Under the pieces are notes generated by a model. It did not search any database. It saw only the letters and a program-made list of their open reading frames with translations, and was not told where the DNA came from. A stretch of 64,000 bases of DNA from an uncultured Candidatus Binatia bacterium (GTDB taxonomy: Bacteria > Desulfobacterota > Binatia > Bin18). How positions within the stretch are numbered: the stretch's first letter is position 1; each line of letters starts with the position of its first letter. The DNA lies in contig OZ243979.1 of the NCBI GenBank assembly GCA_965214755.1, forward strand, positions 3,669,022-3,733,021. Reading direction: 5' to 3'. Below are positions 1-64,000 of the stretch, one piece after another. Made by a program: the position numbers and the translations under genes.

Positions 1-566
1 TGGAAGGGATAGGCGACTTTGCGCCAGGAACGACACCGACCGTTTTTGCTCTTCCCTTAAAGCGTCAACCTGTCCTCCCCTCGGACGGCAAAGCTATGGA
101 TGCTGACTCTTTTGAGACCTTCGGCGTGCTCATCTGCTATGAGGGCGTTTTTCCTGACCTCGCGCGTCGCTTCGTTCATAATGGCGCGCGGCTGCTGATC
201 AATGTGACCAATGATGCCTGGTTTGGAGAGACCTCGGCCCCCTATCAACATCTAGCCATGGAGGCCATGCGGGCCGTCGAGAATCGCGTTCCCCTAGTGC
301 GGTCCGCAAATACCGGGATTTCAGCTATTGTGAATATCGATGGACAGATTCAGGCCCAAACAGCGCTCCTGGAGACCACCTTTATTGCCGACCAGCTTGT
401 CTGGCCCCACGTGACCTCTTTCTATACCCGGTACGGTGATTGGTTCGTGACGTTGTGCGTCGTCGGGACGCTCGTTATGCTAAGCTACGCAGGGATAATT
501 GTATTATTCGTAAAGCGAAACGGAGGAGGCGGAGATGCTGGCAGAAATCAGAGAAAAACTAAATGA
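1..566 (+). CDS. lnt: Apolipoprotein N-acyltransferase, C-terminal part (5' partial; CN-hydrolase domain)
   Basis: Reading frame is open from position 3 to the stop at 566; translation ...VLICYEGVFPDLARR...NVTNDAWFGETSAPYQHL... matches the Lnt nitrilase-like domain; a TM-like C-terminal stretch follows. Confidence 0.6.
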   Translation, partial: EGIGDFAPGTTPTVFALPLKRQPVLPSDGKAMDADSFETFGVLICYEGVFPDLARRFVHNGARLLINVTNDAWFGETSAPYQHLAMEAMRAVENRVPLVRSANTGISAIVNIDGQIQAQTALLETTFIADQLVWPHVTSFYTRYGDWFVTLCVVGTLVMLSYAGIIVLFVKRNGGGGDAGRNQRKTK

Positions 567-1639
567 GTTGAGCGCACGCATTGAGAGTCTTGGGAGGCAT
601 CTTTGACATCCCGGACAAAGAAGCCCGTGCCGCAGCACTGGAAGAACAAACGCTGGCCGACGGATTCTGGCAAGATCAGGAAAAGGCGCAAGCCATCCTC
701 AAGGAGCGAGCAAGCCTACTCGACACGGTAACGGAGTGGAAAAAGCAGACCCAGGCCGCATCTGACGCGCTGATCTTTCTGGAACTGGCCGAAGCCGGAG
801 ACGCCGAGGCGGTTGAAGAAGTCGAGCGGGCGGTGCCCGAGCTTGAGGCGACCGTGAGTCGGGCGGAGTTGCAGCGGATGCTGGGCGGAGAACACGATGC
901 GCAGAGTGCCATCGTCAGTCTCCATCCTGGTGCGGGTGGTCTTGAGGCCCAGGACTGGGCCGATATGCTCCTCCGACTCTATCTGCGCTGGGCGGAACGA
1001 CGCAGCTATGGCGTAGAGATGGCCGAACACCTGCCTGGTGAGGGTGGTGGCGTAAAAAGTGCCACCTTTACCGTTGAGGGGGCCTACGCTTACGGCTATC
1101 TGCGGGCAGAGGCGGGCATTCATCGGCTCGTTCGGATTTCGCCGTTTGATGCCAATGCCCGGCGACATACCTCCTTTGCCTCTGTCTTTGTCTACCCGGA
1201 TATTGATGAGGCTGTCGAGGTCGATATCCGGCCTGAGGATTTGCGCGTTGATACCTACCGAGCCAGTGGAGCCGGGGGACAGCACGTCAACAAAACCGAC
1301 TCAGCGATTCGTCTGACCCACCTCCCGAGTGGGATTGTCGTGGCGTGTCAGAACGAGCGCTCCCAACATCGGAATCGAACCATGGCGATGAAAATTCTCC
1401 GTGCCCGTTTATACGAGTTGGAGATGGAGAAGCAAAAGGAGAAGATGGAGGGTCTGCATAAAAGCAAAAAGGATATTGCCTGGGGGAGTCAGATCCGCTC
1501 GTACGTCCTCCATCCCTACCGAATGGTCAAAGACCATCGCACCGGCGTGGAGGTCGGGAACGCCGACGCGGTTCTGGATGGCGATATCGATCAGTTTATT
1601 GAAGCCTATCTGCTCCAACAATCGACGGCAGCCGAGTAA
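535..1639 (+). CDS. prfB: Peptide chain release factor 2, with programmed +1 frameshift (535..603 joined to 605..1639)
   Basis: ATG at 535 gives MLAEIREKLNELSARIESLGRHL, then CTT TGA C at 601-607 preceded by GGGAGG; the +1 frame continues DIPDKEARAAALEEQ...SPFDANARRHTSFASVFVYP...GAGGQHVNKTDSAIRLTH (GGQ motif); colinear with E. coli RF2. Confidence 0.9.
592..607 (+). other. prfB programmed +1 ribosomal frameshift site (internal SD GGGAGG + CUU UGA C)
   Basis: GGGAGG at 592-597, 3-nt spacer, CTT(601-603) TGA(604-606) C(607); the downstream ORF is in the +1 frame. Confidence 0.85.
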
Positions 1640-1729
1640 CGGTCTCGACCGTTCTTGGTCCGTGAACCGGGTCACGAGACCAGCGCAATCTCTTGGCAAT
1701 CATCTGGGAAGCAGGTACACTCCTGCGAC

Positions 1730-1783
1730 AAAGAGGAAACGTGTCCACCAATCAGGCACAGAGGCTGGATACGTTTCCTCTTT
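1730..1783. repeat. Palindromic repeat element copy 1 (family consensus AAAGAGTAAACGTGTCC-N20-GGACACGTTTACTCTTT)
   Basis: aaagaggaaacgtgtccacc...ggatacgtttcctcttt; the two arms are complementary with compensatory changes; intergenic between prfB and the next gene. Confidence 0.8.
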
Positions 1784-1817
1784 CTGTCCTTGCCTGAGAC
1801 CAAGGGGTAAGCGCCTC

Positions 1818-1871
1818 AAAGAGTAAACGTGCTCTCCAACAGGCATGAGATGCTGAGCACATTCACTCTTT
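1818..1871. repeat. Palindromic repeat element copy 2 (tandem with copy 1)
   Basis: aaagagtaaacgtgctctcc...gagcacattcactcttt. Confidence 0.8.
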
Positions 1872-1885
1872 ACTAGGGGGAGACC

Positions 1886-2803
1886 ATGAACGCGCTGACG
1901 ATTGAACGAATTCCAGAACTGAACGATCCCGTCCTGATTGTCGCCTTTGCCGGCTGGAACGATGCTGGCAGTGCGGCGACGCATGCCACGCAATTCCTTA
2001 TCAAACGACTCCAGGCACGGCGTTTCGCGAAGATCGATCCTGAAGAATTTTATAATTTCAGTGAGGTCCGTCCCCACGTGCGTCTGCGAGATGGACTCTA
2101 CCGCGAGATTCGCTGGCCGGCCAACGAGTTCTTTGCGAGTAGTGCAGAGCAGCTCAAACGCAGCATGGTCCTTGGTCTGGGCATTGAGCCGCATCTCCGC
2201 TGGAAGGCGTATTCAGCGGCCTGCCTGGAGGTTGCCAAGCAATGCGGAGTACGCTTGGTGATTACCCTGGGTGCGCTCTTGGCCGATGTTGCCTACTCCA
2301 GACCGGTGCGCGTGGTCGGATTTAGCAGCGATCCCGATATTGCGACGCAACTCCAACTCACTCCGTCCCGTTACGAGGGCCCAACGGGCATCGTCGGGGT
2401 GCTGAACGATGCCTGCCGGCAGGCTGGACTGACGTCCATCAGTTTCTGGGCCAACGTGCCGCACTATATTTCCGCGTCTCCAAACCCCAAGGCGGCCCTG
2501 GCCCTCGTTAGCCGTCTCGAGTCCTTTCTCCACTTCGCCCTGGATACGACCGAGCTGGTGACCGGCGCGGCGGAGTTCGACGCCCAGGTCGCAAAGGCGA
2601 TTGCCGAGAATCCCAACCTGGCCGCCTATGTCAAGCGCCTGGAAGAACAGGAGCAGGAAGAGGGGCTGGAAATGGAGACGGCTGCTCAGGACAAAGCCGG
2701 CAACGGACACGGCAACGGCAATGGGCATGCCAATGGCAAAGATATGGCCGAAGAACTCCAGCGCTTTTTGCAGCAGCGTAAGGACCGCAAAGATGACGAG
2801 TAA
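1886..2803 (+). CDS. PAC2-family (proteasome assembly chaperone-like) protein with a C-terminal GNGH low-complexity tail
   Basis: 305 aa; LIVAFAGWNDAGSAATHA motif typical of the PAC2/DUF75 family; C-terminal GNGHGNGNGHANG encoded by a short tandem nucleotide repeat. Confidence 0.5.
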   Translation: MNALTIERIPELNDPVLIVAFAGWNDAGSAATHATQFLIKRLQARRFAKIDPEEFYNFSEVRPHVRLRDGLYREIRWPANEFFASSAEQLKRSMVLGLGIEPHLRWKAYSAACLEVAKQCGVRLVITLGALLADVAYSRPVRVVGFSSDPDIATQLQLTPSRYEGPTGIVGVLNDACRQAGLTSISFWANVPHYISASPNPKAALALVSRLESFLHFALDTTELVTGAAEFDAQVAKAIAENPNLAAYVKRLEEQEQEEGLEMETAAQDKAGNGHGNGNGHANGKDMAEELQRFLQQRKDRKDDE

Positions 2804-4307
2804 AACCCGGTCCGATCCGGACAAGTCCGTCTATCTGGTGAATCTGGGCTGTCCCAAAAATCTGGTGGATGGCGAGGTCATGCTCGGCCTGCTGGCGGAG
2901 GCGGGCTATACGCTGAGCCTTGACCCGGAACAGGCCGGGGTCCTGATGGTCAATACGTGCAGCTTTATTGATGAGGCCAAGGAAGAGTCGATTGAGACGA
3001 TCCTGGACCTGGCGGCCTATAAGGCGACGAAGACAAAGCGGAAACGTGTCCTCCAATCATCCAAAAAAGCTGGACACGTTTCCGCTTTCGAGAAACAGCT
3101 CATCGTGACCGGTTGTCTGGCCCAGCGCTACGGCCAAGAGCTGCGCGAAGTATTGCCCGAAGTGGACGTTTTTGTAGGAACGGGCGAGTTTCTGCGGATC
3201 ACCGAGATATTGGCACAGAAGCGGCGCGCGCTTGAAAAGCGGGAACGTGTCCTCCAATCATCCAAAAAGGCTGGACACGCTTCCTCTTTTGGCCCCACCC
3301 TGTATCTGGGGGCCTCCCACATCCTGCCGGACCACACCGTTCCGCGTATTCCGACCACCCATTTTTACTCGGCCTATCTCAAGGTTGCCGAGGGCTGCAA
3401 CCATAAATGCGCCTTTTGTATTATTCCGAAAATTCGCGGCTTACAGGAAAGTCGGCCGATCGCCTCTCTCGTGGAGGAGGCCACCGGACTGGTTGCGCAC
3501 GGGGTCAGAGAAATCAATCTCATTGCGCAGGACCTGACCGCCTATGGGCGAGAGCGCCGCGATGGGACAACCCTGCTCGCTCTGCTCAAATCTCTTGTGC
3601 GCGTTGAGGGTCTGGACTGGATTCGGCTGCTGTATTGCTATCCGAATTATCTTGATGAACCCCTGTTGCGTCTCATCGCTGAAGAAGAACGGGTGTGCTC
3701 GTATATTGATATGCCACTCCAGCACATCAGCGACCGGATGTTGAGGCGGATGAAGCGCGAGAAAAGTGGGGACGGCATTCGCCGCGTATTGGACCGGATT
3801 CGAGCCGCTATTCCGGGTGTGGTCTTACGCTCGTCTTTTATTGTTGGCTTTCCCGGTGAGCGGGAGGACGATTTTCAACAACTGAGCGATTTCGTGACCG
3901 AGGCAGCGCTCGACCACGTGGGGGTGTTTCGCTATTCCCAGGAGGAAGGGACGGCCGCGGGCACAATGGCCGACCAGATCAGCGAAGAGATCAAAGAAGA
4001 CCGCTGGCACAGGTTGATGGCCCGCCAGGCCGAGGTCGTGCGTAAAAAAAATATGGCGCTGGTGGGTGAGGAACGAGCGGTACTAGTCTGTGGCCAGGAC
4101 GATCACGACCGTTGGTGGGGACGGACGCAAGGCCAGGCTCCGGATATCGATGGCATCGTCTTCCTGGAACAGTGCCTGGCTGACAGCGGCGATATGATCC
4201 GCACCCGGATTACCGGGGCGTCCGGCTATGACCTGCAAGCTTTATGTCTTCCCGAACAGCCGCTTCAACAGCTCACAGCTCTTGACTTGGCCGCCGCTTC
4301 TCCCTAA
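2793..4307 (+). CDS. rimO: Ribosomal protein S12 methylthiotransferase RimO (MiaB-family radical SAM + TRAM), carrying two in-frame repeat-element insertions
   Basis: MTSKTRSDPDKSVYLVNLGCPKNLVDGEV...CNHKCAFCIIP (radical SAM CxxxCxxC)...TRAM-like C-terminus; about 60 aa longer than typical RimO because of two ~19-aa insertions (KRKRVLQSSKKAGHVSAFE and KRERVLQSSKKAGHASSFG) encoded by repeat copies 3 and 4. Confidence 0.8.
   Translation: MTSKTRSDPDKSVYLVNLGCPKNLVDGEVMLGLLAEAGYTLSLDPEQAGVLMVNTCSFIDEAKEESIETILDLAAYKATKTKRKRVLQSSKKAGHVSAFEKQLIVTGCLAQRYGQELREVLPEVDVFVGTGEFLRITEILAQKRRALEKRERVLQSSKKAGHASSFGPTLYLGASHILPDHTVPRIPTTHFYSAYLKVAEGCNHKCAFCIIPKIRGLQESRPIASLVEEATGLVAHGVREINLIAQDLTAYGRERRDGTTLLALLKSLVRVEGLDWIRLLYCYPNYLDEPLLRLIAEEERVCSYIDMPLQHISDRMLRRMKREKSGDGIRRVLDRIRAAIPGVVLRSSFIVGFPGEREDDFQQLSDFVTEAALDHVGVFRYSQEEGTAAGTMADQISEEIKEDRWHRLMARQAEVVRKKNMALVGEERAVLVCGQDDHDRWWGRTQGQAPDIDGIVFLEQCLADSGDMIRTRITGASGYDLQALCLPEQPLQQLTALDLAAASP
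3035..3089. repeat. Palindromic repeat element copy 3, in-frame inside rimO
   Basis: aaagcggaaacgtgtcctccaatcatccaaaaaagctggacacgtttccgctttc; lies entirely within the rimO reading frame without a stop. Confidence 0.8.
3235..3290. repeat. Palindromic repeat element copy 4, in-frame inside rimO
   Basis: aaaagcgggaacgtgtcctccaatcatccaaaaaggctggacacgcttcctctttt; same orientation and frame as copy 3. Confidence 0.8.
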
Positions 4308-4338
4308 GGTATCTGTCCTTTTTATCTCGACCGTGGTG

Positions 4339-4394
4339 AAAAAGGATAAACGTATCCAGCTTTTTTAGATTATTGGAGGATACGTTTATTCTTT
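4339..4394. repeat. Palindromic repeat element copy 5 (opposite orientation; arms carry a compensatory GTATCC/GGATAC change)
   Basis: aaaaaggataaacgtatccagcttttttagattattggaggatacgtttattcttt; the loop is the reverse complement of the loops in copies 3/4. Confidence 0.8.
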
Positions 4395-4406
4395 GGAGAA
4401 GGTGTC

Positions 4407-4826
4407 ATGAGAAAAACATTCCTCAAAAAAATGCGGACGACGCTCGCCGGCCAAAAACAGCAAATCCTGTTGCAGCTTGACGAAGAAATCCGAGAGGGAA
4501 AAGAGAGTGAGCTGGACGAAGGGATGGATACCTACGATCTCGCCAGCGAGGAGCGCGAACGGGAAATTCATCTGATTCTGAGTGACCGCGATCGGGACAA
4601 ACTGCAAGCCATAGAAAACGCACTGGAGCGGATCGAAGAGGGCGAATACGGCATTTGCGAAGACTGCGAAGAAGAGATCGCCCAAGCCCGTCTCGAAGCC
4701 TTGCCATTCACCAGACTGTGTATTGCCTGCCAAGAGGAACGCGAAAAGGAAGCGCGCTTTCAGCGCCGTATTGATGATGGGGGTGGATTCAGTCGGTCCA
4801 ACCTAGTTGATCTGGACGACGGGTAA
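4407..4826 (+). CDS. dksA: DksA/TraR-family C4 zinc-finger transcription factor
   Basis: 139 aa; acidic coiled-coil with DTYDLA (DxxDxA tip motif) and CEDCEEEI...CIAC zinc finger. Confidence 0.6.
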   Translation: MRKTFLKKMRTTLAGQKQQILLQLDEEIREGKESELDEGMDTYDLASEEREREIHLILSDRDRDKLQAIENALERIEEGEYGICEDCEEEIAQARLEALPFTRLCIACQEEREKEARFQRRIDDGGGFSRSNLVDLDDG

Positions 4827-4903
4827 GATCAGCCTCGCCTTTTTTCTCGGCCCATTCCGGTTGCCCGCACAAGGTGCCCCCTCTGTCGGCCCGCTGTGAT
4901 GAG

Positions 4904-6355
4904 ATGCGACCCGACGACCGACACACGCTGCTCACGGCACTCTTTTGGACGGCCATTGACGCGGTTCATCCGCGCCATCTGATCCCACAGACTGTTACGA
5001 TTGAAAAGGAACGGCTGATCGTTCGGCCACGTTCCCTCTTCGAGACCGCTGGCACGTTGACGCTCGCTCTGACGGGTCGCCTCTTCCTGATTGGGGCAGG
5101 GAAGGGGGCAGGCAGCATGGCCCAGGCGCTGATGTCCGTGCTCGGCCAGAGGAGAGAAAGAGTACGTGTGCCCTCCAACCATACAAAAAAGCAGGCCACG
5201 TGCCCTCTTTTTGGCGGCTGTATCATCATTCCGAGCGAGCAAGCGGTGTCTGAGCTGTCTCTGCCTGGAGTGCGGGTAGTGCAAGGCGAGCATCCCTTGC
5301 CTGGACCGGGCAGTGGGTACGCGACTCAAGCGCTTATGGAGAGCCTCTCCCAGACCCAACCCCACGACCTCGTCCTATTGTGTCTGACCGGCGGGGCTTC
5401 CAGTCTGCTCGTGCGCCCCGCGGTCGGGCTGACACTTTCAGACAAGACCATCACCAATGCTGTTTTATTGGAATGCGGAGCAGACATCCTGGCGCTGAAC
5501 ACCGTACGCAAACACATATCCCAGATAAAGGGCGGCTGGCTCGTGCACCACGCTCAGCCCGCGACTGTGGTCAGTCTGATTCTGTCGGACGTAATCGGTG
5601 ACGATATGAGCGTGATCGGCTCGGGCCCGACCGTCGCCGATCCAACGACGTTTATGGATGCCTGGCGGGTAGTGGAGCATTACGGCATCGCACCGCGGCT
5701 CCCTCAGTCCGTGCGTGCGCATCTGCAGAAAGGAGTCCGTGGAATCAGACCTGAGACGCCAAAACCCGGAGCCCCGATATTCTCTCGCGTCCACAATATA
5801 TTGATTGGGTCGAATCGCTTGGCCTTACAGGCTGTTCGCGAGGCTGCCGCGCACCGGGGGCTGCGCTCCCACCTGATTTCTCAGCCCCTCGCTGGTGACA
5901 CCCTCGTGGCCGGACGCGCTTTTGCCCAGACCCTGCGTACCGTTCGTCAACACTGCTCTGGCCCGACGTGCGTTCTGGCTGGTGGCGAGACAACGGTGCA
6001 GGTCCGGGGCACTGGGAAGGGAGGGCGCAATCAGGAGTTCGCGCTGACTGTCGCCCAAGAGCTCGCCGGGGAAGCCGGGTGGAGCCTGCTGAGTGCGGGA
6101 ACGGACGGCATAGATGGTCCGACCGATGCTGCCGGAGCCTTTGTGAACGGCCAGACGCTGAATCGAGCGCGTCGAAAAAATCTCGATCCCGCTCAATTTC
6201 TGCGCAATAATGACACTTATACTTTCTTTGCTGCTCTCGGTGACGTGTTTCGCCCAGGCCCAACGGGAACAAACGTGATGGACATTAAAATTGCGCTTGT
6301 GTATCCTCCCGGCGCTGAAGAGTGCTCCGGCAAAAAAGAACAGAACAGAGAGTAG
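4904..6355 (+). CDS. Glycerate 2-kinase / hydroxypyruvate reductase-like protein (MOFRL family) with an in-frame repeat-element insertion
   Basis: LIGAGKGAGSMAQAL, DVIGDDMSVIGSGPT, GGETTVQVRGTGKGGRNQEFAL motifs; alternative start at 4874; insertion RRERVRVPSNHTKKQATCPLFGG is encoded by repeat copy 6. Confidence 0.65.
   Translation: MRPDDRHTLLTALFWTAIDAVHPRHLIPQTVTIEKERLIVRPRSLFETAGTLTLALTGRLFLIGAGKGAGSMAQALMSVLGQRRERVRVPSNHTKKQATCPLFGGCIIIPSEQAVSELSLPGVRVVQGEHPLPGPGSGYATQALMESLSQTQPHDLVLLCLTGGASSLLVRPAVGLTLSDKTITNAVLLECGADILALNTVRKHISQIKGGWLVHHAQPATVVSLILSDVIGDDMSVIGSGPTVADPTTFMDAWRVVEHYGIAPRLPQSVRAHLQKGVRGIRPETPKPGAPIFSRVHNILIGSNRLALQAVREAAAHRGLRSHLISQPLAGDTLVAGRAFAQTLRTVRQHCSGPTCVLAGGETTVQVRGTGKGGRNQEFALTVAQELAGEAGWSLLSAGTDGIDGPTDAAGAFVNGQTLNRARRKNLDPAQFLRNNDTYTFFAALGDVFRPGPTGTNVMDIKIALVYPPGAEECSGKKEQNRE
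5155..5212. repeat. Palindromic repeat element copy 6, in-frame inside the glycerate-kinase-like gene
   Basis: agaaagagtacgtgtgccctccaaccatacaaaaaagcaggccacgtgccctcttttt. Confidence 0.75.
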
Positions 6356-6367
6356 AGAGAGTGGGGC

Positions 6368-6718
6368 ATGCCTCGTCGCCTGTTGTTACGCGGAGTGGCG
6401 GCTTTTAATGCGGGCCGCTTCTTCGATGCGCATGAAATCTGGGAAGTGCTCTGGAATGAGACGATTGGCGAAGAGAAACGCTTTGTCCAAGGGCTTGTGC
6501 AGTTGGCTGCCGGCTACCTCAAGCTTTCCAGCGCTCAGTATCCAGGCGCTCTCAAACTGCTCACGCGCGGTTGCCAGACCTTGCAGACCTATCCACCACT
6601 ATATGCCGGAATCCAGGTCAGCCTGCTGTCTGACGCCAGTCTCACCGTTATCCACCAACTGGAAACGGGGAGGACGGATACAGACATTCAGCCCCCGCAA
6701 ATCCAAACTGTTCCATAA
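6368..6718 (+). CDS. DUF309-domain protein
   Basis: FNAGRFFDAHEIWEVLW...QGLVQLAAGYLKL pattern typical of DUF309. Confidence 0.5.
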   Translation: MPRRLLLRGVAAFNAGRFFDAHEIWEVLWNETIGEEKRFVQGLVQLAAGYLKLSSAQYPGALKLLTRGCQTLQTYPPLYAGIQVSLLSDASLTVIHQLETGRTDTDIQPPQIQTVP

Positions 6719-6738
6719 GAACTCTCGATTCTCGTATT

Positions 6739-6762
6739 CTGAATGGGCATTCAGTCAGTTTT
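6739..6762 (+). terminator. Putative rho-independent terminator after the DUF309 gene
   Basis: ctgaatgggcattcag hairpin followed by tcagtttttc T-run. Confidence 0.35.
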
Positions 6763-6764
6763 TC

Positions 6765-6791
6765 TTGACAAAACCCAAGCGTCAATAGTAT
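6765..6791 (+). promoter_or_regulatory. Putative sigma70-like promoter (TTGACA, ~15-nt spacer, TAGTAT) upstream of the kinase gene
   Basis: ttgacaaaacccaagcgtcaatagtat; -35 is perfect, spacing suboptimal. Confidence 0.25.
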
Positions 6792-6840
6792 GACTGTATG
6801 TCTGGACAGTACGAGGATGGAGTGGAAAAGGTTGAGGCCG

Positions 6841-7899
6841 ATGTCCGAAGAAGTCTGCATGGCCGTCTATACTCCCCTTGACCGTAAAGCAGTTAATCGC
6901 CTCGTCAAAGACTATGGATTAGGGCGTTTGTCGACCATTCAGGGCATCTCTGCCGGATCGGTGAACACCCATTATTGCCTTGAGGCAGCGAAGGGAAAAT
7001 TCATTCTACGGATTGATGAGGTCAAAGACACCAGCGACGCGCAACGCGAAATCGACTTCCTGCTCTTTTTGCGTAAACATGGCTTCCCGTGTCCACGGCC
7101 GATGGCCGATAAAAACGGCTCCTATCTTCAGCCCTACGAAAAGAAGGCGGTCTCAATCTATCGCCATCTGTCCGGCAAAGACTTCTCGGCCGCAACGCTC
7201 ACCGATGATCATATAGAAAAGATTGGACAGACCCTGGCCCGACTCCATATCATTGGCCAGGAATATGATACCCCGATCAGAAACCGGTTTGCTTTTGACC
7301 GCGTACGCAGTATTTATCAAAACCTGCGCGGCCGTATTGCGGTCCATCTGAAGCATATCGGCCACGTCCTGGATGATGAAATCGCGCATCAGGAAGAATA
7401 TCGAGAGGAAAAGCTGCCAAAAGGTATGATCCACGGAGACCTCTTTCCTGATAACGTCCTGTTTCGTGGTGGGAGGGTCGTTGGTGTGCTCGACTTTGAA
7501 GCGGCCTGTTTTGGAAAGTTCATTGCTGACCTGGCCACTGCTGTCAACGCTATGTGCTATCACGAGGAGCGCTACCATATTGGCCGGTTCAATGCCCTCC
7601 TTGACGGTTATCAGTCCGAACGTACGCTTTCGCTGGCCGAGTGGGATGCCTTTCCGAATGAACTCCGCTTTTCCGCTTTCCGCTTTACCCTGACCCGGCT
7701 GCGTGATTTCTTCTTTCGCCATATAGATGAAAAACGACGGGTGAATAAGGATTATCGGGAATTCTTTCACCGTCTCAGAATCCTCCGCCGGGAGCGGAGC
7801 GGTGGGATGGACCAGATGCTCCTCACGATGGCAACCGGATATGATTACCGTAAGTATCAAAAGATCCCTGCGGAGGAAAAAGGCGTGAACGCCTCATGA
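6841..7899 (+). CDS. Homoserine kinase type II / aminoglycoside-phosphotransferase-fold kinase
   Basis: MAVYTPLD...; IHGDLFPDNVLF and LDFEAACFGKFIADLA motifs of the APH/ThrB-type-II family; start uncertain (6790, 6841 or 6859). Confidence 0.6.
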   Translation: MSEEVCMAVYTPLDRKAVNRLVKDYGLGRLSTIQGISAGSVNTHYCLEAAKGKFILRIDEVKDTSDAQREIDFLLFLRKHGFPCPRPMADKNGSYLQPYEKKAVSIYRHLSGKDFSAATLTDDHIEKIGQTLARLHIIGQEYDTPIRNRFAFDRVRSIYQNLRGRIAVHLKHIGHVLDDEIAHQEEYREEKLPKGMIHGDLFPDNVLFRGGRVVGVLDFEAACFGKFIADLATAVNAMCYHEERYHIGRFNALLDGYQSERTLSLAEWDAFPNELRFSAFRFTLTRLRDFFFRHIDEKRRVNKDYREFFHRLRILRRERSGGMDQMLLTMATGYDYRKYQKIPAEEKGVNAS

Positions 7900-7917
7900 T
7901 CTGTCCGGTACAGGAAA

Positions 7918-7973
7918 CGAAGAGGAAACGTGTCCAGCTTTTTTGTCTGATTGGAGGACACGTTCACTCTTTG
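7918..7973. repeat. Palindromic repeat element copy 7
   Basis: gaagaggaaacgtgtccagcttttttgtctgattggaggacacgttcactcttt. Confidence 0.8.
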
Positions 7974-8018
7974 CCCACCCCTGCGCCCTGACCGCATTGC
8001 GGAGACATCCAGACCACT

Positions 8019-9515
8019 GTGTTTTCAAAGATACTCATTGCAAACCGAGGTGAGATCGCCACTCGTATCGCTCGGACCTGTCGCGAAATGGATATTACGA
8101 CAGTGGCCGTGTACTCGGAGGCTGACCGTTCTTCACCCCATCTGTATGCGGCAGACGAGGCTGTGTGCGTGGGGCCGGCCCAGGCAAGCGAGAGCTATCT
8201 CAACGTGGAGTCTATCCTGGCCGTGGCCCGCCGGACCGGAGCCGACGCGGTCCATCCAGGGTATGGCTTTTTATCGGAGAATGCAACATTTGCTCGGGCC
8301 GTGGCTGATGCCGGTCTGACCTTTATCGGTCCTGCTCCAGATGCCCTGTCTGCGGTTGGAAATAAGATTGTTGCGCGCCGGACCGTGGCTCAACTCGGCG
8401 TTCCGGTGATTCCCGCCCTCGAAGACCCGGCGACCGACCCTGAGACTGTACGGGAGCAAGTTGCCGCACTCGGCTACCCCCTCTTGATTAAAGCAGCTGC
8501 GGGTGGGGGCGGTAAAGGAATGCGTATTGTGCGCCAGGAGGCCGAGTTGGTTGACGCCTTGTCCGCGGCGCAACGCGAAGCCGAAGCCGCCTTTGCCGAA
8601 GGCACGGTGTATGTCGAGCGTTTTCTCGAACGTCCACACCATGTGGAAGTCCAGATTCTTGGTGACACCGCCGGCAACATCGTCCATCTTGGCGAACGGG
8701 AGTGCTCCATTCAGCGCCGCTATCAAAAAATAGTCGAAGAGACCCCCTCGCCAGCCGTGTCCGAGTCCTTGCGGCAGGAGATGACGAGGGCCGCGCTGAC
8801 TGTGGCCAGGGCTGCGGGTTATGACAACGCCGGAACCGTAGAGTTCATCCTCGACAACGCCGGGAAATTCTATTTCCTGGAAGTCAACGCCCGTCTCCAA
8901 GTTGAGCATCCGATTACCGAGTGGATTACTGGTCTGGACCTGGTGCACGAACAAATTCGGATTGCCGCCGGAGAAACGCTGGGCTTCCAGCAAGACGACA
9001 TCTACCGTAATGGCCACGCCCTTGAGTGCCGTCTGTATGCGGAAGATGCCGCCCACGGGTTCCTGCCGTCACCCGGACATGTCCTGGCCTGGCATGCGCC
9101 CCAGGGGCCAGGAGTGCGGGTTGACTCCGGGGTCGAGTCGCAGACCGAGGTCCCGATATACTACGATCCCATGATTGCCAAGATTTCGACCTGGGGAGCG
9201 GACCGTGAACAAGCCCGGCGACGCATGGCCGGGGCGCTTCGTCAAACGGCAATTCTGGGACTCACGACCAATCTGCCTTTTTTGATTGAGCTCATGGACC
9301 ACCCTGCCTTTGCCGCCGGCGATACCCACACCGGCTTTCTGCCCGAGCATTTTCCGAACTGGCAGCCTGGCGAGCAGCCGCATACGCTTGCTGCCGCTTT
9401 GGCCGCCAGCCTGCACCGCGGTCCATATCGAAACGCTGATGGACAGACCGCTCTGCCCTCGCAGGACCCCTCGACACCGTGGCGACAGCTTGGCGGCTGG
9501 CGCCTCGGCTCCTGA
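8019..9515 (+). CDS. Biotin carboxylase subunit of an acyl-CoA carboxylase (BC domain + start of BT region)
   Basis: MFSKILIANRGEIATRIARTCREMDI...HPGYGFLSENA...ATP-grasp...EHPITE; 498 aa. Confidence 0.85.
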   Translation: MFSKILIANRGEIATRIARTCREMDITTVAVYSEADRSSPHLYAADEAVCVGPAQASESYLNVESILAVARRTGADAVHPGYGFLSENATFARAVADAGLTFIGPAPDALSAVGNKIVARRTVAQLGVPVIPALEDPATDPETVREQVAALGYPLLIKAAAGGGGKGMRIVRQEAELVDALSAAQREAEAAFAEGTVYVERFLERPHHVEVQILGDTAGNIVHLGERECSIQRRYQKIVEETPSPAVSESLRQEMTRAALTVARAAGYDNAGTVEFILDNAGKFYFLEVNARLQVEHPITEWITGLDLVHEQIRIAAGETLGFQQDDIYRNGHALECRLYAEDAAHGFLPSPGHVLAWHAPQGPGVRVDSGVESQTEVPIYYDPMIAKISTWGADREQARRRMAGALRQTAILGLTTNLPFLIELMDHPAFAAGDTHTGFLPEHFPNWQPGEQPHTLAAALAASLHRGPYRNADGQTALPSQDPSTPWRQLGGWRLGS

Positions 9516-9540
9516 TACCCGAATGATTCTGAAACGACTC

Positions 9541-9594
9541 AAAGAGTAAACGTGTCCTCCACTAGACATGATATGCTGGACACGTTTACTCTTT
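9541..9594. repeat. Palindromic repeat element copy 8, between the BC ORF and the BT/BCCP ORF
   Basis: aaagagtaaacgtgtcctccactagacatgatatgctggacacgtttactcttt. Confidence 0.85.
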
Positions 9595-10121
9595 CTGAAA
9601 TGAAGACCTTCCTCTATGCCGCGGGTGAAGAACTGGTGCTGGAGTATAACCAACACGGCGAGCGCGACGATCTGTACGAGCTTGTCTGGAACGGCCAGAC
9701 TCAGCAACCGGCACACGTGGTCGCTATCCGGGATGGTACGATCACCTTCCTGGTTGATGGTCTCCCTCTTCATGCCTATGTGGTCCGGGATGGTGACCGC
9801 AGCCTGATATCCATCGAGGGGCGGACCTACGAATTCAATCACACTCCACCTCAGCACACCCGAGCCCGTCAGCGGGGGACGAGTGGAAGCTTTGAGCCTG
9901 AGATCCGCTCTCCCATGCCAGGGAAAATTCTCAACGTCAAAGTCGTCGAAGGCGAGGTTGTAGGAGACGGCCAAACCCTCGTGCTCCTCGAAGCGATGAA
10001 AATGGAGAATGCGCTGACTGCCGAGGGGAATGCCCGGGTGGCAACCATCCATGTGGCCGACGGAGACCTTGTCGAGCTTGGTCAGGTTCTGGTCGAGCTT
10101 GAGCCAATCGAAGCAGAGTAA
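9552..10121 (+). CDS. Biotin carboxyl carrier (biotinyl domain) protein with an N-terminal BT-like region; the annotated start lies within repeat copy 8
   Basis: C-terminal EAMKMEN biotinylation motif; the N-terminal ~100 aa resemble the BT-domain hairpins of PCC/MCC alpha subunits; true start may be 9573 or 9601. Confidence 0.65.
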   Translation: MSSTRHDMLDTFTLSEMKTFLYAAGEELVLEYNQHGERDDLYELVWNGQTQQPAHVVAIRDGTITFLVDGLPLHAYVVRDGDRSLISIEGRTYEFNHTPPQHTRARQRGTSGSFEPEIRSPMPGKILNVKVVEGEVVGDGQTLVLLEAMKMENALTAEGNARVATIHVADGDLVELGQVLVELEPIEAE

Positions 10122-10138
10122 GCCCAGTGAACGTACTC

Positions 10139-11053
10139 TCAGTCGAGTTGGGAACCTATCTGAAGCCCGATATGCCGAGCGAGCTCGTCAGCGGCGATCT
10201 TTCCCTGCTCACCGCGAAGCTTTTTGGCGACGACCGTGCCACCGTTCAGGGCAATACTGACCGTCCCACCCCCAAGAGCGACCACTTGGCCTGGGGTTGC
10301 TGATCCGCCAGTCGGCTGCAGGCGACAGTCATACAAACGAATTTTCTGTCCGCGCCATGTTGTTGATGCGCCGGGCTGCGGGTCGCAACCGCGAATATGA
10401 TCAAAGACGGCGTGTGCTGGCTTAGACCAGTCAATGCCAGCATGTTCGTCCCGACACAACGGATCGTAATTGGCCTGGGATTCGTCTTGGACAATGCGCG
10501 GCGGACTGCCGGCTTGAATCAGATCGATCGCTTCGCCAGCGGCCTCAATACCGAGCGGGAAGAGTTTGTTGAAATACAGGGTTCCGGTTGTATCTTCCGG
10601 GCCAATTTCGACTTCTTTTTGAAGCAGTATCGGACCGGTATCAATGCCCTCGTCTACCCAGAACCAGGAGATCCCGGTCTTTTTCTCACCATTGATCAGG
10701 GTCCAGTTAATCGCACTCCCACCACGATACTTGGGTAAGAGTGACGGGTGAAAACAGATACTGCCGAGTTTGGGTGCGTTGAACACTGGAGGCGGAACAA
10801 TTTGGGTCACAAATGCCAATACGGCGAGGTCAGCGTCGAGTTCCTGAAATTTCTCCAGGACCTCAGGGCCCTTCATGGAGCGGTGTTGATACACGGGAAT
10901 GTCGAGTTCCCCTGCCCGCTTTTTGACCGGATCAAACTTTCCTTCGATTCTGTCCGGGGGGCAGAACACCGCCGGGATGTCCTGACCCTTGTCGCGGAGC
11001 TTATCGAGCGTTTTTTCCGCAAACGCGGCTTGACCGATGAGAATGATACGCAT
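10139..11053 (-). CDS. Formyltransferase-family protein (methionyl-tRNA formyltransferase-like)
   Basis: HPSLLPKYRGGSAINW and DTGPILLQ motifs of the formyl-transferase fold plus a C-terminal Fmt-like domain. Confidence 0.55.
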   Translation of the reverse strand: MRIILIGQAAFAEKTLDKLRDKGQDIPAVFCPPDRIEGKFDPVKKRAGELDIPVYQHRSMKGPEVLEKFQELDADLAVLAFVTQIVPPPVFNAPKLGSICFHPSLLPKYRGGSAINWTLINGEKKTGISWFWVDEGIDTGPILLQKEVEIGPEDTTGTLYFNKLFPLGIEAAGEAIDLIQAGSPPRIVQDESQANYDPLCRDEHAGIDWSKPAHAVFDHIRGCDPQPGASTTWRGQKIRLYDCRLQPTGGSATPGQVVALGGGTVSIALNGGTVVAKKLRGEQGKIAADELARHIGLQIGSQLD

Positions 11054-11801
11054 GTGGGTTCTCCTTTCCGTGTGGTGGGAATACGTCCTTCAGCACGTGG
11101 CTCAGCTTTTGGCCCATTGCAGCAATACTCATCCTGTTCAGCAATAAGCGGTTATTGATTTCGATTTCGAGATAGACGAGATGATGACGCTCGCCATGGT
11201 TCCGGGCGCTAAAGATAAGACCATCATAACCGGAGTAGGGCTCGTTATAGCGCACCCGATAGCCGGCGTGGCCCAGCCGTTGCCCGAACTCCTGAGCAAG
11301 GTCTTCGTAGCGGTCGAATAGGATACCTAAATCAAACGACCTTTTCTTCTCACCGAGGACCGGGGTAAAGCTGTGAACGCTGAGCAGAAAAACAGGCAGT
11401 GGCATTTTTTGCGTCAGCACGTGGTCAATAGCCGCATGATAGGGTTGGTAGAATTGCGTAATACGTTGCTGTTGTTCTACCTCGGTCAGATGCCTATTGG
11501 CCGGAACGCGCGTACCATTGCTCTCAGGAAGAATGAGATCATCGTCTGACAGGGCACGGTTGCAGTCAATTAAGAGGCGCGAGTATTGAGATAAAATAGC
11601 TGTGGAATCGACATGTTGGGTGATCTCCTGGACAACCGCCCGCGCACCAATGTCCCAGCCGATATGTCGTCGTAACTCGTCAGGAGGAATCCCGAGCGTC
11701 TCGTATTCAGGCGGGAGCGCGTATGACGCGTGTTCACAGGTCAGCACCACCGGAAAGGTGCCGTTCGGGTTGAGAAGCGTGAAGGGAGGCGCTGTGTGCA
11801 C
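11001..11801 (-). CDS. N-formylglutamate amidohydrolase family protein
   Basis: 266 aa; N-terminal LTCEHASYALP... pattern typical of FGase/HutG-like zinc amidohydrolases; overlaps the downstream formyltransferase by 53 nt. Confidence 0.55.
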   Translation of the reverse strand: MHTAPPFTLLNPNGTFPVVLTCEHASYALPPEYETLGIPPDELRRHIGWDIGARAVVQEITQHVDSTAILSQYSRLLIDCNRALSDDDLILPESNGTRVPANRHLTEVEQQQRITQFYQPYHAAIDHVLTQKMPLPVFLLSVHSFTPVLGEKKRSFDLGILFDRYEDLAQEFGQRLGHAGYRVRYNEPYSGYDGLIFSARNHGERHHLVYLEIEINNRLLLNRMSIAAMGQKLSHVLKDVFPPHGKENPHAYHSHRSSRVCGKNAR

Positions 11802-11863
11802 GTCGAAAATTCCTACAGAACAATTTTATAACTCTGTTGACAATCGAAGAGGGTTTAAATTAG

Positions 11864-11890
11864 AACAGTTTTTCCATTAGAAAACCGTTC
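11864..11890. promoter_or_regulatory. Imperfect palindrome in the divergent promoter region upstream of the iclR-family gene (candidate operator)
   Basis: GAACAGTTTTTccattagAAAACCGTTC. Confidence 0.3.
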
Positions 11891-11913
11891 TTGTTTCTGG
11901 CCAAGGAGATACC

Positions 11914-12693
11914 GTGGTGCGACGAGAGAAAAGCAATTATATTATCCAAGCGGTCGCCCATGCCCTCGACGTTCTTGAGCAATTCCATACTGATGCGGAG
12001 CTCGGTGTGACCGAACTGAGTAAACGACTCACCCTTCACAAAAATAACGTCTTCCGAATCCTAGCAACATTGGAATCACGCGGCTATATCGAACAAAACC
12101 GTTCGACCGAAAACTATCGTCTGGGCACAAAATGTCTGCAGCTCGGGCAGACCTATATCCAACACATGGGGCTGTTGCAACAAGCCAAGCCGGTCCTGTG
12201 TGAGGTCGTCCAAGCCTGTCGTGAGACGGCCTATGTGACCGTGATGCGGCAGGGAAAAGTCGTGCCGGTTGACATGGTTGAACCCGACCAGGCCGTTCGT
12301 ATCGTCTCGCATATTGGAGAGAGCCTGCCGCTGCACTGCACGGCTGCAGGGAAAGTCCATTTAGCCTTTGAGACCAGAGAAGAGGTACAACGTTCCCTGC
12401 TTGATTCGCTCCAGACGCATACCGAGCAAACCATTACCGACCTTACGCTGTTAGAAGCCCAACTCAAAGAGGTGTCACAGAAAGGCTATGCGCTCGAAAA
12501 CGGTGAGCACCTGACCGATGTCCGCGCGGTGGCCGTGCCGATCCGAGATTACACCCGTACGGTCGTCGGAAGCTTAGCGGTCAGCGGCCCTGCCTATCGG
12601 ATTGGGCTCGAACGGCTGGAGCAAGAGTTGGCCCCTTTGACAATCCAGGCGGGGAAAGATCTCTCCAGCCGCCTTGGTCATCCGCTTTCTTGA
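11914..12693 (+). CDS. IclR-family transcriptional regulator (GTG start)
   Basis: N-terminal wHTH (LGVTELSKRLTLHKNNVFRILATLESRGYIEQ) + C-terminal IclR effector domain. Confidence 0.8.
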   Translation: MVRREKSNYIIQAVAHALDVLEQFHTDAELGVTELSKRLTLHKNNVFRILATLESRGYIEQNRSTENYRLGTKCLQLGQTYIQHMGLLQQAKPVLCEVVQACRETAYVTVMRQGKVVPVDMVEPDQAVRIVSHIGESLPLHCTAAGKVHLAFETREEVQRSLLDSLQTHTEQTITDLTLLEAQLKEVSQKGYALENGEHLTDVRAVAVPIRDYTRTVVGSLAVSGPAYRIGLERLEQELAPLTIQAGKDLSSRLGHPLS

Positions 12694-12817
12694 GTGAGAC
12701 AGGTCGGAGGGCGGTCCTGATCGTGCACGCTTGACAGCCAGGGTGTGAAGCGTTGAACTAGGAGCCGTACCTGAAGCGATATAGATCTGCGCAATTTATG
12801 ACAGGAGGAAAACACTG

Positions 12818-13573
12818 GTGAAAGTACTTGTGACGGTCAAACGGGTCCCTGACCCGGAGACAACGATCCGTGTGAAATCTGATGGATCTGGCATTGAGAC
12901 GGATAATATCAAATATGTCATCAACCCGTTTGATGAGATCGCCCTTGAGGAAGCCCTGTGCATCAAAGAAAAGCTGGGCTCCGGTGAGGTGGTGTTAGTC
13001 AGTATTGGAGACCGCGTGGTGACTGAGCAACTCAGGACCGGGCTGGCGATGGGTGCTGATCGGGCCATCTTGGTTGGCTGTGACCAAGACTTGGATTCCT
13101 TGGCCGTCGCCCGGGTTCTGGCCAGAATTGTTGAAGAAGAAAGTCCTCAGCTCGTCCTCATGGGTAAACAGGCGATTGACGACGACGCCAACCAGGCCGG
13201 TCAGATGTTGGCAGCGCTGTTGGGGTGGCCTCAAGCGACCTTTGCCTCTGAAGTCGTGCTGTCCGATGACCAGCAAGCCGTCAAGGTCACGCGCGAAGTG
13301 GACGGTGGCCTGGAAACAATCGGCTTTGCCCTGCCCGGTATTATTACCTCTGATTTGCGGCTCAACGAACCCCGCTACGCCTCACTGCCCGGTATCATGA
13401 AGGCACGCAAAAAAGAGATCAAACAGATTGCCGCGGCCGACCTCGATGTTGATATGAGCCCCCGCTTGACGATCAATAGCCTTGAACCGCCAACCCAGAA
13501 AGAGGCCGGTAAAAAAGTCGAGACCGTGGAGGAGTTGATTGGTCTGCTGCACGATGAGGCGAAAGTGATCTAA
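12818..13573 (+). CDS. etfB: Electron transfer flavoprotein beta subunit
   Basis: MKVLVTVKRVPDPETTIRV... Confidence 0.9.
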   Translation: MKVLVTVKRVPDPETTIRVKSDGSGIETDNIKYVINPFDEIALEEALCIKEKLGSGEVVLVSIGDRVVTEQLRTGLAMGADRAILVGCDQDLDSLAVARVLARIVEEESPQLVLMGKQAIDDDANQAGQMLAALLGWPQATFASEVVLSDDQQAVKVTREVDGGLETIGFALPGIITSDLRLNEPRYASLPGIMKARKKEIKQIAAADLDVDMSPRLTINSLEPPTQKEAGKKVETVEELIGLLHDEAKVI

Positions 13574-13620
13574 CGCGGCTGCGCGGTTGCGCTATGCGAT
13601 GACATCTGGAGACGAGAATA

Positions 13621-14589
13621 ATGGGAAATATACTTGTTTTTGCAGAAACTCAAAAAGGGCGTGTCCCCAAGAGTTCGCTGATTGCCATTCAAGCCGGTAA
13701 AGACGCGGCGAGTAAACTCGGTGGTGACGTACTCGTGGCAGTCTTGGGCTCGGCCACCGCTGCCGCCGCCCAGGAAGCCGCAGGCTACGGGACGGCAAAG
13801 GTATTGGCCGTCGATGATGCGGCATTGGAAAACTATCTCGCAGACGCCTATGCGGCTACGCTCGAACAACTTGTGCAGGCCAATGATGTCACGCTGGTGG
13901 TGGCGACCGCGACGGCGGTGGGCAAAGATCTTTTGCCGCGGGTAGCAGCCCGACTGGGAGTGGGTATGGCCAGCGATGTGGTCAGCTTTCATGACGATGG
14001 GACCTTGCTGCGGCCCATGTATGCCGGCAATACCATGGCAACCGTAACGCTTGCGGACACGGTCAAGGTCGTGTCTGTCCGCAGCACTGCATTTGATGCC
14101 GCTCAGCCAGGAGAGCAGTCCGCAGTCGAGCAGATCAGTGTCAGCCTCGACGCGGACGTAACCAAAATGCAGTTTGTCGAGTTTAATGAAACCAAGTCCG
14201 ACCGGCCCAACCTGACGGAGGCCAGCATTGTGGTGTCTGGCGGGCGTGGGCTGAAGTCGGGTGAGAACTTCACAACCTATCTGGAGCCTTTGGTGAACGA
14301 GCTGAACGCGGCCATGGGGGCCAGTCGGGCGGCGGTTGATGCTGGCTTTGTTCCCAACGATCTGCAAGTTGGGCAGACCGGGAAAGTCGTGGCGCCGGAG
14401 TTGTATATTGCGGTGGGGATTTCCGGCGCGATTCAGCACTTGGCCGGCATGAAGGACTCAAAAGTCATTGTGGCGGTGAATAAAGATCCTGACGCACCGA
14501 TTTTCAACGTGGCTGACTACGGCTTGGTCGCGGACCTGTTCAAGGCCGTGCCCGAGCTGACCGAGGCAGTAAAAAAAGCCAAGGAGTAG
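13621..14589 (+). CDS. etfA: Electron transfer flavoprotein alpha subunit
   Basis: [13 protein letters not shown]...; FAD-binding C-terminal domain ([10 protein letters not shown]). Confidence 0.9.
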
Positions 14590-14725
14590 AAAATCGCGTC
14601 CCGCGAGGACCGCGTAACATAGACCCACCATGTAGGCCGCGGAATTCTCCGTGGCCCCATCTACACATTACATTTTGGGTAGGTCCGTTCAGTGTTCCTC
14701 GTCGTATGAAAGAATTATAGTGATA

Positions 14726-14779
14726 TCATATGATCGAATGATAGTCTTGCACCAGGCTCTGATAGATCATATGGTCGAT
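14726..14779. promoter_or_regulatory. Two direct repeats, each containing a CATATG palindrome, upstream of the MqsR-like gene (candidate TA operator)
   Basis: atcatatgatcga (14726-14738) and atcatatggtcga (14767-14779) in an AT-rich leader. Confidence 0.3.
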
Positions 14780-14808
14780 TCTAATGGAATCTCGCCAAAA
14801 CGTATGGG

Positions 14809-15174
14809 ATGACCGCTCCTGTGAGCATCGACGACTCGATAAGGCGTCAACTCGTTGTCCTCGCACGGCGAAGCAATGCTCGCGTGACCGAGCTCAGCTC
14901 CACCCGTCCGACAGACTGGCGGCCTGGAGAGGTTCGTGACCCGGCTGGAACGCTCTGGCCCTATTTTACCCGTACCTCGGCCTGGGAACTGATTGCGGAC
15001 ATGCTGGAAGGCGGGCACGATGTGGAAACTATTGAACTCCAAAAGCCTCCGGGAGCCAAAGGCTCTGTCATGAAAATCGACCTTGAGCCAAACAAACCAC
15101 TCCTGTACGTCAAGCTCCAATTGGGTTCTGGAAAGATCATTGGACGTAGTTTCCATTATTCGGAGTCGGAATAA
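14809..15174 (+). CDS. MqsR-like toxin (putative mRNA interferase)
   Basis: 121 aa; C-terminal LYVKLQLGSGKIIGRSFHYSE resembles the MqsR beta-strand core (YLKITVIHDVLIVSFKE); toxin-first order as in mqsRA. Confidence 0.45.
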   Translation: MTAPVSIDDSIRRQLVVLARRSNARVTELSSTRPTDWRPGEVRDPAGTLWPYFTRTSAWELIADMLEGGHDVETIELQKPPGAKGSVMKIDLEPNKPLLYVKLQLGSGKIIGRSFHYSESE

Positions 15175-15185
15175 GGAATTTGCGA

Positions 15186-15755
15186 ATGGAATCTCACACC
15201 TCGACAACCCCTATACCTACAGAAAACACAGCCTACGCCTGCCCACAGTGCGGAGAAAAAGGTGCGGTTACGACCTCGCCATACCTCTATACGTTTTGCT
15301 ACGGCTCTGGAGAGCCAACCGTTGATTTGACGGTTGAGTTACCGCTACGCCGATGTAGCTCCTGTGAGTTTGAGTTCTTGGATGATGAAGCCGAGAGACT
15401 TGAGCACGAAGCGATTTGCCAACACCTTGGGGTTCTTTCTCCCACTGAGATAGAAAGAATCAGGAGGAGTCACGACATGACACGTGCCGTCTTCGCGCAG
15501 GCTACAGGGCTTGGAGAGGCAACGCTGAACCGCTGGGAAAACGGTATCAAGATTCAGACGCTTGCGAATGACCGCTATCTCCGACTTCTGGCTGTACCCC
15601 TGAATATGCAGATACTCAAAAGGTTCGGTTCATCCGCACAGACATCGTCATATAGTGCGAATCTTAACGCCGGTAAATTCCAGGCGTTGAGTGAGTCCGA
15701 CCTTGTTCGGCATCGACGAGAACAAACATCTTTTGCCCTGCGATCGGCTGCCTGA
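15186..15755 (+). CDS. MqsA-like antitoxin (N-terminal CxxC..CxxC zinc ribbon + C-terminal XRE HTH)
   Basis: CPQCGEKG...CSSCEFEF zinc ribbon; HTH region LGEATLNRWENGIKIQTLANDRYLRLLAVP parallels MqsA GVNAFSRYEKGNAQPHPSTIKLLRVLDKHP; AAGGAA RBS upstream of ATG 15186 (ORF track begins at TTG 15180). Confidence 0.55.
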   Translation: MESHTSTTPIPTENTAYACPQCGEKGAVTTSPYLYTFCYGSGEPTVDLTVELPLRRCSSCEFEFLDDEAERLEHEAICQHLGVLSPTEIERIRRSHDMTRAVFAQATGLGEATLNRWENGIKIQTLANDRYLRLLAVPLNMQILKRFGSSAQTSSYSANLNAGKFQALSESDLVRHRREQTSFALRSAA

Positions 15756-15767
15756 CGACCTGACGAG

Positions 15768-17630
15768 ATGTACGTTACCACATTCTATTCTTTTAAAGGC
15801 GGCGTTGGGCGCACGATGGCGCTCGTGAACGCAGCCGTCGAACTTGCGAACACTGGCCGCCGAGTACTCGTGGTGGACTTTGACCTTGAAGCGCCCGGCC
15901 TCGACACCTTCGACATATTACACTCCGAAACTCAGGTCCCGGGAATCGTTGACTTCGTTAGCGGATATATAGCCTCTGGCCAAGCACCCGAAGTCGCCCA
16001 TTTTGTCAGCAAATCACCTAGCATCGGTGACAAGGGCGGCGGATTATGGATCATGCCGTCCGGCGCGCATGATAAGAGCTACGCGACGAATTTCAGTCAA
16101 ATCGACTGGGGGGCGCTCTATGAGCAGCATGACGGTTATCTTCTGTTCGAGGATCTCAAGGAGCAGTGGAGGCAGGTTCTCAAGCCCGATTATGTACTGA
16201 TTGATTCGCGCACGGGTCACACAGACAGCGGTGGCATCTGTACTCGGCAGATCCCCGACGCGGTGGCGATATTGTTTTTTCCGAATGAGCAGAATTTGCG
16301 GGGCTTGACCAAGGTCGTTCGTGACATTCGCGCGGAAGCAGAGGGACCACGCAAAAAGGAGATTGAACTCCACTTCGTGATGTCCAACGTGCCGGACTTG
16401 GACGACGAAGACCGGATTCTGGAGAGAAAAATTAAAGCGTTCCAAGACCAGCTTGGATTCAAGCGCGAACCGATGGTCGTACACAGATACGCCAGTATGT
16501 CATTGCTAAATCAAGTAGTGTTTACGAAGGACCGCCCGAGAAGTCGGCTCGCGCAGGAGTACCGTGACATCGTTCAAGAGATTGTCAGCCGCAATTTAGC
16601 AGACCGGGAGGGAGCGCTGGACTACATCCGACGGGCGAGCAGACGTTGGCGCCGTCGACCGATTGAGGAAGAATCTTCACACAGTACAAACAAGAAACTC
16701 CAGCAGATTGAGGATGTACATTCGGGCGATGGTGAGGTGTTGTTCAACCTTGGGGTACTTTGGAAGGATAACAGGCAGTTGGAACAGGCAGGGTTGTTAT
16801 TCGACCATGCGATTGAGGTGGGATACGACGAACCTGAGGCGTATCTAGAACGGGCTCGTCTTCGCGCCGAAAACAATGATCCGGACGGTGCGGGCAAGGA
16901 CGCATTAAAGGTTCTGCAGTCTGACAGATTACCCCCTTATATTGTCAGAGCGGCGATGGCGTTGATACGTGGTAATTCCGAAGATGTTATGGAGTCCCGG
17001 GCGCTGATGTCTTTGGAGACGGATGAACGTCTCTGGCTTGCGGATGAACTAGAGGGGTCGCCAGAAGAGATCAAAGCTACCATATCTATCTTACAGCCGC
17101 TTCTCGGCGACAATACTCTATCCGACGAAGACCGTCGTTCAGTAAGAGGTCAATTGGCGCTTGCGTATATTGGAAGCGGAGAATTTGCCCGGGCGACAGA
17201 ACTTCTCAGTTATGGAGGACGGCGCGTTGGTGATATGGAAATCCAAGACGCGTTCAACTATGGCATGGCGGTATGGGGGGCTACCTGCCATGTTGTTTCG
17301 GAGCCGTTTGCACGGGCAGTTGAACTTGATCGGGCAAATCAGGGCCCACCCGACAATAATCCGAATTACTTTCAGTGTATGGCGGTTGCCTATTGGGCCT
17401 ACGGCGATGTGGAGACCGCGCTAGAATTCATGCAAAAAGCGCGAGCGACACTAGACAAGATACGTCGTCCAGTGTTCAGCTGCTGGCGATATTACAGAGT
17501 GGGGGCAAAGGCATTTATAGACGACCTTGATGAGATCGTTGAATTGATTAGTGGTGATGCCTCACGAATCCCCCGCTTCATGGATGCTGCGGCTGAACCG
17601 GAGAAGACGGGACCTGCTGAATCCGATTAG
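15768..17630 (+). CDS. ParA/MinD-like P-loop NTPase (deviant Walker A FKGGVGRT) fused to C-terminal TPR-like repeats
   Basis: 620 aa; N-terminal ~260 aa align with MinD/ParA (FKGGVGRT; VVDFDLEAPGLD; YVLIDSRTG); C-terminal ~330 aa alpha-helical TPR-like; starts 13 nt after the MqsA-like stop. Confidence 0.6.
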   Translation: MYVTTFYSFKGGVGRTMALVNAAVELANTGRRVLVVDFDLEAPGLDTFDILHSETQVPGIVDFVSGYIASGQAPEVAHFVSKSPSIGDKGGGLWIMPSGAHDKSYATNFSQIDWGALYEQHDGYLLFEDLKEQWRQVLKPDYVLIDSRTGHTDSGGICTRQIPDAVAILFFPNEQNLRGLTKVVRDIRAEAEGPRKKEIELHFVMSNVPDLDDEDRILERKIKAFQDQLGFKREPMVVHRYASMSLLNQVVFTKDRPRSRLAQEYRDIVQEIVSRNLADREGALDYIRRASRRWRRRPIEEESSHSTNKKLQQIEDVHSGDGEVLFNLGVLWKDNRQLEQAGLLFDHAIEVGYDEPEAYLERARLRAENNDPDGAGKDALKVLQSDRLPPYIVRAAMALIRGNSEDVMESRALMSLETDERLWLADELEGSPEEIKATISILQPLLGDNTLSDEDRRSVRGQLALAYIGSGEFARATELLSYGGRRVGDMEIQDAFNYGMAVWGATCHVVSEPFARAVELDRANQGPPDNNPNYFQCMAVAYWAYGDVETALEFMQKARATLDKIRRPVFSCWRYYRVGAKAFIDDLDEIVELISGDASRIPRFMDAAAEPEKTGPAESD

Positions 17631-17657
17631 CGTGGACGGTGGTGTCCTAATAGCTGG

Positions 17658-20600
17658 ATGGTGGAAATGAGCCTGACGAGTCTTTTGATCGCTAATCGAG
17701 GGGAAATCGCTATCCGTGTCGCCCGCGCGGCGGCTGAACTCGGCATACGGACCGTTGCTATTTTCTCTGAAGATGATGCGCAGTCACTCCATACCCAAAA
17801 GACGGATGAAGCTCTGCCGCTCCAAGGCCGGGGTGCCGCGGCCTACCTCGATATCGAGCAGATCCTTGCGCTGGCCGAACAGGCGGGCTGCGATGCAATT
17901 CATCCCGGCTATGGGTTTCTGAGCGAAAACGCAGAGTTCGCCAGGCGCTGTGCCGAGGCTGGGATGACGTTTGTCGGACCCCAGGTCGAAACGCTGGCGC
18001 TGTTTGGTGACAAAGGACAGGCTAGAACGCTGGCCGAAAGATGCGAGGTGCCGGTCCTGCCCGGGACGTCCGGTCCGACGAGCGTCGACGAGGCCCAAGA
18101 GTTCCTGACTTCCTTGGGTGCCGACGGAGCTGTGATGATTAAAGCCCTGGCTGGTGGGGGCGGCCGCGGTATGCGGGCGGTGCAGGCGGGCGATGACCTT
18201 GAAGCGGCCTACGCGCGGTGTCAGTCCGAAGCAACTGCAGCGTTTGGCAACGGCGATGTGTATGTCGAGCAACTCATTCCCCGCGCGCGGCATATTGAGG
18301 TCCAGGTCGTCGGTGACGGGTCTGGCGCGGTCAGTCATCTTGGTGAGCGTGAGTGCAGCATCCAGCGCCGCAACCAGAAGCTGGTGGAACTCGCTCCGTC
18401 GCCCGGGCTGTCGTCTGCGCTCAGAGCGCGCTTGACCACCGCTGCGGTTCGACTTGCCCGGGAGGTGTACTACGCCAGCCTGGGTACGTTCGAGTTCCTG
18501 GTTGATGCGGAACATGGGAGCGATAACGCGATATTTGCCTTTATTGAGGCCAATGCGCGGCTACAAGTCGAGCACACCGTCACCGAAGAAGTGACGGGCG
18601 TGGACTTGGTCAAGGCGCAATTACACCTGGCCGGCGGCAGTTCGCTCGCTGACCTGGGACTCACTCAGGAACGTATTCCCGAGCCACGCGGCTTTGCCAT
18701 GCAGGTTCGTATCAATATGGAGACCATAGCGTCTGACGGCGCGCCGCGCCCGTCGGGTGGGACCTTAGCGGCGTTTGAAGTCCCGTCAGGCCCCGGCCTG
18801 CGAACCGATACCTTCGGCTATGTCGGCTATACCACTAGTCCGAGCTTCGATTCCCTGCTGGCCAAATTGGTCGGTTCTTCTCCCTCATCGGATTTCTCCG
18901 ATGTCGTGACCAGGACCTACCGGGCGCTGTGTGAATTCAAGATTGAAGGCGTGGCAACGAATATCCCATTCTTACAGAGCCTCTTACGGCATCCGGCGTT
19001 TGTGAAGAACCAGCTCTATACCCGCTTTGTCGAAGACCACAGTGCGGAGCTGATTCGGGCGGATCATCATCAACGCTTCTTTTTTCACACCGACCAGACC
19101 CAGCCAGAAGCTCCAGCGCTGGCTGGTGTGAAAGTGGATAGTATTGATCCTTTGGCCGTGCTTGAGCACGGCAGGTCTGCGGACCCGACAGCTACCGTTG
19201 CCATGACTCCGGTCGGACATGCACCCGAGGTGAGCGGTCCTGACGGGACCGTCGCCGTTCCGGCTCCTCTTCAGGGAACTATTGTCAGCCTTGACGTGAG
19301 TGAAGGCGACGAGGTGCATGTCGGCCAGCAGCTCCTCATCATGGAGTCCATGAAAATGGAACACGTGATCTCGACGGAAACGAGCGGCATTATCCGCCAA
19401 CTGACCGTCAGTCAGGGAGACGCGGTTTTTGAAGGCCACCCGCTTGCCTTTATTGAAGAGATCGAGGTGGAGATGACGGCAGTCGAAAAAGCGGCCGAGC
19501 TTGACCTCGACTATATCCGTCCGGACCTGGCTGAGATCGTTGAGCGGCATGAACTGGGCATGGACGCCGCTCGGCCCGAGGCGGTTGCGCGGCGGCGGAA
19601 GACCGGCCAACGCACGGCGCGTGAGAACATCTACGATATCTGTGACCCCGATAGCTATGTCGAGTACGGGCCCATGGTCATTGCGGCCCAACGGCAGCGG
19701 CGCTCGTTGGACGATTTAATCCGCCGCACCCCGGCAGACGGCATGATCGCCGGGGTCGGGAGTGTCAATGGCGATCTGTTTGATGAAAAAGCGGCTCAGT
19801 GTATCGTCATCTCCTACGATTACACTGTGCTGGCCGGGACACAAGGCTTTAAGAATCACTATAAAAAAGATCGTATGTTTGAGCTGGCCGAGCGCTGGAA
19901 GCTGCCGGTTGTCTTCTTTGCCGAAGGCGGCGGTGGTCGTCCGGGTGACACCGACTGGTCAAGTCCCTCCGGACTGGACGTGCCGGCCTTTTACCTGTGG
20001 GGCAAGCTCAGCGGCATGGTGCCCCTGGTCGGCATTACCTCAGGCCGGTGCTTTGCCGGCAATGCCGTGATTCTGGGCTGCTGTGATGTGATTATCGCGA
20101 CCGCAGGATCGAATATCGGCATGGGTGGCCCGGCCATGATTGAGGGGGGCGGCCTTGGGGTCTTCCGGCCGGAAGAGGTCGGGCCGATGGAAGAACAGGT
20201 GCCGAACGGCGTAGTGGATATCCCGGTCACAGACGAAGCCGAAGCAGTCCAGGTGGCGAAGCAATATCTCTCCTATTTTCAAGGACCAGTCGCCGAGTGG
20301 AACTGTGCCGACCAACGCCTGTTGCGTTATATCGTGCCGGAGAACCGCTTGCGCATTTATGAAGTCCGCGATGTGATCGAGATCCTGGCCGACACCGGTT
20401 CTGTGCTGGAAATCCGCAAGCATTTTGGTATCGGCATGGTCACCTCCTTTGTGCGGATTGAAGGCCGCCCGGTTGGGGTGATTGCCAACAACCCCAAACA
20501 TCTGGGCGGAGCCATTGATTCTGATGCGGCGGACAAAGCCACGCGGTTCATGCAGTTGTGTGACGCGTTTGACATTCCCATTCTCATGCTGTGCGACACT

Positions 20601-21071
20601 CCGGGTAATATGGTTGGCCCCGAGTACGAAAAGACCGCTCTGGTGCGTCACTGCTGTCGCATGTTTGTGACCGGTGCGAGCCTGACCGTGCCGTTCTTCA
20701 CCATCGTGTTGCGAAAATCGTATGGACTCGGCGCGCAGGGGATGGCCGGGGGGAGCTTCAAAGCCCCGGCTTTTGCGGTGTCCTGGCCAACGGGTGAGTT
20801 CGGGGGCATGGGGCTGGAGGGCGCGGTGAAGCTGGGTTACCGCAAGGAGTTGGAGGCGGAGACGGCCCCGTATAAGCGCAAGGAACTCTACGAACAACTC
20901 GTTGCCAAGATGTATGAAAGCGGCAAGGCGCTCAGCACCGCAACTTATTTTGAAATTGATGACGTAATTGATCCTGCCGAGTCTCGACGCTGGATTATGG
21001 CCGCCCTGCGCTCCTCGCCTCCGCCCGTTCCCCGTACGGAGAAAAAACGGCCGTGTATTGATACGTGGTGA
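17658..21071 (+). CDS. Single-chain biotin-dependent acyl-CoA carboxylase (BC-BCCP-carboxyltransferase fusion, LCC-like)
   Basis: 1137 aa; N-terminal BC (LIANRGEIAIRVARAA...), central biotinyl motif IMESMKMEH, C-terminal carboxyltransferase domain (GGGRPGDTD...GITSGRCFAGNAV...). Confidence 0.8.
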   Translation: MVEMSLTSLLIANRGEIAIRVARAAAELGIRTVAIFSEDDAQSLHTQKTDEALPLQGRGAAAYLDIEQILALAEQAGCDAIHPGYGFLSENAEFARRCAEAGMTFVGPQVETLALFGDKGQARTLAERCEVPVLPGTSGPTSVDEAQEFLTSLGADGAVMIKALAGGGGRGMRAVQAGDDLEAAYARCQSEATAAFGNGDVYVEQLIPRARHIEVQVVGDGSGAVSHLGERECSIQRRNQKLVELAPSPGLSSALRARLTTAAVRLAREVYYASLGTFEFLVDAEHGSDNAIFAFIEANARLQVEHTVTEEVTGVDLVKAQLHLAGGSSLADLGLTQERIPEPRGFAMQVRINMETIASDGAPRPSGGTLAAFEVPSGPGLRTDTFGYVGYTTSPSFDSLLAKLVGSSPSSDFSDVVTRTYRALCEFKIEGVATNIPFLQSLLRHPAFVKNQLYTRFVEDHSAELIRADHHQRFFFHTDQTQPEAPALAGVKVDSIDPLAVLEHGRSADPTATVAMTPVGHAPEVSGPDGTVAVPAPLQGTIVSLDVSEGDEVHVGQQLLIMESMKMEHVISTETSGIIRQLTVSQGDAVFEGHPLAFIEEIEVEMTAVEKAAELDLDYIRPDLAEIVERHELGMDAARPEAVARRRKTGQRTARENIYDICDPDSYVEYGPMVIAAQRQRRSLDDLIRRTPADGMIAGVGSVNGDLFDEKAAQCIVISYDYTVLAGTQGFKNHYKKDRMFELAERWKLPVVFFAEGGGGRPGDTDWSSPSGLDVPAFYLWGKLSGMVPLVGITSGRCFAGNAVILGCCDVIIATAGSNIGMGGPAMIEGGGLGVFRPEEVGPMEEQVPNGVVDIPVTDEAEAVQVAKQYLSYFQGPVAEWNCADQRLLRYIVPENRLRIYEVRDVIEILADTGSVLEIRKHFGIGMVTSFVRIEGRPVGVIANNPKHLGGAIDSDAADKATRFMQLCDAFDIPILMLCDTPGNMVGPEYEKTALVRHCCRMFVTGASLTVPFFTIVLRKSYGLGAQGMAGGSFKAPAFAVSWPTGEFGGMGLEGAVKLGYRKELEAETAPYKRKELYEQLVAKMYESGKALSTATYFEIDDVIDPAESRRWIMAALRSSPPPVPRTEKKRPCIDTW

Positions 21072-21213
21072 TGAGCGCGGGTTACGGCCTGCCCTGTGTA
21101 CACCGGCCGCTCATACGCCGTTTACTATGACCCATCCCGAAGGCGCGCTCCGTGTTGCGGCTTGAGGCAGACCGCCCGCAGAGCCTTGCGCCCATTCTGC
21201 TCTTGGATTGAAG

Positions 21214-21996
21214 CTACCGTCCCACAAAATTTCCAGGTCGCCGCTCAGCTACGGCTTTAATGCCCTCTTTGTGATCTTCCGTTTGCTGGAGTCGGTGCTG
21301 CTCTCGAAACTCGTGATCCGTCGCCGCTTTGATCGCGGCGGCAATGCCGTCTCGCATGGTTGCCCGCACGGACTGCACGGCCAGGGGTGCATTCTCGGCA
21401 ATTTCCTTGGCGAGTTCCAGCGCCGCAGAGCGGATGTTCTCCTTTGTGGTCAGGACCTCGCCCAAGCCCCAGCTATAGGCCTCCTCGCCTCCAATCCTCC
21501 TGCCGGTTTGAAAGATCAGGTTTGCGCGTGGATCACCGATCAGACGGGGTAGGGTATAGGTCAGGCCGAAGCCCGGATGAAAGCCGAGTTTGACAAAGTT
21601 TGCCGCAAATCGTGTTTCCGGGCAGAGCACGCGGAAATCGGGTACCAGTGCGAGTCCAAAGCCGCCCCCAATGGCCGCTCCCTGGATCGCGCCAACAACC
21701 GGCTTTTTGCAGGAAAACAGGCGCACAGCCTGGGCGTAGAGCGGATTGCCCGTTTCAACATCGCGCAGATCACGCTCTGCCTGGCCACTGTGAAAATTTG
21801 CCCCGGCACAAAAATGTTTACCGTCTGCCGCGAGGACGATGGTTCGACAATCCGTTTCTGTATCCAAAGCTTCAAACGCATCAGCCAGGGACTGAATGAG
21901 AGCCGTATCAAAGAAATTGTTTGGCGGCCGTTGAATCTCGGCGGTCGCCACATGATCGGTCAAGCTTACTTCAACATCTCCGTAGCGTGTCTCCAT
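21214..21996 (-). CDS. Enoyl-CoA hydratase/isomerase (crotonase family)
   Basis: IVLAADGKHFCAGANF... crotonase fold. Confidence 0.8.
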   Translation of the reverse strand: METRYGDVEVSLTDHVATAEIQRPPNNFFDTALIQSLADAFEALDTETDCRTIVLAADGKHFCAGANFHSGQAERDLRDVETGNPLYAQAVRLFSCKKPVVGAIQGAAIGGGFGLALVPDFRVLCPETRFAANFVKLGFHPGFGLTYTLPRLIGDPRANLIFQTGRRIGGEEAYSWGLGEVLTTKENIRSAALELAKEIAENAPLAVQSVRATMRDGIAAAIKAATDHEFREQHRLQQTEDHKEGIKAVAERRPGNFVGR

Positions 21997-22153
21997 CGGT
22001 GTGCTCCTTTTACGGTATCAGTCTTACTCTCACAGCAGGGCTGGCGTTGCCCATCGGATATAGCATTATCCGCTCGCTCCCGGTAGCGTTCTCCTTCTTG
22101 CCTTGTCCACTGTCATCTTCTGCACTACATTGCCGTACGCGAGAGGTCTCAGT

Positions 22154-22384
22154 ATGGATACTCAACTGTCCCTTCGTCTGCCCGCCTCACTTGCCAAAAA
22201 GCTCGATGAGGCTGCTCTACGGCTGAAGCGCAAACGCTTCGAGGTCGCCCGCTTGGCCCTGGAACAATTCCTTGAGACGGATATCGAGGTTCGCCCTATC
22301 GAACGCGTGGGTGACCTTTCGGGGAAAGTCGAAAGTGGGATTCCAGACCCTGGCGAACGGCACCGCGATTACCTCCTCCCATAA
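22154..22384 (+). CDS. Ribbon-helix-helix (CopG/Arc-like) protein, orphan
   Basis: MDTQLSLRLPASLAKKLDEAALRLKRKRFEVARLALEQFLE; RHH pattern. Confidence 0.4.
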   Translation: MDTQLSLRLPASLAKKLDEAALRLKRKRFEVARLALEQFLETDIEVRPIERVGDLSGKVESGIPDPGERHRDYLLP

Positions 22385-22396
22385 GAAAGGACATGC

Positions 22397-23296
22397 ATGG
22401 CGGGACAACACATTCTCGGACCGACCTCGCATTACTTCTACTCGCAGCGCCTCAAGCTGCACTATGTTGACTGGGGCAACCCTGACAGACCTCTGCTCGT
22501 CCTGATTCATGGCGGGCGGGATCATTGTCGGAATTGGGACTGGGTCGCTCAGGCCCTGCGCGAAGACTATCACATCGTTGCCCCGGATTTACGCGGACAT
22601 GGCGACTCGGAGTGGGCTCGCGGCAGTGAGTATTCGATGATTGACCACGTTGTCGATATTGCGCAGTTGCTGGCTCAGCTCGACTCGTTTCCGGTCACGT
22701 TGATCGGGCATTCTCTCGGCGGTGGCATCGTGCTCCAGTACGCCGGTGTGTACCCCGAAAAGGTACAGAAGGTCGTATCCATTGAGGGCTGGGGACCCCC
22801 TCCGCAGATGCTCAAAGAGCAGCCGAAAAGCGCGTTTGAGCGGATGCAGCACTGGGTTGATGAAATGCGTGGGTTCGCCGGTCGCCTGCCAAAACGCTAT
22901 CGGACGCTGGAGGAGGCGGTCGAACGCATGCGTGAAGCCAATCCGCCTCTCAGCCCGGAGCAGGCCCACCAGCTGACCTTGTATGGGACCCACCGCAACG
23001 AGGACGGGACCTATACCTGGAAGTTTGATAATTATGTCCGTGCCCGCTCACCGTATCGCTTTAATATGGCGGATGCCCAAGAAATCTGGGGACGTATTAC
23101 CTGCCCGCTCCTCCTCCTTCGAGGCAGCGAATCCTGGGCGGTTGATCTGGAGAAAGATAGTGAGCGCGCCAAGGCATTCCACGATCCCTGTCTGGTGACG
23201 ATCCCCAAGGCCGGCCACTGGGTTCACCATGACCAACTTGAGCACTTCCTGCGGGTGACCACGGAGTTTCTGTTTCAGTCCAAGTCGGCCGGATAG
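22397..23296 (+). CDS. Alpha/beta-fold hydrolase
   Basis: HGGRDH...GHSLGGGI nucleophile elbow. Confidence 0.7.
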   Translation: MAGQHILGPTSHYFYSQRLKLHYVDWGNPDRPLLVLIHGGRDHCRNWDWVAQALREDYHIVAPDLRGHGDSEWARGSEYSMIDHVVDIAQLLAQLDSFPVTLIGHSLGGGIVLQYAGVYPEKVQKVVSIEGWGPPPQMLKEQPKSAFERMQHWVDEMRGFAGRLPKRYRTLEEAVERMREANPPLSPEQAHQLTLYGTHRNEDGTYTWKFDNYVRARSPYRFNMADAQEIWGRITCPLLLLRGSESWAVDLEKDSERAKAFHDPCLVTIPKAGHWVHHDQLEHFLRVTTEFLFQSKSAG

Positions 23297-23316
23297 CTCT
23301 ACCCGGTGAAGCGGAT

Positions 23317-23973
23317 TCAGGACGCCAGGACCACCTCTTCCTGGAGCCAGTTCGACAGGTCGGTCAGGCTGCGAGCATTGATTTCGTGCCCCATATCATA
23401 CTCCCGGTAGGTCACGGGCGCTTTGACATCACGCAGGATTTCGACGGATTGACGGGCGCGGCCCACATCAATCAACTCGTCCTTACTGCCGTGTTGGACC
23501 AGCACGGGAAGCTGCTCGGTTGCCGGCACATCCGGTAATACCGTCAGCATATCTTTCGGCAGCCACGAGCTGAGTGCTGCTAGTCCGGCAAAGCGCTCGG
23601 GCTCGCCCAGGGCCAGGCTATAGGCCATGACCCCGCCTTGACTGAAACCCACCATACATAGTTTCTTGGAATCAACAGGGTAGCGCTGCATTGCTTCGTC
23701 AAGAAAGGTGCGAACGGTCTCGCGCGCAGAGAGAACCGCCTGGACATCGATCGGTCCGCCACTCGTCAGCGGAAACCAGCCATGACCAACCATGTTCGGA
23801 CCGATGGGGACCTGAAGCGGGCCCTGCGGACAGAGGACGAGGAACCGGCCGCGACACAGATGGGGAGATAAGCCCAGGAGGTCAAGCGCATTGGCACCCC
23901 AGCCGTGCAGGGCGAGAATGGTGGGATGTAGGCCTGCGCCTTCGGGTTCAAAAACCGTGTGGATAAGATTCAT
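23317..23973 (-). CDS. Phospholipase/carboxylesterase-family alpha/beta hydrolase
   Basis: LHGWGANALDL...GFSQGGVMA. Confidence 0.65.
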   Translation of the reverse strand: MNLIHTVFEPEGAGLHPTILALHGWGANALDLLGLSPHLCRGRFLVLCPQGPLQVPIGPNMVGHGWFPLTSGGPIDVQAVLSARETVRTFLDEAMQRYPVDSKKLCMVGFSQGGVMAYSLALGEPERFAGLAALSSWLPKDMLTVLPDVPATEQLPVLVQHGSKDELIDVGRARQSVEILRDVKAPVTYREYDMGHEINARSLTDLSNWLQEEVVLAS

Positions 23974-24059
23974 AGTCCCTATCTTGCCATGACTCTTATC
24001 TCTCTGCGAGGGGCAGGAAAAGTGAGATAAAGTCAGGAATACGGCGGACAGGACTTTCC

Positions 24060-25079
24060 TTATTTTTTGGGGACGTGTTTCAGCAGCAGTTGGATGAGCT
24101 GGTCGGCACTAATGCCCTCGGCCTCAGCCTGAAAGTTCAGCAGGCAGCGATGCCGCAGGGCCGATAGCGCAACATCGGTGATGTCCTCAAAACTGACATG
24201 TACCCGCCCGGCGAGCAGGGCGTTGACCTTGGCCCCTAAGGTGAGCGCCTGAGCCCCACGCGGGCTGGGACCATAGCGGAGATACTGCGTGACCTCGGGC
24301 ACCGGAGAATTCGGGCTGCTGGGCGTGGCGGCCTCAATAAGCCGGGCAATATACAAACTCAGCGGAGGAGCCAGCAGGACTTCGCGCACCAGATTTTGCA
24401 TCTCGGTGATGACCGTCGGAGCCGTCTCTGCCGAGAGGACCGGACTGATGCGGTACTGCGTCTCTTTTGTGGTGCGCTCAAGAATTTCGGCCACCTCATC
24501 CGCGCTGGGCGATTCGATAATCAGCTTGAGCAGAAAACGGTCTAGTTGGGCTTCGGGGAGCGGGTAGGTCCCCTCGATCTCAACCGGGTTCTGGGTCGCC
24601 ACAACAAGAAAAGGGGGCGTGAGGGTATGCGTCTCCCCAAAAACCGTAACCTGCTGCTCCTCCATTGCTTCAAGGACAGCCGACTGGGTCTTGGGCGTGG
24701 CACGGTTAATTTCGTCTGCCAGAACGATGTTGGCAAAGACCGGACCGGGCTTGAATTCAAAATAGCGCCGGCCGTCCGCGCCTTCAGACAGGACTTGGGT
24801 CCCAACAATATCAGACGGCATGAGGTCTGGCGTAAACTGAATACGCTTGGCGCTCAGCGCCAGGGCCTGGCTGAGTGACTTGGCCATCAACGTCTTGCCC
24901 AGACCCGGCACGCTTTCAATAAGGACGTGCCCGCCGGCAAAAAAGGCGGTTAAGATCTTCCGCAAGATACTCCGCTGGCCAACGATCACCTGCCCGACCT
25001 CTTCTTCGATGGTCGCAAAGATGTGTCGAAAGCGTTCAACCCGTTGTTCTGAGGATAATGGCGAGGGCGAAGCTGGCAT
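24060..25079 (-). CDS. MoxR-family AAA+ ATPase
   Basis: VIVGQRSILRKILTAFFAGGHVLIESVPGLGKTLMAKSL; alternative upstream start 25106 lies inside repeat copy 9. Confidence 0.8.
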   Translation of the reverse strand: MPASPSPLSSEQRVERFRHIFATIEEEVGQVIVGQRSILRKILTAFFAGGHVLIESVPGLGKTLMAKSLSQALALSAKRIQFTPDLMPSDIVGTQVLSEGADGRRYFEFKPGPVFANIVLADEINRATPKTQSAVLEAMEEQQVTVFGETHTLTPPFLVVATQNPVEIEGTYPLPEAQLDRFLLKLIIESPSADEVAEILERTTKETQYRISPVLSAETAPTVITEMQNLVREVLLAPPLSLYIARLIEAATPSSPNSPVPEVTQYLRYGPSPRGAQALTLGAKVNALLAGRVHVSFEDITDVALSALRHRCLLNFQAEAEGISADQLIQLLLKHVPKK

Positions 25080-25088
25080 GCTGCTCCT

Positions 25089-25143
25089 AAAGAGTAAACG
25101 TGCCAACAGCTATGCATGATACGGACGGCACGTCTACTCTTTC
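25089..25143. repeat. Palindromic repeat element copy 9
   Basis: aaagagtaaacgtgccaacagctatgcatgatacggacggcacgtctactctttctg. Confidence 0.75.
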
Positions 25144-26600
25144 TGTAAAATTGCTTGATATTCGAGCGGAATGCGCTGCTGGGGGGCATTTTTCTCCGGC
25201 GGACGATCAGCGAGCGGGGCGTTGCTATACGGTGTGGACGGGACAGCCGGGCTGGTATTTTCGGTCAATTCCTGGCTGTCCTGTTCCGCCCTGATACCGG
25301 TCGGAATACGAATTTTGACATAGCGGGCAGCCTGCGTCAGAAATCCGCCGGGCCGCTCGCCCGGTTGGTAAAAACGCTCGCCTTTTCCCTGCCCGCCAGA
25401 TTGTCCGGGCTGCTGGCCTGACTGCTCTGGGGCCTGCTGAGGCTGTTTTCTCTCATTGCTCTGCTGCGTGGCGTGACGGCGCTGTTCGTGCCCTGCTTTG
25501 TGCGGATCTACCCCGGAAGGTGGCTGCTGGGCGTCCGGTTGTTGGCCTGGTTGCGGTGTTTGTTGTTGCTGACCGGAGGTATTCTGTTGGGCCTGTTGCT
25601 TGCCTTTTTGTTCTTGAGACTGGGGCTGGTCAAATTTGATGCCGCCGCCGGATTCCTGGGGAGCGCTTTGGTGCTGTGACTGTTGCTTGTCTGATTGATC
25701 CGTCTGGTTTGTATTTTGCGCGCCCGGCTGCGTCTTGTCTCTCTGAGCAGACAGCGACTGCTTGAGGTGCTCCAGATTTTCATGTGTTTTCGCTAGCGGC
25801 GTATGCTCCGGCTGCGGGCTGTCGCCCTGGTTGCCCGGACTATCGTTTTGCTTGCTGTCGCTCCCGAAGAGCTTGGGATCAAGCGGAAGAATCTGCGGCA
25901 TTGGCAGCGGCAGATTCATGCGTTTTTGCGCCTCATCAATCAGGCGCATCTTCTCCTGGGGAGTCAGCGCTGGATTCTTGAGCTCCTGAGAGAGTACGAG
26001 GAGTTGGGCTCCGACTTGCTGTTCTTCAGGAGAAGACTGTGAGCGGATTAACTGCCGGGCCATGTCTTCAATATCCCGGAGCAGGGTTTCAGGCGTCGGC
26101 GCAACAGGTGAGGGGCGGCTTGGAGCCAGGGCTGCGCTGCCGGATGGTAAAAACACGAAGAGCAGACCACTCAGGACGGCACCGACGCACGCAAAAGGAA
26201 CACGCCTGTCGAGTTGGAAAGGTAGGTCTCGATCAGGAACGAAGAAGGCTGCCTTCCGAGCGGCTTCGCTCCGAACCTGGGCCACGAAGTCTGAGGAAGA
26301 GGGCAGGGTCGCCAGGGTGAGAAAACGCTCTTGGCCATCCGTCTTCTCGTCTAGCAGGCTTGCAATGTTCTCGTCTTGGCACCCCTTTTTTCCCTGTCTG
26401 AGGGATTTGAGTAGAAAGCTGAAGACGACGACGGATGGAAGAAAGGAAAATCCAATGGGTAGCGCATATGCCAGGATCAGACGGTACCCCAGGAAAAAAA
26501 CAGCAATCCCCAGGGGTAGAAAAAATCCGAGGGCATTGGCGCTCCGCTGCCACAATACCCGGCGGGCCGTAGTCGTGAACAGGTGAGACAAGCTATCCAT
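25134..26600 (-). CDS. Membrane protein with a long Gln/Pro-rich low-complexity C-terminal region (MoxR partner?)
   Basis: Start MDSLSHLF at 26600 (ATGgaTAG overlap with the mltG stop); TM helices then a Q/P-rich segment; the longer ORF-track start 26924 overlaps mltG and is rejected. Confidence 0.5.
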   Translation of the reverse strand: MDSLSHLFTTTARRVLWQRSANALGFFLPLGIAVFFLGYRLILAYALPIGFSFLPSVVVFSFLLKSLRQGKKGCQDENIASLLDEKTDGQERFLTLATLPSSSDFVAQVRSEAARKAAFFVPDRDLPFQLDRRVPFACVGAVLSGLLFVFLPSGSAALAPSRPSPVAPTPETLLRDIEDMARQLIRSQSSPEEQQVGAQLLVLSQELKNPALTPQEKMRLIDEAQKRMNLPLPMPQILPLDPKLFGSDSKQNDSPGNQGDSPQPEHTPLAKTHENLEHLKQSLSAQRDKTQPGAQNTNQTDQSDKQQSQHQSAPQESGGGIKFDQPQSQEQKGKQQAQQNTSGQQQQTPQPGQQPDAQQPPSGVDPHKAGHEQRRHATQQSNERKQPQQAPEQSGQQPGQSGGQGKGERFYQPGERPGGFLTQAARYVKIRIPTGIRAEQDSQELTENTSPAVPSTPYSNAPLADRPPEKNAPQQRIPLEYQAILQKE

Positions 26601-27600
26601 TGCGCGAGCCACGTTTCTGAAACCGGCGAACCGCGCGATTATGATCCGCAAGCCGGGAAGAGAATACGTGTGTGCCATCTCCCCGAGCAACAAAATAGAG
26701 GTAGTCCGTTTCGGCTGGGGAGAGGACGGCTTGAATAGCCGCGAGTCCCGGGTTGGCAATCGGGCCAGGCGGAAGGCCAGTAAACAGATAGGTATTATAC
26801 GGCGTGGGCGTCCGTAGATGGCGACGGGTGATATTCCCGTCAAAGTTCGGAATGCCATAGATGACGGTTGGATCACACTGGAGTGGAATATTTTGCCGGA
26901 GCCGATTGTGAAAGACTCCGGCAATCAGCGGACGTTCCTCTGCCGCCCCGGTTTCTTTCTCAATGAGCGAGGCCAAGGTCAGGACCTCATGCCGGGAGAA
27001 CCCCAACTCTTGGGTCTGTTGTTGCATGGCCGGGGTGAAGACTTCGGACAGACGTGTGACCATACGTCCCAGAATATCAGCCGCAGAGCTTTGCTTTGAA
27101 AAAAAATAGGTGTCCGGGTACAGGTAACCTTCAAGTCCGTATTCCTGGAGGTCCCATCTGGCTAAGAACTGAGCAGAGGTGCTCAGAGACAGGAATTGCT
27201 CTTGGGGGCCCAACCCCTGGTCTTCCAGTCTTTTGGCAATTTGTTTGAGTGTCAGTCCTTCCGGGATCATAACCATGTGGTGGATGACCTGACCTTGGGT
27301 CAATGTCTCAAGCAACCTCCGCGGGGTCAGCGGGGTTTCCAGGAGATACTCCCCACTCTGTATGGAATGGTCTTTGCCTGTGAATTGCGCCCAGAAACGA
27401 AATGGCTGAACGCTTGCCAGGATGCCTTCGACAACAAGCATCTGCGCCGTCTGTTGGAGAGTACTGCCCGGAGAGATAAAGATTCGAGCAGGAGCCGCTA
27501 AAGACGGGCCTGGTGTGTTGAGCCGGGCATAGACGTAACAGGCGGTGAGTCCGCTGACGCCAATGACAAGCCACGCGGTGAGAGGCAGAACTTTTTTCAC
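26593..27600 (-). CDS. mltG: Endolytic murein transglycosylase MltG (YceG family)
   Basis: C-terminal YLYFVARGDGTHVFSSRLADHNRAV; likely GTG start near 27600 (VKKVLPLTAWLVIGV TM helix); the ORF track extends to 27735. Confidence 0.65.
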   Translation of the reverse strand: MKKVLPLTAWLVIGVSGLTACYVYARLNTPGPSLAAPARIFISPGSTLQQTAQMLVVEGILASVQPFRFWAQFTGKDHSIQSGEYLLETPLTPRRLLETLTQGQVIHHMVMIPEGLTLKQIAKRLEDQGLGPQEQFLSLSTSAQFLARWDLQEYGLEGYLYPDTYFFSKQSSAADILGRMVTRLSEVFTPAMQQQTQELGFSRHEVLTLASLIEKETGAAEERPLIAGVFHNRLRQNIPLQCDPTVIYGIPNFDGNITRRHLRTPTPYNTYLFTGLPPGPIANPGLAAIQAVLSPAETDYLYFVARGDGTHVFSSRLADHNRAVRRFQKRGSRNG

Positions 27601-27685
27601 CGCCGCCCACCCTATCACCGGTATGACAGCGAAACAATGTCGGACTGTATCTCCTTGACTTTTCTGTGTTCTGCTGGCACTCTCT

Positions 27686-29194
27686 GTGAGCATGAAAAGC
27701 CGGTGGGTGGAGTATTGCAAGGAAATACTCTGCATCTCTCTTGGGCGCCAGAACGGCCACGTTCAGGCGCTGCTTATTGCCCCCATCCTGGTAGTCGGTT
27801 TTCTTGGGTTTGTTGTTCGGGCGGCGAGCCCGGCCGTTGATTCTACGCTTGCCAAGAATGGGGTGATCGCTCAACTCCAACAGCGTCTCAGCGAGATTCG
27901 GCAAAAAAGCGTGCCGGGAGGCGACGTTCCGAACAGTGTGGAAACGCTTCCGGCCGAAGAGCCACCGGCTCTGGAAGAAAAAACAGTTGCCCTCCTATTG
28001 CCGTCCGAGCCGGGAGCCCCGCTCCGTAAGCCGCGCCAAATCGTACATCTCATCAAGCAGAATGAGACATTTGAGACCATCCTGAAAAAAGAAAAGCTTC
28101 CCTGGAGACAGTTCGCCGCCTGGATTACTGCGGCGCAGAAAATAGACGAGTTGCGGCGTTTGCAGATCAATCATGCGATAATGCTCTCCTATGCTCCCGA
28201 TCAAAAAGGGCTGCCAACGCTACGGACTGTTGCCTACAGCATTGATAAGCGTTCCATGCTCGTGCTTGAGAAGGATGAGAACGGGCGTGTTCAGTCACGA
28301 CTCGAGACCGCTCCCACGACCCTTGTCTGGCGTGCCGTTGGTGGCCGTATTACCCATAGTTTGGGTCGGGCAGCCAGCAAGATAGGTGTCCCGGCCAGTA
28401 TCATCGACGCGGTGGCAGATATGGGCTGGGATCTGAACCTTTCATACGACCTTCAGCCGGGTGACCCGTTCAAAATCATTTTTGAGGAAATTCAGCATAA
28501 CGGGCAAGCAGTGAAGCATGGTAAAGTGCTTGCCGCAGAAATCGTGAACAAGGGGAAAAAACATAGAGTCTTTCCCCTTGACGAAGAAGAAGGGATGGGG
28601 GTTGGGCGGCAGTTTCTGCGTTACCCTGTCCGATTCACCCGTGTCTCGTCGGTCTATAGCGATGCCCGGCTGCATCCCATTTACAAACGGAAACGTCCCC
28701 ACCGTGGCGTGGATTTCGCTGCCCCAACGGGAACACCGGTACGCGCGGTGGCAGATGGCAAGGTCACCTACGCCGGCTGGAAAGGCAACTATGGCCGTTT
28801 TCTCAAGATTGACCATAACGGACCCTATAGTTCGGCATACGCCCACCTGCGACGGATCAAAAAAGGAGTGAGAGCAGGAACTTTTGTAAAAAGGGGCCAG
28901 GTTATCGGCTATGTCGGGTCTTCGGGGGCCGCAACCGGGCCGCATCTGCACTTTGAGATGCATAAAAATGGCAAGTATATCAATCCATTAAAAAAAGTGC
29001 CGGCGCCAAAGACCCTTGCTTGGCAAAAAAGATCGCCTGCGGTGCGGCCTGACCCACAGCTCACGGCAATACGAAAGAAACTGGAAGAGTATCTCGCCGG
29101 GTTGAGCGTACAGAACGGACCCGAGAGCCGTGTCTATACAGCTATCCCACGGATTCAAACCGCGGCCCGTGAGGCTGCTGAGCCACAAGCGTAA
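27686..29194 (+). CDS. M23-family peptidase (LytM-like), membrane-anchored
   Basis: HRGVDFAAPTGTPVRAVADGKVTYAG...GPHLHFEMHKNG; start uncertain. Confidence 0.7.
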   Translation: MSMKSRWVEYCKEILCISLGRQNGHVQALLIAPILVVGFLGFVVRAASPAVDSTLAKNGVIAQLQQRLSEIRQKSVPGGDVPNSVETLPAEEPPALEEKTVALLLPSEPGAPLRKPRQIVHLIKQNETFETILKKEKLPWRQFAAWITAAQKIDELRRLQINHAIMLSYAPDQKGLPTLRTVAYSIDKRSMLVLEKDENGRVQSRLETAPTTLVWRAVGGRITHSLGRAASKIGVPASIIDAVADMGWDLNLSYDLQPGDPFKIIFEEIQHNGQAVKHGKVLAAEIVNKGKKHRVFPLDEEEGMGVGRQFLRYPVRFTRVSSVYSDARLHPIYKRKRPHRGVDFAAPTGTPVRAVADGKVTYAGWKGNYGRFLKIDHNGPYSSAYAHLRRIKKGVRAGTFVKRGQVIGYVGSSGAATGPHLHFEMHKNGKYINPLKKVPAPKTLAWQKRSPAVRPDPQLTAIRKKLEEYLAGLSVQNGPESRVYTAIPRIQTAAREAAEPQA

Positions 29195-29294
29195 TTACCC
29201 ACCCTGGGCTTCCCTATTTTACCGTGTGTGCCCGTGTTTTACCCTTATCCTTTGAGGACACGCGCCCTGCCGGTTAAGGAAATTCCATAAAACC

Positions 29295-29693
29295 ATGCTG
29301 TCCCATACGGAAAAACTTCGGGTTCGGTGGGTCGACACTGATGCGTCGGGTCGCATTCATTACACAGCAGCGTTCCGGTATTTTGAGATAGCCGAGTGGG
29401 AATTGATGCGGCAGGCCGGGTTCCCGTTGTCCGATCACCGCAAAATATCAGGGCTGCCGCGGGTGAACGTCTCGGCAACATTTTATGCTCCCCTCTGTGT
29501 CGATGAACCGATTGAGGTAAAGGTCTGGGCTGAGCGGATTGGGACCACCTCCATTACCTTTGCCGGGGAAATCCACCGAGCCGGAGAGCGCTGCGTCAGT
29601 GGGTTGATTACCGCGGTTTTTGTGAATCCGCAGGACCAGCCTCAGCCCATTCCCGAGGCCGTTCGCCATGCTCTGAGCGCTGCGAAAGAGTAA
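29295..29693 (+). CDS. Acyl-CoA thioesterase (hotdog / 4HBT family); stop codon supplied by repeat copy 10
   Basis: RVRWVDTDASGRIHYTAAFRYFEIAEWELMRQAG. Confidence 0.7.
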   Translation: MLSHTEKLRVRWVDTDASGRIHYTAAFRYFEIAEWELMRQAGFPLSDHRKISGLPRVNVSATFYAPLCVDEPIEVKVWAERIGTTSITFAGEIHRAGERCVSGLITAVFVNPQDQPQPIPEAVRHALSAAKE

Positions 29694-29738
29694 ACGTGTC
29701 CAGCTGTGTAGCGGTAGAGAAGGACACCTTTATTCTTT
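29685..29738. repeat. Palindromic repeat element copy 10
   Basis: aaagagtaaacgtgtccagctgtgtagcggtagagaaggacacctttattcttt; its AAAGAG-TAA supplies the last two codons and the stop of the thioesterase gene. Confidence 0.75.
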
Positions 29739-29757
29739 GTGACGAAGTGCTTGGGAG

Positions 29758-29786
29758 TTGACAGAAAAAACCCGCTCGCATAGGTA
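29758..29786 (+). promoter_or_regulatory. Putative promoter of the rplU-rpmA-obg operon (TTGACA-17 nt-TAGGTA)
   Basis: ttgacagaaaaaacccgctcgcataggta, then GGGAG RBS before the rplU ATG. Confidence 0.3.
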
Positions 29787-29793
29787 ACGGGAG

Positions 29794-30114
29794 ATGTCAT
29801 ACGCAGTGATTCGTACGGGTGGAAAACAATATCGAGTGACGCAGGGCGAGTTCCTGCGCGTGGAATCTCTCCCAGGAGAGACAGGGAGTGATATTACGTT
29901 CTCTGATGTGCTGCTCACCTCAGCCGAGGGCGCTATTCAGGTTGGCACTCCGCTTGTTCCCGGCGCTTCGGTCACGGCCCGCGTTGTTGAGCATGGGAAA
30001 GAGAAAAAGATTATTGTTTTTAAGAAGAAGCGGCGCAAAGGGTATCGGCGCAAACAGGGTCATCGGCAGCCCTTTACGGCCGTACAGGTCAAATCCATCA
30101 ACCTGGGAGGATAA
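29794..30114 (+). CDS. rplU: 50S ribosomal protein L21
   Basis: [15 protein letters not shown]. Confidence 0.95.
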
Positions 30115-30116
30115 AG

Positions 30117-30371
30117 GTGGCACATAAAAAAGGACAAGGCTCCAGTCGGAATGGCCGAGACAGCCCAGGCCAACGCCGCGGCGTCAAGCTTTTTGCCGGG
30201 CAGTTTGCAAAAGCCGGGAATATTATTGTCCGGCAGCTCGGAACGCGTATCTACCCAGGAACCAATGTCGGCATGGGACGGGATTATACGCTGTTTGCGA
30301 AGACTGACGGAGTAATTCAGTTCGAACATATGGGCAAAACGCGGAAGCGGGTCTGCGTCTACCCGCAGTAA
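30117..30371 (+). CDS. rpmA: 50S ribosomal protein L27
   Basis: [16 protein letters not shown]. Confidence 0.95.
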
Positions 30372-30407
30372 ACCGCTCGGCCGCACGCGTGAGCACAAGG
30401 TTATAGG

Positions 30408-30434
30408 AAAAGCCCCACTTCGGGGCTTTTTTTA
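30408..30434 (+). terminator. Rho-independent terminator after rpmA
   Basis: aaaaGCCCCacttcGGGGCttttttt. Confidence 0.75.
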
Positions 30435-30474
30435 TTGGCCTTCTGCAGTCCTGCATTCTTGATATACATGGGCC

Positions 30475-31518
30475 ATGAACTTCGTTGACGAAGTGACCAT
30501 GACAGTCAAAGCCGGTGATGGCGGGCGCGGCTGTGTCAGCTTTCTGCGCGAGAAGTTCCGGCCCTGGGGGGGGCCGAACGGCGGAAATGGCGGAAATGGT
30601 GGAGATGTCGTCCTGCGCGTTGACCCGCAACGCCACACCCTGCTTGATCTCGCCCATCGGCATCACGTCAAAGCGGCACGGGGCGAACATGGACGCGGCA
30701 AGGACCAACACGGGAAAAATGCAAAGTCCCTCATTCTTCCTGTCCCAGCCGGAACCATTGCGCGCGATATGGAGAATGGAGAAATACTCGCCGACCTGCG
30801 AACTGCCGGGCAACAGGTTGTGGTCGCTCAGGGCGGAAGAGGTGGAAGAGGGAATGCCGCTTTCGCCACCTCCACCAATCGTGCCCCCCGGTTCGCTCAA
30901 CCGGGATTGCCTGGAGAGACGCGGCAGGTCCGGCTGGAACTTCGCTTATTGGCTGACGTTGGCCTGGTTGGGTTTCCCAATGTCGGGAAGTCGACGCTGA
31001 TATCTGCTGTGTCCGCGGCGCGTCCACGGGTTGCTGCCTTTCCCTTTACGACCCTCGTTCCCCACCTCGGCGTTGTGCGCTATGGCGATACAGGCTCATT
31101 TGTCATGGCTGACGTGCCAGGGCTCATTGAGGGCGCGCATACCGGACATGGCCTGGGCGTGCGTTTTCTGCGCCACCTCTCGCGGACTTCTATTCTGGTT
31201 CATCTTCTTGATATATCTGATCCAGCACGAGACCCGTATGCCGACTTCAGCGTCATCAACTGTGAACTTACCGCTTTTGATACTGCCCTGGCTCGTCGTC
31301 CGCAGATCGTGGTCGTCACAAAAGCGGACCTGCCGGGCACACGCGAACGTTTTCCTGAGGTGCAGGAAGTTTTTGTCCGGCATGAGAAAAAATTACATCT
31401 CATTTCTGCTGCAACCGGGGAGGGGAAACAGGAATTGGTAAGAGCAATTGCCCATCTGCTTGAACAGAGACAACGCCGGGTGGGCGACGAAGGGGAGACC
31501 GAGGGTTCCCCACCATGA
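30475..31518 (+). CDS. obg: GTPase Obg/CgtA
   Basis: MNFVDEVTMTVKAGDGGRGCVSFLREKF...GGNGGNGGDVVL; G1-G4 motifs. Confidence 0.95.
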   Translation: MNFVDEVTMTVKAGDGGRGCVSFLREKFRPWGGPNGGNGGNGGDVVLRVDPQRHTLLDLAHRHHVKAARGEHGRGKDQHGKNAKSLILPVPAGTIARDMENGEILADLRTAGQQVVVAQGGRGGRGNAAFATSTNRAPRFAQPGLPGETRQVRLELRLLADVGLVGFPNVGKSTLISAVSAARPRVAAFPFTTLVPHLGVVRYGDTGSFVMADVPGLIEGAHTGHGLGVRFLRHLSRTSILVHLLDISDPARDPYADFSVINCELTAFDTALARRPQIVVVTKADLPGTRERFPEVQEVFVRHEKKLHLISAATGEGKQELVRAIAHLLEQRQRRVGDEGETEGSPP

Positions 31519-32660
31519 GCGACTACACTATCCAACTCACACATAAAGCGCGTATTCTTGAGAAGACGAGGCGTATTGTGGTGAAGGTCGGGAGCAGTGT
31601 GCTATCCAATGGAGACGGTGTCTATCCTCCACGGATCGGCCAACTCGCGACGACCCTTTCTACCTTGCAGCAGGCGGAGGTGGTCTTAGTCACTTCGGGA
31701 GCCGTGGCTGCTGGAATGGGCGTCCTCAATATGAAACAGCGCCCGAGGACGATACCGGCGAAACAGGCGGCGGCAGCCATTGGACAGATTACGCTCATGG
31801 CGTTGTATGAAGAATGCTTTTCGCAGCACGCTACCCGGGTGGCGCAGATTCTGCTCACCCATGACGATCTGGCCAACCGCAGACGCTATTTGAACGCCAA
31901 GCATACCCTCCTGACGCTGATTGAATCCGGGGTTGTGCCCATCGTGAACGAGAATGACACGGTGGCGGTTGAAGAAATCCAGTTTGGCGACAACGATAAT
32001 CTCTCTGCCCAAGTCGCCGTCCTGGTCGAGGCGGATCTGTTGATCATCTTGAGCGATGTTGCTGGTCTATATGAAACAGACCCCCGTCTGGACCAGCACG
32101 CGAAACGTATTGCTCTGGTCGATCAGTTCGACGAACAATTGATACAGCGGTGCGGTGCAGCCGGTCCGTTAGGCCGCGGCGGGATGACCTCTAAAATCGA
32201 AGCCGCTCAAAAGGCGGCCCTGTCGGGTATTCCGTCCCTTCTTATAGATGGGCGACGCGCTGAAGAGCTCGGTGCCGCTTTTGACCCGCAGCAGGAAGTG
32301 GGCACGCTGTTTCTGCCAGTCTCGGACAGGATTGCGAGTCGGAAACATTGGATTGCCTATACATTGAAGCCGGCCGGCTCACTCCATCTCGATGCTGGGG
32401 CCGCGGCGGCGATTCGGCGGGATGGGAGGAGTCTGTTACCTGCCGGGGTGCGTGGCGTATATGGGAGCTTTGAGGAAGGGGACTGTGTGACCTGTCTCGA
32501 CGAAAGCGGATATGAATTTGCGCGGGGCTTAGTGAATTATAGCGCCGCCGCTCTGATGCAAATTCAAGGCGTCCACACGAGCCAGATCGAACAGACGCTC
32601 GGCTATAAGGTGAGTGATGAAGTGATTCATCGGGACGACTTGGCCCTGCTACAAGACTAG
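31515..32660 (+). CDS. proB: Glutamate 5-kinase (with PUA domain)
   Basis: VVKVGSSVLS... amino-acid kinase fold + C-terminal PUA. Confidence 0.9.
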   Translation: MSDYTIQLTHKARILEKTRRIVVKVGSSVLSNGDGVYPPRIGQLATTLSTLQQAEVVLVTSGAVAAGMGVLNMKQRPRTIPAKQAAAAIGQITLMALYEECFSQHATRVAQILLTHDDLANRRRYLNAKHTLLTLIESGVVPIVNENDTVAVEEIQFGDNDNLSAQVAVLVEADLLIILSDVAGLYETDPRLDQHAKRIALVDQFDEQLIQRCGAAGPLGRGGMTSKIEAAQKAALSGIPSLLIDGRRAEELGAAFDPQQEVGTLFLPVSDRIASRKHWIAYTLKPAGSLHLDAGAAAAIRRDGRSLLPAGVRGVYGSFEEGDCVTCLDESGYEFARGLVNYSAAALMQIQGVHTSQIEQTLGYKVSDEVIHRDDLALLQD

Positions 32661-32684
32661 TGAAGAGACACAAAGGGAGAGGCG

Positions 32685-33941
32685 ATGAGTCTTGAAAATA
32701 TGGTGATCGCATTAGCCCACACCGCAAAAAAAGCCGCCCGGGTACTGGCAACAATGTCAACGCAGACGAAAAATAATGCACTTCTTGCCGCCGCCCAGCA
32801 ACTCCGGGATCAGACGGAAGTCCTCCTCGCTGCCAATGCACAGGATGTTGCTCGGGGGAAAGACAACGGTTTATCTACCGCTCTGCTCGACCGGCTGACG
32901 CTGAATCAATCGCGCATACACGCTATGGCCACAGGGCTCGAAATTATGGTCGATCTGCCGGACCCGGTCGAGGAAACGGTCGCGACCTGGAAGCGACCAA
33001 ATGGCCTGGAAATCAGCCAGGTCCGCGTTCCGCTCGGTGTTGTCGGAATTATTTACGAGTCGCGGCCGAATGTCACGGCCGATGCCGCCGGCCTGTGTCT
33101 CAAGGCTGGCAATGCGGTTGTTCTCAAAGGGGGGTCGGAGGCGTTTACAACGAACAGCGCTATTGTCGATATTCTCGCGCAGGCCTTTGCCGAAGCGGGT
33201 TTGCCGGCCGGGGCAGTCCAACTGGTCCGTTCGACCGACCGACAGGCCGTCACCTTTCTCCTCCAACAAGACCGCTATATTGATGTCATTATTCCGCGTG
33301 GCGGAGAGGAATTGATACGCGCCGTCACGCGCGAATCCGCTATCCCCGTCATTCAGCATTTCTCCGGCCTGTGTCACACCTATGTCGATGCTGCGGCTGA
33401 TATTGAAAAAGCGCACCAAGTTTGCCTGAACGCCAAGGCACAAAGACCCTGGGTGTGCAATGCGATGGAGAACCTGCTGGTGCATGAGGCCGTTGCGCCT
33501 CGTTTTCTGCCAGACTTTGTGGCGCGACTCGAACAAGAGGGCGTCGAGGTTCGTGGCTGCGACCAGACGCGCCAGGTCGTCCCTCAGGTGGGCGTCGCGA
33601 CTGAGACGGATTGGCAAACCGAGTATCTTGATAAAATTCTCTCGGTCAAAGTGGTACGCTCGCTTGATGAGGCGCTGGATTTCATTCATACCAACGGGTC
33701 AGGACTGGCCGATTGTATCGTGAGCGAAGATTACACCTGCGTCCGGCGGTTTCTGCGTGAAGTCGACTCTGCGACGGTCTATGCAAACGCTTCGACGCGA
33801 TTCACCGATGGCTTTGAGTTCGGATTTGGGGCTGAGGTTGGCATTTCGACGAACCGACTCCACGCCAGGGGACCCATGGGGCTGCGTGAGCTGACAACGT
33901 ATAAATATGTGGTCTACGGAGATGGTCAGATACGAGCATAA
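32685..33941 (+). CDS. proA: Gamma-glutamyl phosphate reductase
   Basis: 418 aa aldehyde-dehydrogenase-like; position after proB. Confidence 0.9.
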   Translation: MSLENMVIALAHTAKKAARVLATMSTQTKNNALLAAAQQLRDQTEVLLAANAQDVARGKDNGLSTALLDRLTLNQSRIHAMATGLEIMVDLPDPVEETVATWKRPNGLEISQVRVPLGVVGIIYESRPNVTADAAGLCLKAGNAVVLKGGSEAFTTNSAIVDILAQAFAEAGLPAGAVQLVRSTDRQAVTFLLQQDRYIDVIIPRGGEELIRAVTRESAIPVIQHFSGLCHTYVDAAADIEKAHQVCLNAKAQRPWVCNAMENLLVHEAVAPRFLPDFVARLEQEGVEVRGCDQTRQVVPQVGVATETDWQTEYLDKILSVKVVRSLDEALDFIHTNGSGLADCIVSEDYTCVRRFLREVDSATVYANASTRFTDGFEFGFGAEVGISTNRLHARGPMGLRELTTYKYVVYGDGQIRA

Positions 33942-33962
33942 CATGCCAATAGGCTCTGACGT

Positions 33963-34631
33963 ATGAAAGTCGGCCTGTTCGGCGGAACGTTTAACCCCAT
34001 CCATTGCGGTCATTTGCGCAGTGCGGAAGAAGTCTGCGCAGCGTTTACCCTTGACCGCATCTACTTCGTTCCTTCTGCCTCTCCTCCGCACAAGCGCACA
34101 ACGGATATTGCCCCTGCTCATCATCGCTACAATATGGTGGAGCGGGCCGTTGCCGCCAACCCTGCTTTCTTTGCCTCTCGTATCGAACTCGACCGTGCAG
34201 GCCCCTCGTTTTCGATTGATACGATACGCACCTTTCGGACAAGAGGAACATGGACCTCTCTCGCTTTTCTTATCGGGATGGATGCGTTCCGTGAGATAGA
34301 GACGTGGAAGGATTACCTGGAAATCCCCAGCTTATGCGACCTGATTGTCACCTCGCGTCCCGGGGTTCCCACACCACCACTTGACCAGTTCCTTCCCGTT
34401 GCTCTGCGGTCCGCCTTTTGGTATGATTCAGTTCGGCAGAGATATCAGCACGAATCAGGGCATACGTTGACGCTCTATACACTGAACGGTCTCCATATTT
34501 CGGCCTCCAGCATCCGCGACAACCTGCGCGCCGGTCGGCCCACATCCTGCCAACTCCCGCCTGCCGTGGCAGACTACATCGCTACTCACGCTCTCTATCG
34601 TCCGCAAAAGGCTCTTTCCCTTGAAGGCTGA
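33963..34631 (+). CDS. nadD: Nicotinate-nucleotide adenylyltransferase
   Basis: MKVGLFGGTFNPIHCGHL. Confidence 0.9.
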   Translation: MKVGLFGGTFNPIHCGHLRSAEEVCAAFTLDRIYFVPSASPPHKRTTDIAPAHHRYNMVERAVAANPAFFASRIELDRAGPSFSIDTIRTFRTRGTWTSLAFLIGMDAFREIETWKDYLEIPSLCDLIVTSRPGVPTPPLDQFLPVALRSAFWYDSVRQRYQHESGHTLTLYTLNGLHISASSIRDNLRAGRPTSCQLPPAVADYIATHALYRPQKALSLEG

Positions 34632-35016
34632 CGCCAGCTGGCAAAAAGTCCTGAGGTGCGCTCAATCCGCGCTGGATAAAAAGGCCTACGACCTGGTTGT
34701 CCTCGACGTCGAAGCGCTGACGTCTGTTGCCTCTTATTTTGTGATTTGTACCGGGCGGTCGGATATTCAGGTACAGACGATCAGCCAAGCGATTGAGGAG
34801 GCCCTCCGGCGGGAAGGCCACCGCCCGTTAGCCCTTGAAGGCGTCTCGCACGGACAATGGATCCTCATGGATTTCGGGGATGTCATTGTCCATATTTTCT
34901 ACGAAACAGTCCGAGCGTTTTACAATCTTGAAGGACTCTGGGCCAAGGCTCCACGCTGTACGCTACCTGAACCCTACTCGACGCAAGCCATGGACCTCCG
35001 ACTCGAAACCGGCTAG
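34621..35016 (+). CDS. rsfS: Ribosomal silencing factor RsfS (Iojap), TTG start
   Basis: KKAYDLVVLDVEALTSVASYFVICTGRSDIQVQ...HIFYETVRAFYNLEGLW. Confidence 0.85.
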   Translation: MKADASWQKVLRCAQSALDKKAYDLVVLDVEALTSVASYFVICTGRSDIQVQTISQAIEEALRREGHRPLALEGVSHGQWILMDFGDVIVHIFYETVRAFYNLEGLWAKAPRCTLPEPYSTQAMDLRLETG

Positions 35017-35122
35017 CAGCCTTTCCCTGGTGCTGAGAAAATCCGCCTTCTCTTTCTTTCCACACGACTTTCCTCGTATACTAGGAGCAGGAACCAGCGA
35101 GCACACCTCGGTGGGAGATGCT

Positions 35123-35527
35123 ATGGGTCGAACGGCTTCTGCGCAAGAGATTCTGTATTACGGCAGTACCCCTAAACACCAGTATTGGGAAAACGAAAAA
35201 CAGACCCTGCGTCTCGTCCGCGACCGGGCTGCGTCCGTCTGGCGGGCGTATCACAAGCAAAACGGTCGGTATCGCCCCTTGCTCGGGAAGTCTCGCCCCC
35301 CAGCCGGACCCCGAAAAGGGAAACGGAAATCGACGCCGCTGACGGGCAGAAGCGCTGAAGAAGTCGTGGCTAATATCAAACATGACTATCAGCTGCGGTT
35401 GGTGCTTGAGCAACGACTGCGTCGCTGGATGGACAAGTCGTCAGGAAAGCGTGTGCTGGCCTTTCTCGATCCAAACCAGGGAGGTGCGCCAGCAATGACG
35501 GACCCAGGCACGTATAATGCCCAATAA
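35123..35527 (+). CDS. Hypothetical basic protein
   Basis: 134-aa ORF from ATG 35123; no recognisable family; ORF-track upstream extension (34835) overlaps rsfS and is rejected. Confidence 0.3.
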   Translation: MGRTASAQEILYYGSTPKHQYWENEKQTLRLVRDRAASVWRAYHKQNGRYRPLLGKSRPPAGPRKGKRKSTPLTGRSAEEVVANIKHDYQLRLVLEQRLRRWMDKSSGKRVLAFLDPNQGGAPAMTDPGTYNAQ

Positions 35528-35659
35528 TACCAGCTCATCTCTCTCAGCAGAAAAATACAGAAAAATCAGTTGTCTACCGAGCGTGGCAGACTACAGGGAC
35601 GCCGGGAGCAGAGAACCTTCACCACGGGAATATGTCTCTGCAGCGCGGATGTGTTGACC

Positions 35660-36634
35660 CTACCAGCGCGCAACCGATGCCCCCCAGGTGAGCCCGCCCC
35701 CACAGCCGTTGAGCACGACAATATCGTCCTCCTGCACTTTGCCTGCTCGAACCGCCTCATCCAGGGCTATCGGAATAGAAGCCGCAGACGTATTTCCGAA
35801 GCGGTCCACATTGCAGTGCACCTTGTCCATACTCGCACCCAAACGGTCGGCCACCGCTTGGATAATGCGTAAATTTGCCTGATGGGGGACCATCAGCTTG
35901 ATATCTTCTGGAGCGAGGCCAGCTTTTTCAAGGGCTTTTTTTGTCACGTCGGACAGGGCGCGAACGGCGACCTTGAACAGTTCAGGGCCTCGCATCTGAA
36001 TTCCCCAGTCCGGTTCCTGCTCTCCGGCTTGATCAAACGTTTGCCGCAGACCGGACCGAACGTGGAGCAATTGCCACAGGGCTCCGCTGGACTCGACGAC
36101 CGTGCTGAGCAGACCTCGATCGTTTGGCTGATTGTCTAACACGACGGCCCCGGCGCCATCCCCGAACAGGACACACGTCGTCCGGTCTCCCCAGTTGACC
36201 ATGGAACTCAGGGCATCTGCGCCAACCAGCAGAATACGGTTATACTCGCCGCTTTTGAGGTAGCTATGGGCAACCGACATGCCGTACACAAACCCGGCGC
36301 AGGCCGCCGCAACATCAAAGGCAGGAATATTATCCACGCCCAGGCGCGTTTGGAGTAAGCAGGCCGTGGAAGGAAAGGCATATTCCCCGGAGACTGTGGC
36401 GATCAGGATCACATCCAAGTCCTGCGCAGACAGGCCTGCCGCCTTGAGCGCCGTTTCACTCGCCGCGTGAATGAGGTCGAGCAAGTCCTCATCCTTGCGG
36501 AGGACTCGTCGCTCCTGTATGCCGGTTCGCGTGACGATCCATTTATGATTGGTGTCAACTCGCCCGGCCAGATCATCATTGGTGAGACAGGTCGAAGGGA
36601 CGGCGGAACCCGTGCCGATAATACGTGCGCCCAT
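35660..36634 (-). CDS. fabH: 3-oxoacyl-ACP synthase III
   Basis: MGARIIGTGSAVPSTCLTNDDLAGRVDTNHKWIVTRTGIQERR. Confidence 0.9.
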   Translation of the reverse strand: MGARIIGTGSAVPSTCLTNDDLAGRVDTNHKWIVTRTGIQERRVLRKDEDLLDLIHAASETALKAAGLSAQDLDVILIATVSGEYAFPSTACLLQTRLGVDNIPAFDVAAACAGFVYGMSVAHSYLKSGEYNRILLVGADALSSMVNWGDRTTCVLFGDGAGAVVLDNQPNDRGLLSTVVESSGALWQLLHVRSGLRQTFDQAGEQEPDWGIQMRGPELFKVAVRALSDVTKKALEKAGLAPEDIKLMVPHQANLRIIQAVADRLGASMDKVHCNVDRFGNTSAASIPIALDEAVRAGKVQEDDIVVLNGCGGGLTWGASVARW

Positions 36635-36668
36635 GCGCTACCTCTTTAGTCCTTCTTGCCCAGCGAGA

Positions 36669-36725
36669 TAAAGAGTACACGCGCCCTCCAAACCATACAA
36701 AGCTGTTGGCACGCTTACTCTCTCA
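36669..36725. repeat. Palindromic repeat element copy 11 (degenerate arms)
   Basis: aaagagtacacgcgccctccaaaccatacaaagctgttggcacgcttactctctc. Confidence 0.65.
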
Positions 36726-36812
36726 GGCCAATCAATACGTTTCATGCTGTGTCGCTCAAGGCAGGTTCTGATTGCTTCGGTTCCAGTGTTCTCGTTATGC
36801 CGCCCGCCCGTT

Positions 36813-38090
36813 CTACCGATTTGTGCTCTGTCCGCTTTGATCGTTGTCCCATTTGCGAAAGACGAGACAGGCATTAGTGCCCCCAAAGCCGAAGGAATTG
36901 GATAAGACGGCCCGGACTGGTGTCGGGCGGGCCGTGTTGGGCACATAGTCTAAATCACACTCCGGATCAGGCTCCTCATAGTTAATGGTTGGCGGTATGA
37001 TCTGATGATGGAGCGCCAAAGCGGAATAGACGGCTTCGACGCCGCCGGCAGCCCCAAGTAAGTGGCCGGTCATAGACTTGGTTGAGCTGATAGCGAGCTT
37101 TGCGGCGTGTTCGCCAAAGACTCTTTTCAGGGCCAGGGTTTCGGTTGCGTCGTTATACGGTGTTGAAGTTCCGTGCGCGTTGACGTAATCGATCTCAGTG
37201 GGATCAAGTCCGCTGCTCCGGAGGGCCAGCCGCATGCATCGGACTGCTCCCTCACCTTCGGGCGAGGGGGCAGTGATATGATGCGCGTCCCCATTGGCAC
37301 CGTAGCCGACCACTTCAGCGTAGATGGTTGCCCCATGACTCTTTGCGAACTCGAGTTCCTCCAACACAATGATACCGGCGCCTTCGGCCATGACAAAGCC
37401 GTCACGATTCTTGTCAAACGGACGGCTGGCCCTCTCAGGCTCGTCGTTTCGCGTCGAGACCGCTCGCATGGCAACAAAGCCGCCCAGCCCTAAAGAGGTC
37501 AACGCTGCCTCTGCTCCCCCAGCAATAACCGCGTCTTGGTCGCCCAGTCGAATGGCCCGGTACGCTTCACCAATGGCATGCGCACCAGAAGAGCAGGCAC
37601 TCGTTGGCGTATAATTAATACCTTTGGCGCCATAGCGAATAGAGATTTGGCCGGGTGCCAGGTTGCTCAACAGCTTGGGGATAAAGAAGGGAGAAACGCG
37701 TTTGAGACGGGTATCGAGAAAGAGCAGATGATTCTCCTCAATACTGGTCAGCCCACCAATCCCCACCCCGATAATACACCCCACCAGATCCTCATTGTCC
37801 GGCGTGATCGGGAGCTTGGCCTCATCCATTGCCATCTGGGCCGCGGCCACACTGTACTGGATGAAGAGGTCCATCTTTTTGACCTCTTTCTTCTCGATAA
37901 AATCGGTGGGCGTGAAGTCAGTGACCTCACCAGCGATCCGCGTGGGAAAGTCTGAGACGTCAAAGCGGGTTAACGGTCCTACCCCAGAACGGCCTTCAAG
38001 CAGTGCTTGCCAGTTTTTCTCCACCCCAGTGCCCAGTGGAGTGACCGCTCCCAGCCCAGTAATGACGACACGGCGTTGCCCGTCTTGCAT
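36813..38090 (-). CDS. fabF: 3-oxoacyl-ACP synthase II
   Basis: [15 protein letters not shown]...; KAS II motifs; alternative start 38108. Confidence 0.9.
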
Positions 38091-38353
38091 GATATCCTGC
38101 CTTAACACACTACTGCTGCCACCGTCCCAATGATGGGCTCAACAGTTTTTTCCCAGCACCTCTCTGTTCCCCAAACACGCTGCTCAGGCCGTGTATCTTA
38201 AAGACTCCGGGAACCCCCTGCAACCAGCATAGCCATCTCATCAAGAATCCGGATCGGGTGAACGAGGACCAAAGGGAGTCCCTTTTCTGACAGTGGGCTG
38301 CTATACGGAATGCTCCAAAGACCATACCGTGATCAGGAGGAGTTGCCAGGCGT

Positions 38354-39619
38354 ATGCCAGAACAGGGACAGGATCGATACTCCCAAACGGTGTGCCTGAA
38401 CCAACGGGCCTACGCCTTCCCGCATCGGCCTGTAGTCGTGATCTGTATAGACGGGTGCGATCCAGCTTATATCAAGACCGGGCTGGCCCAGAACATTCTA
38501 CCCAACATCCAGCGCTTTCTCACCCAAGGGTTTGGCACTTGGGCGGACGCGGTCGTCCCAACGTTTACGAATCCGAACAACCTGTCCATTGTCACGGGCA
38601 GTCCGCCCGCCGTGCATGGGATTTCGGGGAATTACTTTCTTGATCCGACAACAGGACAGCCGGTCATGATGACCGATCCCCGCCAACTCCGCTCAGAAAC
38701 CCTGCTGGCGCGCTTCTCCCACAGCGGGGCCAAAGTCATCGTCATCACCGCCAAAGAGAAACTGCGCCGTTTACTTGGCCACGGCATCGCCGACGGGATG
38801 TGTTTCTCTGCCGAAAAAGCGGAGGAGTGTACCATCCCCGTGCATGGTATTGAGAACGTGTGTCAGCGGCTTGGTCGTCCACAGCCCGCCGTCTACTCTG
38901 CCGAGCTGTCACTTTTTGTCTTGGAAGCCGGCCTCGCCCTGCTCGAACAACACCGACCGGATCTGATGTATCTCTCGCTGAGCGACTACGTCCAACATAA
39001 ACATGCGCCGGGGAGTGCAGAAGCGAACGCGTTCTATGCCGCGCTTGACCGGGCGTGCGGTCAGCTGGCTCAGGCAGGAGCCTTGGTCGCCCTCGCCGCC
39101 GACCATGGGATGAACGCCAAACCGCGGGTCGTATTTCTCCAGGATATCCTGGACACGAGTTGCGGTCAGGGCAAGACACGCGTGATCTGCCCGATTACCG
39201 ACCCCTACGTAGCCCATCATGGTGCCTTGGGGTCCTGTGTCCGCGTCTACTGTCCTGGTACGGACCGGGCTGCCGTGCGGGCTATCATCGCAAACATTCC
39301 TGGGGTTGAGGCGGTCTATGAGAGGCCCACCGCGTGTGCACAGTTTTGCCTGCCGCCCGACCGTGAGGCTGATCTCCTTGTACTTGGCGATCAACTCACG
39401 GCCGTTGGTGCGGCAGAACGAGACCATGATTTGTCCGGGTTAGGAGGTACGCCGCTCCGCTCTCATGGCGGACGCGCGGAACAGGTGGTGCCATTCATTC
39501 TTTCTGAGCCCGTCTCCGAGGCGTACCATACCCGCGCGGCAACCGTTCGGCCCAGCAACTTTGACCTGTTCGACTACGCTTTGAATGGGACAAAAAGAGT
39601 AAACGTGCCAACCGTTTGA
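38354..39619 (+). CDS. Alkaline-phosphatase-superfamily hydrolase (phosphonoacetate hydrolase / nucleotide pyrophosphatase-like); C-terminus and stop encoded within repeat copy 12
   Basis: VVICIDGCDPAYI...TFTNPNNLSIVTGSPPAVHGISGNYF (AP-superfamily metal-site motifs). Confidence 0.55.
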   Translation: MPEQGQDRYSQTVCLNQRAYAFPHRPVVVICIDGCDPAYIKTGLAQNILPNIQRFLTQGFGTWADAVVPTFTNPNNLSIVTGSPPAVHGISGNYFLDPTTGQPVMMTDPRQLRSETLLARFSHSGAKVIVITAKEKLRRLLGHGIADGMCFSAEKAEECTIPVHGIENVCQRLGRPQPAVYSAELSLFVLEAGLALLEQHRPDLMYLSLSDYVQHKHAPGSAEANAFYAALDRACGQLAQAGALVALAADHGMNAKPRVVFLQDILDTSCGQGKTRVICPITDPYVAHHGALGSCVRVYCPGTDRAAVRAIIANIPGVEAVYERPTACAQFCLPPDREADLLVLGDQLTAVGAAERDHDLSGLGGTPLRSHGGRAEQVVPFILSEPVSEAYHTRAATVRPSNFDLFDYALNGTKRVNVPTV

Positions 39620-39646
39620 TCTGTTTGGAGGCGCGTTTACTCTTTT
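39593..39646. repeat. Palindromic repeat element copy 12 (opposite orientation)
   Basis: aaaaagagtaaacgtgccaaccgtttgatctgtttggaggcgcgtttactctttt; its left arm encodes the last residues (KRVNVPTV) and TGA of the upstream gene. Confidence 0.75.
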
Positions 39647-39723
39647 GCGAGCGGTAGTCTCCCGCGCTTTTTCCGTGGTCTCACGCCTTGTGTCAGGAAA
39701 ATGGAGTCTATAGACTGGAGGCA

Positions 39724-40356
39724 ATGGATGTCTCAGGCGTGGTGCAGCAACTGTCCATTTGGGGACTACCGGTCCTTGTGGCGGTTATCCTGCACGAACT
39801 CGCGCATGGCTATAGCGCCTATCTGTTAGGAGACCCGACCGCCGCCCGAATGGGCCGACTGACCCTGAATCCGCTTGCCCATATCGATCTGTTTGGAACC
39901 CTCTTGTTACCCTTCCTGCTGATCATGACTGGCGCGCCGTTTCTGTTTGGCTATGCCAAGCCCGTTCCCGTAAACTTTACGAATCTGCGTAACCCCCGGC
40001 GAGACATGGTGCGCGTGGCCGCGGCTGGTCCGATTATGAACCTGATATTAGCCGGGCTGTCCGCCTTTGCGCTGAAGTTCCTGCTGTCCTTACAACTCAT
40101 CACCGATGGACTGGTCGCCCGCAGCCTGTTGGCGAGTGTCCTGATCAATGTTGTACTGGCCGTCTTTAATTTATTTCCGCTCCCGCCGCTCGACGGCGGG
40201 CGAGTCGCCACGGGACTGCTGCCGCGGCAACCGGCTCTGGCGCTCGCCAAGCTTGAGCCCTATGGCATGTTGATTGTGATCCTGCTGTTGATGACCGGGA
40301 TTCTTAGCGACCTGCTCCAACCGCTGACGCTATTCGTCCTCAGCACGCTCCTGTGA
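39724..40356 (+). CDS. Site-2 protease family (M50) membrane metalloprotease
   Basis: HELAHG zinc motif; polytopic membrane protein. Confidence 0.7.
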   Translation: MDVSGVVQQLSIWGLPVLVAVILHELAHGYSAYLLGDPTAARMGRLTLNPLAHIDLFGTLLLPFLLIMTGAPFLFGYAKPVPVNFTNLRNPRRDMVRVAAAGPIMNLILAGLSAFALKFLLSLQLITDGLVARSLLASVLINVVLAVFNLFPLPPLDGGRVATGLLPRQPALALAKLEPYGMLIVILLLMTGILSDLLQPLTLFVLSTLL

Positions 40357-40366
40357 GATTTTCTTC

Positions 40367-41392
40367 ATGACCGACAACACAACGACGCGACAAACGATTG
40401 TGAGTGGATTTCGTCCAACCGGTAAGCTTCATCTTGGGCATTTACACGGCACGCTCACCAACTGGGTCCGGCTCCAGAGCGAGTACCGGTGTTTTTTCTT
40501 CGTGGCTGACTGGCACGCCCTGACCACCGGGAAGACCGATGCCGCAAGCATTCGGAGCAATACCGAAGAGATGGTAATTGACTGGTTGAGCGTTGGACTC
40601 AACCCAGCCCAGTCTGTGATTTTTCGTCAGTCCGATGTGAAAGAGCACGCCGAGCTGCACCTCTTGTTTTCGATGATTACACCGACGCCGTGGCTGATTC
40701 GGAACCCCACCGTCAAAGAGCAAGCGCGTGAGCTGGGTTTCATCGACTCCGATGATGAAGCCGCGGTGACCACGATTCACTATGGTCTGCTCGGTTATCC
40801 CGTGCTCCAGGCTGCCGACATCCTGATGTATAAGGCGCAACGGGTTCCCGTCGGGGTCGATCAGGTTCCGCATATTGAGCTGACCCGCGAGATTGCTAGG
40901 CGCTTTAATGCGGTCTATGAGGCCGGCATCTTTCCTGAGCCCCGGGCCCTGCTGACGGAGATTCCAAAAATTCTTGGCGTTGACGGCCGTAAGATGAGCA
41001 AGAGCTATGGCAACGCGGTCGTCCTGTCAGACCCGCCGCAAGAGGTCGATACGAAGCTGTCACGAATGATGACCGACCCGCGTCGGGCGCGGCGGCGCGA
41101 CCCTGGCGACCCAGCCGACTGCCCGGCTTTTCACCTGCACCGCCTCTACTGCACGCCGGAAGAAATCGAGTTTGTCACGAACGGGTGTAAAACAGCGGAC
41201 ATTGGCTGTCTTGAATGTAAGAAGATTATGATCAAGCATGTGCTTGACGATCTGGCCCAATTCAGGGAAAAACGAAAGTACTGGGAAAACCACCGCGGCG
41301 ATGTGCGCGACGTCCTCCGGGAAGGGGAACGCCAGGCTCATGAAATCGCCCGTCAAACCATGGCGGAGGTACGGGAGGTGGTTGGTGTGTAA
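40367..41392 (+). CDS. trpS: Tryptophanyl-tRNA synthetase
   Basis: SGFRPTGKLHLGHLHG (HIGH) ... KMSKS. Confidence 0.95.
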   Translation: MTDNTTTRQTIVSGFRPTGKLHLGHLHGTLTNWVRLQSEYRCFFFVADWHALTTGKTDAASIRSNTEEMVIDWLSVGLNPAQSVIFRQSDVKEHAELHLLFSMITPTPWLIRNPTVKEQARELGFIDSDDEAAVTTIHYGLLGYPVLQAADILMYKAQRVPVGVDQVPHIELTREIARRFNAVYEAGIFPEPRALLTEIPKILGVDGRKMSKSYGNAVVLSDPPQEVDTKLSRMMTDPRRARRRDPGDPADCPAFHLHRLYCTPEEIEFVTNGCKTADIGCLECKKIMIKHVLDDLAQFREKRKYWENHRGDVRDVLREGERQAHEIARQTMAEVREVVGV

Positions 41393-41459
41393 GCTGGCGG
41401 AAGGGGCAGGCCACGAGAGTTGGTGAGACGGTGCCGGCCCTCCCTTTTTGCCACATGGG

Positions 41460-41516
41460 AAAAAGAGTCGACACGCTAGCAGCTTTGCATGACTTGGAGA
41501 GTGTGTTGACTCTTTA
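41460..41516. repeat. Palindromic repeat element copy 13 (degenerate)
   Basis: aaaagagtcgacacgctagcagctttgcatgacttggagagtgtgttgactcttta. Confidence 0.6.
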
Positions 41517-41557
41517 TGACGAACGGCGAAGCGTGTTCAGCCGATAAAGCCCCTACC

Positions 41558-42304
41558 ATGTTCTATCGCGTTAAACTCAGCGTCTTTGAAGGTCCGCTCG
41601 ACTTATTGCTCCATCTCATCAAAAAGAACGAAGTGGAGTTGCCCGACATCCCCATTGCCGAAATTACCGACCAGTATTTAGCCTATCTCGACCTCCTCAA
41701 ACAGCTCGACCTTGACATCGCGGGAGAATACCTGGTGATGGCGGCGAGCCTGCTCTACCTTAAATCGCGTCTCCTGCTGCCTATCGAGGAAACACCCGAA
41801 GAAGAAGAGGGCGAAGACCCGCGCGCGGAACTGGCCCGCCAACTGCTCGAATACCAGCGCTTCAAAGAAGCGGCCGAGGCGCTGGTTGGCCGGGAGATGC
41901 TCAACCGCGACGTGTTTATTCGCCCACCCATGCCCGTTGAACCGGATGGCAAAAACGATGTCGTGTATGAGCTGTCGCTGGGCGATCTGCTTGATGCCCT
42001 GCACGATGTGATGACCCGCGCGGACTCTCAAGAAGCGCATCAGATCATGCTTGAGCATGTGTCTTTACGTGACCGATTGTGTGCGGTGCTTGATACCTTA
42101 CGGGAAAAAAGAGAGGTGCTCCTCGAACAGCTCTTTCCCCAGGACTCAACCCGACTGCAGGTCCTAGTGACCTTCCTGGCCGTTCTCGAACTGGTCCGCA
42201 ATCGGATGATCCATGTGCGCCAAGAGAATCTCTTCGGCCCGATCGTTGCCTCCCTGGCGGTGAGCCTAGAGGAGCCTTTGCCCGAGGCGCTCGGACACCT
42301 ATGA
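41558..42304 (+). CDS. scpA: Segregation and condensation protein A
   Basis: MFYRVKLSVFEGPLDLLLHLIKKNEVEL; ORF-track start 41516 begins inside repeat copy 13. Confidence 0.85.
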   Translation: MFYRVKLSVFEGPLDLLLHLIKKNEVELPDIPIAEITDQYLAYLDLLKQLDLDIAGEYLVMAASLLYLKSRLLLPIEETPEEEEGEDPRAELARQLLEYQRFKEAAEALVGREMLNRDVFIRPPMPVEPDGKNDVVYELSLGDLLDALHDVMTRADSQEAHQIMLEHVSLRDRLCAVLDTLREKREVLLEQLFPQDSTRLQVLVTFLAVLELVRNRMIHVRQENLFGPIVASLAVSLEEPLPEALGHL

Positions 42305-42996
42305 AAACAGATCACATCAAGGCGATCGTCGAAAGTCTGTTATTTGCATCCGGCGTACCCTTACCGCTCCGCCGTCTGGTTGAGGTCACTGGCGCAACCA
42401 AGGCAGAAGTAAAGGCAGCCCTCGTCGCCCTGCGCGCCGAGTATACCGGCCCCTACCGGGGGGTGCGGCTCAGAGAAGTAGCGAGCGGCTATCAGTTTCG
42501 GACGGTGGCCGACCATGCCGACTACGTGAAGGCCCTCGGTCGGGATAAGCCGGTCAAGTTGAGCCGTGCGGCACTCGAAACGCTCGCCATTATTGCCTAT
42601 CGTCAACCCGTGACCAAGATCGAGATTGAAGCCATTCGTGGCGTCGATGTGGACGGCGTGTTACACTCGCTCCTCACCCGCAAGCTCATCACGGTCCTGG
42701 GGCGCAAGGACGTGCCCGGTCGACCGTGGATATACGGAACGAGCCAGCAGTTTCTTGAGATTTTCAATCTGGAGAGTATTACCGACCTTCCCCCGTTGCC
42801 TGACATCCACGAGCCAACGGCAAATGCGCATGCAGAAGACCTCCCAGACCCAGCGGCTCCAGAAAATCCTGAGTCAGGCCGGGATCTCTTCGCGACGGGC
42901 GGCGGAGCGGTTGATCCAGGCCGGTCGCGTGCGGGTGAATGGACAAACGGTCACACGTCTGGGAACAACGGCGGACCCGCGACAGGACCACATTGA
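42301..42996 (+). CDS. scpB: Segregation and condensation protein B
   Basis: LFASGVPLPLRRLVE...LETLAIIAYRQPVTKIEIEAIRGV; the 3' end may be shorter than the ORF. Confidence 0.8.
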   Translation: MKTDHIKAIVESLLFASGVPLPLRRLVEVTGATKAEVKAALVALRAEYTGPYRGVRLREVASGYQFRTVADHADYVKALGRDKPVKLSRAALETLAIIAYRQPVTKIEIEAIRGVDVDGVLHSLLTRKLITVLGRKDVPGRPWIYGTSQQFLEIFNLESITDLPPLPDIHEPTANAHAEDLPDPAAPENPESGRDLFATGGGAVDPGRSRAGEWTNGHTSGNNGGPATGPH

Positions 42997-43573
42997 AGTT
43001 GATGGGCACTTGATCGATTTGCCCACCGGTTGGCTGTATTTTCTGCTGCACAAACCGCCTCGCGTGGTCAGTACCCTGAGAGACCCAGAGGGGCGTCCAA
43101 CAGTCCGCGACCTACTCTCCGGCGTTCGCGAACGCGTCTTTCCGGTCGGTCGCCTTGACTATGACTCGTCCGGGCTGCTGCTGCTGACAAATGACGGCGC
43201 GCTGACGGAACGCCTCCTGCATCCACGTTTTCAGGTGCCTCGTACTTACCAGGCAAAGGTCGGCGGCGTGGTTGCCAGAAGAGCGCTGGCTGAGCTTCGC
43301 CACGGCGTACGCTTGGACGATGGCACGCTCGCAGCCCCCGCCAAGGTATATATCCTCCGGGCAACGACCCGCAAAACCTGGCTTGAACTTGTGCTGCGCG
43401 AAGGCCGCAACCGCGCGGTACGCCGGATGTGTGAAGCGCTCGGCTATCGGGTGGAGAAACTGGTCCGCGTGCAGTACGGCCCACTCAGTTTGGACGTGCC
43501 GGTTGGTACCTATCGCCCGCTCACTCCCAAAGAGATCAAACAACTGAAGCGCCTGGTCGAAAAGCCCGCGTAA
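42824..43573 (+). CDS. rluB: 23S rRNA pseudouridine synthase (RluB/RsuA family, S4 domain + PUS core)
   Basis: MRMQKTSQTQRLQKILSQAGISSRRAAERLIQAGRVRVNG...VGRLDYDSSGLLLLTNDG. Confidence 0.8.
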   Translation: MRMQKTSQTQRLQKILSQAGISSRRAAERLIQAGRVRVNGQTVTRLGTTADPRQDHIEVDGHLIDLPTGWLYFLLHKPPRVVSTLRDPEGRPTVRDLLSGVRERVFPVGRLDYDSSGLLLLTNDGALTERLLHPRFQVPRTYQAKVGGVVARRALAELRHGVRLDDGTLAAPAKVYILRATTRKTWLELVLREGRNRAVRRMCEALGYRVEKLVRVQYGPLSLDVPVGTYRPLTPKEIKQLKRLVEKPA

Positions 43574-43663
43574 TCACGGCCCGAACTGTACTCTCGGTCT
43601 TGACTCTCCCTTTTTAGAGCGATACATCTATACCCACGCGGCACACGCTGTATTGCCGTCCTG

Positions 43664-43739
<76 letters not shown>

Positions 43740-43818
43740 TATGAGAGCTCCGTAAGTTCAAGAACTTCGGGGCTCTCGCCATTTATACGGCCCGTCAAAC
43801 AAGCGAGATGGTGGAGGT

Positions 43819-45558
43819 ATGGAAGCAGATACGACGCGTGGCAAAGACTCTATTCGCTACCAGCCTGACGAAAACCCACCGCCCCTCCTCTCCTTCGGTA
43901 TCGGCTTTCAGGCGGCCATGCTCGTGATAGGTGGGATCGTGTTGACCCCTGCGATTGTGCTCCGGGCGGCCGACCAGAGCGAGGTCTATCTATCCTGGGC
44001 GATCTTCGCAGCGCTCATCATCAGTGGGGCAACCACCGTCCTGCAATCCGTCCGGGTCGGGCGCTTCGGAGCCGGTCACATCCTGATCATGGGGACCTCC
44101 GGCGCTTTCATTGCGGTGTGTATCACCGCCCTGGTGGAGGGCGGGCCGGCCTTGCTGGCGACACTCATCTTTATCTCATCCTTGTTTCAGTTCGCCTTGG
44201 CGACTCGACTGTCGCTCCTGCGACGAATCATTACGCCGGTTGTTTCGGGCACGGTGGTCGCGCTGATTGCCGTGACCATTATGCCCATCGCATTTCAGAT
44301 GGTGTCGGACGTGCCTCAGGGCGCGCCGCCGGCCGCAGCGCCAGTGTCCGCTACGGCCACCCTGATCGCCATTGCGGCGCTGGCCTTGCGCACGTCGGGT
44401 GTATGGCGGCTCTGGGCGCCGGTCATCGGCATTGCGGTGGGCTGTCTGGTGGCCTCGTTCTTCGGGCTCTATGACATTGCACGTGTGGCCGAGACAGCGT
44501 GGATTGGCATACCGACATCTGGCTGGCCCGGCTTTGACCTGTCGTTTGGGAGCGAATTCTGGGTACTGCTGCCGGCCTTCGTGTTTGTGACCCTGGTCGG
44601 TGCCATTGAAACAATAGGTGATTCGGTGGCCATTCAGCGCGTCTCATGGCGTACCCCCCGGGCGGTCGATTTCCGGACGGTCCAGGGTGCGGTTAATGCC
44701 GATGGTCTGGGCAATCTGTTGTCCGGTCTGGCCAGTACTGTGCCGAATACGACCTATTCGAGCAGCATCCCGCTCACCGAACTGACCGGAGTGGCGGCGC
44801 GCAATGTCGGGGTCAGCCTTGGTCTCATCTTCATCGCGCTCGCCTTTCTGCCCAAGGGAGCGGCCCTGATACTCGCCATTCCCAGCCCGGTGGTGGCCGC
44901 CTATCTCATGGTGCTGATGGGCATGCTTTTCGTCCAGGGTATGAAGATCATCATGCAGGACGGGCTCGACTATCGGAAAGGCGTGGTGGTCGGGATTTCC
45001 TTCTGGCTCGGTGCGGGCTTTCAGAACCAGGCTATCTTCGCCGACCAACTCGGCGAGCAGTGGAGGGCGCTGCTTGGCAACGGCATGACGGCCGGCGGCT
45101 TGGCCGTCCTCGCCCTGACCCTGTTCACGGAACTGACAGGTCCGCGTCGCCACCGTCTGGAAATGGACCTGGACATAGCGGCCCTGCCCAAGATCAACGG
45201 GTTTCTGCGTGAGTTGGCCTCACGCTTCGGCTGGAATACTGCCTCGATGGAGCGCTTGTGCGCGGCTGGTGAGGAAACGCTGCTGAGTCTTGTGCAGCCG
45301 GAGGACGAAACCATCCCCGACAAGCGGCAGCTCTTCGTTGTTGCACATGGCGACCGCGCGGAAGTCGAGTTGGAATTTGTGGCCGCGGTCGGGGATGAAA
45401 ATCTTGAAGACCGCCTGGCCCTGCTCGGTGAGGGGAGCGCCACACCCGAAGAGCACGAGATTTCCCTCCGTCTGCTGAAACATTTTGCGGCCTCGGTCCA
45501 TCACCAGCAATACCACGATATCGACATCGTGACCGTGCGGGTCGAAGCGGCGCGCTAG
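43819..45558 (+). CDS. NCS2-family nucleobase (xanthine/uracil) permease with a ~140-aa C-terminal cytoplasmic extension
   Basis: Polytopic membrane protein with NCS2-like N-terminal helices; hydrophilic C-terminal domain. Confidence 0.6.
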   Translation: MEADTTRGKDSIRYQPDENPPPLLSFGIGFQAAMLVIGGIVLTPAIVLRAADQSEVYLSWAIFAALIISGATTVLQSVRVGRFGAGHILIMGTSGAFIAVCITALVEGGPALLATLIFISSLFQFALATRLSLLRRIITPVVSGTVVALIAVTIMPIAFQMVSDVPQGAPPAAAPVSATATLIAIAALALRTSGVWRLWAPVIGIAVGCLVASFFGLYDIARVAETAWIGIPTSGWPGFDLSFGSEFWVLLPAFVFVTLVGAIETIGDSVAIQRVSWRTPRAVDFRTVQGAVNADGLGNLLSGLASTVPNTTYSSSIPLTELTGVAARNVGVSLGLIFIALAFLPKGAALILAIPSPVVAAYLMVLMGMLFVQGMKIIMQDGLDYRKGVVVGISFWLGAGFQNQAIFADQLGEQWRALLGNGMTAGGLAVLALTLFTELTGPRRHRLEMDLDIAALPKINGFLRELASRFGWNTASMERLCAAGEETLLSLVQPEDETIPDKRQLFVVAHGDRAEVELEFVAAVGDENLEDRLALLGEGSATPEEHEISLRLLKHFAASVHHQQYHDIDIVTVRVEAAR

Positions 45559-45585
45559 GCGAGGGTCATCTTCGACCCGCAATCC

Positions 45586-47001
45586 CTACGCAATGGACGG
45601 TTTAGCGTCCTGCCAGGGGCACATCTTCTCGAACGCAGCGGAGGCACGTAGCACGCCGGCGTCGTCAAACCGTCGTCCCACAATCTGGAGGCCAACCGGT
45701 AAGCCATCTTTGGTAAACCCACACGGAATGGACGCCGCCGGATTCCCGGTCAGGTTGAAGGGAAACGTAAAGGTAAGCCACTCGTACGGGGCCAGCCGGG
45801 TGCCGTTGACTGATTGGGCGTTGTCGAGCCCGACCGCAAATGGCGGGCAGGGCAGGGTCGGGGTGAGCAGCAGGGTGTATTTCTCAAAAAATTTCTGGAC
45901 CCCGGTATTCCAGTCCAGGCGCTCAAACCACGAGTCAATATAGTGGTTGGCTTTCCATTTATGTGTTTTCTCAATCAGCTTCACCAAGTTGGGATCAATA
46001 TCCGACCGGCGCGTTTTAAGTGCCGGCCCCAACCGGGCGGCAATCCCGCCACAAAACAGACCCTCCCAGGCCCGTTGCGGATTTGGCCACTTGGGCTTGA
46101 CGTTTTCGACCCGACACCCCAGGCCCCTGAACCGTCGGGCCGCTTTGGCGCACAGGGCTTTGACCTCTGGATCGAGCGCCTTGGTAAAGCCAAGATCATC
46201 GCACCATGCTACCCGCCAGCCTTGCAGTGAGCCCTTGAGGGCTTTGACATAGTCGGTCGTGTCCGCCGGCAGAGAGTACTGATCGTGCCCGTCCGATCCT
46301 GCTGTGACGTTCAGCATGAGTGCGGCATCGGCCACCGTCCGCGTCATCGGCCCAACATGAGACAAACTCCAGGCTCCGCTCGGCGGATACACGGGAATCC
46401 GGCCAAAAGACGGCTTGAGCCCATACACCCCGCTGAACGACGACGGGATACGAATCGAGCCGCCCCCGTCCGTTCCTATGGCGAGGGGTCCCAGGCCGGC
46501 TGCAATCGCCGCTCCGGCCCCACCGCTTGAGCCACCCGGTGTCAGGGCGACATTCCACGGATTCCGGGTTGGCCCGAACAAGAGATTGTGCGTGACTCCC
46601 AGCCAGCCAAATGTTGGTGTGTTTGTTTTGCCGAGTTGGATAGCCCCCGCCGCTTTCATACGCGCCACCATGGGCGCATCTTCGGTCGGGATATTGTCGG
46701 CGAAAAGCGGCGTCCCAAACGTCGTGCGAATGCCTTTGGTTATCACCAAGTCCTTGGTTGAGAACGGAACGCCATGGAGTGGGCCAAGTGAAGCCGAGTG
46801 CTGCATGAGCATTTTCTCGGCTCTACGCGCGGCGCGCAGCGCGGCTTTGTCCGTCAGGGTGACAAACGCGTTGAGCTGCGGGTTGAGTTGGTCAATTCGA
46901 TCAAGGATCGCTCTCGTGACTTCGACCGGGGAGATCTGTTTACGCCGAATCGCTTTCGCTAGTTCGGTTGCGGACAGCCAGCAGATGTCGTCCTTTGCCA
47001 T
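45586..47001 (-). CDS. Amidase (amidase-signature family, GatA-like)
   Basis: GGSSGGAGAAIAAGLGPLAIGTDGGGSIRIPSSFSGVYGLKPSFG (AS signature, Ser-cisSer-Lys). Confidence 0.85.
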   Translation of the reverse strand: MAKDDICWLSATELAKAIRRKQISPVEVTRAILDRIDQLNPQLNAFVTLTDKAALRAARRAEKMLMQHSASLGPLHGVPFSTKDLVITKGIRTTFGTPLFADNIPTEDAPMVARMKAAGAIQLGKTNTPTFGWLGVTHNLLFGPTRNPWNVALTPGGSSGGAGAAIAAGLGPLAIGTDGGGSIRIPSSFSGVYGLKPSFGRIPVYPPSGAWSLSHVGPMTRTVADAALMLNVTAGSDGHDQYSLPADTTDYVKALKGSLQGWRVAWCDDLGFTKALDPEVKALCAKAARRFRGLGCRVENVKPKWPNPQRAWEGLFCGGIAARLGPALKTRRSDIDPNLVKLIEKTHKWKANHYIDSWFERLDWNTGVQKFFEKYTLLLTPTLPCPPFAVGLDNAQSVNGTRLAPYEWLTFTFPFNLTGNPAASIPCGFTKDGLPVGLQIVGRRFDDAGVLRASAAFEKMCPWQDAKPSIA

Positions 47002-47206
47002 GTCATCCTCCTTGGCCCTCCCTGTGTACGAATCTTCCGAGAGAGAGGCAAGCGCTCACGTTCCGGTTGCAGCTTAATTGAGAGATATTGCTAATCATCT
47101 TGACGAAGGGCTAGGAATGGGAGAAAACCAAGCCCCTGACTAAGTTTGAGACAGCGACGATTGCCTATCAGATATTTATGAGGGGCTTCTAAAAGGTGAC
47201 CGTATT

Positions 47207-47875
47207 ATGCGTCATTTCTATTGGATAGGATTGGTTCTTTTTGGATTTTTCCTATTCCCTGATTTTCTTTTTGCCCAATCCTCTACGCTCCAATATACAC
47301 AAGACGATATGACTGATGAGATTACCGGTGCGAGTCTTGAGATTGCTCATGCTCACGGATTCTTTGGCTGTACTTGTGATACTGAAGAAACGAAGGCTGT
47401 TCGCCAGCTAGCAGAAGCCGCACAAATATCGCGATATTTTTTGGATCGTATGCCAAAAGGGATCGGCATTACGTTTGTGTACAGACCAAAAGAATTTCTG
47501 GTTCATTTAGAGGAATTCATTGATGTTTCTATGCGGATTGATTCTCAACCAGTGACAGAAGCTTCATGGAAATGGGCAGATAACGCCGCGTTTCTTGTGT
47601 CAGGAACGGATATTTTTGGAGAAACTGTCTCTGGACAACTACGGTCTAAGATAAGCTTTGCTATTCGTAACCGTTTTGGATTCACCCACCCTAGTTTAGA
47701 AGCCCTTTCTTTGTTTCTTCGAGCACCAAGTACTCGTGATTTATTAAAAACTATAAGTACTGCACAACAAGTGAGAATAAAAATAGAAGGGGGTAAGGCA
47801 CTTCGATTTGATTTAGTCAAAGCACGGAAAGACATCCAGGAGTTCAAGAAGATTTGTTATAATTATAGATTCTAG
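47207..47875 (+). CDS. Hypothetical secreted protein (signal peptide), in an AT-rich island
   Basis: MRHFYWIGLVLFGFFLFPDFLFAQSS signal peptide; ~42% GC versus ~60% in flanking DNA. Confidence 0.5.
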   Translation: MRHFYWIGLVLFGFFLFPDFLFAQSSTLQYTQDDMTDEITGASLEIAHAHGFFGCTCDTEETKAVRQLAEAAQISRYFLDRMPKGIGITFVYRPKEFLVHLEEFIDVSMRIDSQPVTEASWKWADNAAFLVSGTDIFGETVSGQLRSKISFAIRNRFGFTHPSLEALSLFLRAPSTRDLLKTISTAQQVRIKIEGGKALRFDLVKARKDIQEFKKICYNYRF

Positions 47876-47891
47876 AACTGGAGTATAGCTC

Positions 47892-48269
47892 ATGAAAAGA
47901 GACATGGATTTGGTCAGGAACCTCCTTCTTGCTATTGAGAGTGCGGAAGGGTCATTGACGAATACAACGCTCAGTATTGCACTTAAAAAGTTATACATGG
48001 ACGATTCTCAAATTCCGTCTTACCAGACAATCGTTGGTCACATCGAGATCATGGAAGAAGCAGAGCTTGTGTCTGTGAAACTGGTTCCGCATATGGGTGG
48101 CCCGCCTGCCTTCCTGGGGTTGAGGATGACCTGGCATGGACAAGATTTTCTAGCCAATGCCCGTAACTCTTCCATTTGGGAAAAGGCACGGCCAAAGATG
48201 GAGTCGCTAAGCTTTGACTTGGTAAAACAACTCTTGAGCCTCCTGGTGAAAGAGGCAATGCTGCCCTAA
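47892..48269 (+). CDS. DUF2513-like small protein, in the AT-rich island
   Basis: MKRDMDLVRNLLLAIESAEG... N-terminus characteristic of DUF2513 phage-associated proteins (from memory). Confidence 0.4.
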   Translation: MKRDMDLVRNLLLAIESAEGSLTNTTLSIALKKLYMDDSQIPSYQTIVGHIEIMEEAELVSVKLVPHMGGPPAFLGLRMTWHGQDFLANARNSSIWEKARPKMESLSFDLVKQLLSLLVKEAMLP

Positions 48270-48330
48270 TCAGCATCCTTTCCCGCCACACAGAGTCTCT
48301 CCTTGGTGACTTGACTCAGAAATTCCGTCT

Positions 48331-48361
48331 TCTATCAAGCGCCTGGAAAAATCTTGATAGA
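48331..48361. repeat. Inverted repeat at the right edge of the AT-rich island
   Basis: TCTATCAAG-cgcctggaaaaat-CTTGATAGA. Confidence 0.4.
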
Positions 48362-48488
48362 GGAAGGGACGCTACGAAATGTGCCCAGAGCCTTCCGTCC
48401 GTACCTTGTCACTGTTCGGGCTGAATGGTAGGGTTCCCCTCGATTTTACGGCTCGTCCCTCGACTGGAACGTATTCAGGAGTGCATAC

Positions 48489-49367
48489 ATGTCCGAACAG
48501 CAAGCAGACATTTCAGCCCAGCGCGTGACCTATCGTGTCGAAGAAGAACTCACCATTATCGGCGACGCCTGGGGAAACGCCGACAATCCGCCCGTCCTGC
48601 TCTTGCACGGCGGCGGCCAAACGCGCTTTGCCTGGGGCAATACGGCCCGGACCCTGGCCGAGCAAGGCTGGTATGCAGTATCCCTGGACCTGCGTGGTCA
48701 TGGAGAGAGCGGCTGGGCTCCGGACGGCAACTATAATATCGAGAAGTTTTCCGCGGACCTCCACGTCGTGTTGGGTCATTTCGACCGGCGTCCGGTCCTG
48801 GTGGGGGCCTCCCTCGGCGGCATTACCTCAATGCTGACCGAAGGGGAAGCGCCGCAGCCGGTGAGTGCCGGGGTGGTGCTGGTTGATGTCACGCCGCGGG
48901 TGGAGCAGAAAGGCGTAGACCGCATTCGAGCCTTCATGACCGCCCGGCCCGATGGCTTTGAGAGCCTGGAAGAAGTTGCCGATACCATCGCTGCGTATAT
49001 TCCTCACCGTCCTCGCCCCAAGGATGTGAGCGGTCTGGCCAAAAACCTGCGTAAGGGAGAGGACGGCCGCTATCGCTGGCACTGGGACCCGAACCTCATG
49101 CACCCGGCCCGCTTTCGGCGCGACCCCGAACGGCTCATGGCCGCGGCCCGCGGGCTGCGGCGGGTGCCGACCCTGCTGGTCCGGGGGAAGCTCAGCGATG
49201 TGATCAGCGACGAAACGACCCAGGAATTTCTCGACGCCGTGCCGCACGCCAAATATATAGACGTGTCTGATGCCGGCCATATGGTCGCCGGAGATAAAAA
49301 CGATATCTTCAGCCAAGCGGTGATCGAGTTCCTGACTGATATCAAGACAACCGCGCCGGCCGCCTAG
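48489..49367 (+). CDS. Alpha/beta-fold hydrolase
   Basis: VLLLHGGGQTRFAW...GASLGG nucleophile elbow. Confidence 0.7.
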   Translation: MSEQQADISAQRVTYRVEEELTIIGDAWGNADNPPVLLLHGGGQTRFAWGNTARTLAEQGWYAVSLDLRGHGESGWAPDGNYNIEKFSADLHVVLGHFDRRPVLVGASLGGITSMLTEGEAPQPVSAGVVLVDVTPRVEQKGVDRIRAFMTARPDGFESLEEVADTIAAYIPHRPRPKDVSGLAKNLRKGEDGRYRWHWDPNLMHPARFRRDPERLMAAARGLRRVPTLLVRGKLSDVISDETTQEFLDAVPHAKYIDVSDAGHMVAGDKNDIFSQAVIEFLTDIKTTAPAA

Positions 49368-49626
49368 GCAAATTGCGATTCCGTGTAGCCGCCCGCTGGA
49401 TGCCGGATTACGTCCGGCATGACGGGAGCCCCCTGCACGGCTGGAGCTTATCGTGCAACGCTCTAGGCAAGCTCTTCGGCAGAGCCGGGTCTACCGCCCT
49501 CGGCCCATGGTGTAAAACTCGGCGTTGGGTCGCATAAGTGCTTGCCAAAGAATCTTGGCTTTCACCATGGAGCCGGCTAGGCTAGGGGCTCGCCCGTGAG
49601 CCCTTGGGAGGCGAAAGGAGGACCCC

Positions 49627-50049
49627 ATGGAAAACAAGCCGGAAAAAACCGCACTGCAAGACGATTACTCCTACCGGGCGGTTGACGCCTATAACACCCG
49701 GATATACCTCCTCCCGGCTTTGGCCGACCCCGAGCGCCGCGCCGCGCTTATTGCCGAGCACCGCGCCCGCCCGCTGTATGAGGCCGCCCAGCCCGGCAAG
49801 CCGGCACCCATGGACAGCCCGGCCCTGGCCCGTCTGCTGGACCGCCTGCGCGTTGTCCCCCAACAGGACAAGCACGTCATTATCGAAACGCGCCCTTGGG
49901 AAGAATATCGTATTGGGGTTCTGCCCGGCGTCCGGGGCAAGGCGGTTGAAATAACGGACGAAGCCTATCCCACCCGCGAAGACGCCGAGCATGCGATTTT
50001 CCTCAAACGCCTCAACGCCTTACTCGACGCGTACGGGATTACCGACTGA
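49627..50049 (+). CDS. N,N-dimethylformamidase small (alpha) subunit-like protein
   Basis: 140 aa; C-terminal ...RPWEEYRIGVLPGV...EDAEHAIFLKRL parallels the Paracoccus DmfA1 C-terminus (...WDAYRIAT...EEAMHAVFLRRI); located immediately upstream of the large subunit. Confidence 0.55.
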   Translation: MENKPEKTALQDDYSYRAVDAYNTRIYLLPALADPERRAALIAEHRARPLYEAAQPGKPAPMDSPALARLLDRLRVVPQQDKHVIIETRPWEEYRIGVLPGVRGKAVEITDEAYPTREDAEHAIFLKRLNALLDAYGITD

Positions 50050-50073
50050 GCCGCCATTTGTCAGGAGGGACGT

Positions 50074-52443
50074 ATGACGACACTGGGTATTACCGGCTAT
50101 AGCGACCGTATTTCCGTGCAGCCCGGACAGACTGTTCGATTCTATGTGCACTCCGAACGCAACCAAGCCTACCGGGCCGATATCGTGCGGCTCATCCATG
50201 GCGACACCAATCCTGACGGTCCCGGCTATAAGGAAGAAGAGATTGCGAGCTGTGGTGAATATCCGGGGCGTCACCAAGCCGTCCATGCCGGCTCGTATAT
50301 TTGTGTGCCACACGATACGCGGTTCGATATCAGCAGCTTTACCCTGATGGCCCTGGTTTTTCCCACGACGCCAACCAAAGGGGTGCAGGGCATTGTCACG
50401 AAATGGTCCGGGCCGGAAGAGACGGGCTACGGCCTGTTTATTGACGAGCAGAGCGAGCTGGCCGTGCGCATAGGCCGGGGAAAGGGCGTGGTCGAACAGC
50501 TTTCCTCAGGCAAACCGCTGTTCCGTAAGGTGTGGTATCTGGTGGCCGCGAGCTTTGACGCGGCCAGCGGTCATATCAGCCTGGTGCAAGAACCGATTGT
50601 GACCAGCACCAACACGGGACACGGGATGCGTTTTATCCATCCTATCGAAGAAACCCGTGCCGCAGTTGAGCGGTCTGGCTCTCCCCAGGCACCCGCCGCG
50701 AATGACTGTCCGGTGCTGATTGCCGCGGCAACGACCCAGGCGCATTCAGGGCGGTCTGTCTGGGGCGGACACTTCAGTCATGTGCACTCGCCCATCGAGA
50801 TTCCAGAACACGAAGCCAAGTTCAACGGACGGATCGAACGCCCGACTATTGCCAATCGCGTGCTCAATCGGGCGGAAATCGAACGTGTCCTGCACGGTCC
50901 TCGGCCCCTCCCGACCGAGCTGCGACCGGCGCTGGTTGCAGCCTGGGATTTTGCGGCCAATATCGTTCCAAACGCGTCCTCAACCCAGGTGCTGGACGAC
51001 TCCCTGCACCGTCTGCACGGCCACTGCATTAATATGCCGTCACGCGGCATGCCCGGTCACAACTGGACTGCGGATCAGATGAGTTTTACTGCCGCGCCAC
51101 AGGAGTACGGGGCGATTCATTTTCATGACGACGCCATAGACGACGCGCGCTGGGAGGTTGATTTCGAGTTTCCTATTCCCGACGACCTGAAAAGTGGGGT
51201 GTACGCCGCCCGGCTGCGTTTGGGCGGGCAGGACACACCCGGCAATGAAGACTATATCCCCTTCTTTGTGCGTCCTCCGGCCGGTCGCCCTACCGCCAGG
51301 ATCGCAGTAATTATTCCGACGGCCAGCTATATGGCCTATGCCAACGAAAATCTCAGCGCGGACTCACAAGTCGCCCAACTCCTGACCGGCCGCGTGCCGC
51401 TGATGCAGCCTGGGGACCTCTTACTCCAAGAGAAAGACGGCTACGGCTACGGCACCTACACCGTTCATAGTGACGGCTGGGGGGTGCATATCTCCTCGCG
51501 GCTGCGGCCCATTCTCAATATGCGGCCCAAATACACCCACGTGCTGTCGCCGTCGGTCTGGCAACTGAACGCCGACCTCCATCTGACCGACTGGCTTGAA
51601 GCCATGGCGTTTGACTTTGACGTGCATACGGATGAAGACCTGCAACGCGAAGGGGTCGAACTGCTGAAGCAATACCGCGTCGTGCTGACCTGTCATCATC
51701 CCGAGTATTGCTCGGAAGAAATGCTGGACGCCTACGAAGCCTACCAGCAGCAAGGCGGCCGCTGGCTGTATCTGGCGGCCAACGGCTTTTACTGGTGTAC
51801 GGTGTTTCATCCTGATAATCCCGCTCTCATCGAAGTCCGTAAGGGCGACAACGGCACGCGGGCCTGGACCATTAGCCCAGGGGAATACTGCAATGCCTTC
51901 GATGGAAAACACGGCGGCCTGTGGCGGGTACGGGGTCGGAATATGAGTAAGCTGACCGGTGTGAGTTTTACCTCGTTCGGTCTGACGGCCTCCAGCTATT
52001 ACCGCCGAGCCCCGGACAGCTTCCGACCGGAATGTGCCTGGATGTTCGCAGGCATAGGCGAAGACGAGCCGATTGGAAATTTCGGTCTGGTCGGGGGTGG
52101 AGCCGCCGGGCTGGAGCTCGACCGCTACGACCTGGAACTCGGGACGCCCCACAACGCCTTTCTGCTCGCCCACTCCGAGGGACATAACGATATCTTTGTG
52201 ACGGTCTCAGAGGAATCGACGTTCAATGCGCGTGGCTATTTTGCGGCTGGTGGTACCGGCGACCAGAATCCCTATATCCGGGCGGACATTGTCTACTTCA
52301 AAACGCCAAATGACGGGGCGGTGTTCTCGGCTAGCTCCATGGCCTGGTGTGGGAGTCTTTCGCACAACAACTATGACAATAATGTGTCGCGTCTGACCGC
52401 CAATGTCATTCGCGGCTTTCTCCAAGACGGACCGTTGCCGTAG
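50074..52443 (+). CDS. N,N-dimethylformamidase large (beta) subunit-like amidohydrolase
   Basis: 789 aa; many blocks shared with DMFase large subunit: RLIHGDTNPDGPGYKEE, QEYGAIHFHDDAIDDARWEVDFEF, IPFFVRPP, ASYMAYANE, LNMRPK, ADLHLTDWL, GLVGGGAAGLELDRYDLELGTP, VRADIVYF, SLSHNNYDNNVSRLTANV. Confidence 0.7.
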   Translation: MTTLGITGYSDRISVQPGQTVRFYVHSERNQAYRADIVRLIHGDTNPDGPGYKEEEIASCGEYPGRHQAVHAGSYICVPHDTRFDISSFTLMALVFPTTPTKGVQGIVTKWSGPEETGYGLFIDEQSELAVRIGRGKGVVEQLSSGKPLFRKVWYLVAASFDAASGHISLVQEPIVTSTNTGHGMRFIHPIEETRAAVERSGSPQAPAANDCPVLIAAATTQAHSGRSVWGGHFSHVHSPIEIPEHEAKFNGRIERPTIANRVLNRAEIERVLHGPRPLPTELRPALVAAWDFAANIVPNASSTQVLDDSLHRLHGHCINMPSRGMPGHNWTADQMSFTAAPQEYGAIHFHDDAIDDARWEVDFEFPIPDDLKSGVYAARLRLGGQDTPGNEDYIPFFVRPPAGRPTARIAVIIPTASYMAYANENLSADSQVAQLLTGRVPLMQPGDLLLQEKDGYGYGTYTVHSDGWGVHISSRLRPILNMRPKYTHVLSPSVWQLNADLHLTDWLEAMAFDFDVHTDEDLQREGVELLKQYRVVLTCHHPEYCSEEMLDAYEAYQQQGGRWLYLAANGFYWCTVFHPDNPALIEVRKGDNGTRAWTISPGEYCNAFDGKHGGLWRVRGRNMSKLTGVSFTSFGLTASSYYRRAPDSFRPECAWMFAGIGEDEPIGNFGLVGGGAAGLELDRYDLELGTPHNAFLLAHSEGHNDIFVTVSEESTFNARGYFAAGGTGDQNPYIRADIVYFKTPNDGAVFSASSMAWCGSLSHNNYDNNVSRLTANVIRGFLQDGPLP

Positions 52444-52459
52444 GGGGTCAGAGCATGTC

Positions 52460-52759
52460 CTATTGAGATGAAAGACGTTCTGTAATGCGTGTGTAGACAT
52501 CGCGCCGATGAATAACTCCGTAAATCAACACTTCTCTTCGGAGGATGCGAAAGACGACCCGATAGTCTCCAACCCGGAGCTTCCAATAGCCCTTGAGTGT
52601 TCGTTTCAGAGGTTCCCCATACTGCTGTGGTGCTGTCCCCAGTCTGGTCTGAATGGCGCGGGCGATACGTTTGCGAAGATTCCGATTGATCCGAGGGATA
52701 TCTTCAGAGTGGACAGAGGGATGGTAGAGCAACCGATAGGGCGGAGCGGTATCAGTCAT
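52460..52759 (-). CDS. RelE/ParE-family type II toxin
   Basis: 99 aa; ...KGYWKLRVGDYRVVFRILRREVLIYGVIHRRDVY. Confidence 0.7.
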   Translation of the reverse strand: MTDTAPPYRLLYHPSVHSEDIPRINRNLRKRIARAIQTRLGTAPQQYGEPLKRTLKGYWKLRVGDYRVVFRILRREVLIYGVIHRRDVYTRITERLSSQ

Positions 52760-52982
52760 CCCAGGTCGCCTGATGCGTCAGGGCCTGAGTTCGTTGAAAG
52801 GTGCGTGCCCGCTCTTCAGCAAACCGCCCAAGCTCTTCGTCTTCCTGAGCGTCCAGCGCTTCTCGAACGAGGTCGCGGATTTTAAGGGAGAGGGAGATGT
52901 GCTCTTTCTTGGCGAGCTTCTGGACCCGCTCATACAAGGGCTTTTCCAAAACAACGTTGATACGTGGATTCCTGGTTGGCAT
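52752..52982 (-). CDS. Ribbon-helix-helix antitoxin (cognate of the RelE/ParE toxin)
   Basis: MPTRNPRINVVLEKPLYERVQKLAKKEHISLSLKIRDLVREALD; overlaps the toxin start by 8 nt. Confidence 0.6.
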   Translation of the reverse strand: MPTRNPRINVVLEKPLYERVQKLAKKEHISLSLKIRDLVREALDAQEDEELGRFAEERARTFQRTQALTHQATWDD

Positions 52983-53055
52983 ACGTTTGTCTCCTGAGTG
53001 GTTGCAGTAGTGTATCATTTGTGGAGAACCATACTCAAGCGGCGGTAGTCTTCAG

Positions 53056-53646
53056 ATGGGAGAATCAATGGACCCGGTTACCCGCTGCGCGTGGGCCAAA
53101 AACGAGTTGTCGATTCAGTACCACGACGAGGAATGGGGCGTATCGGTGCGCGACGACCGGACGCTGTTCGAGCTTCTCATCCTCGAAGGGGCCCAGGCTG
53201 GTCTGAGTTGGGACACCATCCTCAAAAAGCGCGCTCACTATCGGACCGTCTTTGACCACTTCGACCCCGTTCGTGTCGCCCGATACACCCCGCGTAAAGT
53301 TGAGCGGCTACTGGCCGACCCCGGTATCGTGCGAAACCGGCTGAAGGTCGAGTCCGCCATAAAGAACGCGAACGCCTTCCTCGCTGTCCAGAAAGAGGCG
53401 GGTAGTTTCGATACTTATATCTGGCAGTTTGTCGGTGGGCGGTCGCGTCAGAACACGTGGCGCACACGGCAAGAGGTCCCGGCGCGCACCGCGCAGTCGG
53501 ACGCGATGAGCAAGGGCCTCAAGAAGCGTGGCTTCTCTTTTGTGGGATCAACAATCTGTTACGCCTTCATGCAGGCCACCGGTATGGTCAACGACCACAC
53601 CACAGACTGTTTTCGCTATGCTGAAGTGGAATCCCTTAACCCGTAA
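53056..53646 (+). CDS. tag: DNA-3-methyladenine glycosylase I
   Basis: YHDEEWGVSVRDDRTLFELLILEGAQAGLSWDTILKKR. Confidence 0.85.
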   Translation: MGESMDPVTRCAWAKNELSIQYHDEEWGVSVRDDRTLFELLILEGAQAGLSWDTILKKRAHYRTVFDHFDPVRVARYTPRKVERLLADPGIVRNRLKVESAIKNANAFLAVQKEAGSFDTYIWQFVGGRSRQNTWRTRQEVPARTAQSDAMSKGLKKRGFSFVGSTICYAFMQATGMVNDHTTDCFRYAEVESLNP

Positions 53647-54646
53647 TGACGATCTTGCCAAAATGCGTGGCACTTTCCATGAGTTTCAGGGCTTCTTGGG
53701 CTTCCTCGAAAGGATACACCCGATCAATCACCGGCTTGATATGATTCACGGTCATGGCCGTATTCATGTCTTCAAACATCTCGCGTGAGCCAACATAGAC
53801 ACCCTGGAGTCGCAGGCTCTTCATCAGCACCGGAATGGGATTGACCTCACCATCCGTGCCGGCCAGAATCCCGATCAGACCAATAAAACCGCCGACCCGC
53901 GTGGCTTCCATCGATTGCACCAGCGTCCCGGCTCCAGCCACTTCGACTACCTGATTGACCCCCACACCATCGGTGAGTTCCAACACCTTTTTGCCCCACT
54001 CTTGTGTGGTCTTGTAATTAATCACTTCGGACGCGCCGAGCTGTGTGGCGCGTCCGAGTTTTTCGTCACTGCTCGAGGTAATAATCGTGCGCACCCCGGC
54101 GGCCTTGGCAAACTGAAGGGCAAAGATCGACACGCCCCCGGTTCCCAGAATCAAGATCGTGTCACCGGCTTTCATATTGCCCAGCGTGACCATACTCTGC
54201 CAGGCGGTGACCGCGGCGCAGGGAAGCGTGGCCGCGTCTTCATACGTCATATAATCGGGGAGCTTCACGACCCCGTCTTCGTGCAAGACGACCAGTTCGG
54301 CCCACATGCCGTCCAGGGCACCACCGAGCGCCGAGGCCGCATGGGACGCGTCCGACCCACCGGCCAGCCAGTTCTGAAAGAAAATACCCGCGACCCGGTC
54401 GCCCGGTTTGACCCGAGTGACGCCCTCGCCAGTGGCCACCACCTCGCCCGCGCCATCGGACAGGGGAATCAACGGCAGCTTGAGGCCCCGCATTCCACCG
54501 TATTTGACGGTCATGAGGTCCCGATAATTGAGTGACGTGGATTTGACCTGAATGACGATCTGACCGTGACCGGGCTGCGGGTCTGGCCGGTCTGCGAGGG
54601 TTAAATTTTCAATGCCGAATTCCTGATTGATTTGCCACGCGCGCAT
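53636..54646 (-). CDS. Zinc-type alcohol dehydrogenase-like / NAD(P)H quinone oxidoreductase (MDR family)
   Basis: MDR fold with GTGGVS Rossmann motif. Confidence 0.75.
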   Translation of the reverse strand: MRAWQINQEFGIENLTLADRPDPQPGHGQIVIQVKSTSLNYRDLMTVKYGGMRGLKLPLIPLSDGAGEVVATGEGVTRVKPGDRVAGIFFQNWLAGGSDASHAASALGGALDGMWAELVVLHEDGVVKLPDYMTYEDAATLPCAAVTAWQSMVTLGNMKAGDTILILGTGGVSIFALQFAKAAGVRTIITSSSDEKLGRATQLGASEVINYKTTQEWGKKVLELTDGVGVNQVVEVAGAGTLVQSMEATRVGGFIGLIGILAGTDGEVNPIPVLMKSLRLQGVYVGSREMFEDMNTAMTVNHIKPVIDRVYPFEEAQEALKLMESATHFGKIVITG

Positions 54647-54669
54647 GTCACAGACTCCTTATTTATATT

Positions 54670-55686
54670 TTATGCGGAAAACGCTTTGACTATCGAGCGC
54701 CAGCGGGCATCGTTCACGCCCGGGCGGTCGGGATGATAGAAGGCCACCCGGTCGAGCAGGCCGTCGTATTTTTCTTTGAGCATGGCCGGAACTTCAGCTG
54801 GGGAACCGGTCACCGCGTACGCGTCCAGCATCTCGTCGGTCACGTCCCTGGCCATGGCCTGCCACTCGCCCTTGGCCGCTTTGGCGTTCAGGCGGAGACA
54901 CACGTCGCCCCAGCCGTGGACGTCCAGCACGGGTTTATACGTTCGGGTAGAGGCATAGAACGCAATCTGCATACGCACCTTTTCGCGCATGGCGTCCATT
55001 TCTTTTTGCGTGTCACCCATAATCACAAAAGACGAGCTTGAGACTATGATGTCTTTTCGGCTACGATCGGATTTCTGCGCTCCCTCTTCAATCTGGGGGA
55101 GCACCCGTTCGCGCAGAAATTTCGCCGAATGAAACGGGTGGGCGTGAAAGCCGTCGCACAACTCGCCCGCCAAACGGCAGATATACGGGTTCACCCCGGC
55201 GATATAGATGGGAATCTGCGGATGGTCGATTTTTCCTGGCGAAAAGGCCGGGGTCATCAGCGTATGCTGATAAAACTCGCCCTGAAAGTCCAACGGCGCG
55301 CCGTTCTGCCAGCAGTCCCAAATCGCTCGCAGCGCCAGAACAATCTCGCGCAGCTTCGGACCCGGCGATTCCCATTTTACACTATACCGCCGCTGGTTAT
55401 GGCCCTTCACCTGGGTGCCGAGTCCCAGAACGAAGCGCCCGTTTGAGGCACGTTGCAGGTCCCAGGCCGTATAGGCCAGCGACATCGGGCTGCGCGGAAA
55501 CGCCAGGGCAATCGCCGTGCCGAGGGTGAGCTTGGTGGTGACGGTCGCCGAGACGGCGAGCGAAAGAAAGGGGTCGTGCTGGTTCTCCATGCTCCACACC
55601 CCGTCAAAACCCATGTCTTCGGCAGTGCGCGCAATCGCAATCGCTTCGTCGAGCGAGCGGGCGGTCAGTAAGCTGTCGAGTTTCAT
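54670..55686 (-). CDS. LLM-class (luciferase-like) flavin/F420-dependent oxidoreductase
   Basis: MKLDSLLTARSLDEAIAIARTAEDMGFDGVWSMENQHDPF. Confidence 0.75.
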   Translation of the reverse strand: MKLDSLLTARSLDEAIAIARTAEDMGFDGVWSMENQHDPFLSLAVSATVTTKLTLGTAIALAFPRSPMSLAYTAWDLQRASNGRFVLGLGTQVKGHNQRRYSVKWESPGPKLREIVLALRAIWDCWQNGAPLDFQGEFYQHTLMTPAFSPGKIDHPQIPIYIAGVNPYICRLAGELCDGFHAHPFHSAKFLRERVLPQIEEGAQKSDRSRKDIIVSSSSFVIMGDTQKEMDAMREKVRMQIAFYASTRTYKPVLDVHGWGDVCLRLNAKAAKGEWQAMARDVTDEMLDAYAVTGSPAEVPAMLKEKYDGLLDRVAFYHPDRPGVNDARWRSIVKAFSA

Positions 55687-55757
55687 CGCTTCTCCGTTTC
55701 TGTCATCAGGATGCCCAAGACGCTATGGGAAACACACTCACCGCGGGAAATCAACGT

Positions 55758-57002
55758 CTAGGGTTTTCCCAGTCTCTCTCCCTCTAAGGAATCGACTCGG
55801 CGTAACTGCGGAAAGATACGCACCCACAGACCAACAACGGCCAGGGTGCCGAGTCCGCCCAGCACCACTGCGGGCACAACCCCAAACCAGGCCGCGGTGA
55901 CGCCGGATTCAAATTCCCCGAGCTCGTTTGACGCCCCAATAAAGACCGATTCGACCGCGCTGACCCGGCCGCGCATATCGTCCGGTGTTTTCACTAAAAC
56001 CAGGACCCGACGAATGACAACACTGACCATGTCTGACGCGCCCAGGATGGCGAGGGCCAGCAACGACAGCCAGAGATTGTGAGACAGCCCAAAGACGACG
56101 ATGGACAGACCGAAGACTCCGACTGCCCCCAGAAGAATCGCGCCCGCATGACGCTGAATCGGTCGGCGCGCGACGATCAGCACCGTAATCAGCGCCCCAA
56201 CTGCCGGCGCGCTTCTCAGCAGCCCCAACCCCCAGGGACCAACGTGCAGAATATCCCGCGCATAGACCGGCAGCAGGGCGGTTGCTCCGCCCAACAGGAC
56301 GGCAAACAGGTCGAGGGATACGGCACCTAGGACAACCGGCTGGCCCCGGATAAAAGAAATCCCGGCCACAACAGACTTCCAGGTGGCGGCCATCTGCTCT
56401 TTCTCGCGTTGTTCAATGCGGATGGTATTCACCAAAAAAACGGAAAGAAGGAACATCAGGACACAGCAGCCATACACCGCCTCCGGTCCAATGGCGTAGA
56501 GCAGCCCGCCTATTGCCGGGCCGACAATGGTCGCGGCCTGCCACGCGGACGAACTCCAGGCCGCGGCATTGGTGAAAAGGCGCTGGGGCACGAGATTGGG
56601 CATAAGCGCAACCGAGGCCGGAAACTCGAAGGCGCGGGCCGTCCCGAACAGGATAAGCACCCCAAAGAGGAAGAGCGTGTTTGTGCCGCCTTGCAGCGTA
56701 AACGTCAGAAAGAGCACAGCGCACAGCGCCTCAACAATGATGCATAGCGCCATCACGATTCGCCGGTCATAGCGATCAGCGACGTGACCGGTCACCAGAG
56801 CGAGGCCGAGCGACGGGAGAAATTGAGCCAGGCCGACCAGGCCGAGGTCGAGTGGCCGGCGCGTCAGATCGTAGATCTGCCAGCCAATGGCCACCGCCTG
56901 CATCTGAATGGCCAGAGTGACACACAGCCGGGCGGCCCAATAGCGTTGGAAGCTGGGGTAGGTAAAGGCCGATGCTGAAGAAAGGGCTGTCCGTTGTTCC
57001 AA
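55758..57002 (-). CDS. MFS transporter
   Basis: 12-TM MFS pattern. Confidence 0.75.
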   Translation of the reverse strand: MEQRTALSSASAFTYPSFQRYWAARLCVTLAIQMQAVAIGWQIYDLTRRPLDLGLVGLAQFLPSLGLALVTGHVADRYDRRIVMALCIIVEALCAVLFLTFTLQGGTNTLFLFGVLILFGTARAFEFPASVALMPNLVPQRLFTNAAAWSSSAWQAATIVGPAIGGLLYAIGPEAVYGCCVLMFLLSVFLVNTIRIEQREKEQMAATWKSVVAGISFIRGQPVVLGAVSLDLFAVLLGGATALLPVYARDILHVGPWGLGLLRSAPAVGALITVLIVARRPIQRHAGAILLGAVGVFGLSIVVFGLSHNLWLSLLALAILGASDMVSVVIRRVLVLVKTPDDMRGRVSAVESVFIGASNELGEFESGVTAAWFGVVPAVVLGGLGTLAVVGLWVRIFPQLRRVDSLEGERLGKP

Positions 57003-57168
57003 AAAACCCGCCTAGCCTCGCTATAAGGCAAACTCCATAGCCGCCTCCTGTTGGGCTTGGTCTCAAAAGAAGAGGAGTGTAGACACGAACGCCGAGAGCG
57101 TCAATGAAGCGGGCGCTTGGCGGTGCGCCTCGCTCGGGGCATACTAACAAGCCTAAGGAGGATATCTC

Positions 57169-57954
57169 ATGTCAGAACCAGTCCTCATGGTTGAGAAAAC
57201 CGATGGGATCGCAACCCTGACCCTGAACCGCCCACGGGCGATGAATGCCCTGTCTCGTGAACTCCGGCTCGAAATTGTCAGAGCCTTTGCAGCACTGCAA
57301 AGCGACCCGGCGACTCATGTCGTGATCCTGACCGGTGCCGGTCGGGCATTCTGTGCAGGCATGGACCTCAAAGAGCTGAGCCGGACGAGCGAACCCCTAC
57401 AAGAACCGCAACCAACGCCGGGTAGCATGGATGTGGTGCGGGTCATGGAGGCGTTTGACCGCCCCATTATTGGTGCGATCAACGGTTTTGCCATCACTGG
57501 CGGGTTTGAGTTGGCCCTGGCCTGCGATGTCCTGATCGCGTCCAGCGATGCGCGTTTTGCGGATACGCACGCCCGGATGGGGGTCATGCCGGGGTGGGGC
57601 CTGAGCCAGAAACTCTCTCGCGTGATTGGCATTTACCGGGCGCGTGAATTGTCTCTGACCGGAAACTATCTGTCTGCCCAGCAAGCCGAAGCCTGGGGGC
57701 TGGTGAACCGCGTTGTTGCGCCCGACGACTTGCTGTCGACCTGTCGCTCGTTGGCCACAGATATGCTGTCGTGTCTGCCTGACATGCTGCGCAATATGAA
57801 GCGCGTGATTAACGAAGGCTACGCCCGGACGCTCAGCGACGGGCTCCAACTCGAATCAACCGCCTGGCGTGAACAGGTCCGTGGCGTCACTCCAGAGGCG
57901 ATTGCCACTAGGGTCGAAAGGGTGAAACAATGGGGGCGAACACAGACATCCTGA
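57169..57954 (+). CDS. Enoyl-CoA hydratase/isomerase (crotonase family)
   Basis: VVILTGAGRAFCAGMDLKE. Confidence 0.8.
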   Translation: MSEPVLMVEKTDGIATLTLNRPRAMNALSRELRLEIVRAFAALQSDPATHVVILTGAGRAFCAGMDLKELSRTSEPLQEPQPTPGSMDVVRVMEAFDRPIIGAINGFAITGGFELALACDVLIASSDARFADTHARMGVMPGWGLSQKLSRVIGIYRARELSLTGNYLSAQQAEAWGLVNRVVAPDDLLSTCRSLATDMLSCLPDMLRNMKRVINEGYARTLSDGLQLESTAWREQVRGVTPEAIATRVERVKQWGRTQTS

Positions 57955-58133
57955 GTCAGGTACGCTGGGTTATGCGTGTGAACACGTCCTAGAGCGTTTC
58001 TCGCTAGGCTGTTCCTGTGCCGTTTCGCTCTCGTCATGCCGGCCTTGATCCAGCATCCAGAAGTCGGGGTCTCGGGGGCTGGATTCCTGCTTTCGTAGGA
58101 ATGACGGGTGGCTATAAAAGATTGTAATTTGCC

Positions 58134-59009
58134 CTATACCCGCCCAATAACCGTGTCCCCAATCTCTTTGACATAATCTGTAATTTCTGTCTCAGTAGAG
58201 CTGAGTGTGAACAGGGCGTCTCCTTTGGGCGGGAAGAGCAGAATCAAACGATCCACGCCCAGGTCCGCATAACGTTTGGCCGTGTCGAGATCGATCCGTC
58301 CAACCGGAGTCACGCTGATTTCGAGCGTGCCTAAGCTACTCGGGCGTTCATTTTGTTCTTCTGCAGCTTTCAGGCCATCGAAGCATTTTTTGGTTCCGTC
58401 CACATCGAGGGCAAAGCCGTACCAGCCGTTGCCATGGGTCACGGAACGCTGAAACGCCTGGGGGGTCATACCGCCAAACACGACCGGCGGACCGGGCTGC
58501 TGCACCGGCTTGGGAAATGCCTTGATCCCACTAAAAGAGGCAAACTGGCCCTGGTAGGACGGGTCGTCCTGACTCCAAATAGTCCGCATGGCATCAACGT
58601 AATCAAGCGTGCGCGGCCCTTTATGGCTGAACGGCGCTCCGAGGGCGTCAAATTCCGGCTTGAGATAGCCAATGCCAACACCAAAGATCAGGCGTCCGCC
58701 TGACAGAACATCCAGGCTGGCCATCTCTTTTGCCAGCACCAGCGGATTCCGTTGCGGCAAAATAATAATGCCGGTTCCCATGCGGATGGTTTGGGTCTGG
58801 CCGGCCAGAAAGGCAAAGGCGATATTGGGGTCGAGCATGGGGTAGGTTGGCGGTAACGGCGAAGGCGGCTCCTGCGGGTCCGGCAACACAATGTGTTCGC
58901 CCGCCCAGACGGATTCAAACCCAGCGGCCTCGGCTGCCTGCGCCACCCGCGCTGATGCGTCCGGCGTACTGCACGGTCCCATATTGATGCCAAAGAGTCC
59001 AAGTTGCAT
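58134..59009 (-). CDS. LLM-class flavin/F420-dependent oxidoreductase
   Basis: MQLGLFGINMGPCSTPDASARVAQAAEAAGFESVWAGEHIVLP. Confidence 0.75.
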   Translation of the reverse strand: MQLGLFGINMGPCSTPDASARVAQAAEAAGFESVWAGEHIVLPDPQEPPSPLPPTYPMLDPNIAFAFLAGQTQTIRMGTGIIILPQRNPLVLAKEMASLDVLSGGRLIFGVGIGYLKPEFDALGAPFSHKGPRTLDYVDAMRTIWSQDDPSYQGQFASFSGIKAFPKPVQQPGPPVVFGGMTPQAFQRSVTHGNGWYGFALDVDGTKKCFDGLKAAEEQNERPSSLGTLEISVTPVGRIDLDTAKRYADLGVDRLILLFPPKGDALFTLSSTETEITDYVKEIGDTVIGRV

Positions 59010-59099
59010 GTCTTTCCTCCTTTATTATCAAGTGTAGAGAGACATACGCCGAAATGGCACAGATGAGAAGGTGGGCGAGAAATAACGTTCCCGTGGTTC

Positions 59100-59870
59100 T
59101 AGGCTGAATCGGCATTGAATGCTGCCGGAGGGCGAAGGCGGCGAGGTGTAAGCAGGCGAGGAAGGGGGCGGTCTTGCGGGCATAGCGGGAAGCAAGGCGG
59201 CGGCAGTGTTTGCGCCGATTGCAGGTGCGCTCAATCCAGTTCCGCTGCTTGTAGAGCGTCCGGTCATAGGGCCGGGCCACCCGGCGCCCGGGCCGGGATC
59301 ACCGGCGTGGCTCCTTGGCCTTTAATGGACGCAATGAGGGCCGGATTATCAGAGGCGTTGTCGACAATGCCGGAGCGGGCGCGGAGGCCGGTGAGCAGCG
59401 CCTTGGCCTGCGGCCTGTCGTGCCGCGGCCCAGCAGTGCCCAGCAAGCAGCCGGGCCGCCCGTGGCCGTCTACGGCCAGAGGAAGCGTGGGGGTCAATCC
59501 GCCTCGGGCACGCCCCACAGGCGGCCGGGCGGCCCCCCTTTTCCAGTCACCGCTTGCTGCTGCGCTCGCCCGCTCGTACGGTCGAGCATAAGAGAGGCGT
59601 TGGGACGGGCCGCCGTCAGGGGCGCCAACACGCGCGCCTACACCCCGGCCCGCGCCCCGCGCGTCAAGCGTTTCTGGATGCGCTTCCAGTGGCCGGAGCG
59701 CGCCGGGAGGGCACCCCACCGCGCCCCGCTCCGCACGCCCCACAGGCCGCCGTTGACGAACCGGCGATTATCGCCCGCCGGCCGCCCGCGGTCCGTTCCC
59801 TTGCCGGGGTGGCTATCCTTGAGCTGCTCCCAGTGCTGCGGACTCCATTCATACCGCTTCGCCATGCTCC
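59100..59870 (-). mobile_element. IS5-family (IS427-group-like) insertion sequence, very GC-rich; transposase reading frame split over three frames
   Basis: Minus-strand ORF fragments: 59865-59638 (KRYEWSPQHWEQLKDSHPGKGTDRGRPAGDNRRFVNGGLWGVRSGARWGALPARSGHWKRIQKRLTR, the classic IS427 orfA N-terminus), 59743-59264 (DGHGRP...TAGPRHD...VIPAR), 59280-59130 (DRTLYKQRNWIERTCNRRKHCRRLASRY, the IS5 C-terminal signature); ends not mapped. Confidence 0.7.
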
Positions 59871-59970
59871 CGCCCTGGCCTGCCTTGCATGGCTTTATCG
59901 CTTCCTCCCTAAACCTGTGTTAATTGTCGAGTCGCCCTAGTCCCTTACCAGGGACGAGAGAAAATTTAAG

Positions 59971-60615
59971 ATGAATGAGAAGTTTCTGAAACGATTTGAA
60001 GAACTCCAGGAGCAATCGGATTCGTTGCCGTTTGAACAAGGTGGATATTCCCGGTACGTATCGGAAGGAAGGTGGCAAAGATGGGCCACAAGTTGTCAAA
60101 ATCTCATCAGGGCCGTGTTCGGGGAAGAATCTCCTCACTATAACAACTTTGTAGAAGCACTAAAGGGATGTCGCGGAGGTGAGGGCGAGATAAATGCCCT
60201 CCAAGGAGTCTTCCAAAGCGCCAAAGAAGATTTTGAAGGCGGCTACGTTTTCAATGTGGACCTCAGAATTTCTGGAGAGGTCTTCGGCGATTTCGTCGTT
60301 CTGGCTAAGCAGTCTCTTACTGATGGTCACAAAGATGTGGCGGCGGTTTTGGCATCTGCCGCGTTGGAGGACGCGTTGAAACGTTACGCAAACGCTGAAG
60401 GTCTGAATATCGACAACCAATCGATGTCAGAAGTCATTAATGCACTCAAATCAAAAAGGCTAGTGTCAGGAGCCCAGAAATCCCTATTGGACGCCATGCC
60501 ACGTATAAGAAATTTTGCAATGCACGCCAATTGGGAAAAAATATCAGAGCCGGACGTTAACGGGGTTATCGGTTTTGTTGAGCAGTTCCTCCTAACAAAA
60601 TTCAGCCAGGACTAA
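59971..60615 (+). CDS. HEPN-domain protein (DUF4145-like), in an AT-rich island
   Basis: 214 aa; C-terminal RNFAMHANWEKIS contains an Rx4H HEPN motif; ~45% GC. Confidence 0.4.
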   Translation: MNEKFLKRFEELQEQSDSLPFEQGGYSRYVSEGRWQRWATSCQNLIRAVFGEESPHYNNFVEALKGCRGGEGEINALQGVFQSAKEDFEGGYVFNVDLRISGEVFGDFVVLAKQSLTDGHKDVAAVLASAALEDALKRYANAEGLNIDNQSMSEVINALKSKRLVSGAQKSLLDAMPRIRNFAMHANWEKISEPDVNGVIGFVEQFLLTKFSQD

Positions 60616-60617
60616 CT

Positions 60618-61199
60618 ATGCCTGACTCCATACTCAAACGGTGGAACATTACTGTCGAAGAACTTACGCAAGTAGTCGACCAGAACCCCAGTCTCAGAGG
60701 AATGATCCTCGGCTACCTTGCCGAGTTGAAGCTAGAGCAGCTCTGGCTCGGGCGCGAAGGGATTTCTCAGGTATCAAAGCATGATGACCATAACAGGAAA
60801 AAGAAAGGCGACCGTGTCGTTACGTACAAAGGTAAGGAATTCATTTTTGAATCGAAATCTCTTCAGACAAACACCATACGGAAAACGGATGAGGGTTGGG
60901 TTGGCAAAGCCCAGGTAGATGCGAGTGACCTGCGCGCGGTCATTCTCCCTAATGGAACTGAAGTACACACAACCTGTTTACTTCGGGGAGAATTTCATAT
61001 TCTGGCTGTCAATATTTTCGCCTTTGAAGAGAAGTGGAGGTTTGTCTTTGCAAAAAACGATGAGTTGCCCTCATCAAGGTATAGAGGCTACGACGAGTAT
61101 CAACGAGACCATTTACTTGCCACCCTTGTAACGGTTCGTTGGCCCCCCAAGCCTCCGTTTTATGAAGAACCGTTTACCCTGATGAACGAGTTGCTGTAG
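60618..61199 (+). CDS. Hypothetical protein with a PD-(D/E)xK-like motif (candidate restriction endonuclease)
   Basis: 193 aa; [17 protein letters not shown] (D...ExK); starts 3 nt after the HEPN gene; converges on the MTase gene. Confidence 0.35.
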
Positions 61200-61959
61200 C
61201 GAATCGCATCTGCGACGCTTTCGTGTTCCTTGGTATCTTCACAAAGATCAGAAAGTATGAATGATTTTTTCGCGCATGTACCTGATTGATTACTCTACTC
61301 ATCCCCGGTTTGTTAGGGCGAACTACGATAAACAAGTCTTTGCAGAAGAAACCGATTTCGGCGAATGAGTTTATAATCTCGACGTGGGTAAGATTTTGTC
61401 TGTTTGCACTGACTTCGTCTTGACATTTGACGATATATACACCTCTCTCTTTCAGAATGCGGCGCGCCTCCTTCCCTCCCTCATTGTACATCTCTAAAAC
61501 TGCCGCGTGCCATTTCGCGCCATTAGGTTTGGGCGCTTCATCACCGTTGGAGTAATGGTCTCTGAACGCAGTGTGTGTCCCATCGCCCGCCTTTATGGCG
61601 TTACTATTCCTGTAGAATCCTTCCATGTATGGCGGGTCGAAAACGACAACATCAAATGAGCTATCTTCATAGGGAAGCTTCCGGCAGTCTATGCCATCCG
61701 CGATATCGGACGGGAAAAATCGATATTTACTTGTATCTACATTTCTCCAGAAAATCCCTTTGCCATATGTTACGTCGGCAATGCGTGCGCCATCTGCTAC
61801 GTGAAGTTGCAGCACTTTCGGAAAGATATCAGCATTATTACCAATATACGCAGAAAATATGAGGTCTGAGGTTGCCACGCCCTCAGGACTTTTTCTTCCT
61901 GACGGGGTGCGGTGTTCCTCAGTCAGGTCAAAGAGCATTTTAACTTGTTCCGTACCCAT
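61174..61959 (-). CDS. DNA methyltransferase (N6-adenine or N4-cytosine, DPPY motif)
   Basis: VVFDPPY catalytic motif; upstream [14 protein letters not shown]-binding-like block; 261 aa. Confidence 0.65.
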
Positions 61960-61965
61960 ATTATA

Positions 61966-62199
61966 TTAATCGACATTTCCAAACTTCTCTTCCAGAAGTT
62001 TTCTTATTGCGTCTGCCATCTTGATTCCCTGTCGTGCGCAGCCTGCCTTAACGTTGGCGTGGAGTTCGGATGGAATATCAATTGTTAGGCGTTTCATCGC
62101 GGGTCGCCCTTCAAATTGAGGAGAGTGTTCGTGGACCACCGGTTCATACGATAATTTATTTTTTCTGTAATTCATTATTTGCGACTTTACGGAAAACAT
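61966..62199 (-). CDS. Ribbon-helix-helix (ParG/CopG-like) small protein upstream of the MTase
   Basis: MKRLTIDIPSELHANVKAGCARQGIKMADAIRKLLEEKF. Confidence 0.5.
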   Translation of the reverse strand: MFSVKSQIMNYRKNKLSYEPVVHEHSPQFEGRPAMKRLTIDIPSELHANVKAGCARQGIKMADAIRKLLEEKFGNVD

Positions 62200-62261
62200 G
62201 CCCGCAGGTCAAGATTGAAGCGTTCTCATTCAAGTGACACAGGCGTCGGGACCGCGCCGCA

Positions 62262-63134
62262 CTACCTCTCCGGCGCGAATGCCTCAATCGCCCGCTCGTC
62301 CGGCACCATGCCACCCTTGGGGCTCAGTGGCATGATACATACGTGTGACGCTCCCGCCTCATAATAGGCAGCAATCCGCTCGCGAATTTTTGCCTCGTCC
62401 CCCCAGGCAATAACCGCGTCTACGATCTGGTCACTGCCGCCGTTTGCCATGTCGGCGTCAGTAAAACCGACCTCTTTGAAGCGTTGGACGTAGTGATCGA
62501 TTTGGAGATAGGTCTGCATGTAACTGCGGGCGGCCGCACGGGCCGTATCCGCATTCGACTCCAGCATGACGCCCAACTCGGCACACAGCCACGGCTCCGG
62601 TCCAAGGGTCTTGCGGGTTGCCGCAATCTGCTCAAGCACGGTGAAATAGGTATGCGTCCCCTGGGTCTGCGTTGCGGAAAGCGCGAGCATCTTGGGCATC
62701 ATCCCGGCCAGCACCACGGGCGGGTCGTTTTGCGGGGCTGGTGCGGCGTACGGTGCGGCTTTCATCTTGGTCAGATATTCGCGCGTGAAGCTGAGGGGCT
62801 TGCCATACGGAATACCGCGCCGGGCGTTACCCTGCGCATTACTCACGCCCAGGCCGAGCACAAAGCGGTCGCCGTATAGCTCGGCGAGCGTCCGGGTCGC
62901 ATTGGCAATCGCAATCGGCTCATACGCATAGGTCACCACAATACCGGTGGCGATGACCAGACGCTCGGTTTGGCTCAGCAAATACGAGGCAAACGAAAAG
63001 CTTTCGCGGCCCAGGGTCTCGGGAAACCACAGGGCGCTATAGCCGAGCTGTTCGACTCTGCGGGCGAGCTGGCCGGTCTGGGCGCCGGTGAGGCCGTCCA
63101 GAAAGGTAAAAACGCCGGGAGGTCGGAGGTTCAT
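62262..63134 (-). CDS. LLM-class flavin/F420-dependent oxidoreductase
   Basis: LGYSALWFPETLGRESFSFASYLL...; LLM TIM-barrel pattern. Confidence 0.7.
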   Translation of the reverse strand: MNLRPPGVFTFLDGLTGAQTGQLARRVEQLGYSALWFPETLGRESFSFASYLLSQTERLVIATGIVVTYAYEPIAIANATRTLAELYGDRFVLGLGVSNAQGNARRGIPYGKPLSFTREYLTKMKAAPYAAPAPQNDPPVVLAGMMPKMLALSATQTQGTHTYFTVLEQIAATRKTLGPEPWLCAELGVMLESNADTARAAARSYMQTYLQIDHYVQRFKEVGFTDADMANGGSDQIVDAVIAWGDEAKIRERIAAYYEAGASHVCIMPLSPKGGMVPDERAIEAFAPER

Positions 63135-63150
63135 AACCTGCTCCTGGGGA

Positions 63151-64000
63151 CTAGCGAAAGGCCGGAATGACCTTGCTGGTAAACAGCTCTAAATGAGGCT
63201 GAATCCAGCTTGCCGGCAGGCCCGGCGGCAGCGTCCACGAATAATAATGCGTCAGCGGAGTCTCTAAGGCATAGTCGCGAATCATCTGAATGCAGGTGTC
63301 AACATCTACCACCTGGAACAGACCCGATTCACGTAATGCCGCGGTATCCGGCACTTTTGGAAACAGGGGCATGCCGGCCTTTTCCGACCACTCAGCATAG
63401 GCATTGACCTGATAGCGGACGTGTTCGGCTGCTTCGTTCCAGGTCTTGTCCGGGTCTTCGGACGGAATCAGCCAAAAATAGCCACCTGCGAGACGAATAT
63501 CCGTGGTGGATTTCCCGACTTTTTCCAAGGCGGTCACATAGCGTTCATACGCCTCTTTCAGCGGACCGACGCCGATATACCCGTCGCCATACTTTGCCGC
63601 CCGCCGGAGTGCCGGCGGGGTGAAACCGCCGACCCAAATCGGTGGTCGTGGTTGCTGAATCGGCTCCGGGGTGAGCCTGGCTTTGGTCACCGTGTAGTAT
63701 TTCCCCTCAAACGTCAGGGTCTCGCCCTCCCACAGGCGACGAATGATTTCGAGGCCCTCATTCGTGCGCGCGCCGCGTTCTTTGCTCGAAATCGCGAAGC
63801 TCTCAAACTCCTCGACTTTATACCCAACGCCCACACCCAGCTCGAACCGGCCACCCGAAATCACGTCCACCGTGGCCGCATCTTCGGCCAACCGGACCGG
63901 ATTATGAAACGGCAGGAGCACCACGCTCGTCCCGATATGAATTTTCCTGGTCCGCGAGGCAATCGCGGCGGCAATCGGCATCAGCGCAGGAGAATAGCCA
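63151..64000 (-). CDS. LLM-class flavin/F420-dependent oxidoreductase (5' partial, runs off the window)
   Basis: ...IHIGTSVVLLPFHNPVRLAEDAATVDVISGGRFELGVGVGY; N-terminus beyond position 64000. Confidence 0.65.
   Translation of the reverse strand, partial: GYSPALMPIAAAIASRTRKIHIGTSVVLLPFHNPVRLAEDAATVDVISGGRFELGVGVGYKVEEFESFAISSKERGARTNEGLEIIRRLWEGETLTFEGKYYTVTKARLTPEPIQQPRPPIWVGGFTPPALRRAAKYGDGYIGVGPLKEAYERYVTALEKVGKSTTDIRLAGGYFWLIPSEDPDKTWNEAAEHVRYQVNAYAEWSEKAGMPLFPKVPDTAALRESGLFQVVDVDTCIQMIRDYALETPLTHYYSWTLPPGLPASWIQPHLELFTSKVIPAFR

Follow-up and report, generated by a model that had tools for sequence, protein, structure and literature searches.

A 54-nt palindromic repeat family of Candidatus Binatia as the probable source of new C-terminal tails and in-frame insertions in conserved proteins

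This Candidatus Binatia genome very probably carries a lineage-specific, mobile family of 54-nt palindromic elements, with altered protein tails and 18-residue inserts being a by-product of their insertion. In the 64,000-nucleotide stretch analysed (the window), the element is a hairpin repeat with the consensus AAAGAGTAAACGTGTCC-N20-GGACACGTTTACTCTTT, the two outer sequences being the arms of a 17-bp stem, inside which lie two conserved mismatches (T.T and C.C), an additional C-G pair and a 14-nt loop of variable sequence. The element starts at its 5' end with AAAGAG in >90% of copies, and either arm, read from its outer end inward on its own strand, gives AAA GAG TAA; therefore a copy that falls in this frame close to a gene's 3' end makes the protein finish in Lys-Glu-stop. 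Read in either of the remaining frames, the element would be translated as far as a stop codon in the loop or along its whole length, and as 54 nt correspond to 18 codons, read-through keeps the downstream frame.

The 17-nt arm matched 21 times in the window, against 0.07 expected, and a covariance model of the repeat recovered 14 copies, among which the earlier numbering fits, copies 8 to 12 lying at 9541, 25089, 29685, 36670 and 39594. Stem pairing was 94.4% across copies, and 48 double-change cells were counted compared with 12.8 in shuffles, none of 500 shuffles being as high. This covariation comes mostly from two to three subfamily states (T7-A48 versus G7-C48; pair 7-48 is TA 67 / GC 25), and may derive from a small number of master copies instead of repeated independent compensation. 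The hairpins are predicted to fold at -16 to -28 kcal/mol, with z-scores of -3.9 to -7.6. The element matched no Rfam family: the sole match at gathering score was tRNA-Met, and those below threshold were chance matches only (E ~0.4-0.5).

Insertions near gene ends have given new tails to a thioesterase, a phosphodiesterase-family protein and the product of the gene upstream of MoxR. Firstly, the 4HBT-family acyl-CoA thioesterase (Pfam; 29295..29693, + strand, 132 aa) ends ...ALSAAKE*, encoded by GCT GCG AAA GAG TAA, in which AAAGAGTAA is positions 1-9 of copy 10 (29685..29738, - strand), the left arm supplying the K and E codons and the TAA. The nearest orthologs, of 130 aa, terminate in ...ALNAE*, ...ALNTE* or ...ALSAA*; the site is empty in relatives L001-L005 and L022, and the ancestral TGA persists just 3' of the element (29740-29742). 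Secondly, the type I phosphodiesterase / nucleotide pyrophosphatase family gene (Pfam; 38354..39619, + strand, 421 aa) ends ACA AAA AGA GTA AAC GTG CCA ACC GTT TGA (T-KRVNVPTV*), with its TGA (39617-39619) in the loop of copy 12 (39594..39645, - strand; 52 nt, or 39593-39646 with an extra A/T pair included). This copy was inserted three codons before the ancestral stop, replacing SGL* with KRVNVPTV*; relatives in which the site is empty (L036, L051, L003 and L004) end ...NGTSGL*. Both tails are element-derived, since the empty-site relatives have different C-termini. The original prediction, that copy 10 provides the last two residues and stop of the thioesterase and copy 12 the KRVNVPTV and TGA of its host, was thereby borne out, and the ortholog comparison it proposed found no element-borne C-termini shared by genes lacking the element.

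A third remodelled 3' end, absent from that prediction, belongs to the 5' neighbour of MoxR (25134..26924, - strand). Copy 9 (25089..25142, - strand), lying between these genes, was inserted precisely after the final sense codon (Q) of this neighbour and before its TAG stop, which ancestrally shared bases with the MoxR Shine-Dalgarno (TAGGAG). KE-TAG (25142..25134) is now encoded by the right arm, so that the protein ends ...ILQ-KE-TAG where relatives have ...ILQ-TAG, and L001-L004, without the copy, have a 7-nt spacer at this junction. Obg has an element-derived tail in relatives, ending ...GDGEE-KE*, and the longer Obg tail in the window is native.

The two 5' ends cited in the original prediction did not survive, meaning that its claim of gene termini being remodelled holds for 3' ends, through the empty-site comparisons, and fails for these starts. 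Copy 8 (9541..9594, + strand), a perfect consensus, had been said to contain the start of the BCCP open reading frame, and copy 9 to overlap the 5' end of MoxR; both are longest-ORF artefacts. The GTG at 9552 is merely the first start codon past a stop, and the conserved BCCP start is the ATG at 9600 (MKTFLYAAGEEL), outside the element, which gives a 173-aa protein as in relatives without it. Likewise, the MoxR-type AAA ATPase (Pfam; 24060..25079, - strand, 339 aa) starts at an ATG (25079..25077) outside copy 9, giving a length that matches four relatives, and its Shine-Dalgarno, AGGAG, directly adjoins the element without lying in it.

These artefacts account for two of the four earlier examples, and the phosphodiesterase-family C-termini also vary where no element is present (419, 433 and 436 aa), as expected were the gene-end overlaps coincidences or annotation products in which native C-termini merely resemble the arm. 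Such a reading is barely credible, however, given exact 54-nt insertions relative to orthologous empty sites, ancestral stops just 3' of the element (the thioesterase TGA and the MoxR-neighbour TAG) or, for the phosphodiesterase-family SGL*, three codons along the tail that was replaced, and K-E-stop endings in 36 copies at 19 independent sites. Coincidental overlap was refuted by the empty-site alignments.

The original prediction was also too narrow, as the same elements lie in frame within conserved enzymes. RimO contains two copies, at 3035..3088 (+ strand), read as KRKRVLQSSKKAGHVSAF, and 3236..3289 (+ strand), read as KRERVLQSSKKAGHASSF, the latter within the linker that joins the UPF0004 domain to the radical-SAM domain. 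Orthologs of 84-92% identity differ in whether they carry the first, the two sites are polymorphic independently, with all four presence/absence combinations occurring, and RimO proteins fall into three length classes, 504 aa with two inserts, 486 aa with one and 466-468 aa with none. Glycerate kinase (DUF4147/MOFRL) likewise has two independent insertion sites among relatives. The copy at 5157..5210 (+ strand), read as RVRVPSNHTKKQATCPLF, is absent from L118 at the DNA level and from most orthologs; at the second site, relatives have either a full 18-aa insertion (KEETCPAFLDDRRTRSLF) or none, and the window has RPRS-LF with a probable right-arm remnant (5025..5041, + strand), which we infer to be the deletion footprint of a copy. 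When the two enzymes are aligned to PDB homologs, the gaps coincide exactly with the inserts. A diverged copy at 59..112 (+ strand; covariance model E = 0.0075), reading in frame as KRQPVLPSDGKAMDADSF, lies within an Lnt-like CN_hydrolase open reading frame that runs past the window start, and is probably an old in-frame insertion. Conserved reading frames suggest that the element peptides within these proteins are translated.

The remaining copies are in spacers. Two, at 1730..1783 and 1818..1871 (both + strand), share that between prfB and a PAC2-family gene; one (4341..4394, - strand) lies between RimO and dksA, with its end adjoining the dksA Shine-Dalgarno (GGAGAAGG) and its loop inverted in the L118 ortholog. 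Another (7919..7972, - strand) separates an APH-family kinase gene from biotin carboxylase, its site being empty in L098. Copy 8 follows the stop of biotin carboxylase (9513-9515) and precedes the BCCP-like start, at a site empty in L098 and L118. Copy 11 (36670..36723, + strand), between ketoacyl synthase and fabH-like genes, has its site empty in L001, L003, L004 and L051, and filled in L036 and L094 with the loop inverted relative to the window. The last is a diverged copy between trpS and scpA (41462..41515, - strand), whose final base directly precedes the first ATG of the scpA open reading frame.

Across Binatia genomes, 188 copies were grouped into 110 site clusters, taken as independent sites. 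A coding open reading frame entered the element at 40 of the 110 (~36%), and at 19 stopped at the arm TAA (positions 7-9), percentages that are approximate because most sites came from loci selected for a perfect copy and genes were called by our own codon-usage test. At 11 of the 19 K-E-stop sites the next in-frame stop lies at most nine codons past the element, and at three it follows with no intervening codon. The frames of entering genes did not depart significantly from random (21:14:11, p = 0.18), and the orientation of the loop was random with respect to the gene (A 14 / B 21). This pattern fits insertion, followed by purifying selection.

Stops within the stem at 19 of 110 sites could alternatively represent adaptive packing, were the hairpins RNA signals selected by the host, acting as REP-like 3'-end stabilisers or weak bidirectional terminators. 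Their predicted stability, the compensatory changes maintaining the stem, the U-rich UUACUCUUU seen in the sequence after the upper stem, and the position of all the window's intergenic copies between co-directional genes are each consistent with such a role. Yet a terminator scan of 24-42 kb listed no element except for a 5-bp sub-stem at 25123, and the elements have loops of 14-20 nt, no T-run after the stem and flanks that are not T-rich, unlike intrinsic terminators. Copies also occupy tight operon junctions (hyp-MoxR, BC-BCCP and Obg-proB) and the interior of open reading frames, close relatives differ in which sites are filled, the loop orientation is random and flips, and the TAA frame is not significantly preferred. 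Selected RNA signals are therefore an unlikely explanation, and insertion by-products remain the preferred one, though the hairpin may yet serve the host, in protecting mRNA 3' ends or in binding protein.

Relatives of 82-92% DNA identity differ in which sites are occupied, and comparing empty with filled orthologous sites identifies exact 54-nt insertions at precise boundaries; some copies have also been lost. There was no excess of flanking direct repeats of ≥2 nt, and no target duplication in the clean empty/filled pairs L020/L050, L027/L063 and L101/L099. The window, and the DNA separating closely spaced elements in ~1 Mb of loci, revealed no transposase, HUH or RAYT gene. By-product insertion would involve a trans-acting enzyme of a non-duplicating kind (IS200/IS605- or RAYT-like) moving the element as a DNA hairpin, with near-random insertion and a weak symmetric flank preference. 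Selection would then spare only those copies that fall into spacers, at the very 3' ends of genes or at internal positions able to accommodate them; the remodelling of termini would hence be a by-product rather than a function. After insertion, the loop is often inverted in place.

Such inversion distinguished genomes at 15 of 38 shared sites, the flipped loops being 0.85 identical compared with 0.46 for random pairs, and at one site the open reading frame reads through in one orientation (L013 and L096) and stops in the other (L117). These near-identical loops in opposite orientations raise the idea of invertible switches, a loop flip toggling between stop-containing and open frames to make C-termini or inserts reversible. 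This is improbable, as inversions were seen between different MAGs only, with none within a population, the arm's K-E-stop is independent of loop orientation, and no invertase is linked to the elements. Furthermore, spacers flanked by short inverted repeats are known to invert passively through mutation.

The family appears confined largely to one lineage: the palindrome pattern matched >112 stretches, and among the matches listed all were Binatia MAGs except one labelled Thermodesulfobacteriota, with no match in the viral contigs searched. The covariance model identified 14 copies in 88.6 kb of relatives not chosen for the repeat, which together with the window corresponds to one copy per ~4.6-6.3 kb; extrapolating from this density gives hundreds to about a thousand copies per Binatia genome.

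The Binatia repeat is a REP-sized family behaving like Rickettsia palindromic elements (RPEs), palindromes found in spacers and in frame in conserved genes, where the host gene stays intact, and whose insertions add a family-specific peptide and are polymorphic among relatives (PMC10969869, PMC2229807). It shares with RPEs a palindromic, interspersed, multicopy nature and polymorphic in-frame insertions in conserved genes (two sites each in RimO and glycerate kinase). Going by their descriptions, RPEs (~100-150 bp, RPE-1 to RPE-10) are longer and restricted to Rickettsia, whereas the Binatia element is 54 nt, is far denser, at about one copy per 5-6 kb, and has a TAA in each arm that generates KE-stop tails. 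REP/REPIN sequences are short, abundant imperfect palindromes with compensatory stem changes and a non-complementary middle; REPs occur mostly between co-directional genes and lack target-site duplications, as does the IS200/IS605 family (PMC2817692). The Binatia element is similar in its short imperfect palindrome, compensatory stem changes, non-complementary middle, lack of target-site duplication, location mostly between co-directional genes and >100 copies per genome (by extrapolation). Unlike REPs it has no GT(A/G)G head, and unlike BIME/REPIN doublets its copies are mostly single; nor is it "extragenic" as REPs are, because 36% of its sites overlap coding sequence. In Coxiella burnetii, QMITE1 and QMITE2 have inserted across the 3' ends of functional genes, altering C-terminal residues with little change in protein size; the final 33 residues of EnhC are element-encoded (PMC5896051). 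The Binatia element likewise changes C-terminal residues at gene 3' ends, but QMITEs are 150-400 bp with terminal direct repeats of 2-11 nt, which the 54-nt element lacks, and it has a fixed in-arm stop codon. Correia/NEMIS and other IS630-derived MITEs have terminal inverted repeats, hairpin transcripts, and open reading frames fused to those of the host (PMC2229807). With its 17-nt arms as terminal inverted repeats, the 54-nt element falls within the MITE range (50-500 bp), but Correia/NEMIS are 100-155 bp with an IHF site and duplicate TA on insertion, whereas the Binatia element has neither duplication nor TA target.

The phenomenon is already known, and this family and its details appear undescribed. 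In-frame colonisation of conserved genes by palindromes, best known in Rickettsia and regarded as near-peculiar to it, is now seen in an unrelated, free-living, uncultured soil and sediment lineage. As the element is merely 54 nt, and several closed MAGs present each site as filled, empty and inverted, three questions become directly testable: how a hairpin moves without target duplication, how proteins tolerate 18-residue inserts, and how frequently repeats make new C-termini. For annotators, Binatia gene starts and stops are systematically affected, the element giving rise to "KE*" tails, to classes of protein length set 18 aa apart and to spurious upstream starts within repeats. There is a small, though appreciable, chance that the duplication-free hairpin is actively mobile by a novel mechanism, involving a RAYT-like or other enzyme, its insertion, in-place inversion and imprecise loss being an ongoing generator of protein variation, some of which may be reversible through the loop. 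If so, housekeeping enzymes would be acquiring both new C-termini and modules of 18 residues from it.

The element behind the claimed remodelling of gene termini is a 54-nt palindrome with the consensus AAAGAGTAAACGTGTCC-N20-GGACACGTTTACTCTTT. In the window, which has a G+C content of 57%, the 17-nt arm occurs 21 times at up to three mismatches, against 0.07 expected, and inverted-repeat detection recovers the same 54-nt units. A covariance model trained on 78 distinct copies places 14 elements, starting at 59, 1730, 1818, 3035, 3236, 4341, 5157, 7919, 9541, 25089, 29685, 36670, 39594 and 41462; copies 8, 9, 10 and 12 of the original prediction are those at 9541, 25089, 29685 and 39594. Extrapolating from this density (14 per 64 kb), and from that in relatives' loci not picked for the repeat (14 per 88.6 kb), a 5-Mb genome would hold roughly 800-1100 copies. 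The last 22 kb of the window (41516-64000) is element-free; it contains a tRNA-Met (43664-43739), DUF2513, DUF4145 and an N6_N4 DNA methylase, and may include recently acquired DNA. A palindrome scan taking one genome per species matched at least 112 stretches, and among the matches listed all were Candidatus Binatia metagenome-assembled genomes, bar one genome labelled Thermodesulfobacteriota. The viral contigs scanned held zero copies, and Rfam, searched at the gathering score and at E ≤1, returned no family matching the element.

Two properties of the hairpin emerge from 95 distinct 54-nt copies. Firstly, the stem is maintained by paired changes: 17 positions are paired, with 94.4% of stem cells paired by pair-counting, and there are 48 double-change cells, compared with 12.8 in shuffles (0/500 shuffles), the pairing collapsing once partners are slid. 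Such double changes are exemplified by pair 7-48 (TA 67, GC 25) and pair 15-40 (TA 76, CG 13). Folding energies range from -16 to -28 kcal/mol, and the hairpin does not extend into its flanks, where complementarity at positions 1-4 on each side is below chance. Secondly, the element has polarity, since the mismatches T18.T37 and C19.C36 are conserved; the C20-G35 pair then closes a variable 14-nt loop. Both loop orientations occur at 15 of the 38 orthologous sites with at least two copies, as at 36670-36723, where the loop is inverted in two relatives' loci (L036, at 4088, and L094, at 2697), and at 4341-4394, inverted in a third (L118, at 1052). Flipping brings the identity of these loops to 0.85, compared with 0.46 between random pairs, and the differences in orientation hence represent inversions in place rather than repeated insertions. 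In a terminator and promoter scan, the elements did not resemble terminators when judged by the terminator consensus.

The proposal that such elements remodel gene termini held at both 3' ends, and failed at both 5' ends. Pfam agrees with the gene labels originally assigned. The thioesterase ORF (29295..29693, 4HBT) ends GCT GCG AAA GAG TAA, its final nine bases being element positions 1-9, such that the copy does supply the terminal K, E and stop. Likewise, the alkaline-phosphatase-family ORF (38354..39619, Phosphodiest) ends ACA AAA AGA GTA AAC GTG CCA ACC GTT TGA, with KRVNVPTV and the stop lying wholly within the element, as predicted. By contrast, the start of the BCCP-like ORF placed within the copy at 9541 (GTG 9552) is simply the earliest possible initiation codon downstream of a stop; relatives conserve ATG 9600 (MKTFLYAAGEEL) as the start, which gives 173 aa as in L118, and the spacer of this gene lacks the element in L098 and L118. 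The overlap claimed with the 5' end of MoxR similarly reflects a mechanical ORF start at 25106, whereas ATG 25079 gives 339 aa, matching four relatives, and the AGGAG falls just outside the copy at 25089.

Had the 3' overlaps been coincidental, orthologs without the repeat should share the same C-termini. These were looked for in syntenic loci fetched from relatives at 82-92% DNA identity, and the C-termini differ, hence the element-derived reading holds for the 3' ends. The closest thioesterase orthologs are 130 aa proteins ending ...ALNAE*, ...ALNTE* or ...ALSAA*, encoded by DNA without the element; in the window, the 54 nt directly follow the final sense codon and separate it from the old stop, a TGA that persists right after the element. 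The phosphodiesterase-family gene reads ...DYALNGT-SGL-TAG in L036 and L051, and ...DYALNGT-KRVNVPTV-TGA in the window, where the displaced ...GGTAG stands after the element. A third case is the gene upstream of MoxR, which in relatives ends ...ILQ-TAG, the TAG overlapping the MoxR Shine-Dalgarno, and in the window ends ...ILQ-KE-TAG, with the new stop within the element's right arm. Obg provides the reverse case: a copy in relatives ends the protein as ...GDGEE-KE*, and the window has a longer native tail overlapping proB. In relatives, the thioesterase-rplU spacer carries a 10-nt tandem unit, AAAGA(C/T)GATC, in three or two copies (L001/L002:10393-10430 versus L003/L004). It is followed by a promoter-like block, TTGACA...TAGGTAA, which every genome conserves and which lies at 29760-29790 in the window. 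Between rpmA and obg, L002:11231-13818 holds three extra genes (unknown, GmrSD_N and N6_N4 methylase), absent from the window and three other relatives, an arrangement resembling a small defence-type insertion.

Of the extensions to the gene-end finding, the most striking is that elements are also inserted in frame within conserved genes. The copies at 3035-3088 and 3236-3289, in RimO, and at 5157-5210, in glycerate kinase, add 18 residues apiece, and we infer that these inserts, like the element-derived tails, are translated. In the 504 aa RimO of the window, the two copies read KRKRVLQSSKKAGHVSAF and KRERVLQSSKKAGHASSF; ortholog lengths group at 504, 486 and 466-468 aa, and the alignment of the orthologs includes all combinations of both sites, site 1 alone, site 2 alone and neither, with decayed inserts still in frame in two orthologs (P0128 and P0132). 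Using Pfam domain limits and an alignment to the T. maritima structure (PDB 4JC0), site 1 corresponds to a gap in T. maritima RimO and site 2 lies within the inter-domain linker; an AlphaFold model of the two-insert protein, made from a shallow alignment, was too poor for placing the inserts (mean pLDDT 61). The glycerate kinase copy is absent from the L118 DNA and most orthologs, and a different insertion (KEETCPAFLDDRRTRSLF) occurs in other relatives, 40 residues upstream. At this second site (5025-5041), where some relatives have a full in-frame copy and others none, the window has a 6-nt surplus (RPRS-LF) resembling the end of the right arm, which was probably left behind by microhomology deletion of a former copy. 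The diverged copy at 59-112 also reads in frame, as KRQPVLPSDGKAMDADSF, in an Lnt-like CN_hydrolase ORF running off the window start.

The frequency of such overlaps was estimated from 188 copies harvested from 1.04 Mb and clustered into 110 orthologous sites, most loci having been ascertained via a perfect copy. Coding status was scored by codon usage, with long ORFs as the training set, and gene calls beyond the window are our own. A coding ORF enters the element at 40 of the 110 sites, the other 70 being purely intergenic. The ORF ends as K-E-stop, at the TAA of positions 7-9, in 36 copies representing 19 sites, and at another point within the element at approximately 14 sites; approximately six are internal read-through insertions. 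At the 19 stop-donating sites, the next in-frame stop past the element is at most nine codons away at 11, and zero codons away at three, hence insertions appear to be kept solely at the extreme 3' end of genes. Counted copy by copy, the elements that genes enter seemed to favour the TAA frame (38:20:13), but this excess disappeared once orthologous copies were collapsed (21:14:11, p = 0.18). With respect to the gene, the loops are randomly oriented. The absence of a significant frame preference, together with this random orientation, therefore points to insertion combined with purifying selection and not to a designed function.

Clean pairs of filled and empty sites (such as L020/L050, L027/L063 and L101/L099) show that precisely 54 nt, AAAGAG through CTCTTT, were inserted without duplication of the target, and direct repeats of at least 2 nt are not enriched at element flanks. 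No target consensus was found, just a weak symmetric flank bias across 110 independent sites from the window and L001-L117 (A nearly absent at -6, with 3%; G present in 50% at -5 and depleted, with 12%, at -8), which, with a 1-nt identity excess at -1/+1 across these sites, is possibly a target preference. No transposase-like ORFs occur in the whole window or between close element pairs, only ordinary metabolic genes. In L025, two copies (6478-6531 and 7310-7363) that are exact reverse complements, the variable loop included, surround a 778-nt segment; either a composite unit or inversion of the segment could account for this. Elsewhere, the scpA ORF has its first ATG immediately after the end of the copy at 41462-41515, and the copy at 4341-4394 adjoins the dksA GGAG; these hairpins could occlude ribosome binding sites.

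This combination of features is distributed between several known systems. Rickettsia RPEs are characterised by palindromic repeats fused in frame to host ORFs (PMC10969869, PMC2229807), although both its small size and its lineage set the Binatia element apart from them. REPs, associated with RAYT transposases, are short palindromes with compensatory stem changes and no target duplication (PMC2817692), but the Binatia element has neither their GT(A/G)G head nor their extragenic restriction. The Coxiella QMITE overlaps 3' gene ends and alters C-termini (PMC5896051), yet the Binatia element differs from MITEs in lacking target duplication. Hence, as it fully matches none of RPE, REP or MITE, and a literature search found no relevant paper on repeats in Binatia, it is best described as a REP-sized hairpin with RPE-like behaviour, inserted without target-site duplication and with a stop codon in both of its arms.

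Follow-up and report, generated by a model that had tools for sequence, protein, structure and literature searches.

An apparent mosaic of low-GC accessory genes at a variable amidase-hydrolase junction in Candidatus Binatia

Background

Between an amidase gene and a hydrolase gene of an uncultured Candidatus Binatia bacterium lies an AT-rich stretch of about 1.5 kb that carries two genes, which raises the question of how these genes came to be there and whether they belong together. The original prediction was made from the letters of the window, that is, the whole 64,000-nucleotide stretch of DNA that was analyzed. It read the two genes as a single, small, horizontally acquired cassette that encodes a secreted protein (ORF1) and a DUF2513-like protein (ORF2), possibly a phage-defence or surface-exclusion pair, with an inverted repeat at its right edge.

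Three bodies of background bear on this locus. Hotspots for defence and other accessory islands between core genes are known in E. coli, Pseudomonas and Vibrio. Mobile elements carry exported exclusion or immunity proteins, including Llp of phage T5, Cor of phi80, TraT of the F plasmid and the periplasmic immunity proteins of type VI secretion. DUF2513 is essentially unstudied, although familiar phages of S. aureus and Burkholderia carry it; the literature yielded one passing mention of it and none of PF10711, its Pfam model.

Results

Composition and layout of the segment

The amidase-hydrolase intergenic stretch (47002-48488) has an overall GC content of 0.45. In 300-nt windows, GC is 0.38-0.44 over 47100-48150 and 0.56-0.66 in the flanks, so composition across the region is not uniform and the AT-rich segment proposed between genes of about 60% GC is borne out. 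At 1-kb resolution across the whole window, only one further patch, at 60-62 kb, is equally low. The trough is lowest over ORF1 (GC 0.40, GC3 0.31), with ORF2 in between (GC 0.47, GC3 0.55) and the adjoining core genes at GC 0.60-0.63 and GC3 0.69-0.74. The low GC of both genes holds across all hosts examined.

The flanking genes are those that had been named. The left anchor (45586..47001, minus strand) is an amidase gene (PF01425, 372 bits), a core gene kept in all relatives, 91-95% identical across 17 sister species and with a dN/dS of 0.07-0.11. The right anchor (48489..49367, plus strand) is an alpha/beta hydrolase gene by Pfam match, a core gene kept across the species panel (dN/dS 0.06-0.07); after it come the genes for the alpha and beta subunits of dimethylformamidase. 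Between the anchors, ORF1 (47207-47875, plus strand) is listed among the open reading frames with 222 amino acids, and its predicted signal peptide is encoded at 47207-47275. ORF2 (47892-48269, 125 amino acids) lies on the same strand and does directly follow it; the gap is 16 nt rather than the 17 nt first given, and each gene has its own ribosome-binding site. No sigma-70-like promoter site was detected on the plus strand, and no known RNA family was found in 46900-48600. With regard to tRNA-targeted integration, the sole tRNA gene (tRNA-Met, 43664-43739) is 3.3 kb off, with core genes between.

The junction in related species

No cargo lies at the site in seven of the sister species (L008, L009, L011, L012, L013, L016 and L019), where the start codons of the amidase and hydrolase genes are 177-197 bp apart versus 1,487 bp here. 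Gene order is kept in these species, and the two flanking proteins are 94-97% identical. Other cargo occupies the junction in at least eight further species. Across about 20 species, at least eight junction states were counted. Homologues of PDC-S11/Madara (DUF4268) are found in L014 and L018 at 385-392 bits, and a copy in L020 was assigned by close N-terminal sequence similarity. L017 and L020 carry a small ORF, L022 a gene for a 229-aa protein without assigned function, L002 ORF1 together with a DEDDh exonuclease gene, and L026 and L027 signalling genes. A WYL regulator and Cas1f are encoded in L010, with no CRISPR array within 6 kb. Even the 52 bp beside the amidase gene have diverged in that species and the hydrolase gene lies beyond the 6 kb covered; the locus may be a rearrangement rather than same-site cargo.

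Because the cargo at this position varies among relatives, the amidase-hydrolase junction is a variable hotspot. Of about 20 relatives, two carry the ORF1-ORF2 pair and a further one carries only ORF1, so these are not conserved core genes of the group. The 1.5-kb segment is horizontally acquired accessory DNA, in agreement with the original prediction, on the strength of the seven empty sites, the foreign composition and an insert that is far more alike in two of the species than its core flanks are.

Module borders and transfer

Blastn and alignment served to locate the borders between modules. The amidase-proximal intergenic DNA (47002..47053) is kept in empty and filled alleles, and every empty-site species can be aligned to it at 82-92%. 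It is followed by module A (47054..47172, plus strand), the 5' portion of a small, older resident ORF, which is 81-83% identical to L017 and L020; the match to L022 reaches 47151 only, and the empty alleles are without it. The small ORF is intact in L017 and L020 (MTEFETATIAFQ...). In the window, its remnant (47136-47192) has an ATG to CTG change at the start codon and reads LTKFETATIAYQ... before a stop. The ORF1 module (47173..47875, plus strand), which is common to L002 and L021, consists of the ribosome-binding site AGGTGA and ORF1. The DUF2513 module (47878..48281, plus strand) consists of the ribosome-binding site GGAG, ORF2 and 12 nt.

To the right of these, a 3' segment with most of a hairpin (48282..48363) is confined to the window, L001 and L021, with no alignment in L002, L003 or other panel members. 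The right boundary segment (48364..48397) occurs in cargo-carrying alleles only; it is common to L017 and, from 48384 on, also to L014, L018, L020 and L022, and in the empty alleles its place is taken by about 48 bp of private filler. The hydrolase-proximal intergenic DNA (48398..48488) is kept in all alleles and is 92-97% identical in empty-site species. The short boundary segments that the cargo alleles have in common could, instead of pointing to homologous recombination, be what is left of a site-specific system.

Both L021 and L001 have the complete pair. When the window is compared with L021, dS comes to 0.086 in ORF1 and 0.103 in ORF2, against 0.36, 0.355 and 0.28 in the amidase, hydrolase and permease genes, respectively, and a tract of 95-97.5% identity is restricted to 47200-48400. 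The ORF1-ORF2 block moved between these two species after their divergence. ORF1 and its L002 copy differ by a dS of 0.26, which is about core-gene level, and ORF1 is therefore the older layer. The two genes also occur apart: L002 has ORF1 without ORF2 at the amidase-hydrolase site, and L003, L004 and L005 have ORF2 without ORF1, in L003 as a 404-bp block at an unrelated site that is essentially the DUF2513 gene alone. By these alignments, the segment is a mosaic in which at least three modules each have a history of their own. Both genes are free of internal stops and under purifying selection, with dN/dS values of 0.10-0.40 (0.16-0.40 for ORF1).

The hairpin at the right edge

The 9-bp inverted repeat with a 13-nt loop that had been noted at 48331-48361 is present (48331-48339 and 48353-48361) and extends to imperfect arms of 15 nt (48325-48339 and 48353-48367), which are complementary at 13 of 15 positions. 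The whole structure (48325..48367, plus strand) straddles the module junction at 48364, and the palindrome lies 62 nt downstream of the ORF2 stop codon. An equally good hairpin arose in none of 300 shuffles of the region. Alone, it folds at -18.2 kcal/mol (z = -2.7); within a 131-nt context it is not part of the minimum-energy fold, and a T to C change in L021 breaks a pair.

The hairpin is a single internal structure near the right junction. Both arms lie at one end, and it is thus not the terminal inverted repeat, or cassette boundary, for which it had been taken. Nor do direct repeats mark the insertion site. The palindrome is missing near the DUF2513 genes of L003-L005 and degraded in L021. 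Two roles for it were considered. That of an operator may be doubted, as no related half-sites or palindromes lie near the DUF2513 genes of L003-L005; that of a terminator was rejected, as the hairpin has no U-tract and was not detected by a consensus terminator scan.

ORF1 is a predicted exported protein of a very rare family

The predicted signal peptide of ORF1 has the usual n-, h- and c-regions (MRH / FYWIGLVLFGFFLF / PDFLFA|QS). Its hydrophobic core is 14 residues long with a mean Kyte-Doolittle value of 2.47, and P at -6 is followed by L-F-A|Q at the predicted cleavage site for signal peptidase I. ORF1 has no second hydrophobic or transmembrane segment, and seven of nine family members have a comparable signal peptide or a lipobox.

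Both the signal peptide and the lack of a recognizable family had been predicted, and both hold up: ORF1 has no match in Pfam, PHROGs, PADLOC or NCBIfam. A tblastn search of phage and plasmid records gave no match, comparison of ORF1 and its family with PDB sequences gave nothing significant, and a degenerate DNA pattern for the C-terminal motif retrieved nothing from JGI metagenomes or IMG/VR. Among 5.8 billion sequences, no more than two clusters represent ORF1. AlphaFold2, run with a two-sequence alignment, produced no usable fold (pLDDT 35.7). Remote relatives keep TDE, C57, H100, R110, D112, W123, FDL, R207, EF and C217 invariant, and the cysteine pair is conserved across this secreted family; one disulfide bond is probably formed.

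Genes of the ORF1 family adjoin an integrase, a resolvase, a restriction-modification system or a primase-like gene, the last judged by eye. At the four other ORF1-family loci, there is neither a DUF2513 gene nor any common neighbour. Candidates for hidden partners were rejected in two cases: the small ORFs just 3' of the gene in L249 and L007, and the downstream 87-aa genes in L007 and L248, are unrelated mutually and to DUF2513. On sequence grounds, ORF1 is a predicted Sec-exported protein of a very rare, undescribed family linked to mobile elements, and its site of action would be the periplasm or envelope. The family is rare and quick-evolving, and only a few metagenome assemblies, from soil or sediment, have so far yielded it.

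ORF2 belongs to the DUF2513 family

The resemblance of ORF2 to DUF2513 proteins, first noticed at its N-terminus, is confirmed by a match to PF10711 of 68.1 bits against a cut-off of 29.6, in which residues 2-105 cover model positions 1-96 of 100, and by a match to phrog_585 (E = 3e-19). In the alignment of its family, M1, K2, R3, D4, M5, L7 and R9 are invariant within the N-terminal motif MKRDMDLxR. Relatives comprise 131 viral and 346 metagenomic sequences. Close relatives, at 53-88% identity, are from ENA assemblies, two of them from one sample, and no viral or JGI metagenome copy exceeds 39%. Among the complete relatives, 152 of 159 stand alone at a length of 100-140 aa, and none is a real fusion; long fusion ORFs in viral contigs proved to be artefacts of over-extended start codons. 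A recurrent opposite-strand ORF that overlaps the 3' end of DUF2513 genes was likewise rejected as, most likely, a shadow of the conserved gene.

DUF2513 genes are recurrently neighboured by genes for CII, CI/S24, Cro and Eco57I/MmeI-type methylases, and lie in the regulatory regions of phages phiN315, PVL and Bcep176. Clustering of the neighbours at 163 DUF2513 loci revealed no universal partner gene.

The predicted structure of ORF2 (pLDDT 87.7) has a winged helix-turn-helix, and its best fold matches are PadR/MarR-type regulators, for example Rv0047c (8jxk), VanR (5z7b), B. subtilis PadR (5x11) and AphA (1yg2). This likeness does not extend to the level of sequence. The PadR (PF03551) and MarR Pfam models are absent among the ORF2 matches at E up to 1, and a profile search of the PDB gave only marginal winged-helix matches, with E of 0.1 or worse. 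The short PadR subfamily has a single C-terminal dimerisation helix, where ORF2 has three short helices; and the palindrome near ORF2 is not conserved with the DUF2513 family. ORF2 would act as a dimeric, sequence-specific DNA-binding regulator. By its profile match and predicted fold, it is assigned to the DUF2513 winged-helix kind seen in temperate-phage immunity regions. It resembles the phage copies (phiN315 SA1800, PVL orf36 and Bcep176 gp18) in being a standalone protein of about 120 aa with an end-to-end model match, encoded by an isolated accessory gene in variable DNA; it differs from them in residing in a Binatia chromosomal hotspot and not in a prophage.

Discussion

The low-GC stretch is probably mosaic accessory cargo in a chromosomal recombination hotspot between divergently transcribed amidase and hydrolase genes, and we hold this reading with good confidence. 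The cargo would be layered, with the remnant of an older small ORF as the first layer, ORF1 as the second and ORF2 as the third, and ORF1 and ORF2 would be unrelated, independently mobile single-gene modules. As the segment lacks a recombinase, terminal repeats and a target duplication, the route of cargo exchange would be homologous recombination in the conserved flanks. Module A may supply a promoter for ORF1, in which case the two genes would be co-transcribed from it.

The hotspots of E. coli, Pseudomonas and Vibrio offer a close likeness, in that here too differing low-GC cargo occupies one junction, empty alleles exist and an integrase is lacking. Among the Binatia cargo, too, are defence genes, validated or candidate (PDC-S11/Madara, Cas1f with WYL, and the DEDDh exonuclease). 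Unlike those hotspots, the Binatia islets are very small, of one or two genes, in an uncultured host, and ORF1, ORF2 and most of the cargo are candidates only.

It is unlikely that the pair is instead a dedicated two-gene system, as originally proposed, in which a secreted ORF1 effector serves surface exclusion or anti-phage defence, the DUF2513 protein is its cognate regulator or partner, and both were acquired and work as a unit. The same-strand arrangement across a short gap would suit such a system, as would the whole pair in L021 and L001, its transfer as one high-identity block and the validated or candidate defence genes at the junction in sister species; the separate ribosome-binding sites are also compatible with it. 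Against it, ORF1 is followed in L002 by an exonuclease gene and no DUF2513 gene, the DUF2513 block stands alone at the L003 site, and L004 and L005 have no ORF1 relative. The four distant ORF1-family loci and more than 470 other DUF2513 loci show no common partner, and a secreted partner does not recur at some 160 of the latter. Neither protein matches any PADLOC-DB v2 family at E up to 1, and a phage-defence or surface-exclusion role would be suggested solely by association, through a hotspot where other species have defence genes. The claim of a single cassette and functional pair is thus not sustained. A functional link may nevertheless exist in the present lineage, given the 16-nt gap and the joint latest transfer.

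The most likely role for ORF1 would be one in exclusion or immunity, directed against phage or mobile DNA on entry or against toxins that act in the periplasm. Like Llp, Cor, TraT and the type VI immunity proteins, members of its family are small, Sec-exported or lipoproteins, with a cysteine pair, quick-evolving and located in mobile or variable DNA. They differ in having no detectable sequence similarity to those proteins and no linked toxin gene, and the comparison serves as a working analogy that assigns ORF1 to no family. We consider it improbable that ORF1 is the founder of a new exported, disulfide-bonded exclusion/immunity family on mobile elements that works with a DUF2513 regulator as an envelope-level anti-phage or anti-invasion module in a defence hotspot.

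Less probable again is a decayed prophage or integrative element, of which both genes would be the last survivors, drifting to loss. DUF2513 is typical of temperate-phage immunity regions, ORF1-family genes adjoin an integrase or resolvase, and the stretch already holds one truncated ORF remnant. Yet neither gene is broken and both evolve under purifying selection, the 1.5 kb is free of further phage genes, of att repeats and of an integrase, its flanking genes are core genes, and the nearest tRNA gene is separated from it by core genes. The modules also differ in history, and thus have no single origin.

That the inverted repeat bounds a transposon, a miniature transposable element or an integron-type cassette is very unlikely, even though the repeat at the right-hand junction is non-random and the DUF2513 block, a promoterless single-ORF unit, is gene-cassette-like. 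The left border has no repeat to match the two arms on the right, the junction alignment reveals no target-site duplication, the insert encodes no transposase or integrase, and the palindrome is missing from other DUF2513 loci. In addition, the plus strand of 48270-48400 is without a GTT or AAC trinucleotide and so has no GTTRRRY or RYYYAAC core of an integron cassette. Neither further copies of the unit with matching termini nor an IntI-type integrase with a nearby attI site were noticed.

That these are native core genes of unusual composition, with no horizontal transfer, would suit the synteny of ORF1 with the L002 copy and its near core-gene divergence, and is refuted by the empty-site panel. 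Also against it are the other cargo in at least eight more species, the GC3 of both genes and an insert four times less diverged than its flanks between the window and L021.

Read as mosaic accessory cargo, the islet is a fairly ordinary one, a product of routine small-scale horizontal gene transfer. Its modest wider value lies in placing a compact hotspot between core genes of Candidatus Binatia, a lineage that is uncultured and little studied. The cargo there changes between species whose proteins are about 5% different in sequence. The analysis defines a new, extremely rare family of predicted secreted proteins (ORF1). DUF2513 gains a confident fold assignment, a predicted PadR/MarR-like winged helix, together with a consistent temperate-phage immunity setting. 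Among the junction cargo is a homologue of Madara/PDC-S11, a recently validated defence gene, and ORF1, ORF2, the exonuclease and the 229-aa protein are therefore candidates for defence screens. As a separate minor observation, the junction exonuclease has a predicted N-terminal membrane helix.

Gene content of the low-GC stretch

The DNA between an amidase gene (45586-47001, minus strand) and an alpha/beta hydrolase gene (48489-49367, plus strand) is best explained as mosaic cargo in a hotspot between core genes. It carries two independent accessory genes, best read as encoding a rare exported protein (ORF1; 47207-47875, 222 aa) and a probable phage-type winged-helix protein (ORF2; 47892-48269, 125 aa). 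Both lie on the plus strand, in tandem as had been predicted, with a spacing of 16 nt in place of the 17 nt first given. Together they fill a trough at ~47100-48150 in which GC is 0.38-0.44 versus 0.56-0.66 outside (300-nt sliding window), recovering by 48450. At 1-kb resolution, comparably low GC occurs elsewhere in the 64-kb window only in a patch at 60-62 kb. Windowed GC, ORF listing and domain matches thus agree with the original prediction of an AT-rich, two-gene segment between these flanking genes, although the trough is uneven, being lowest over ORF1 (GC 0.40, GC3 0.31) and intermediate over ORF2 (GC 0.47, GC3 0.55). Both are real genes, since they are uninterrupted in all copies and under purifying selection (dN/dS of 0.16-0.40 for ORF1, 0.10-0.31 for ORF2 and 0.06-0.12 for core genes). 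At the protein level, ORF1 evolves noticeably faster than the core genes.

The amidase/hydrolase junction as a hotspot

Relatives were found by probing species-representative genomes with the adjacent amidase, which returned 17 genomes labelled Candidatus Binatia at 91-95% identity, plus more distant genomes. The distance between amidase and hydrolase start codons is 1,487 bp in the window and 177-197 bp in seven sister species (loci L008, L009, L011, L012, L013, L016 and L019). This places the low-GC stretch outside the conserved backbone, as accessory DNA, and these empty junctions uphold the suspicion of horizontal acquisition. The ORF1-ORF2 pair is also present in one sister species, L021 (OY763426.1), at 96.8% and 97.6% protein identity, respectively, and a metagenome contig, L001, represents the same locus as the window (98.9%).

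Different species hold different cargo at this junction, making it a hotspot. Three sister species carry a gene for a DUF4268 protein matching PADLOC PDC-S11 (L014 4960-5919, L018 4852-5919 and L020 4553-5509), with scores of 385-392 bits in L014 and L018, and L020 assigned by close N-terminal sequence similarity only. Recent experiments showed that PDC-S11, now called Madara, acts as a modification-dependent defence system (bioRxiv 10.64898/2026.09.05.749240). Other cargo comprises a small ORF (L017 and L020), a 229-aa protein without known function (L022) and, in two more distant species, signalling genes (L026 and L027). At L002, ORF1 is accompanied by a DEDDh/RNase T-type exonuclease gene (201 aa; 10814-11419, minus strand) in place of the DUF2513 gene. 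The exonuclease matches the PADLOC Cas-associated DEDDh model and PDC-S48, and its N-terminal hydrophobic stretch, ILGVVAIVVLLYVLVVLGW, looks like a membrane helix. L010 was counted only tentatively: its amidase adjoins 6 kb or more of different DNA, including genes for a WYL-domain regulator and type I-F Cas1 (Cas1f; 3304-5541), no CRISPR array was present in the 6 kb examined, the hydrolase lies beyond those 6 kb, and 52 bp next to the amidase that are conserved elsewhere are missing. Either a rearrangement or a CRISPR-Cas island of larger size could account for this locus.

Because of the company kept by this site, a candidate role in defence or exclusion is plausible for ORF1 and ORF2. A bolder proposal makes ORF1 the founder of a new family of exclusion or immunity proteins acting at the envelope, perhaps in concert with ORF2; we judge it a long shot.

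Mosaic structure of the insert

An alignment of all alleles was used to map the insert. Intergenic DNA proximal to the amidase (47002-47053) and to the hydrolase (48398-48488) is common to every allele. Between these, 47054-47172 corresponds to the 5' part of the small ORF and is shared with L017, L020 and L022; ORF1 with its ribosome-binding site (47173-47865) is shared with L002 and L021; a ribosome-binding site, the DUF2513 ORF and 12 nt (47878-48281) recur in L021 and in L003; 48282-48363, containing most of a hairpin, is found in L021 and L001 only; and a right boundary segment (48364-48397) is common to cargo-carrying alleles. L017 and L020 have an intact copy of the small ORF (MTEFETATIAFQ...); the window has CTG in place of its ATG, and the frame ends after 18 codons (stop at 47190-47192). 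In empty alleles, the place of the cargo is taken by a private filler of ~48 bp.

This arrangement, with modules shared with different loci, points to a mosaic built by successive replacements, and not to the proposed single cassette of two genes with an inverted repeat at its border. Direct repeats, suggested as marks of insertion, were not found; the aligned junctions have no target-site duplication, and the insert has no recombinase gene or integron-type core sites. The promoterless DUF2513 block of ~404 bp lies at unrelated chromosomal sites in the window and in L003 (9987-10390; 89.6% identity), with no repeats or recombinase close by. Short boundary segments (47054-47062 and 48384-48401) are present in all cargo-carrying alleles and absent from empty ones, and a GGCAAG-like hexamer occurs at both borders in L014, L018, L020, L022 and L002. 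These features may be due to chance or may be left over from the original insertion.

The inverted repeat itself, described as 9 bp with a 13-nt loop, is genuine. Its perfect core extends to 15-nt arms (13/15 complementary) around the 13-nt loop at 48325-48367, and none of 300 shuffles of the region gave a hairpin of equal quality. Alone, it folds at -18.2 kcal/mol (z = -2.7); within a 131-nt context it is not the minimum-energy fold. A terminal inverted repeat was rejected, as the left border of the insert has no second copy. The hairpin has no U-tract and carries an uncompensated pair-breaking change in L021, and no further copy of its half-site lies near other DUF2513 genes. It straddles a recombination junction and may be a by-product of it, or may serve as a protein-binding site or as a structure at the end of a transcript.

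Pairing and transfer history of ORF1 and ORF2

ORF1 and ORF2 are not a conserved pair. A search for their co-occurrence elsewhere went against the idea: ORF1 stands without DUF2513 at the same site in L002, and the closest DUF2513 relatives elsewhere (L003, 88%; L004, 68%; L005, 66%) occupy unrelated sites with no ORF1 relative. Their neighbours include HicAB and an MmeI-type enzyme in L004, and an IS1595 transposase and a methylase fragment in L005. Clustering of all ORFs within 2 kb of the gene at 163 loci gave no universal DUF2513 partner, and the four distant ORF1-family loci have no neighbour in common with one another or with the window.

The latest transfer carried the two genes jointly. 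When the window is compared with L021, ORF1 and ORF2 have dS values of 0.086 and 0.103, versus 0.36 for the amidase, 0.355 for the hydrolase and 0.28 for the permease, and a tract of 95-97.5% identity is limited to 47200-48400, with flanks at 89-92%. The flanking genes of L021 are no nearer to those of the window than are those of an empty-site species; the shared block is thus attributed to exchange after species divergence. Comparison of ORF1 with its L002 copy gives a dS of 0.26, equal to the core-gene level, and ORF1 is therefore taken as the older layer, with DUF2513 added later.

The ORF1 family

As predicted, ORF1 has a typical signal peptide (and no further hydrophobic segment) and no recognisable family, with no match in Pfam, PHROGs, PADLOC or NCBIfam. 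A 5.8-billion-sequence database returned only ORF1 itself and one relative at 79% identity. Five weak matches (E = 1e-5 to 4e-4) came from an exhaustive HMMER search over 1.84 billion cluster representatives; in their alignment with ORF1, TDE, C57, H100, V107, R110, D112, W123, A128, FDL, R207, EF and C217 are invariant. Two further members were gained by a profile search. From these matches and shared residues we conclude that the family is real, undescribed and very rare, with approximately nine known proteins; it was not found in JGI metagenomes, IMG/VR, or phage or plasmid collections. Seven of the nine have a signal peptide or lipobox, and in all of them the mature part retains exactly two conserved cysteines, which fits an exported, disulfide-bonded protein. 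ORF1 has two insertions relative to short family members, and its structure model, built from two sequences, was unusable (pLDDT 36). Distant members are found in mobile surroundings. The neighbours of one are a GmrSD/HNH gene, an EcoRI-like methylase, a resolvase and, as judged by eye, a primase-polymerase-like gene, and another adjoins a tyrosine integrase.

ORF2 and the DUF2513 family

The proposed DUF2513 (PF10711) membership of ORF2 was confirmed at 68.1 bits (cut-off 29.6), and phrog_585 was matched at E = 3e-19. A confident AlphaFold2 model from a 14-sequence alignment (pLDDT 87.7, pTM 0.82) consists of three helices, a beta-hairpin wing and three further helices at the C-terminus, the predicted fold of a winged-helix protein. 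The DUF2513 family is widespread: relatives numbered 131 in IMG/VR and 346 in metagenome contigs, every one at no more than 39% identity. Members are almost always standalone proteins of 100-140 aa, and recurrent neighbours are CII (CP76) protein, CI/S24 repressors, Cro/YdaS-type proteins and Eco57I/MmeI-type methylases. The gene is antisense inside the early operon of S. aureus prophage phiN315, near a KilAC antirepressor gene, and in Burkholderia phage Bcep176 it is in an operon divergent from a CII-like gene. The literature holds essentially nothing on DUF2513 function. Several DUF2513 genes adjoin large type IIG or Eco57I/MmeI-type restriction-modification enzymes (L004 11826-15940; L208 68-3091), and in one cluster of four loci the enzyme gene ends 9 nt upstream of DUF2513. 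This adjacency hints that some members may be controller proteins for such systems.

Other variable sites and the surrounding backbone

A second low-GC patch (59971-62199, GC 0.46-0.48) encodes a DUF4145 protein (59971-60615) and a 193-aa protein without known function (60618-61199) on the plus strand, and an N6/N4 DNA methylase (61174-61959) and a ParG-like ribbon-helix-helix protein (61966-62199) on the minus strand. Its gene content resembles that of a small restriction-modification or defence islet. Compared with the window, L002 has an additional ~2.9 kb (3300-6248), with genes for GerE/HTH_38 and TetR regulators, directly upstream of a tRNA-Met gene. The corresponding tRNA-Met in the window (43664-43739, with the extra-DNA point at ~43600) marks another variable spot, at a distance of 3.4 kb from the amidase/hydrolase junction. 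The insert is embedded in a conserved catabolic cluster (43819-52443) that forms the backbone here, encoding a xanthine/uracil-family permease, the amidase, the alpha/beta hydrolase, and the alpha (PF26354) and beta (PF20254) subunits of N,N-dimethylformamidase, a gene content suggesting that this Binatia genus metabolises amides or dimethylformamide-type compounds.

Follow-up and report, generated by a model that had tools for sequence, protein, structure and literature searches.

Two adjacent genes in the window, the whole 64-kb stretch of Binatia DNA that was analyzed, very probably encode the core of a two-subunit iron amidohydrolase of the N,N-dimethylformamidase (DMFase) family. Taken as a whole, the region is best explained by a heteromeric DMFase-family iron amidohydrolase acting on a small amide, an explanation that we regard as probable. 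The chances are about even that the substrates belong to the class of small formamides or short amides, and N,N-dimethylformamide (DMF) itself is unlikely to be the selected physiological substrate.

The pair would form a non-heme mononuclear-iron amidohydrolase of the heteromeric alpha2beta2 type; we infer both the iron content and the oligomeric state. In the large (beta) subunit's C-terminal domain, a 2-Tyr-1-carboxylate Fe(III) site (Y422, Y462, and E544) would be accompanied by H542, by N570 for the oxyanion, and by E681 as the general base. Water on the iron would attack the carbonyl of the small amide in a pocket narrowed by F717 of the partner beta subunit, whereas the small (alpha) subunit, with the fold of the DMFase small subunit, would stabilize the beta dimer and form part of the substrate channel. 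The reaction, as we infer its substrate, would convert a small N-alkylated formamide or other short amide to an acid (formate) and an amine. The features on which this model draws are collected in Table 1.

Table 1. Positions in the window of the gene pair, its ribosome-binding sites, active-site codons, and flanking genes; domain limits are given as residues of the large subunit
Feature	Position	Strand	Basis or remark
Alpha/beta-fold hydrolase gene	48489..49367	+	259 bp upstream of the pair; Pfam Abhydrolase_1/6
Shine-Dalgarno AAGGAGG	49615..49621	+	5 nt 5' of the small-subunit ATG; read from sequence, script check
Small (alpha, DmfA1-type, PF26354 DMF_alpha) subunit gene, 140 aa	49627..50049	+	ORF, phmmer, AF2/Foldseek, PF26354 in orthologues
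Shine-Dalgarno AGGAGG	50063..50068	+	5 nt 5' of the large-subunit ATG; sequence and script
Large (beta, DmfA2-type) catalytic subunit gene, 789 aa	50074..52443	+	6lvb_A match, PF20254, Laminin_G_3, model
Large-subunit domain I	residues ~1-70 and 356-406		Alignment to parDMFase
Large-subunit domain II (pentraxin/LamG)	residues ~71-355		Alignment to parDMFase
Large-subunit domain III (catalytic)	residues ~407-789		Alignment to parDMFase
Y422 codon, equivalent of Fe ligand Y399	51337..51339	+	Alignment; invariant in 41 homologues
Y462 codon, equivalent of Fe ligand Y440	51457..51459	+	Alignment; invariant in 41 relatives
H542-P-E544 motif, equivalents of essential H519 and Fe ligand E521	51697..51705	+	Alignment; roles from PMC7686228
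N570 codon, equivalent of N547 (essential, oxyanion stabilization)	51781..51783	+	Alignment; role from PMC7686228
E681 codon, equivalent of E657 (essential, proposed catalytic base)	52114..52116	+	Alignment; role from PMC7686228
F717 codon, equivalent of F693	52222..52224	+	Alignment
ParE/RelE-type toxin and RHH antitoxin	52460-53018	-	Downstream of the pair

The large subunit and its active site

The large open reading frame is homologous to the large subunit of Paracoccus DMFase from end to end (6lvb_A; E = 1.2e-186, residues 3 to 789 against 3 to 760), matches Pfam PF20254 (DMFA2_C) at 2.6e-92 as well as Laminin_G_3, and shares 44.9% identity with pAMI2 DmfA2 over 752 columns. The three-domain DMFase architecture is likewise present, with domain limits mapped by alignment to parDMFase. 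The structural model of the large subunit is nearer to DMFase (TM 0.82/0.85 against 6lvb_A) than to the acylase 8huy (TM 0.73/0.79), although confidence in this monomer model is low precisely at the active-site loops.

All of the residues found to be essential in parDMFase by mutagenesis or coordination (PMC7686228) are kept, and their equivalents are invariant or nearly so across 41 relatives, the iron ligands Y422, Y462, and E544 being invariant. The Tyr/Tyr/Glu set that the earlier note on this DNA had singled out for checking is thus present in full. As a test for DMF, however, it has no power to discriminate among substrates; acylase 8huy keeps the same Tyr/Tyr/Glu together with the same His/Asn/Glu, so conservation of the iron site indicates an active hydrolase and not a formamidase. 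The lesson for annotation is that such conservation alone gives no ground for naming a protein dimethylformamidase.

The pocket itself offers a further comparison. In Paracoccus DMFase, the aromatic F693 is contributed by the neighboring large subunit and constricts the pocket. The corresponding position, F717, is Phe or Tyr in all relatives that bear an alpha subunit and is not kept in the acylase. Phe also occurs here in the paralogue encoded by pAMI5 of Paracoccus aminophilus, and F717 is therefore no proof of DMF activity. F717 is followed by a 5-residue loop insertion relative to the Paracoccus enzyme, and the residue preceding the catalytic Glu is L680 where the Paracoccus enzyme has Tyr; because of these two differences, the pocket may differ from that of Paracoccus DMFase.

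It is possible, though in our judgment unlikely, that the pair shares the fold and the iron chemistry but acts on another class of amide, such as an N-acyl amine or amino acid or a metabolite that occurs naturally in the host or its habitat, with DMFase serving as a family name only. Since acylase 8huy has every catalytic residue, the scaffold evidently accepts quite different amides, and the loop insertion and the Tyr-to-Leu change beside the catalytic base could reshape the pocket. The genes around the pair may point the same way: an alpha/beta hydrolase lies upstream in 20 of the 21 Binatia loci, and an amidase-signature amidase is also a conserved neighbor there. Against this, the pair keeps a small subunit and the constricting F717, features missing from the single-chain acylase type, and the TM values place the large subunit closer to DMFase. 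The neighboring hydrolase and amidase have only generic relatives in the PDB, and their linkage to the pair is limited to Binatia, with no orthologue of the hydrolase at the non-Binatia loci; the hydrolase is at most a putative functional partner of the pair.

Phylogenetic position and chromosomal setting

In a neighbor-joining tree (100 bootstraps, acylase 8huy as outgroup), the large subunit falls in a 31-taxon clade with a bootstrap value of 100. The clade excludes pAMI2 DmfA2, and in this tree the pair does not group with the enzyme proven to act on DMF; a search for characterized members of the clade found none. At least 21 species-level metagenome-assembled genomes (MAGs) of Binatia have the pair at a syntenic position on the chromosome, and it is inherited vertically within Binatia. 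The Binatia genome OY729511.1 has a locus with 94% DNA identity to the window. It has no plasmid or insertion sequence (IS) context, and the window as a whole is housekeeping synteny conserved in Binatia chromosomes. The flanks are those that the earlier note described, an alpha/beta hydrolase upstream and a ParE/RelE-type toxin with an RHH antitoxin downstream.

These data bear on the reading of the pair as a bona fide physiological DMFase, used for growth on DMF or for its detoxification, with conversion to dimethylamine and formate leading into methylotrophy. The two-subunit architecture and the catalytic residues match those of the Paracoccus enzyme, and methylotrophy, with methylamine dehydrogenase and formate dehydrogenase, has been predicted for Binatota (PMC8262859). 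We nonetheless consider this reading quite improbable, as the clade is separate from all characterized DMFases and the two-subunit pAMI5 relative, at about 40% identity, confers no DMF use. In known DMF degraders the genes are plasmid-borne and associated with IS elements, and a DMF-responsive LuxR-family activator, DmfR, lies next to dmfA1A2, whereas the Binatia pair sits in syntenic chromosomal sequence and is vertically inherited. Genes for dimethylamine, methylamine, or formate, an amide transporter, and a DmfR-type regulator are all absent from the 64-kb window, and no LuxR-type gene lies close to the pair. Vertical inheritance on the chromosome without the regulator or amine genes is not a pattern that fits recent selection by DMF, a solvent of synthetic origin. 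The earlier note had suggested a capacity to hydrolyze DMF or related N-substituted formamides; an intact iron site in a DMFase-like enzyme agrees with that suggestion, but a capacity for DMF does not follow from membership in the family. Degradation of DMF by the pair is no more than plausible.

We suggest tentatively, at somewhat less than even odds, that the Binatia pair represents, together with abundant marine relatives, a natural and ancient lineage using a natural small amide (e.g., N-methylformamide or another N-alkyl formamide) rather than DMF, and that the two-gene form in Binatia is a secondarily simplified version of an alpha/beta/alpha' enzyme. The third component, alpha', was placed by a positional script at 49 of 55 non-Binatia loci with adequate flanking sequence; a recount by eye found a match outside the positional limits of the script in three of the six exceptions, raising the figure to about 52 of 55. 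An alpha' HMM had no match in the 64-kb window and, across the 21 Binatia loci, gave only weak matches, to the alpha gene itself. To our knowledge, a three-component alpha/beta/alpha' enzyme has not been described as such. For an N-alkyl formamide, the source would be methylated-amine turnover or host metabolites.

The earlier note held homologues of DMFase to be uncommon. This does not apply to the large subunit, which has more than 3,154 homologous clusters at E <= 1e-50, and it is partly right for the small subunit, a family of modest size (1.84 billion representatives yielded 343 clusters at 50% identity). For the large subunit, 4.5% of complete genomes contain K03418 (bioRxiv 10.1101/2021.03.18.435917), and expression of DmfA-annotated proteins of this family is documented in the open ocean (PMC9477243). 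Remoter two-subunit relatives adjoin short-amide transporters of the AmiS/UreI type or Liv/Urt-type ABC permeases. The Binatia pair is nested among relatives known from ocean metaproteomes and belonging, as core genes, to the rhodopsin clusters of SAR11 and Pseudothioglobus. A search of the 64-kb window for the partners seen in the marine clusters (rhodopsin, flotillin, SSF, metallo-beta-lactamase, and LuxR) gave no matches. Identity of the alpha/beta hydrolase in the window with that of the marine clusters was considered and rejected, the similarity being at the superfamily level only (21 to 24% identity, E ~1e-5). The enzyme family is widespread even though DMF is synthetic, and the pair from uncultured Binatia, being chromosomal, vertically inherited, and strongly constrained, is a clean and compact two-gene candidate for finding the natural substrate.

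The small subunit and maintenance of the pair

The list of open reading frames in the window contains both genes where the earlier note had placed them, each intact and each starting with ATG. The small protein is homologous to the small subunit of Paracoccus DMFase in a phmmer search (6lvb_B; E = 1.1e-8, residues 34 to 130 against 27 to 125), at 37% identity. Its AlphaFold (AF2) model has a pLDDT of 89.1, and a Foldseek comparison with the PDB returned only 6lvb_B, 6lvv_B, and 6lvd_B (E = 2.4e-6, TM 0.68/0.75, 135 columns), the next-best match having an E value of 0.34. A direct Pfam search with the small protein gave no match, and orthologues of its gene carry a precomputed match to PF26354 (DMF_alpha). 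The 140-aa frame thus provides what a two-subunit enzyme of this family has next to its large-subunit gene, a gene encoding a small subunit of ~15 kDa that has the DMF_alpha fold. With the large-subunit match described above, the two-subunit DMFase-like pair proposed in the earlier note is confirmed, and alignment with DmfA1/DmfA2 covers the large protein end to end and the small one over nearly its whole length. The note had equated the small protein with the C-terminal half of the DMFase small subunit; the homology holds, but the correspondence extends over about 70% of the subunit in sequence and over practically its full length in fold. Neither subunit was matched by any NCBIfam model.

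The two genes are separated by 24 nt, are each preceded by a strong, consensus Shine-Dalgarno sequence, and most likely form a single transcription unit. A consensus scan for promoters and terminators across positions 48200 to 53100 found nothing that exceeds shuffled expectation, a result that is uninformative for this phylum. Both genes are under strong purifying selection, with dN/dS values of 0.05 to 0.11 for the small-subunit gene and 0.04 to 0.08 for the large-subunit gene. The small gene stands beside the large gene in essentially every related locus with sufficient flanking sequence, including 21 of 21 in Binatia, and the pairing is kept in more than 70 loci. That the small frame arose by chance, or that the pair is a functionless decaying remnant, is suggested by nothing except the modest E value of the small frame (1e-8) against a PDB chain, and is refuted by the conserved pairing, the confident and specific fold prediction, and the low dN/dS of two intact frames that both have ribosome-binding sites.

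Comparison with known systems

The characterized enzyme DmfA1/DmfA2 (EC 3.5.1.56), known from Paracoccus sp. DMF (PDB 6lvb) and from plasmid pAMI2 of P. aminophilus, shares with the Binatia pair the order of small gene and then large gene, the large subunit's three domains, the iron ligands, the essential His, Asn, and Glu, the pocket Phe, and a small subunit of otherwise unique fold. Identity is only 45% for the large subunit and 37% for the small one, and the two belong to different, well-supported clades. The Binatia loop after the pocket Phe is 5 residues longer, and Leu instead of Tyr precedes the catalytic Glu. The pAMI2-type dmfA1A2 genes are plasmid-borne and accompanied by IS elements and DmfR, whereas the Binatia genes are chromosomal and vertically inherited.

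A second dmfA1-dmfA2-like locus in P. aminophilus JCM 7686, on the chromid pAMI5, also encodes two subunits and is similarly distant from the characterized enzyme; this paralogue was reported without a link to DMF utilization (PMC4543880). Like the Binatia pair, it keeps the iron ligands and the pocket Phe and has Leu before the catalytic Glu. Unlike the pair, it has Asp where the Paracoccus enzyme has N547, adjoins an AmiS/UreI transporter, and falls outside the 31-taxon clade. N-Acetyl-(R)-beta-phenylalanine acylase (PDB 8huy, 8i59, and 8i5a) has the same large-subunit fold and the same iron-site and catalytic residues, with 40% identity to the Binatia large subunit across the C-terminal 540 columns, but a single type of chain makes up its deposited entries, which lack a small subunit, and the aromatic residue equivalent to F693 is absent.

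The closest relatives outside Binatia, with 64% identity in the large subunit and 63% in the small one, are encoded by a locus on plasmid pcAMD1 of Aminobacter niigataensis MD1 and by a marine group comprising Roseobacter weihaiensis H9, Rhodobiaceae, and gammaproteobacterial MAGs, which together form the sister clade (bootstrap 100). No functional data for the MD1 homologue were found in the literature, and its genes are not mentioned in the MD1 paper. In this group, the third gene, alpha', directly follows the large gene, often with a LuxR-type regulator, and the window has neither. DMFase-like genes are also part of clusters with a flotillin-associated rhodopsin (FArhodopsin) in SAR11, Pseudothioglobus, Arenicellales, and others. 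There they take a three-gene form (alpha, beta, and alpha') in a co-oriented cluster that also contains the rhodopsin, flotillin, a 129-aa protein, an alpha/beta hydrolase, a metallo-beta-lactamase, and a Na+/solute symporter (PMC10308929). Although these cluster partners are absent from the window, the FArhodopsin-cluster enzymes belong to the same 31-taxon clade as the Binatia pair, with 58 to 65% identity and the same catalytic residues.

Subunit identity and active site

The large protein is homologous over nearly its full length to the large subunit of N,N-dimethylformamidase (DMFase), as the earlier note had proposed. Its best match among all PDB chains (phmmer) is 6lvb_A, the large subunit of the Paracoccus sp. 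DMF enzyme (E = 1.2e-186; residues 3-789 aligned with 3-760), and it is 44.9% identical over 752 aligned columns to DmfA2 of P. aminophilus pAMI2. Pfam assigns PF20254 (DMFA2_C; 2.6e-92) and a LamG/pentraxin-type domain. The AlphaFold model (pLDDT 69.7, pTM 0.73) superimposes best on 6lvb_A (TM 0.82/0.85), followed by N-acetyl-(R)-beta-phenylalanine acylase (TM 0.73/0.79).

In the Paracoccus DMFase, Y399, Y440, and E521 bind Fe(III), mutagenesis has identified H519, N547, and E657 as essential, and the pocket is constricted by F693 of the neighbouring large subunit (PMC7686228). All of these residues are kept in the window protein, as the iron ligands Y422, Y462, and E544, the essential-residue equivalents H542, N570, and E681, and F717, respectively; Y422, Y462, H542, E544, and E681 are invariant in 41 relatives. 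At the N570 column, the alignment of large-subunit relatives (A2) shows Asp in a subset (proteins P0071, P0080, P0090, P0092, P0111, P0116, and P0120; also pAMI5 and loci L031, L039, L046, and L073), which may mark another catalytic detail or another substrate.

The small protein aligns with 6lvb_B, the small subunit of DMFase (E = 1.1e-8), and is 36.8% identical to pAMI2 DmfA1; the match had been described as confined to the C-terminal half of that subunit, but most of the protein aligns (residues 34-130 with 27-125). Its model is confident (pLDDT 89.1, pTM 0.80; built on 41 homologues), and Foldseek against the PDB retrieved only three chains, all DMFase small subunits (E = 2.4e-6 to 5.4e-5; TM 0.68/0.75 over 135 columns), with the next match at E = 0.34. 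PF26354 (DMF_alpha) is precomputed for its orthologues in public data. Public records often name DMF_alpha proteins "inner-membrane translocator" or "branched-chain amino acid permease" (L093:1293-2948; proteins P0159, P0161, P0223, P0229, and P0320), names that probably arose by annotation transfer from putative permease-DMF_alpha fusions; a candidate source is a 551-aa permease whose gene immediately precedes the large gene on an Agrobacterium pAt plasmid.

The suggestion that DMFase homologues are uncommon proved wrong for the large subunit, which has more than 3154 clusters (90% identity) at E <= 1e-50; K03418 is present in 4.5% of complete genomes (bioRxiv 10.1101/2021.03.18.435917). The small-subunit family is smaller: when 1.84 billion representatives were searched exhaustively with a profile, 343 clusters reached E <= 1e-3 and 111 reached E <= 1e-10. 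The bioRxiv study recognised a small subunit in just 41 genomes or MAGs.

Organization and inheritance in Binatia

The ORF listing places the two genes where the earlier note had them, 24 nt apart, and both of the flanking features that it named were found.

Features of the locus and of the wider window
Feature	Position	Strand	Remarks
Acyl-CoA carboxylase, one chain	17658-21071		1137-aa fusion of biotin carboxylase, biotinyl carrier domain, and carboxyltransferase
Enoyl-CoA hydratase	21214-21996
Enoyl-CoA hydratase	57169-57954
Two-gene insert, low GC	47207-48269		between amidase and alpha/beta hydrolase; 222-aa protein without family match, DUF2513 protein; GC 51.7% over 46-48 kb, surroundings ~58-60%
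Alpha/beta-fold hydrolase	48489-49367	+	upstream of the pair
Shine-Dalgarno, small gene	49615-49621	+	AAGGAGG, consensus; 5-nt spacer to start
Small-subunit ORF	49627-50049	+	140 aa
Shine-Dalgarno, large gene	50063-50068	+	AGGAGG, consensus; 5-nt spacer to start
Large-subunit ORF	50074-52443	+	789 aa
ParE/RelE-type toxin and RHH antitoxin	52460-53018	-	directly downstream of the large gene
Luciferase-like (LLM/F420-type) oxidoreductase	54670-55686		one of four within 10 kb
Luciferase-like oxidoreductase	58134-59009
Luciferase-like oxidoreductase	62262-63134
Luciferase-like oxidoreductase	63151-63981
Low-GC segment	59971-61959		DUF4145 protein, 193-aa protein without family match, N6/N4 DNA methylase (opposite strand); GC 46.9% over 60-62 kb; probably a restriction-modification or mobile islet

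The large protein has its nearest relatives (92-97% identity) in uncultured Candidatus Binatia MAGs, where they are chromosomally encoded; DNA identity between these MAGs and the window is 90-94% over 14-17 kb. About 20 species-level Binatia genomes share the order xanthine/uracil permease, amidase, alpha/beta hydrolase, small gene, large gene, and a variable toxin-antitoxin slot, followed by Tag glycosylase, Zn-ADH, luciferase-like oxidoreductase, and MFS genes, and the block adjoins housekeeping genes for ScpA/B, an aminoacyl-tRNA synthetase, and a pseudouridine synthase. The slot holds ParE and RHH in the window and in L003, L004, L008, and L017, holds a BrnA-like antitoxin in L083, and is empty in many other Binatia genomes; the two-gene insert recurs among Binatia loci in L006 only.

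The large gene is paired with a small-subunit gene in essentially all related loci having sufficient flank, and dN/dS within Binatia (0.05-0.11 for the small gene and 0.04-0.08 for the large gene) indicates strong purifying selection on both; the two genes therefore form a real, functional, coinherited unit. They are the only genes in common with loci outside Binatia, and the other neighbours represent lineage-specific synteny.

Phylogeny and three-gene relatives

In a neighbour-joining tree of the large subunit (C-terminal 540 columns, acylase outgroup, 100 bootstraps), the Binatia sequences form one clade whose sister group comprises Aminobacter niigataensis MD1 plasmid pcAMD1, Roseobacter weihaiensis, and several MAGs. 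Both are nested in a 31-taxon clade with SAR11, Pseudothioglobus, Arenicellales, and others (bootstrap 100 for all three groupings). The characterised Paracoccus DmfA2 falls outside this clade, and a search for a characterised member within it found none.

Non-Binatia members of the clade carry two DMF_alpha-type genes beside the large (beta) gene: alpha (~140 aa) and the shorter, more divergent alpha' (~107-141 aa), directly 3' of the large gene, in the orders alpha-beta-alpha' and beta-alpha'-alpha. Alpha' may encode an undescribed third subunit. All 21 of 21 Binatia loci, like pAMI2, have alpha-beta only, and with this tree topology the most parsimonious reading would be that alpha' was lost once, in Binatia. 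Relatives with two small genes, at 58-70% identity, include SAR11, Pseudothioglobus, Arenicellales, Rhodobiaceae, and Aminobacter MD1, among others (L002 and L022-L090, e.g., L085:6756-10056 and L088:7560-14229); alpha' is absent from the window.

Many marine members have the alpha, beta, and alpha' genes inside a co-oriented cluster that also encodes a rhodopsin, flotillin, a 129-aa protein, an alpha/beta hydrolase, a metallo-beta-lactamase, and a Na+/solute symporter; the symporter gene frequently sits immediately 5' of the large gene. Loci of this type (~7 kb surrounding the large gene) are L031, L035, L042, L046, L052, L060, L064, L073-L076, L081, and L082. This arrangement corresponds to the FArhodopsin cluster, in which a dimethylformamidase gene has been named (PMC10308929). 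Rhodopsin, flotillin, and the other cluster partners were not found in the window, whose hydrolase resembles the marine one at the superfamily level only. DmfA-annotated proteins of Alpha- and Gammaproteobacteria have been detected in Pacific metaproteomes (PMC9477243). More distant two-subunit relatives adjoin AmiS/UreI channels or Liv/Urt-type ABC permeases, neighbours in keeping with small amides as the substrates of the family in general.

Substrate range and comparison with known enzymes

The sequence predicts that the product of the pair is a functional DMFase-family amidohydrolase with two subunits and a mononuclear iron centre, very probably working as the Paracoccus enzyme does. The Binatota are predicted methylotrophs (PMC8262859), and a DMFase-family pair has not previously been discussed in this phylum. 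A capacity to hydrolyse dimethylformamide (DMF), which the earlier note had suggested, does not follow from the family assignment, given the shared iron site, the clade, the pAMI5 paralogue, the gene context, and the F717 loop. A small N-alkyl formamide or some other short amide is the probable substrate, and in this lineage selection is unlikely to have favoured the enzyme for turnover of DMF itself. Of wider interest is what the clade as a whole acts on in nature, a question for which the compact two-gene version would offer a convenient experimental handle.

The iron-site residues, which the earlier note had named as a check, do not discriminate for DMF because the acylase (8huy) retains the Tyr/Tyr/Glu ligands plus the same His, Asn, and Glu. 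The window pair differs from that acylase by its small subunit and by the aromatic residue at the F693 position, features that place it with small-pocket, alpha-associated enzymes. In known DMF degraders, the genes lie on plasmids with IS elements and a DMF-responsive LuxR activator, DmfR (PMC4543880 among sources), whereas the 64-kb window contains no DmfR-type regulator, no amide transporter, and no genes for dimethylamine, methylamine, or formate. Compared with the Paracoccus enzyme, the F717 loop carries a 5-residue insertion, and Leu rather than Tyr precedes the catalytic Glu, differences that may affect the pocket. P. aminophilus no longer grows on DMF once pAMI2 is lost. Its pAMI5 carries a further dmfA1-dmfA2-like locus, 34% and 40% identical to the genes of pAMI2, that is reported to have no connection with DMF utilisation (PMC4543880); like the window protein, this paralogue keeps the iron ligands and the pocket Phe.
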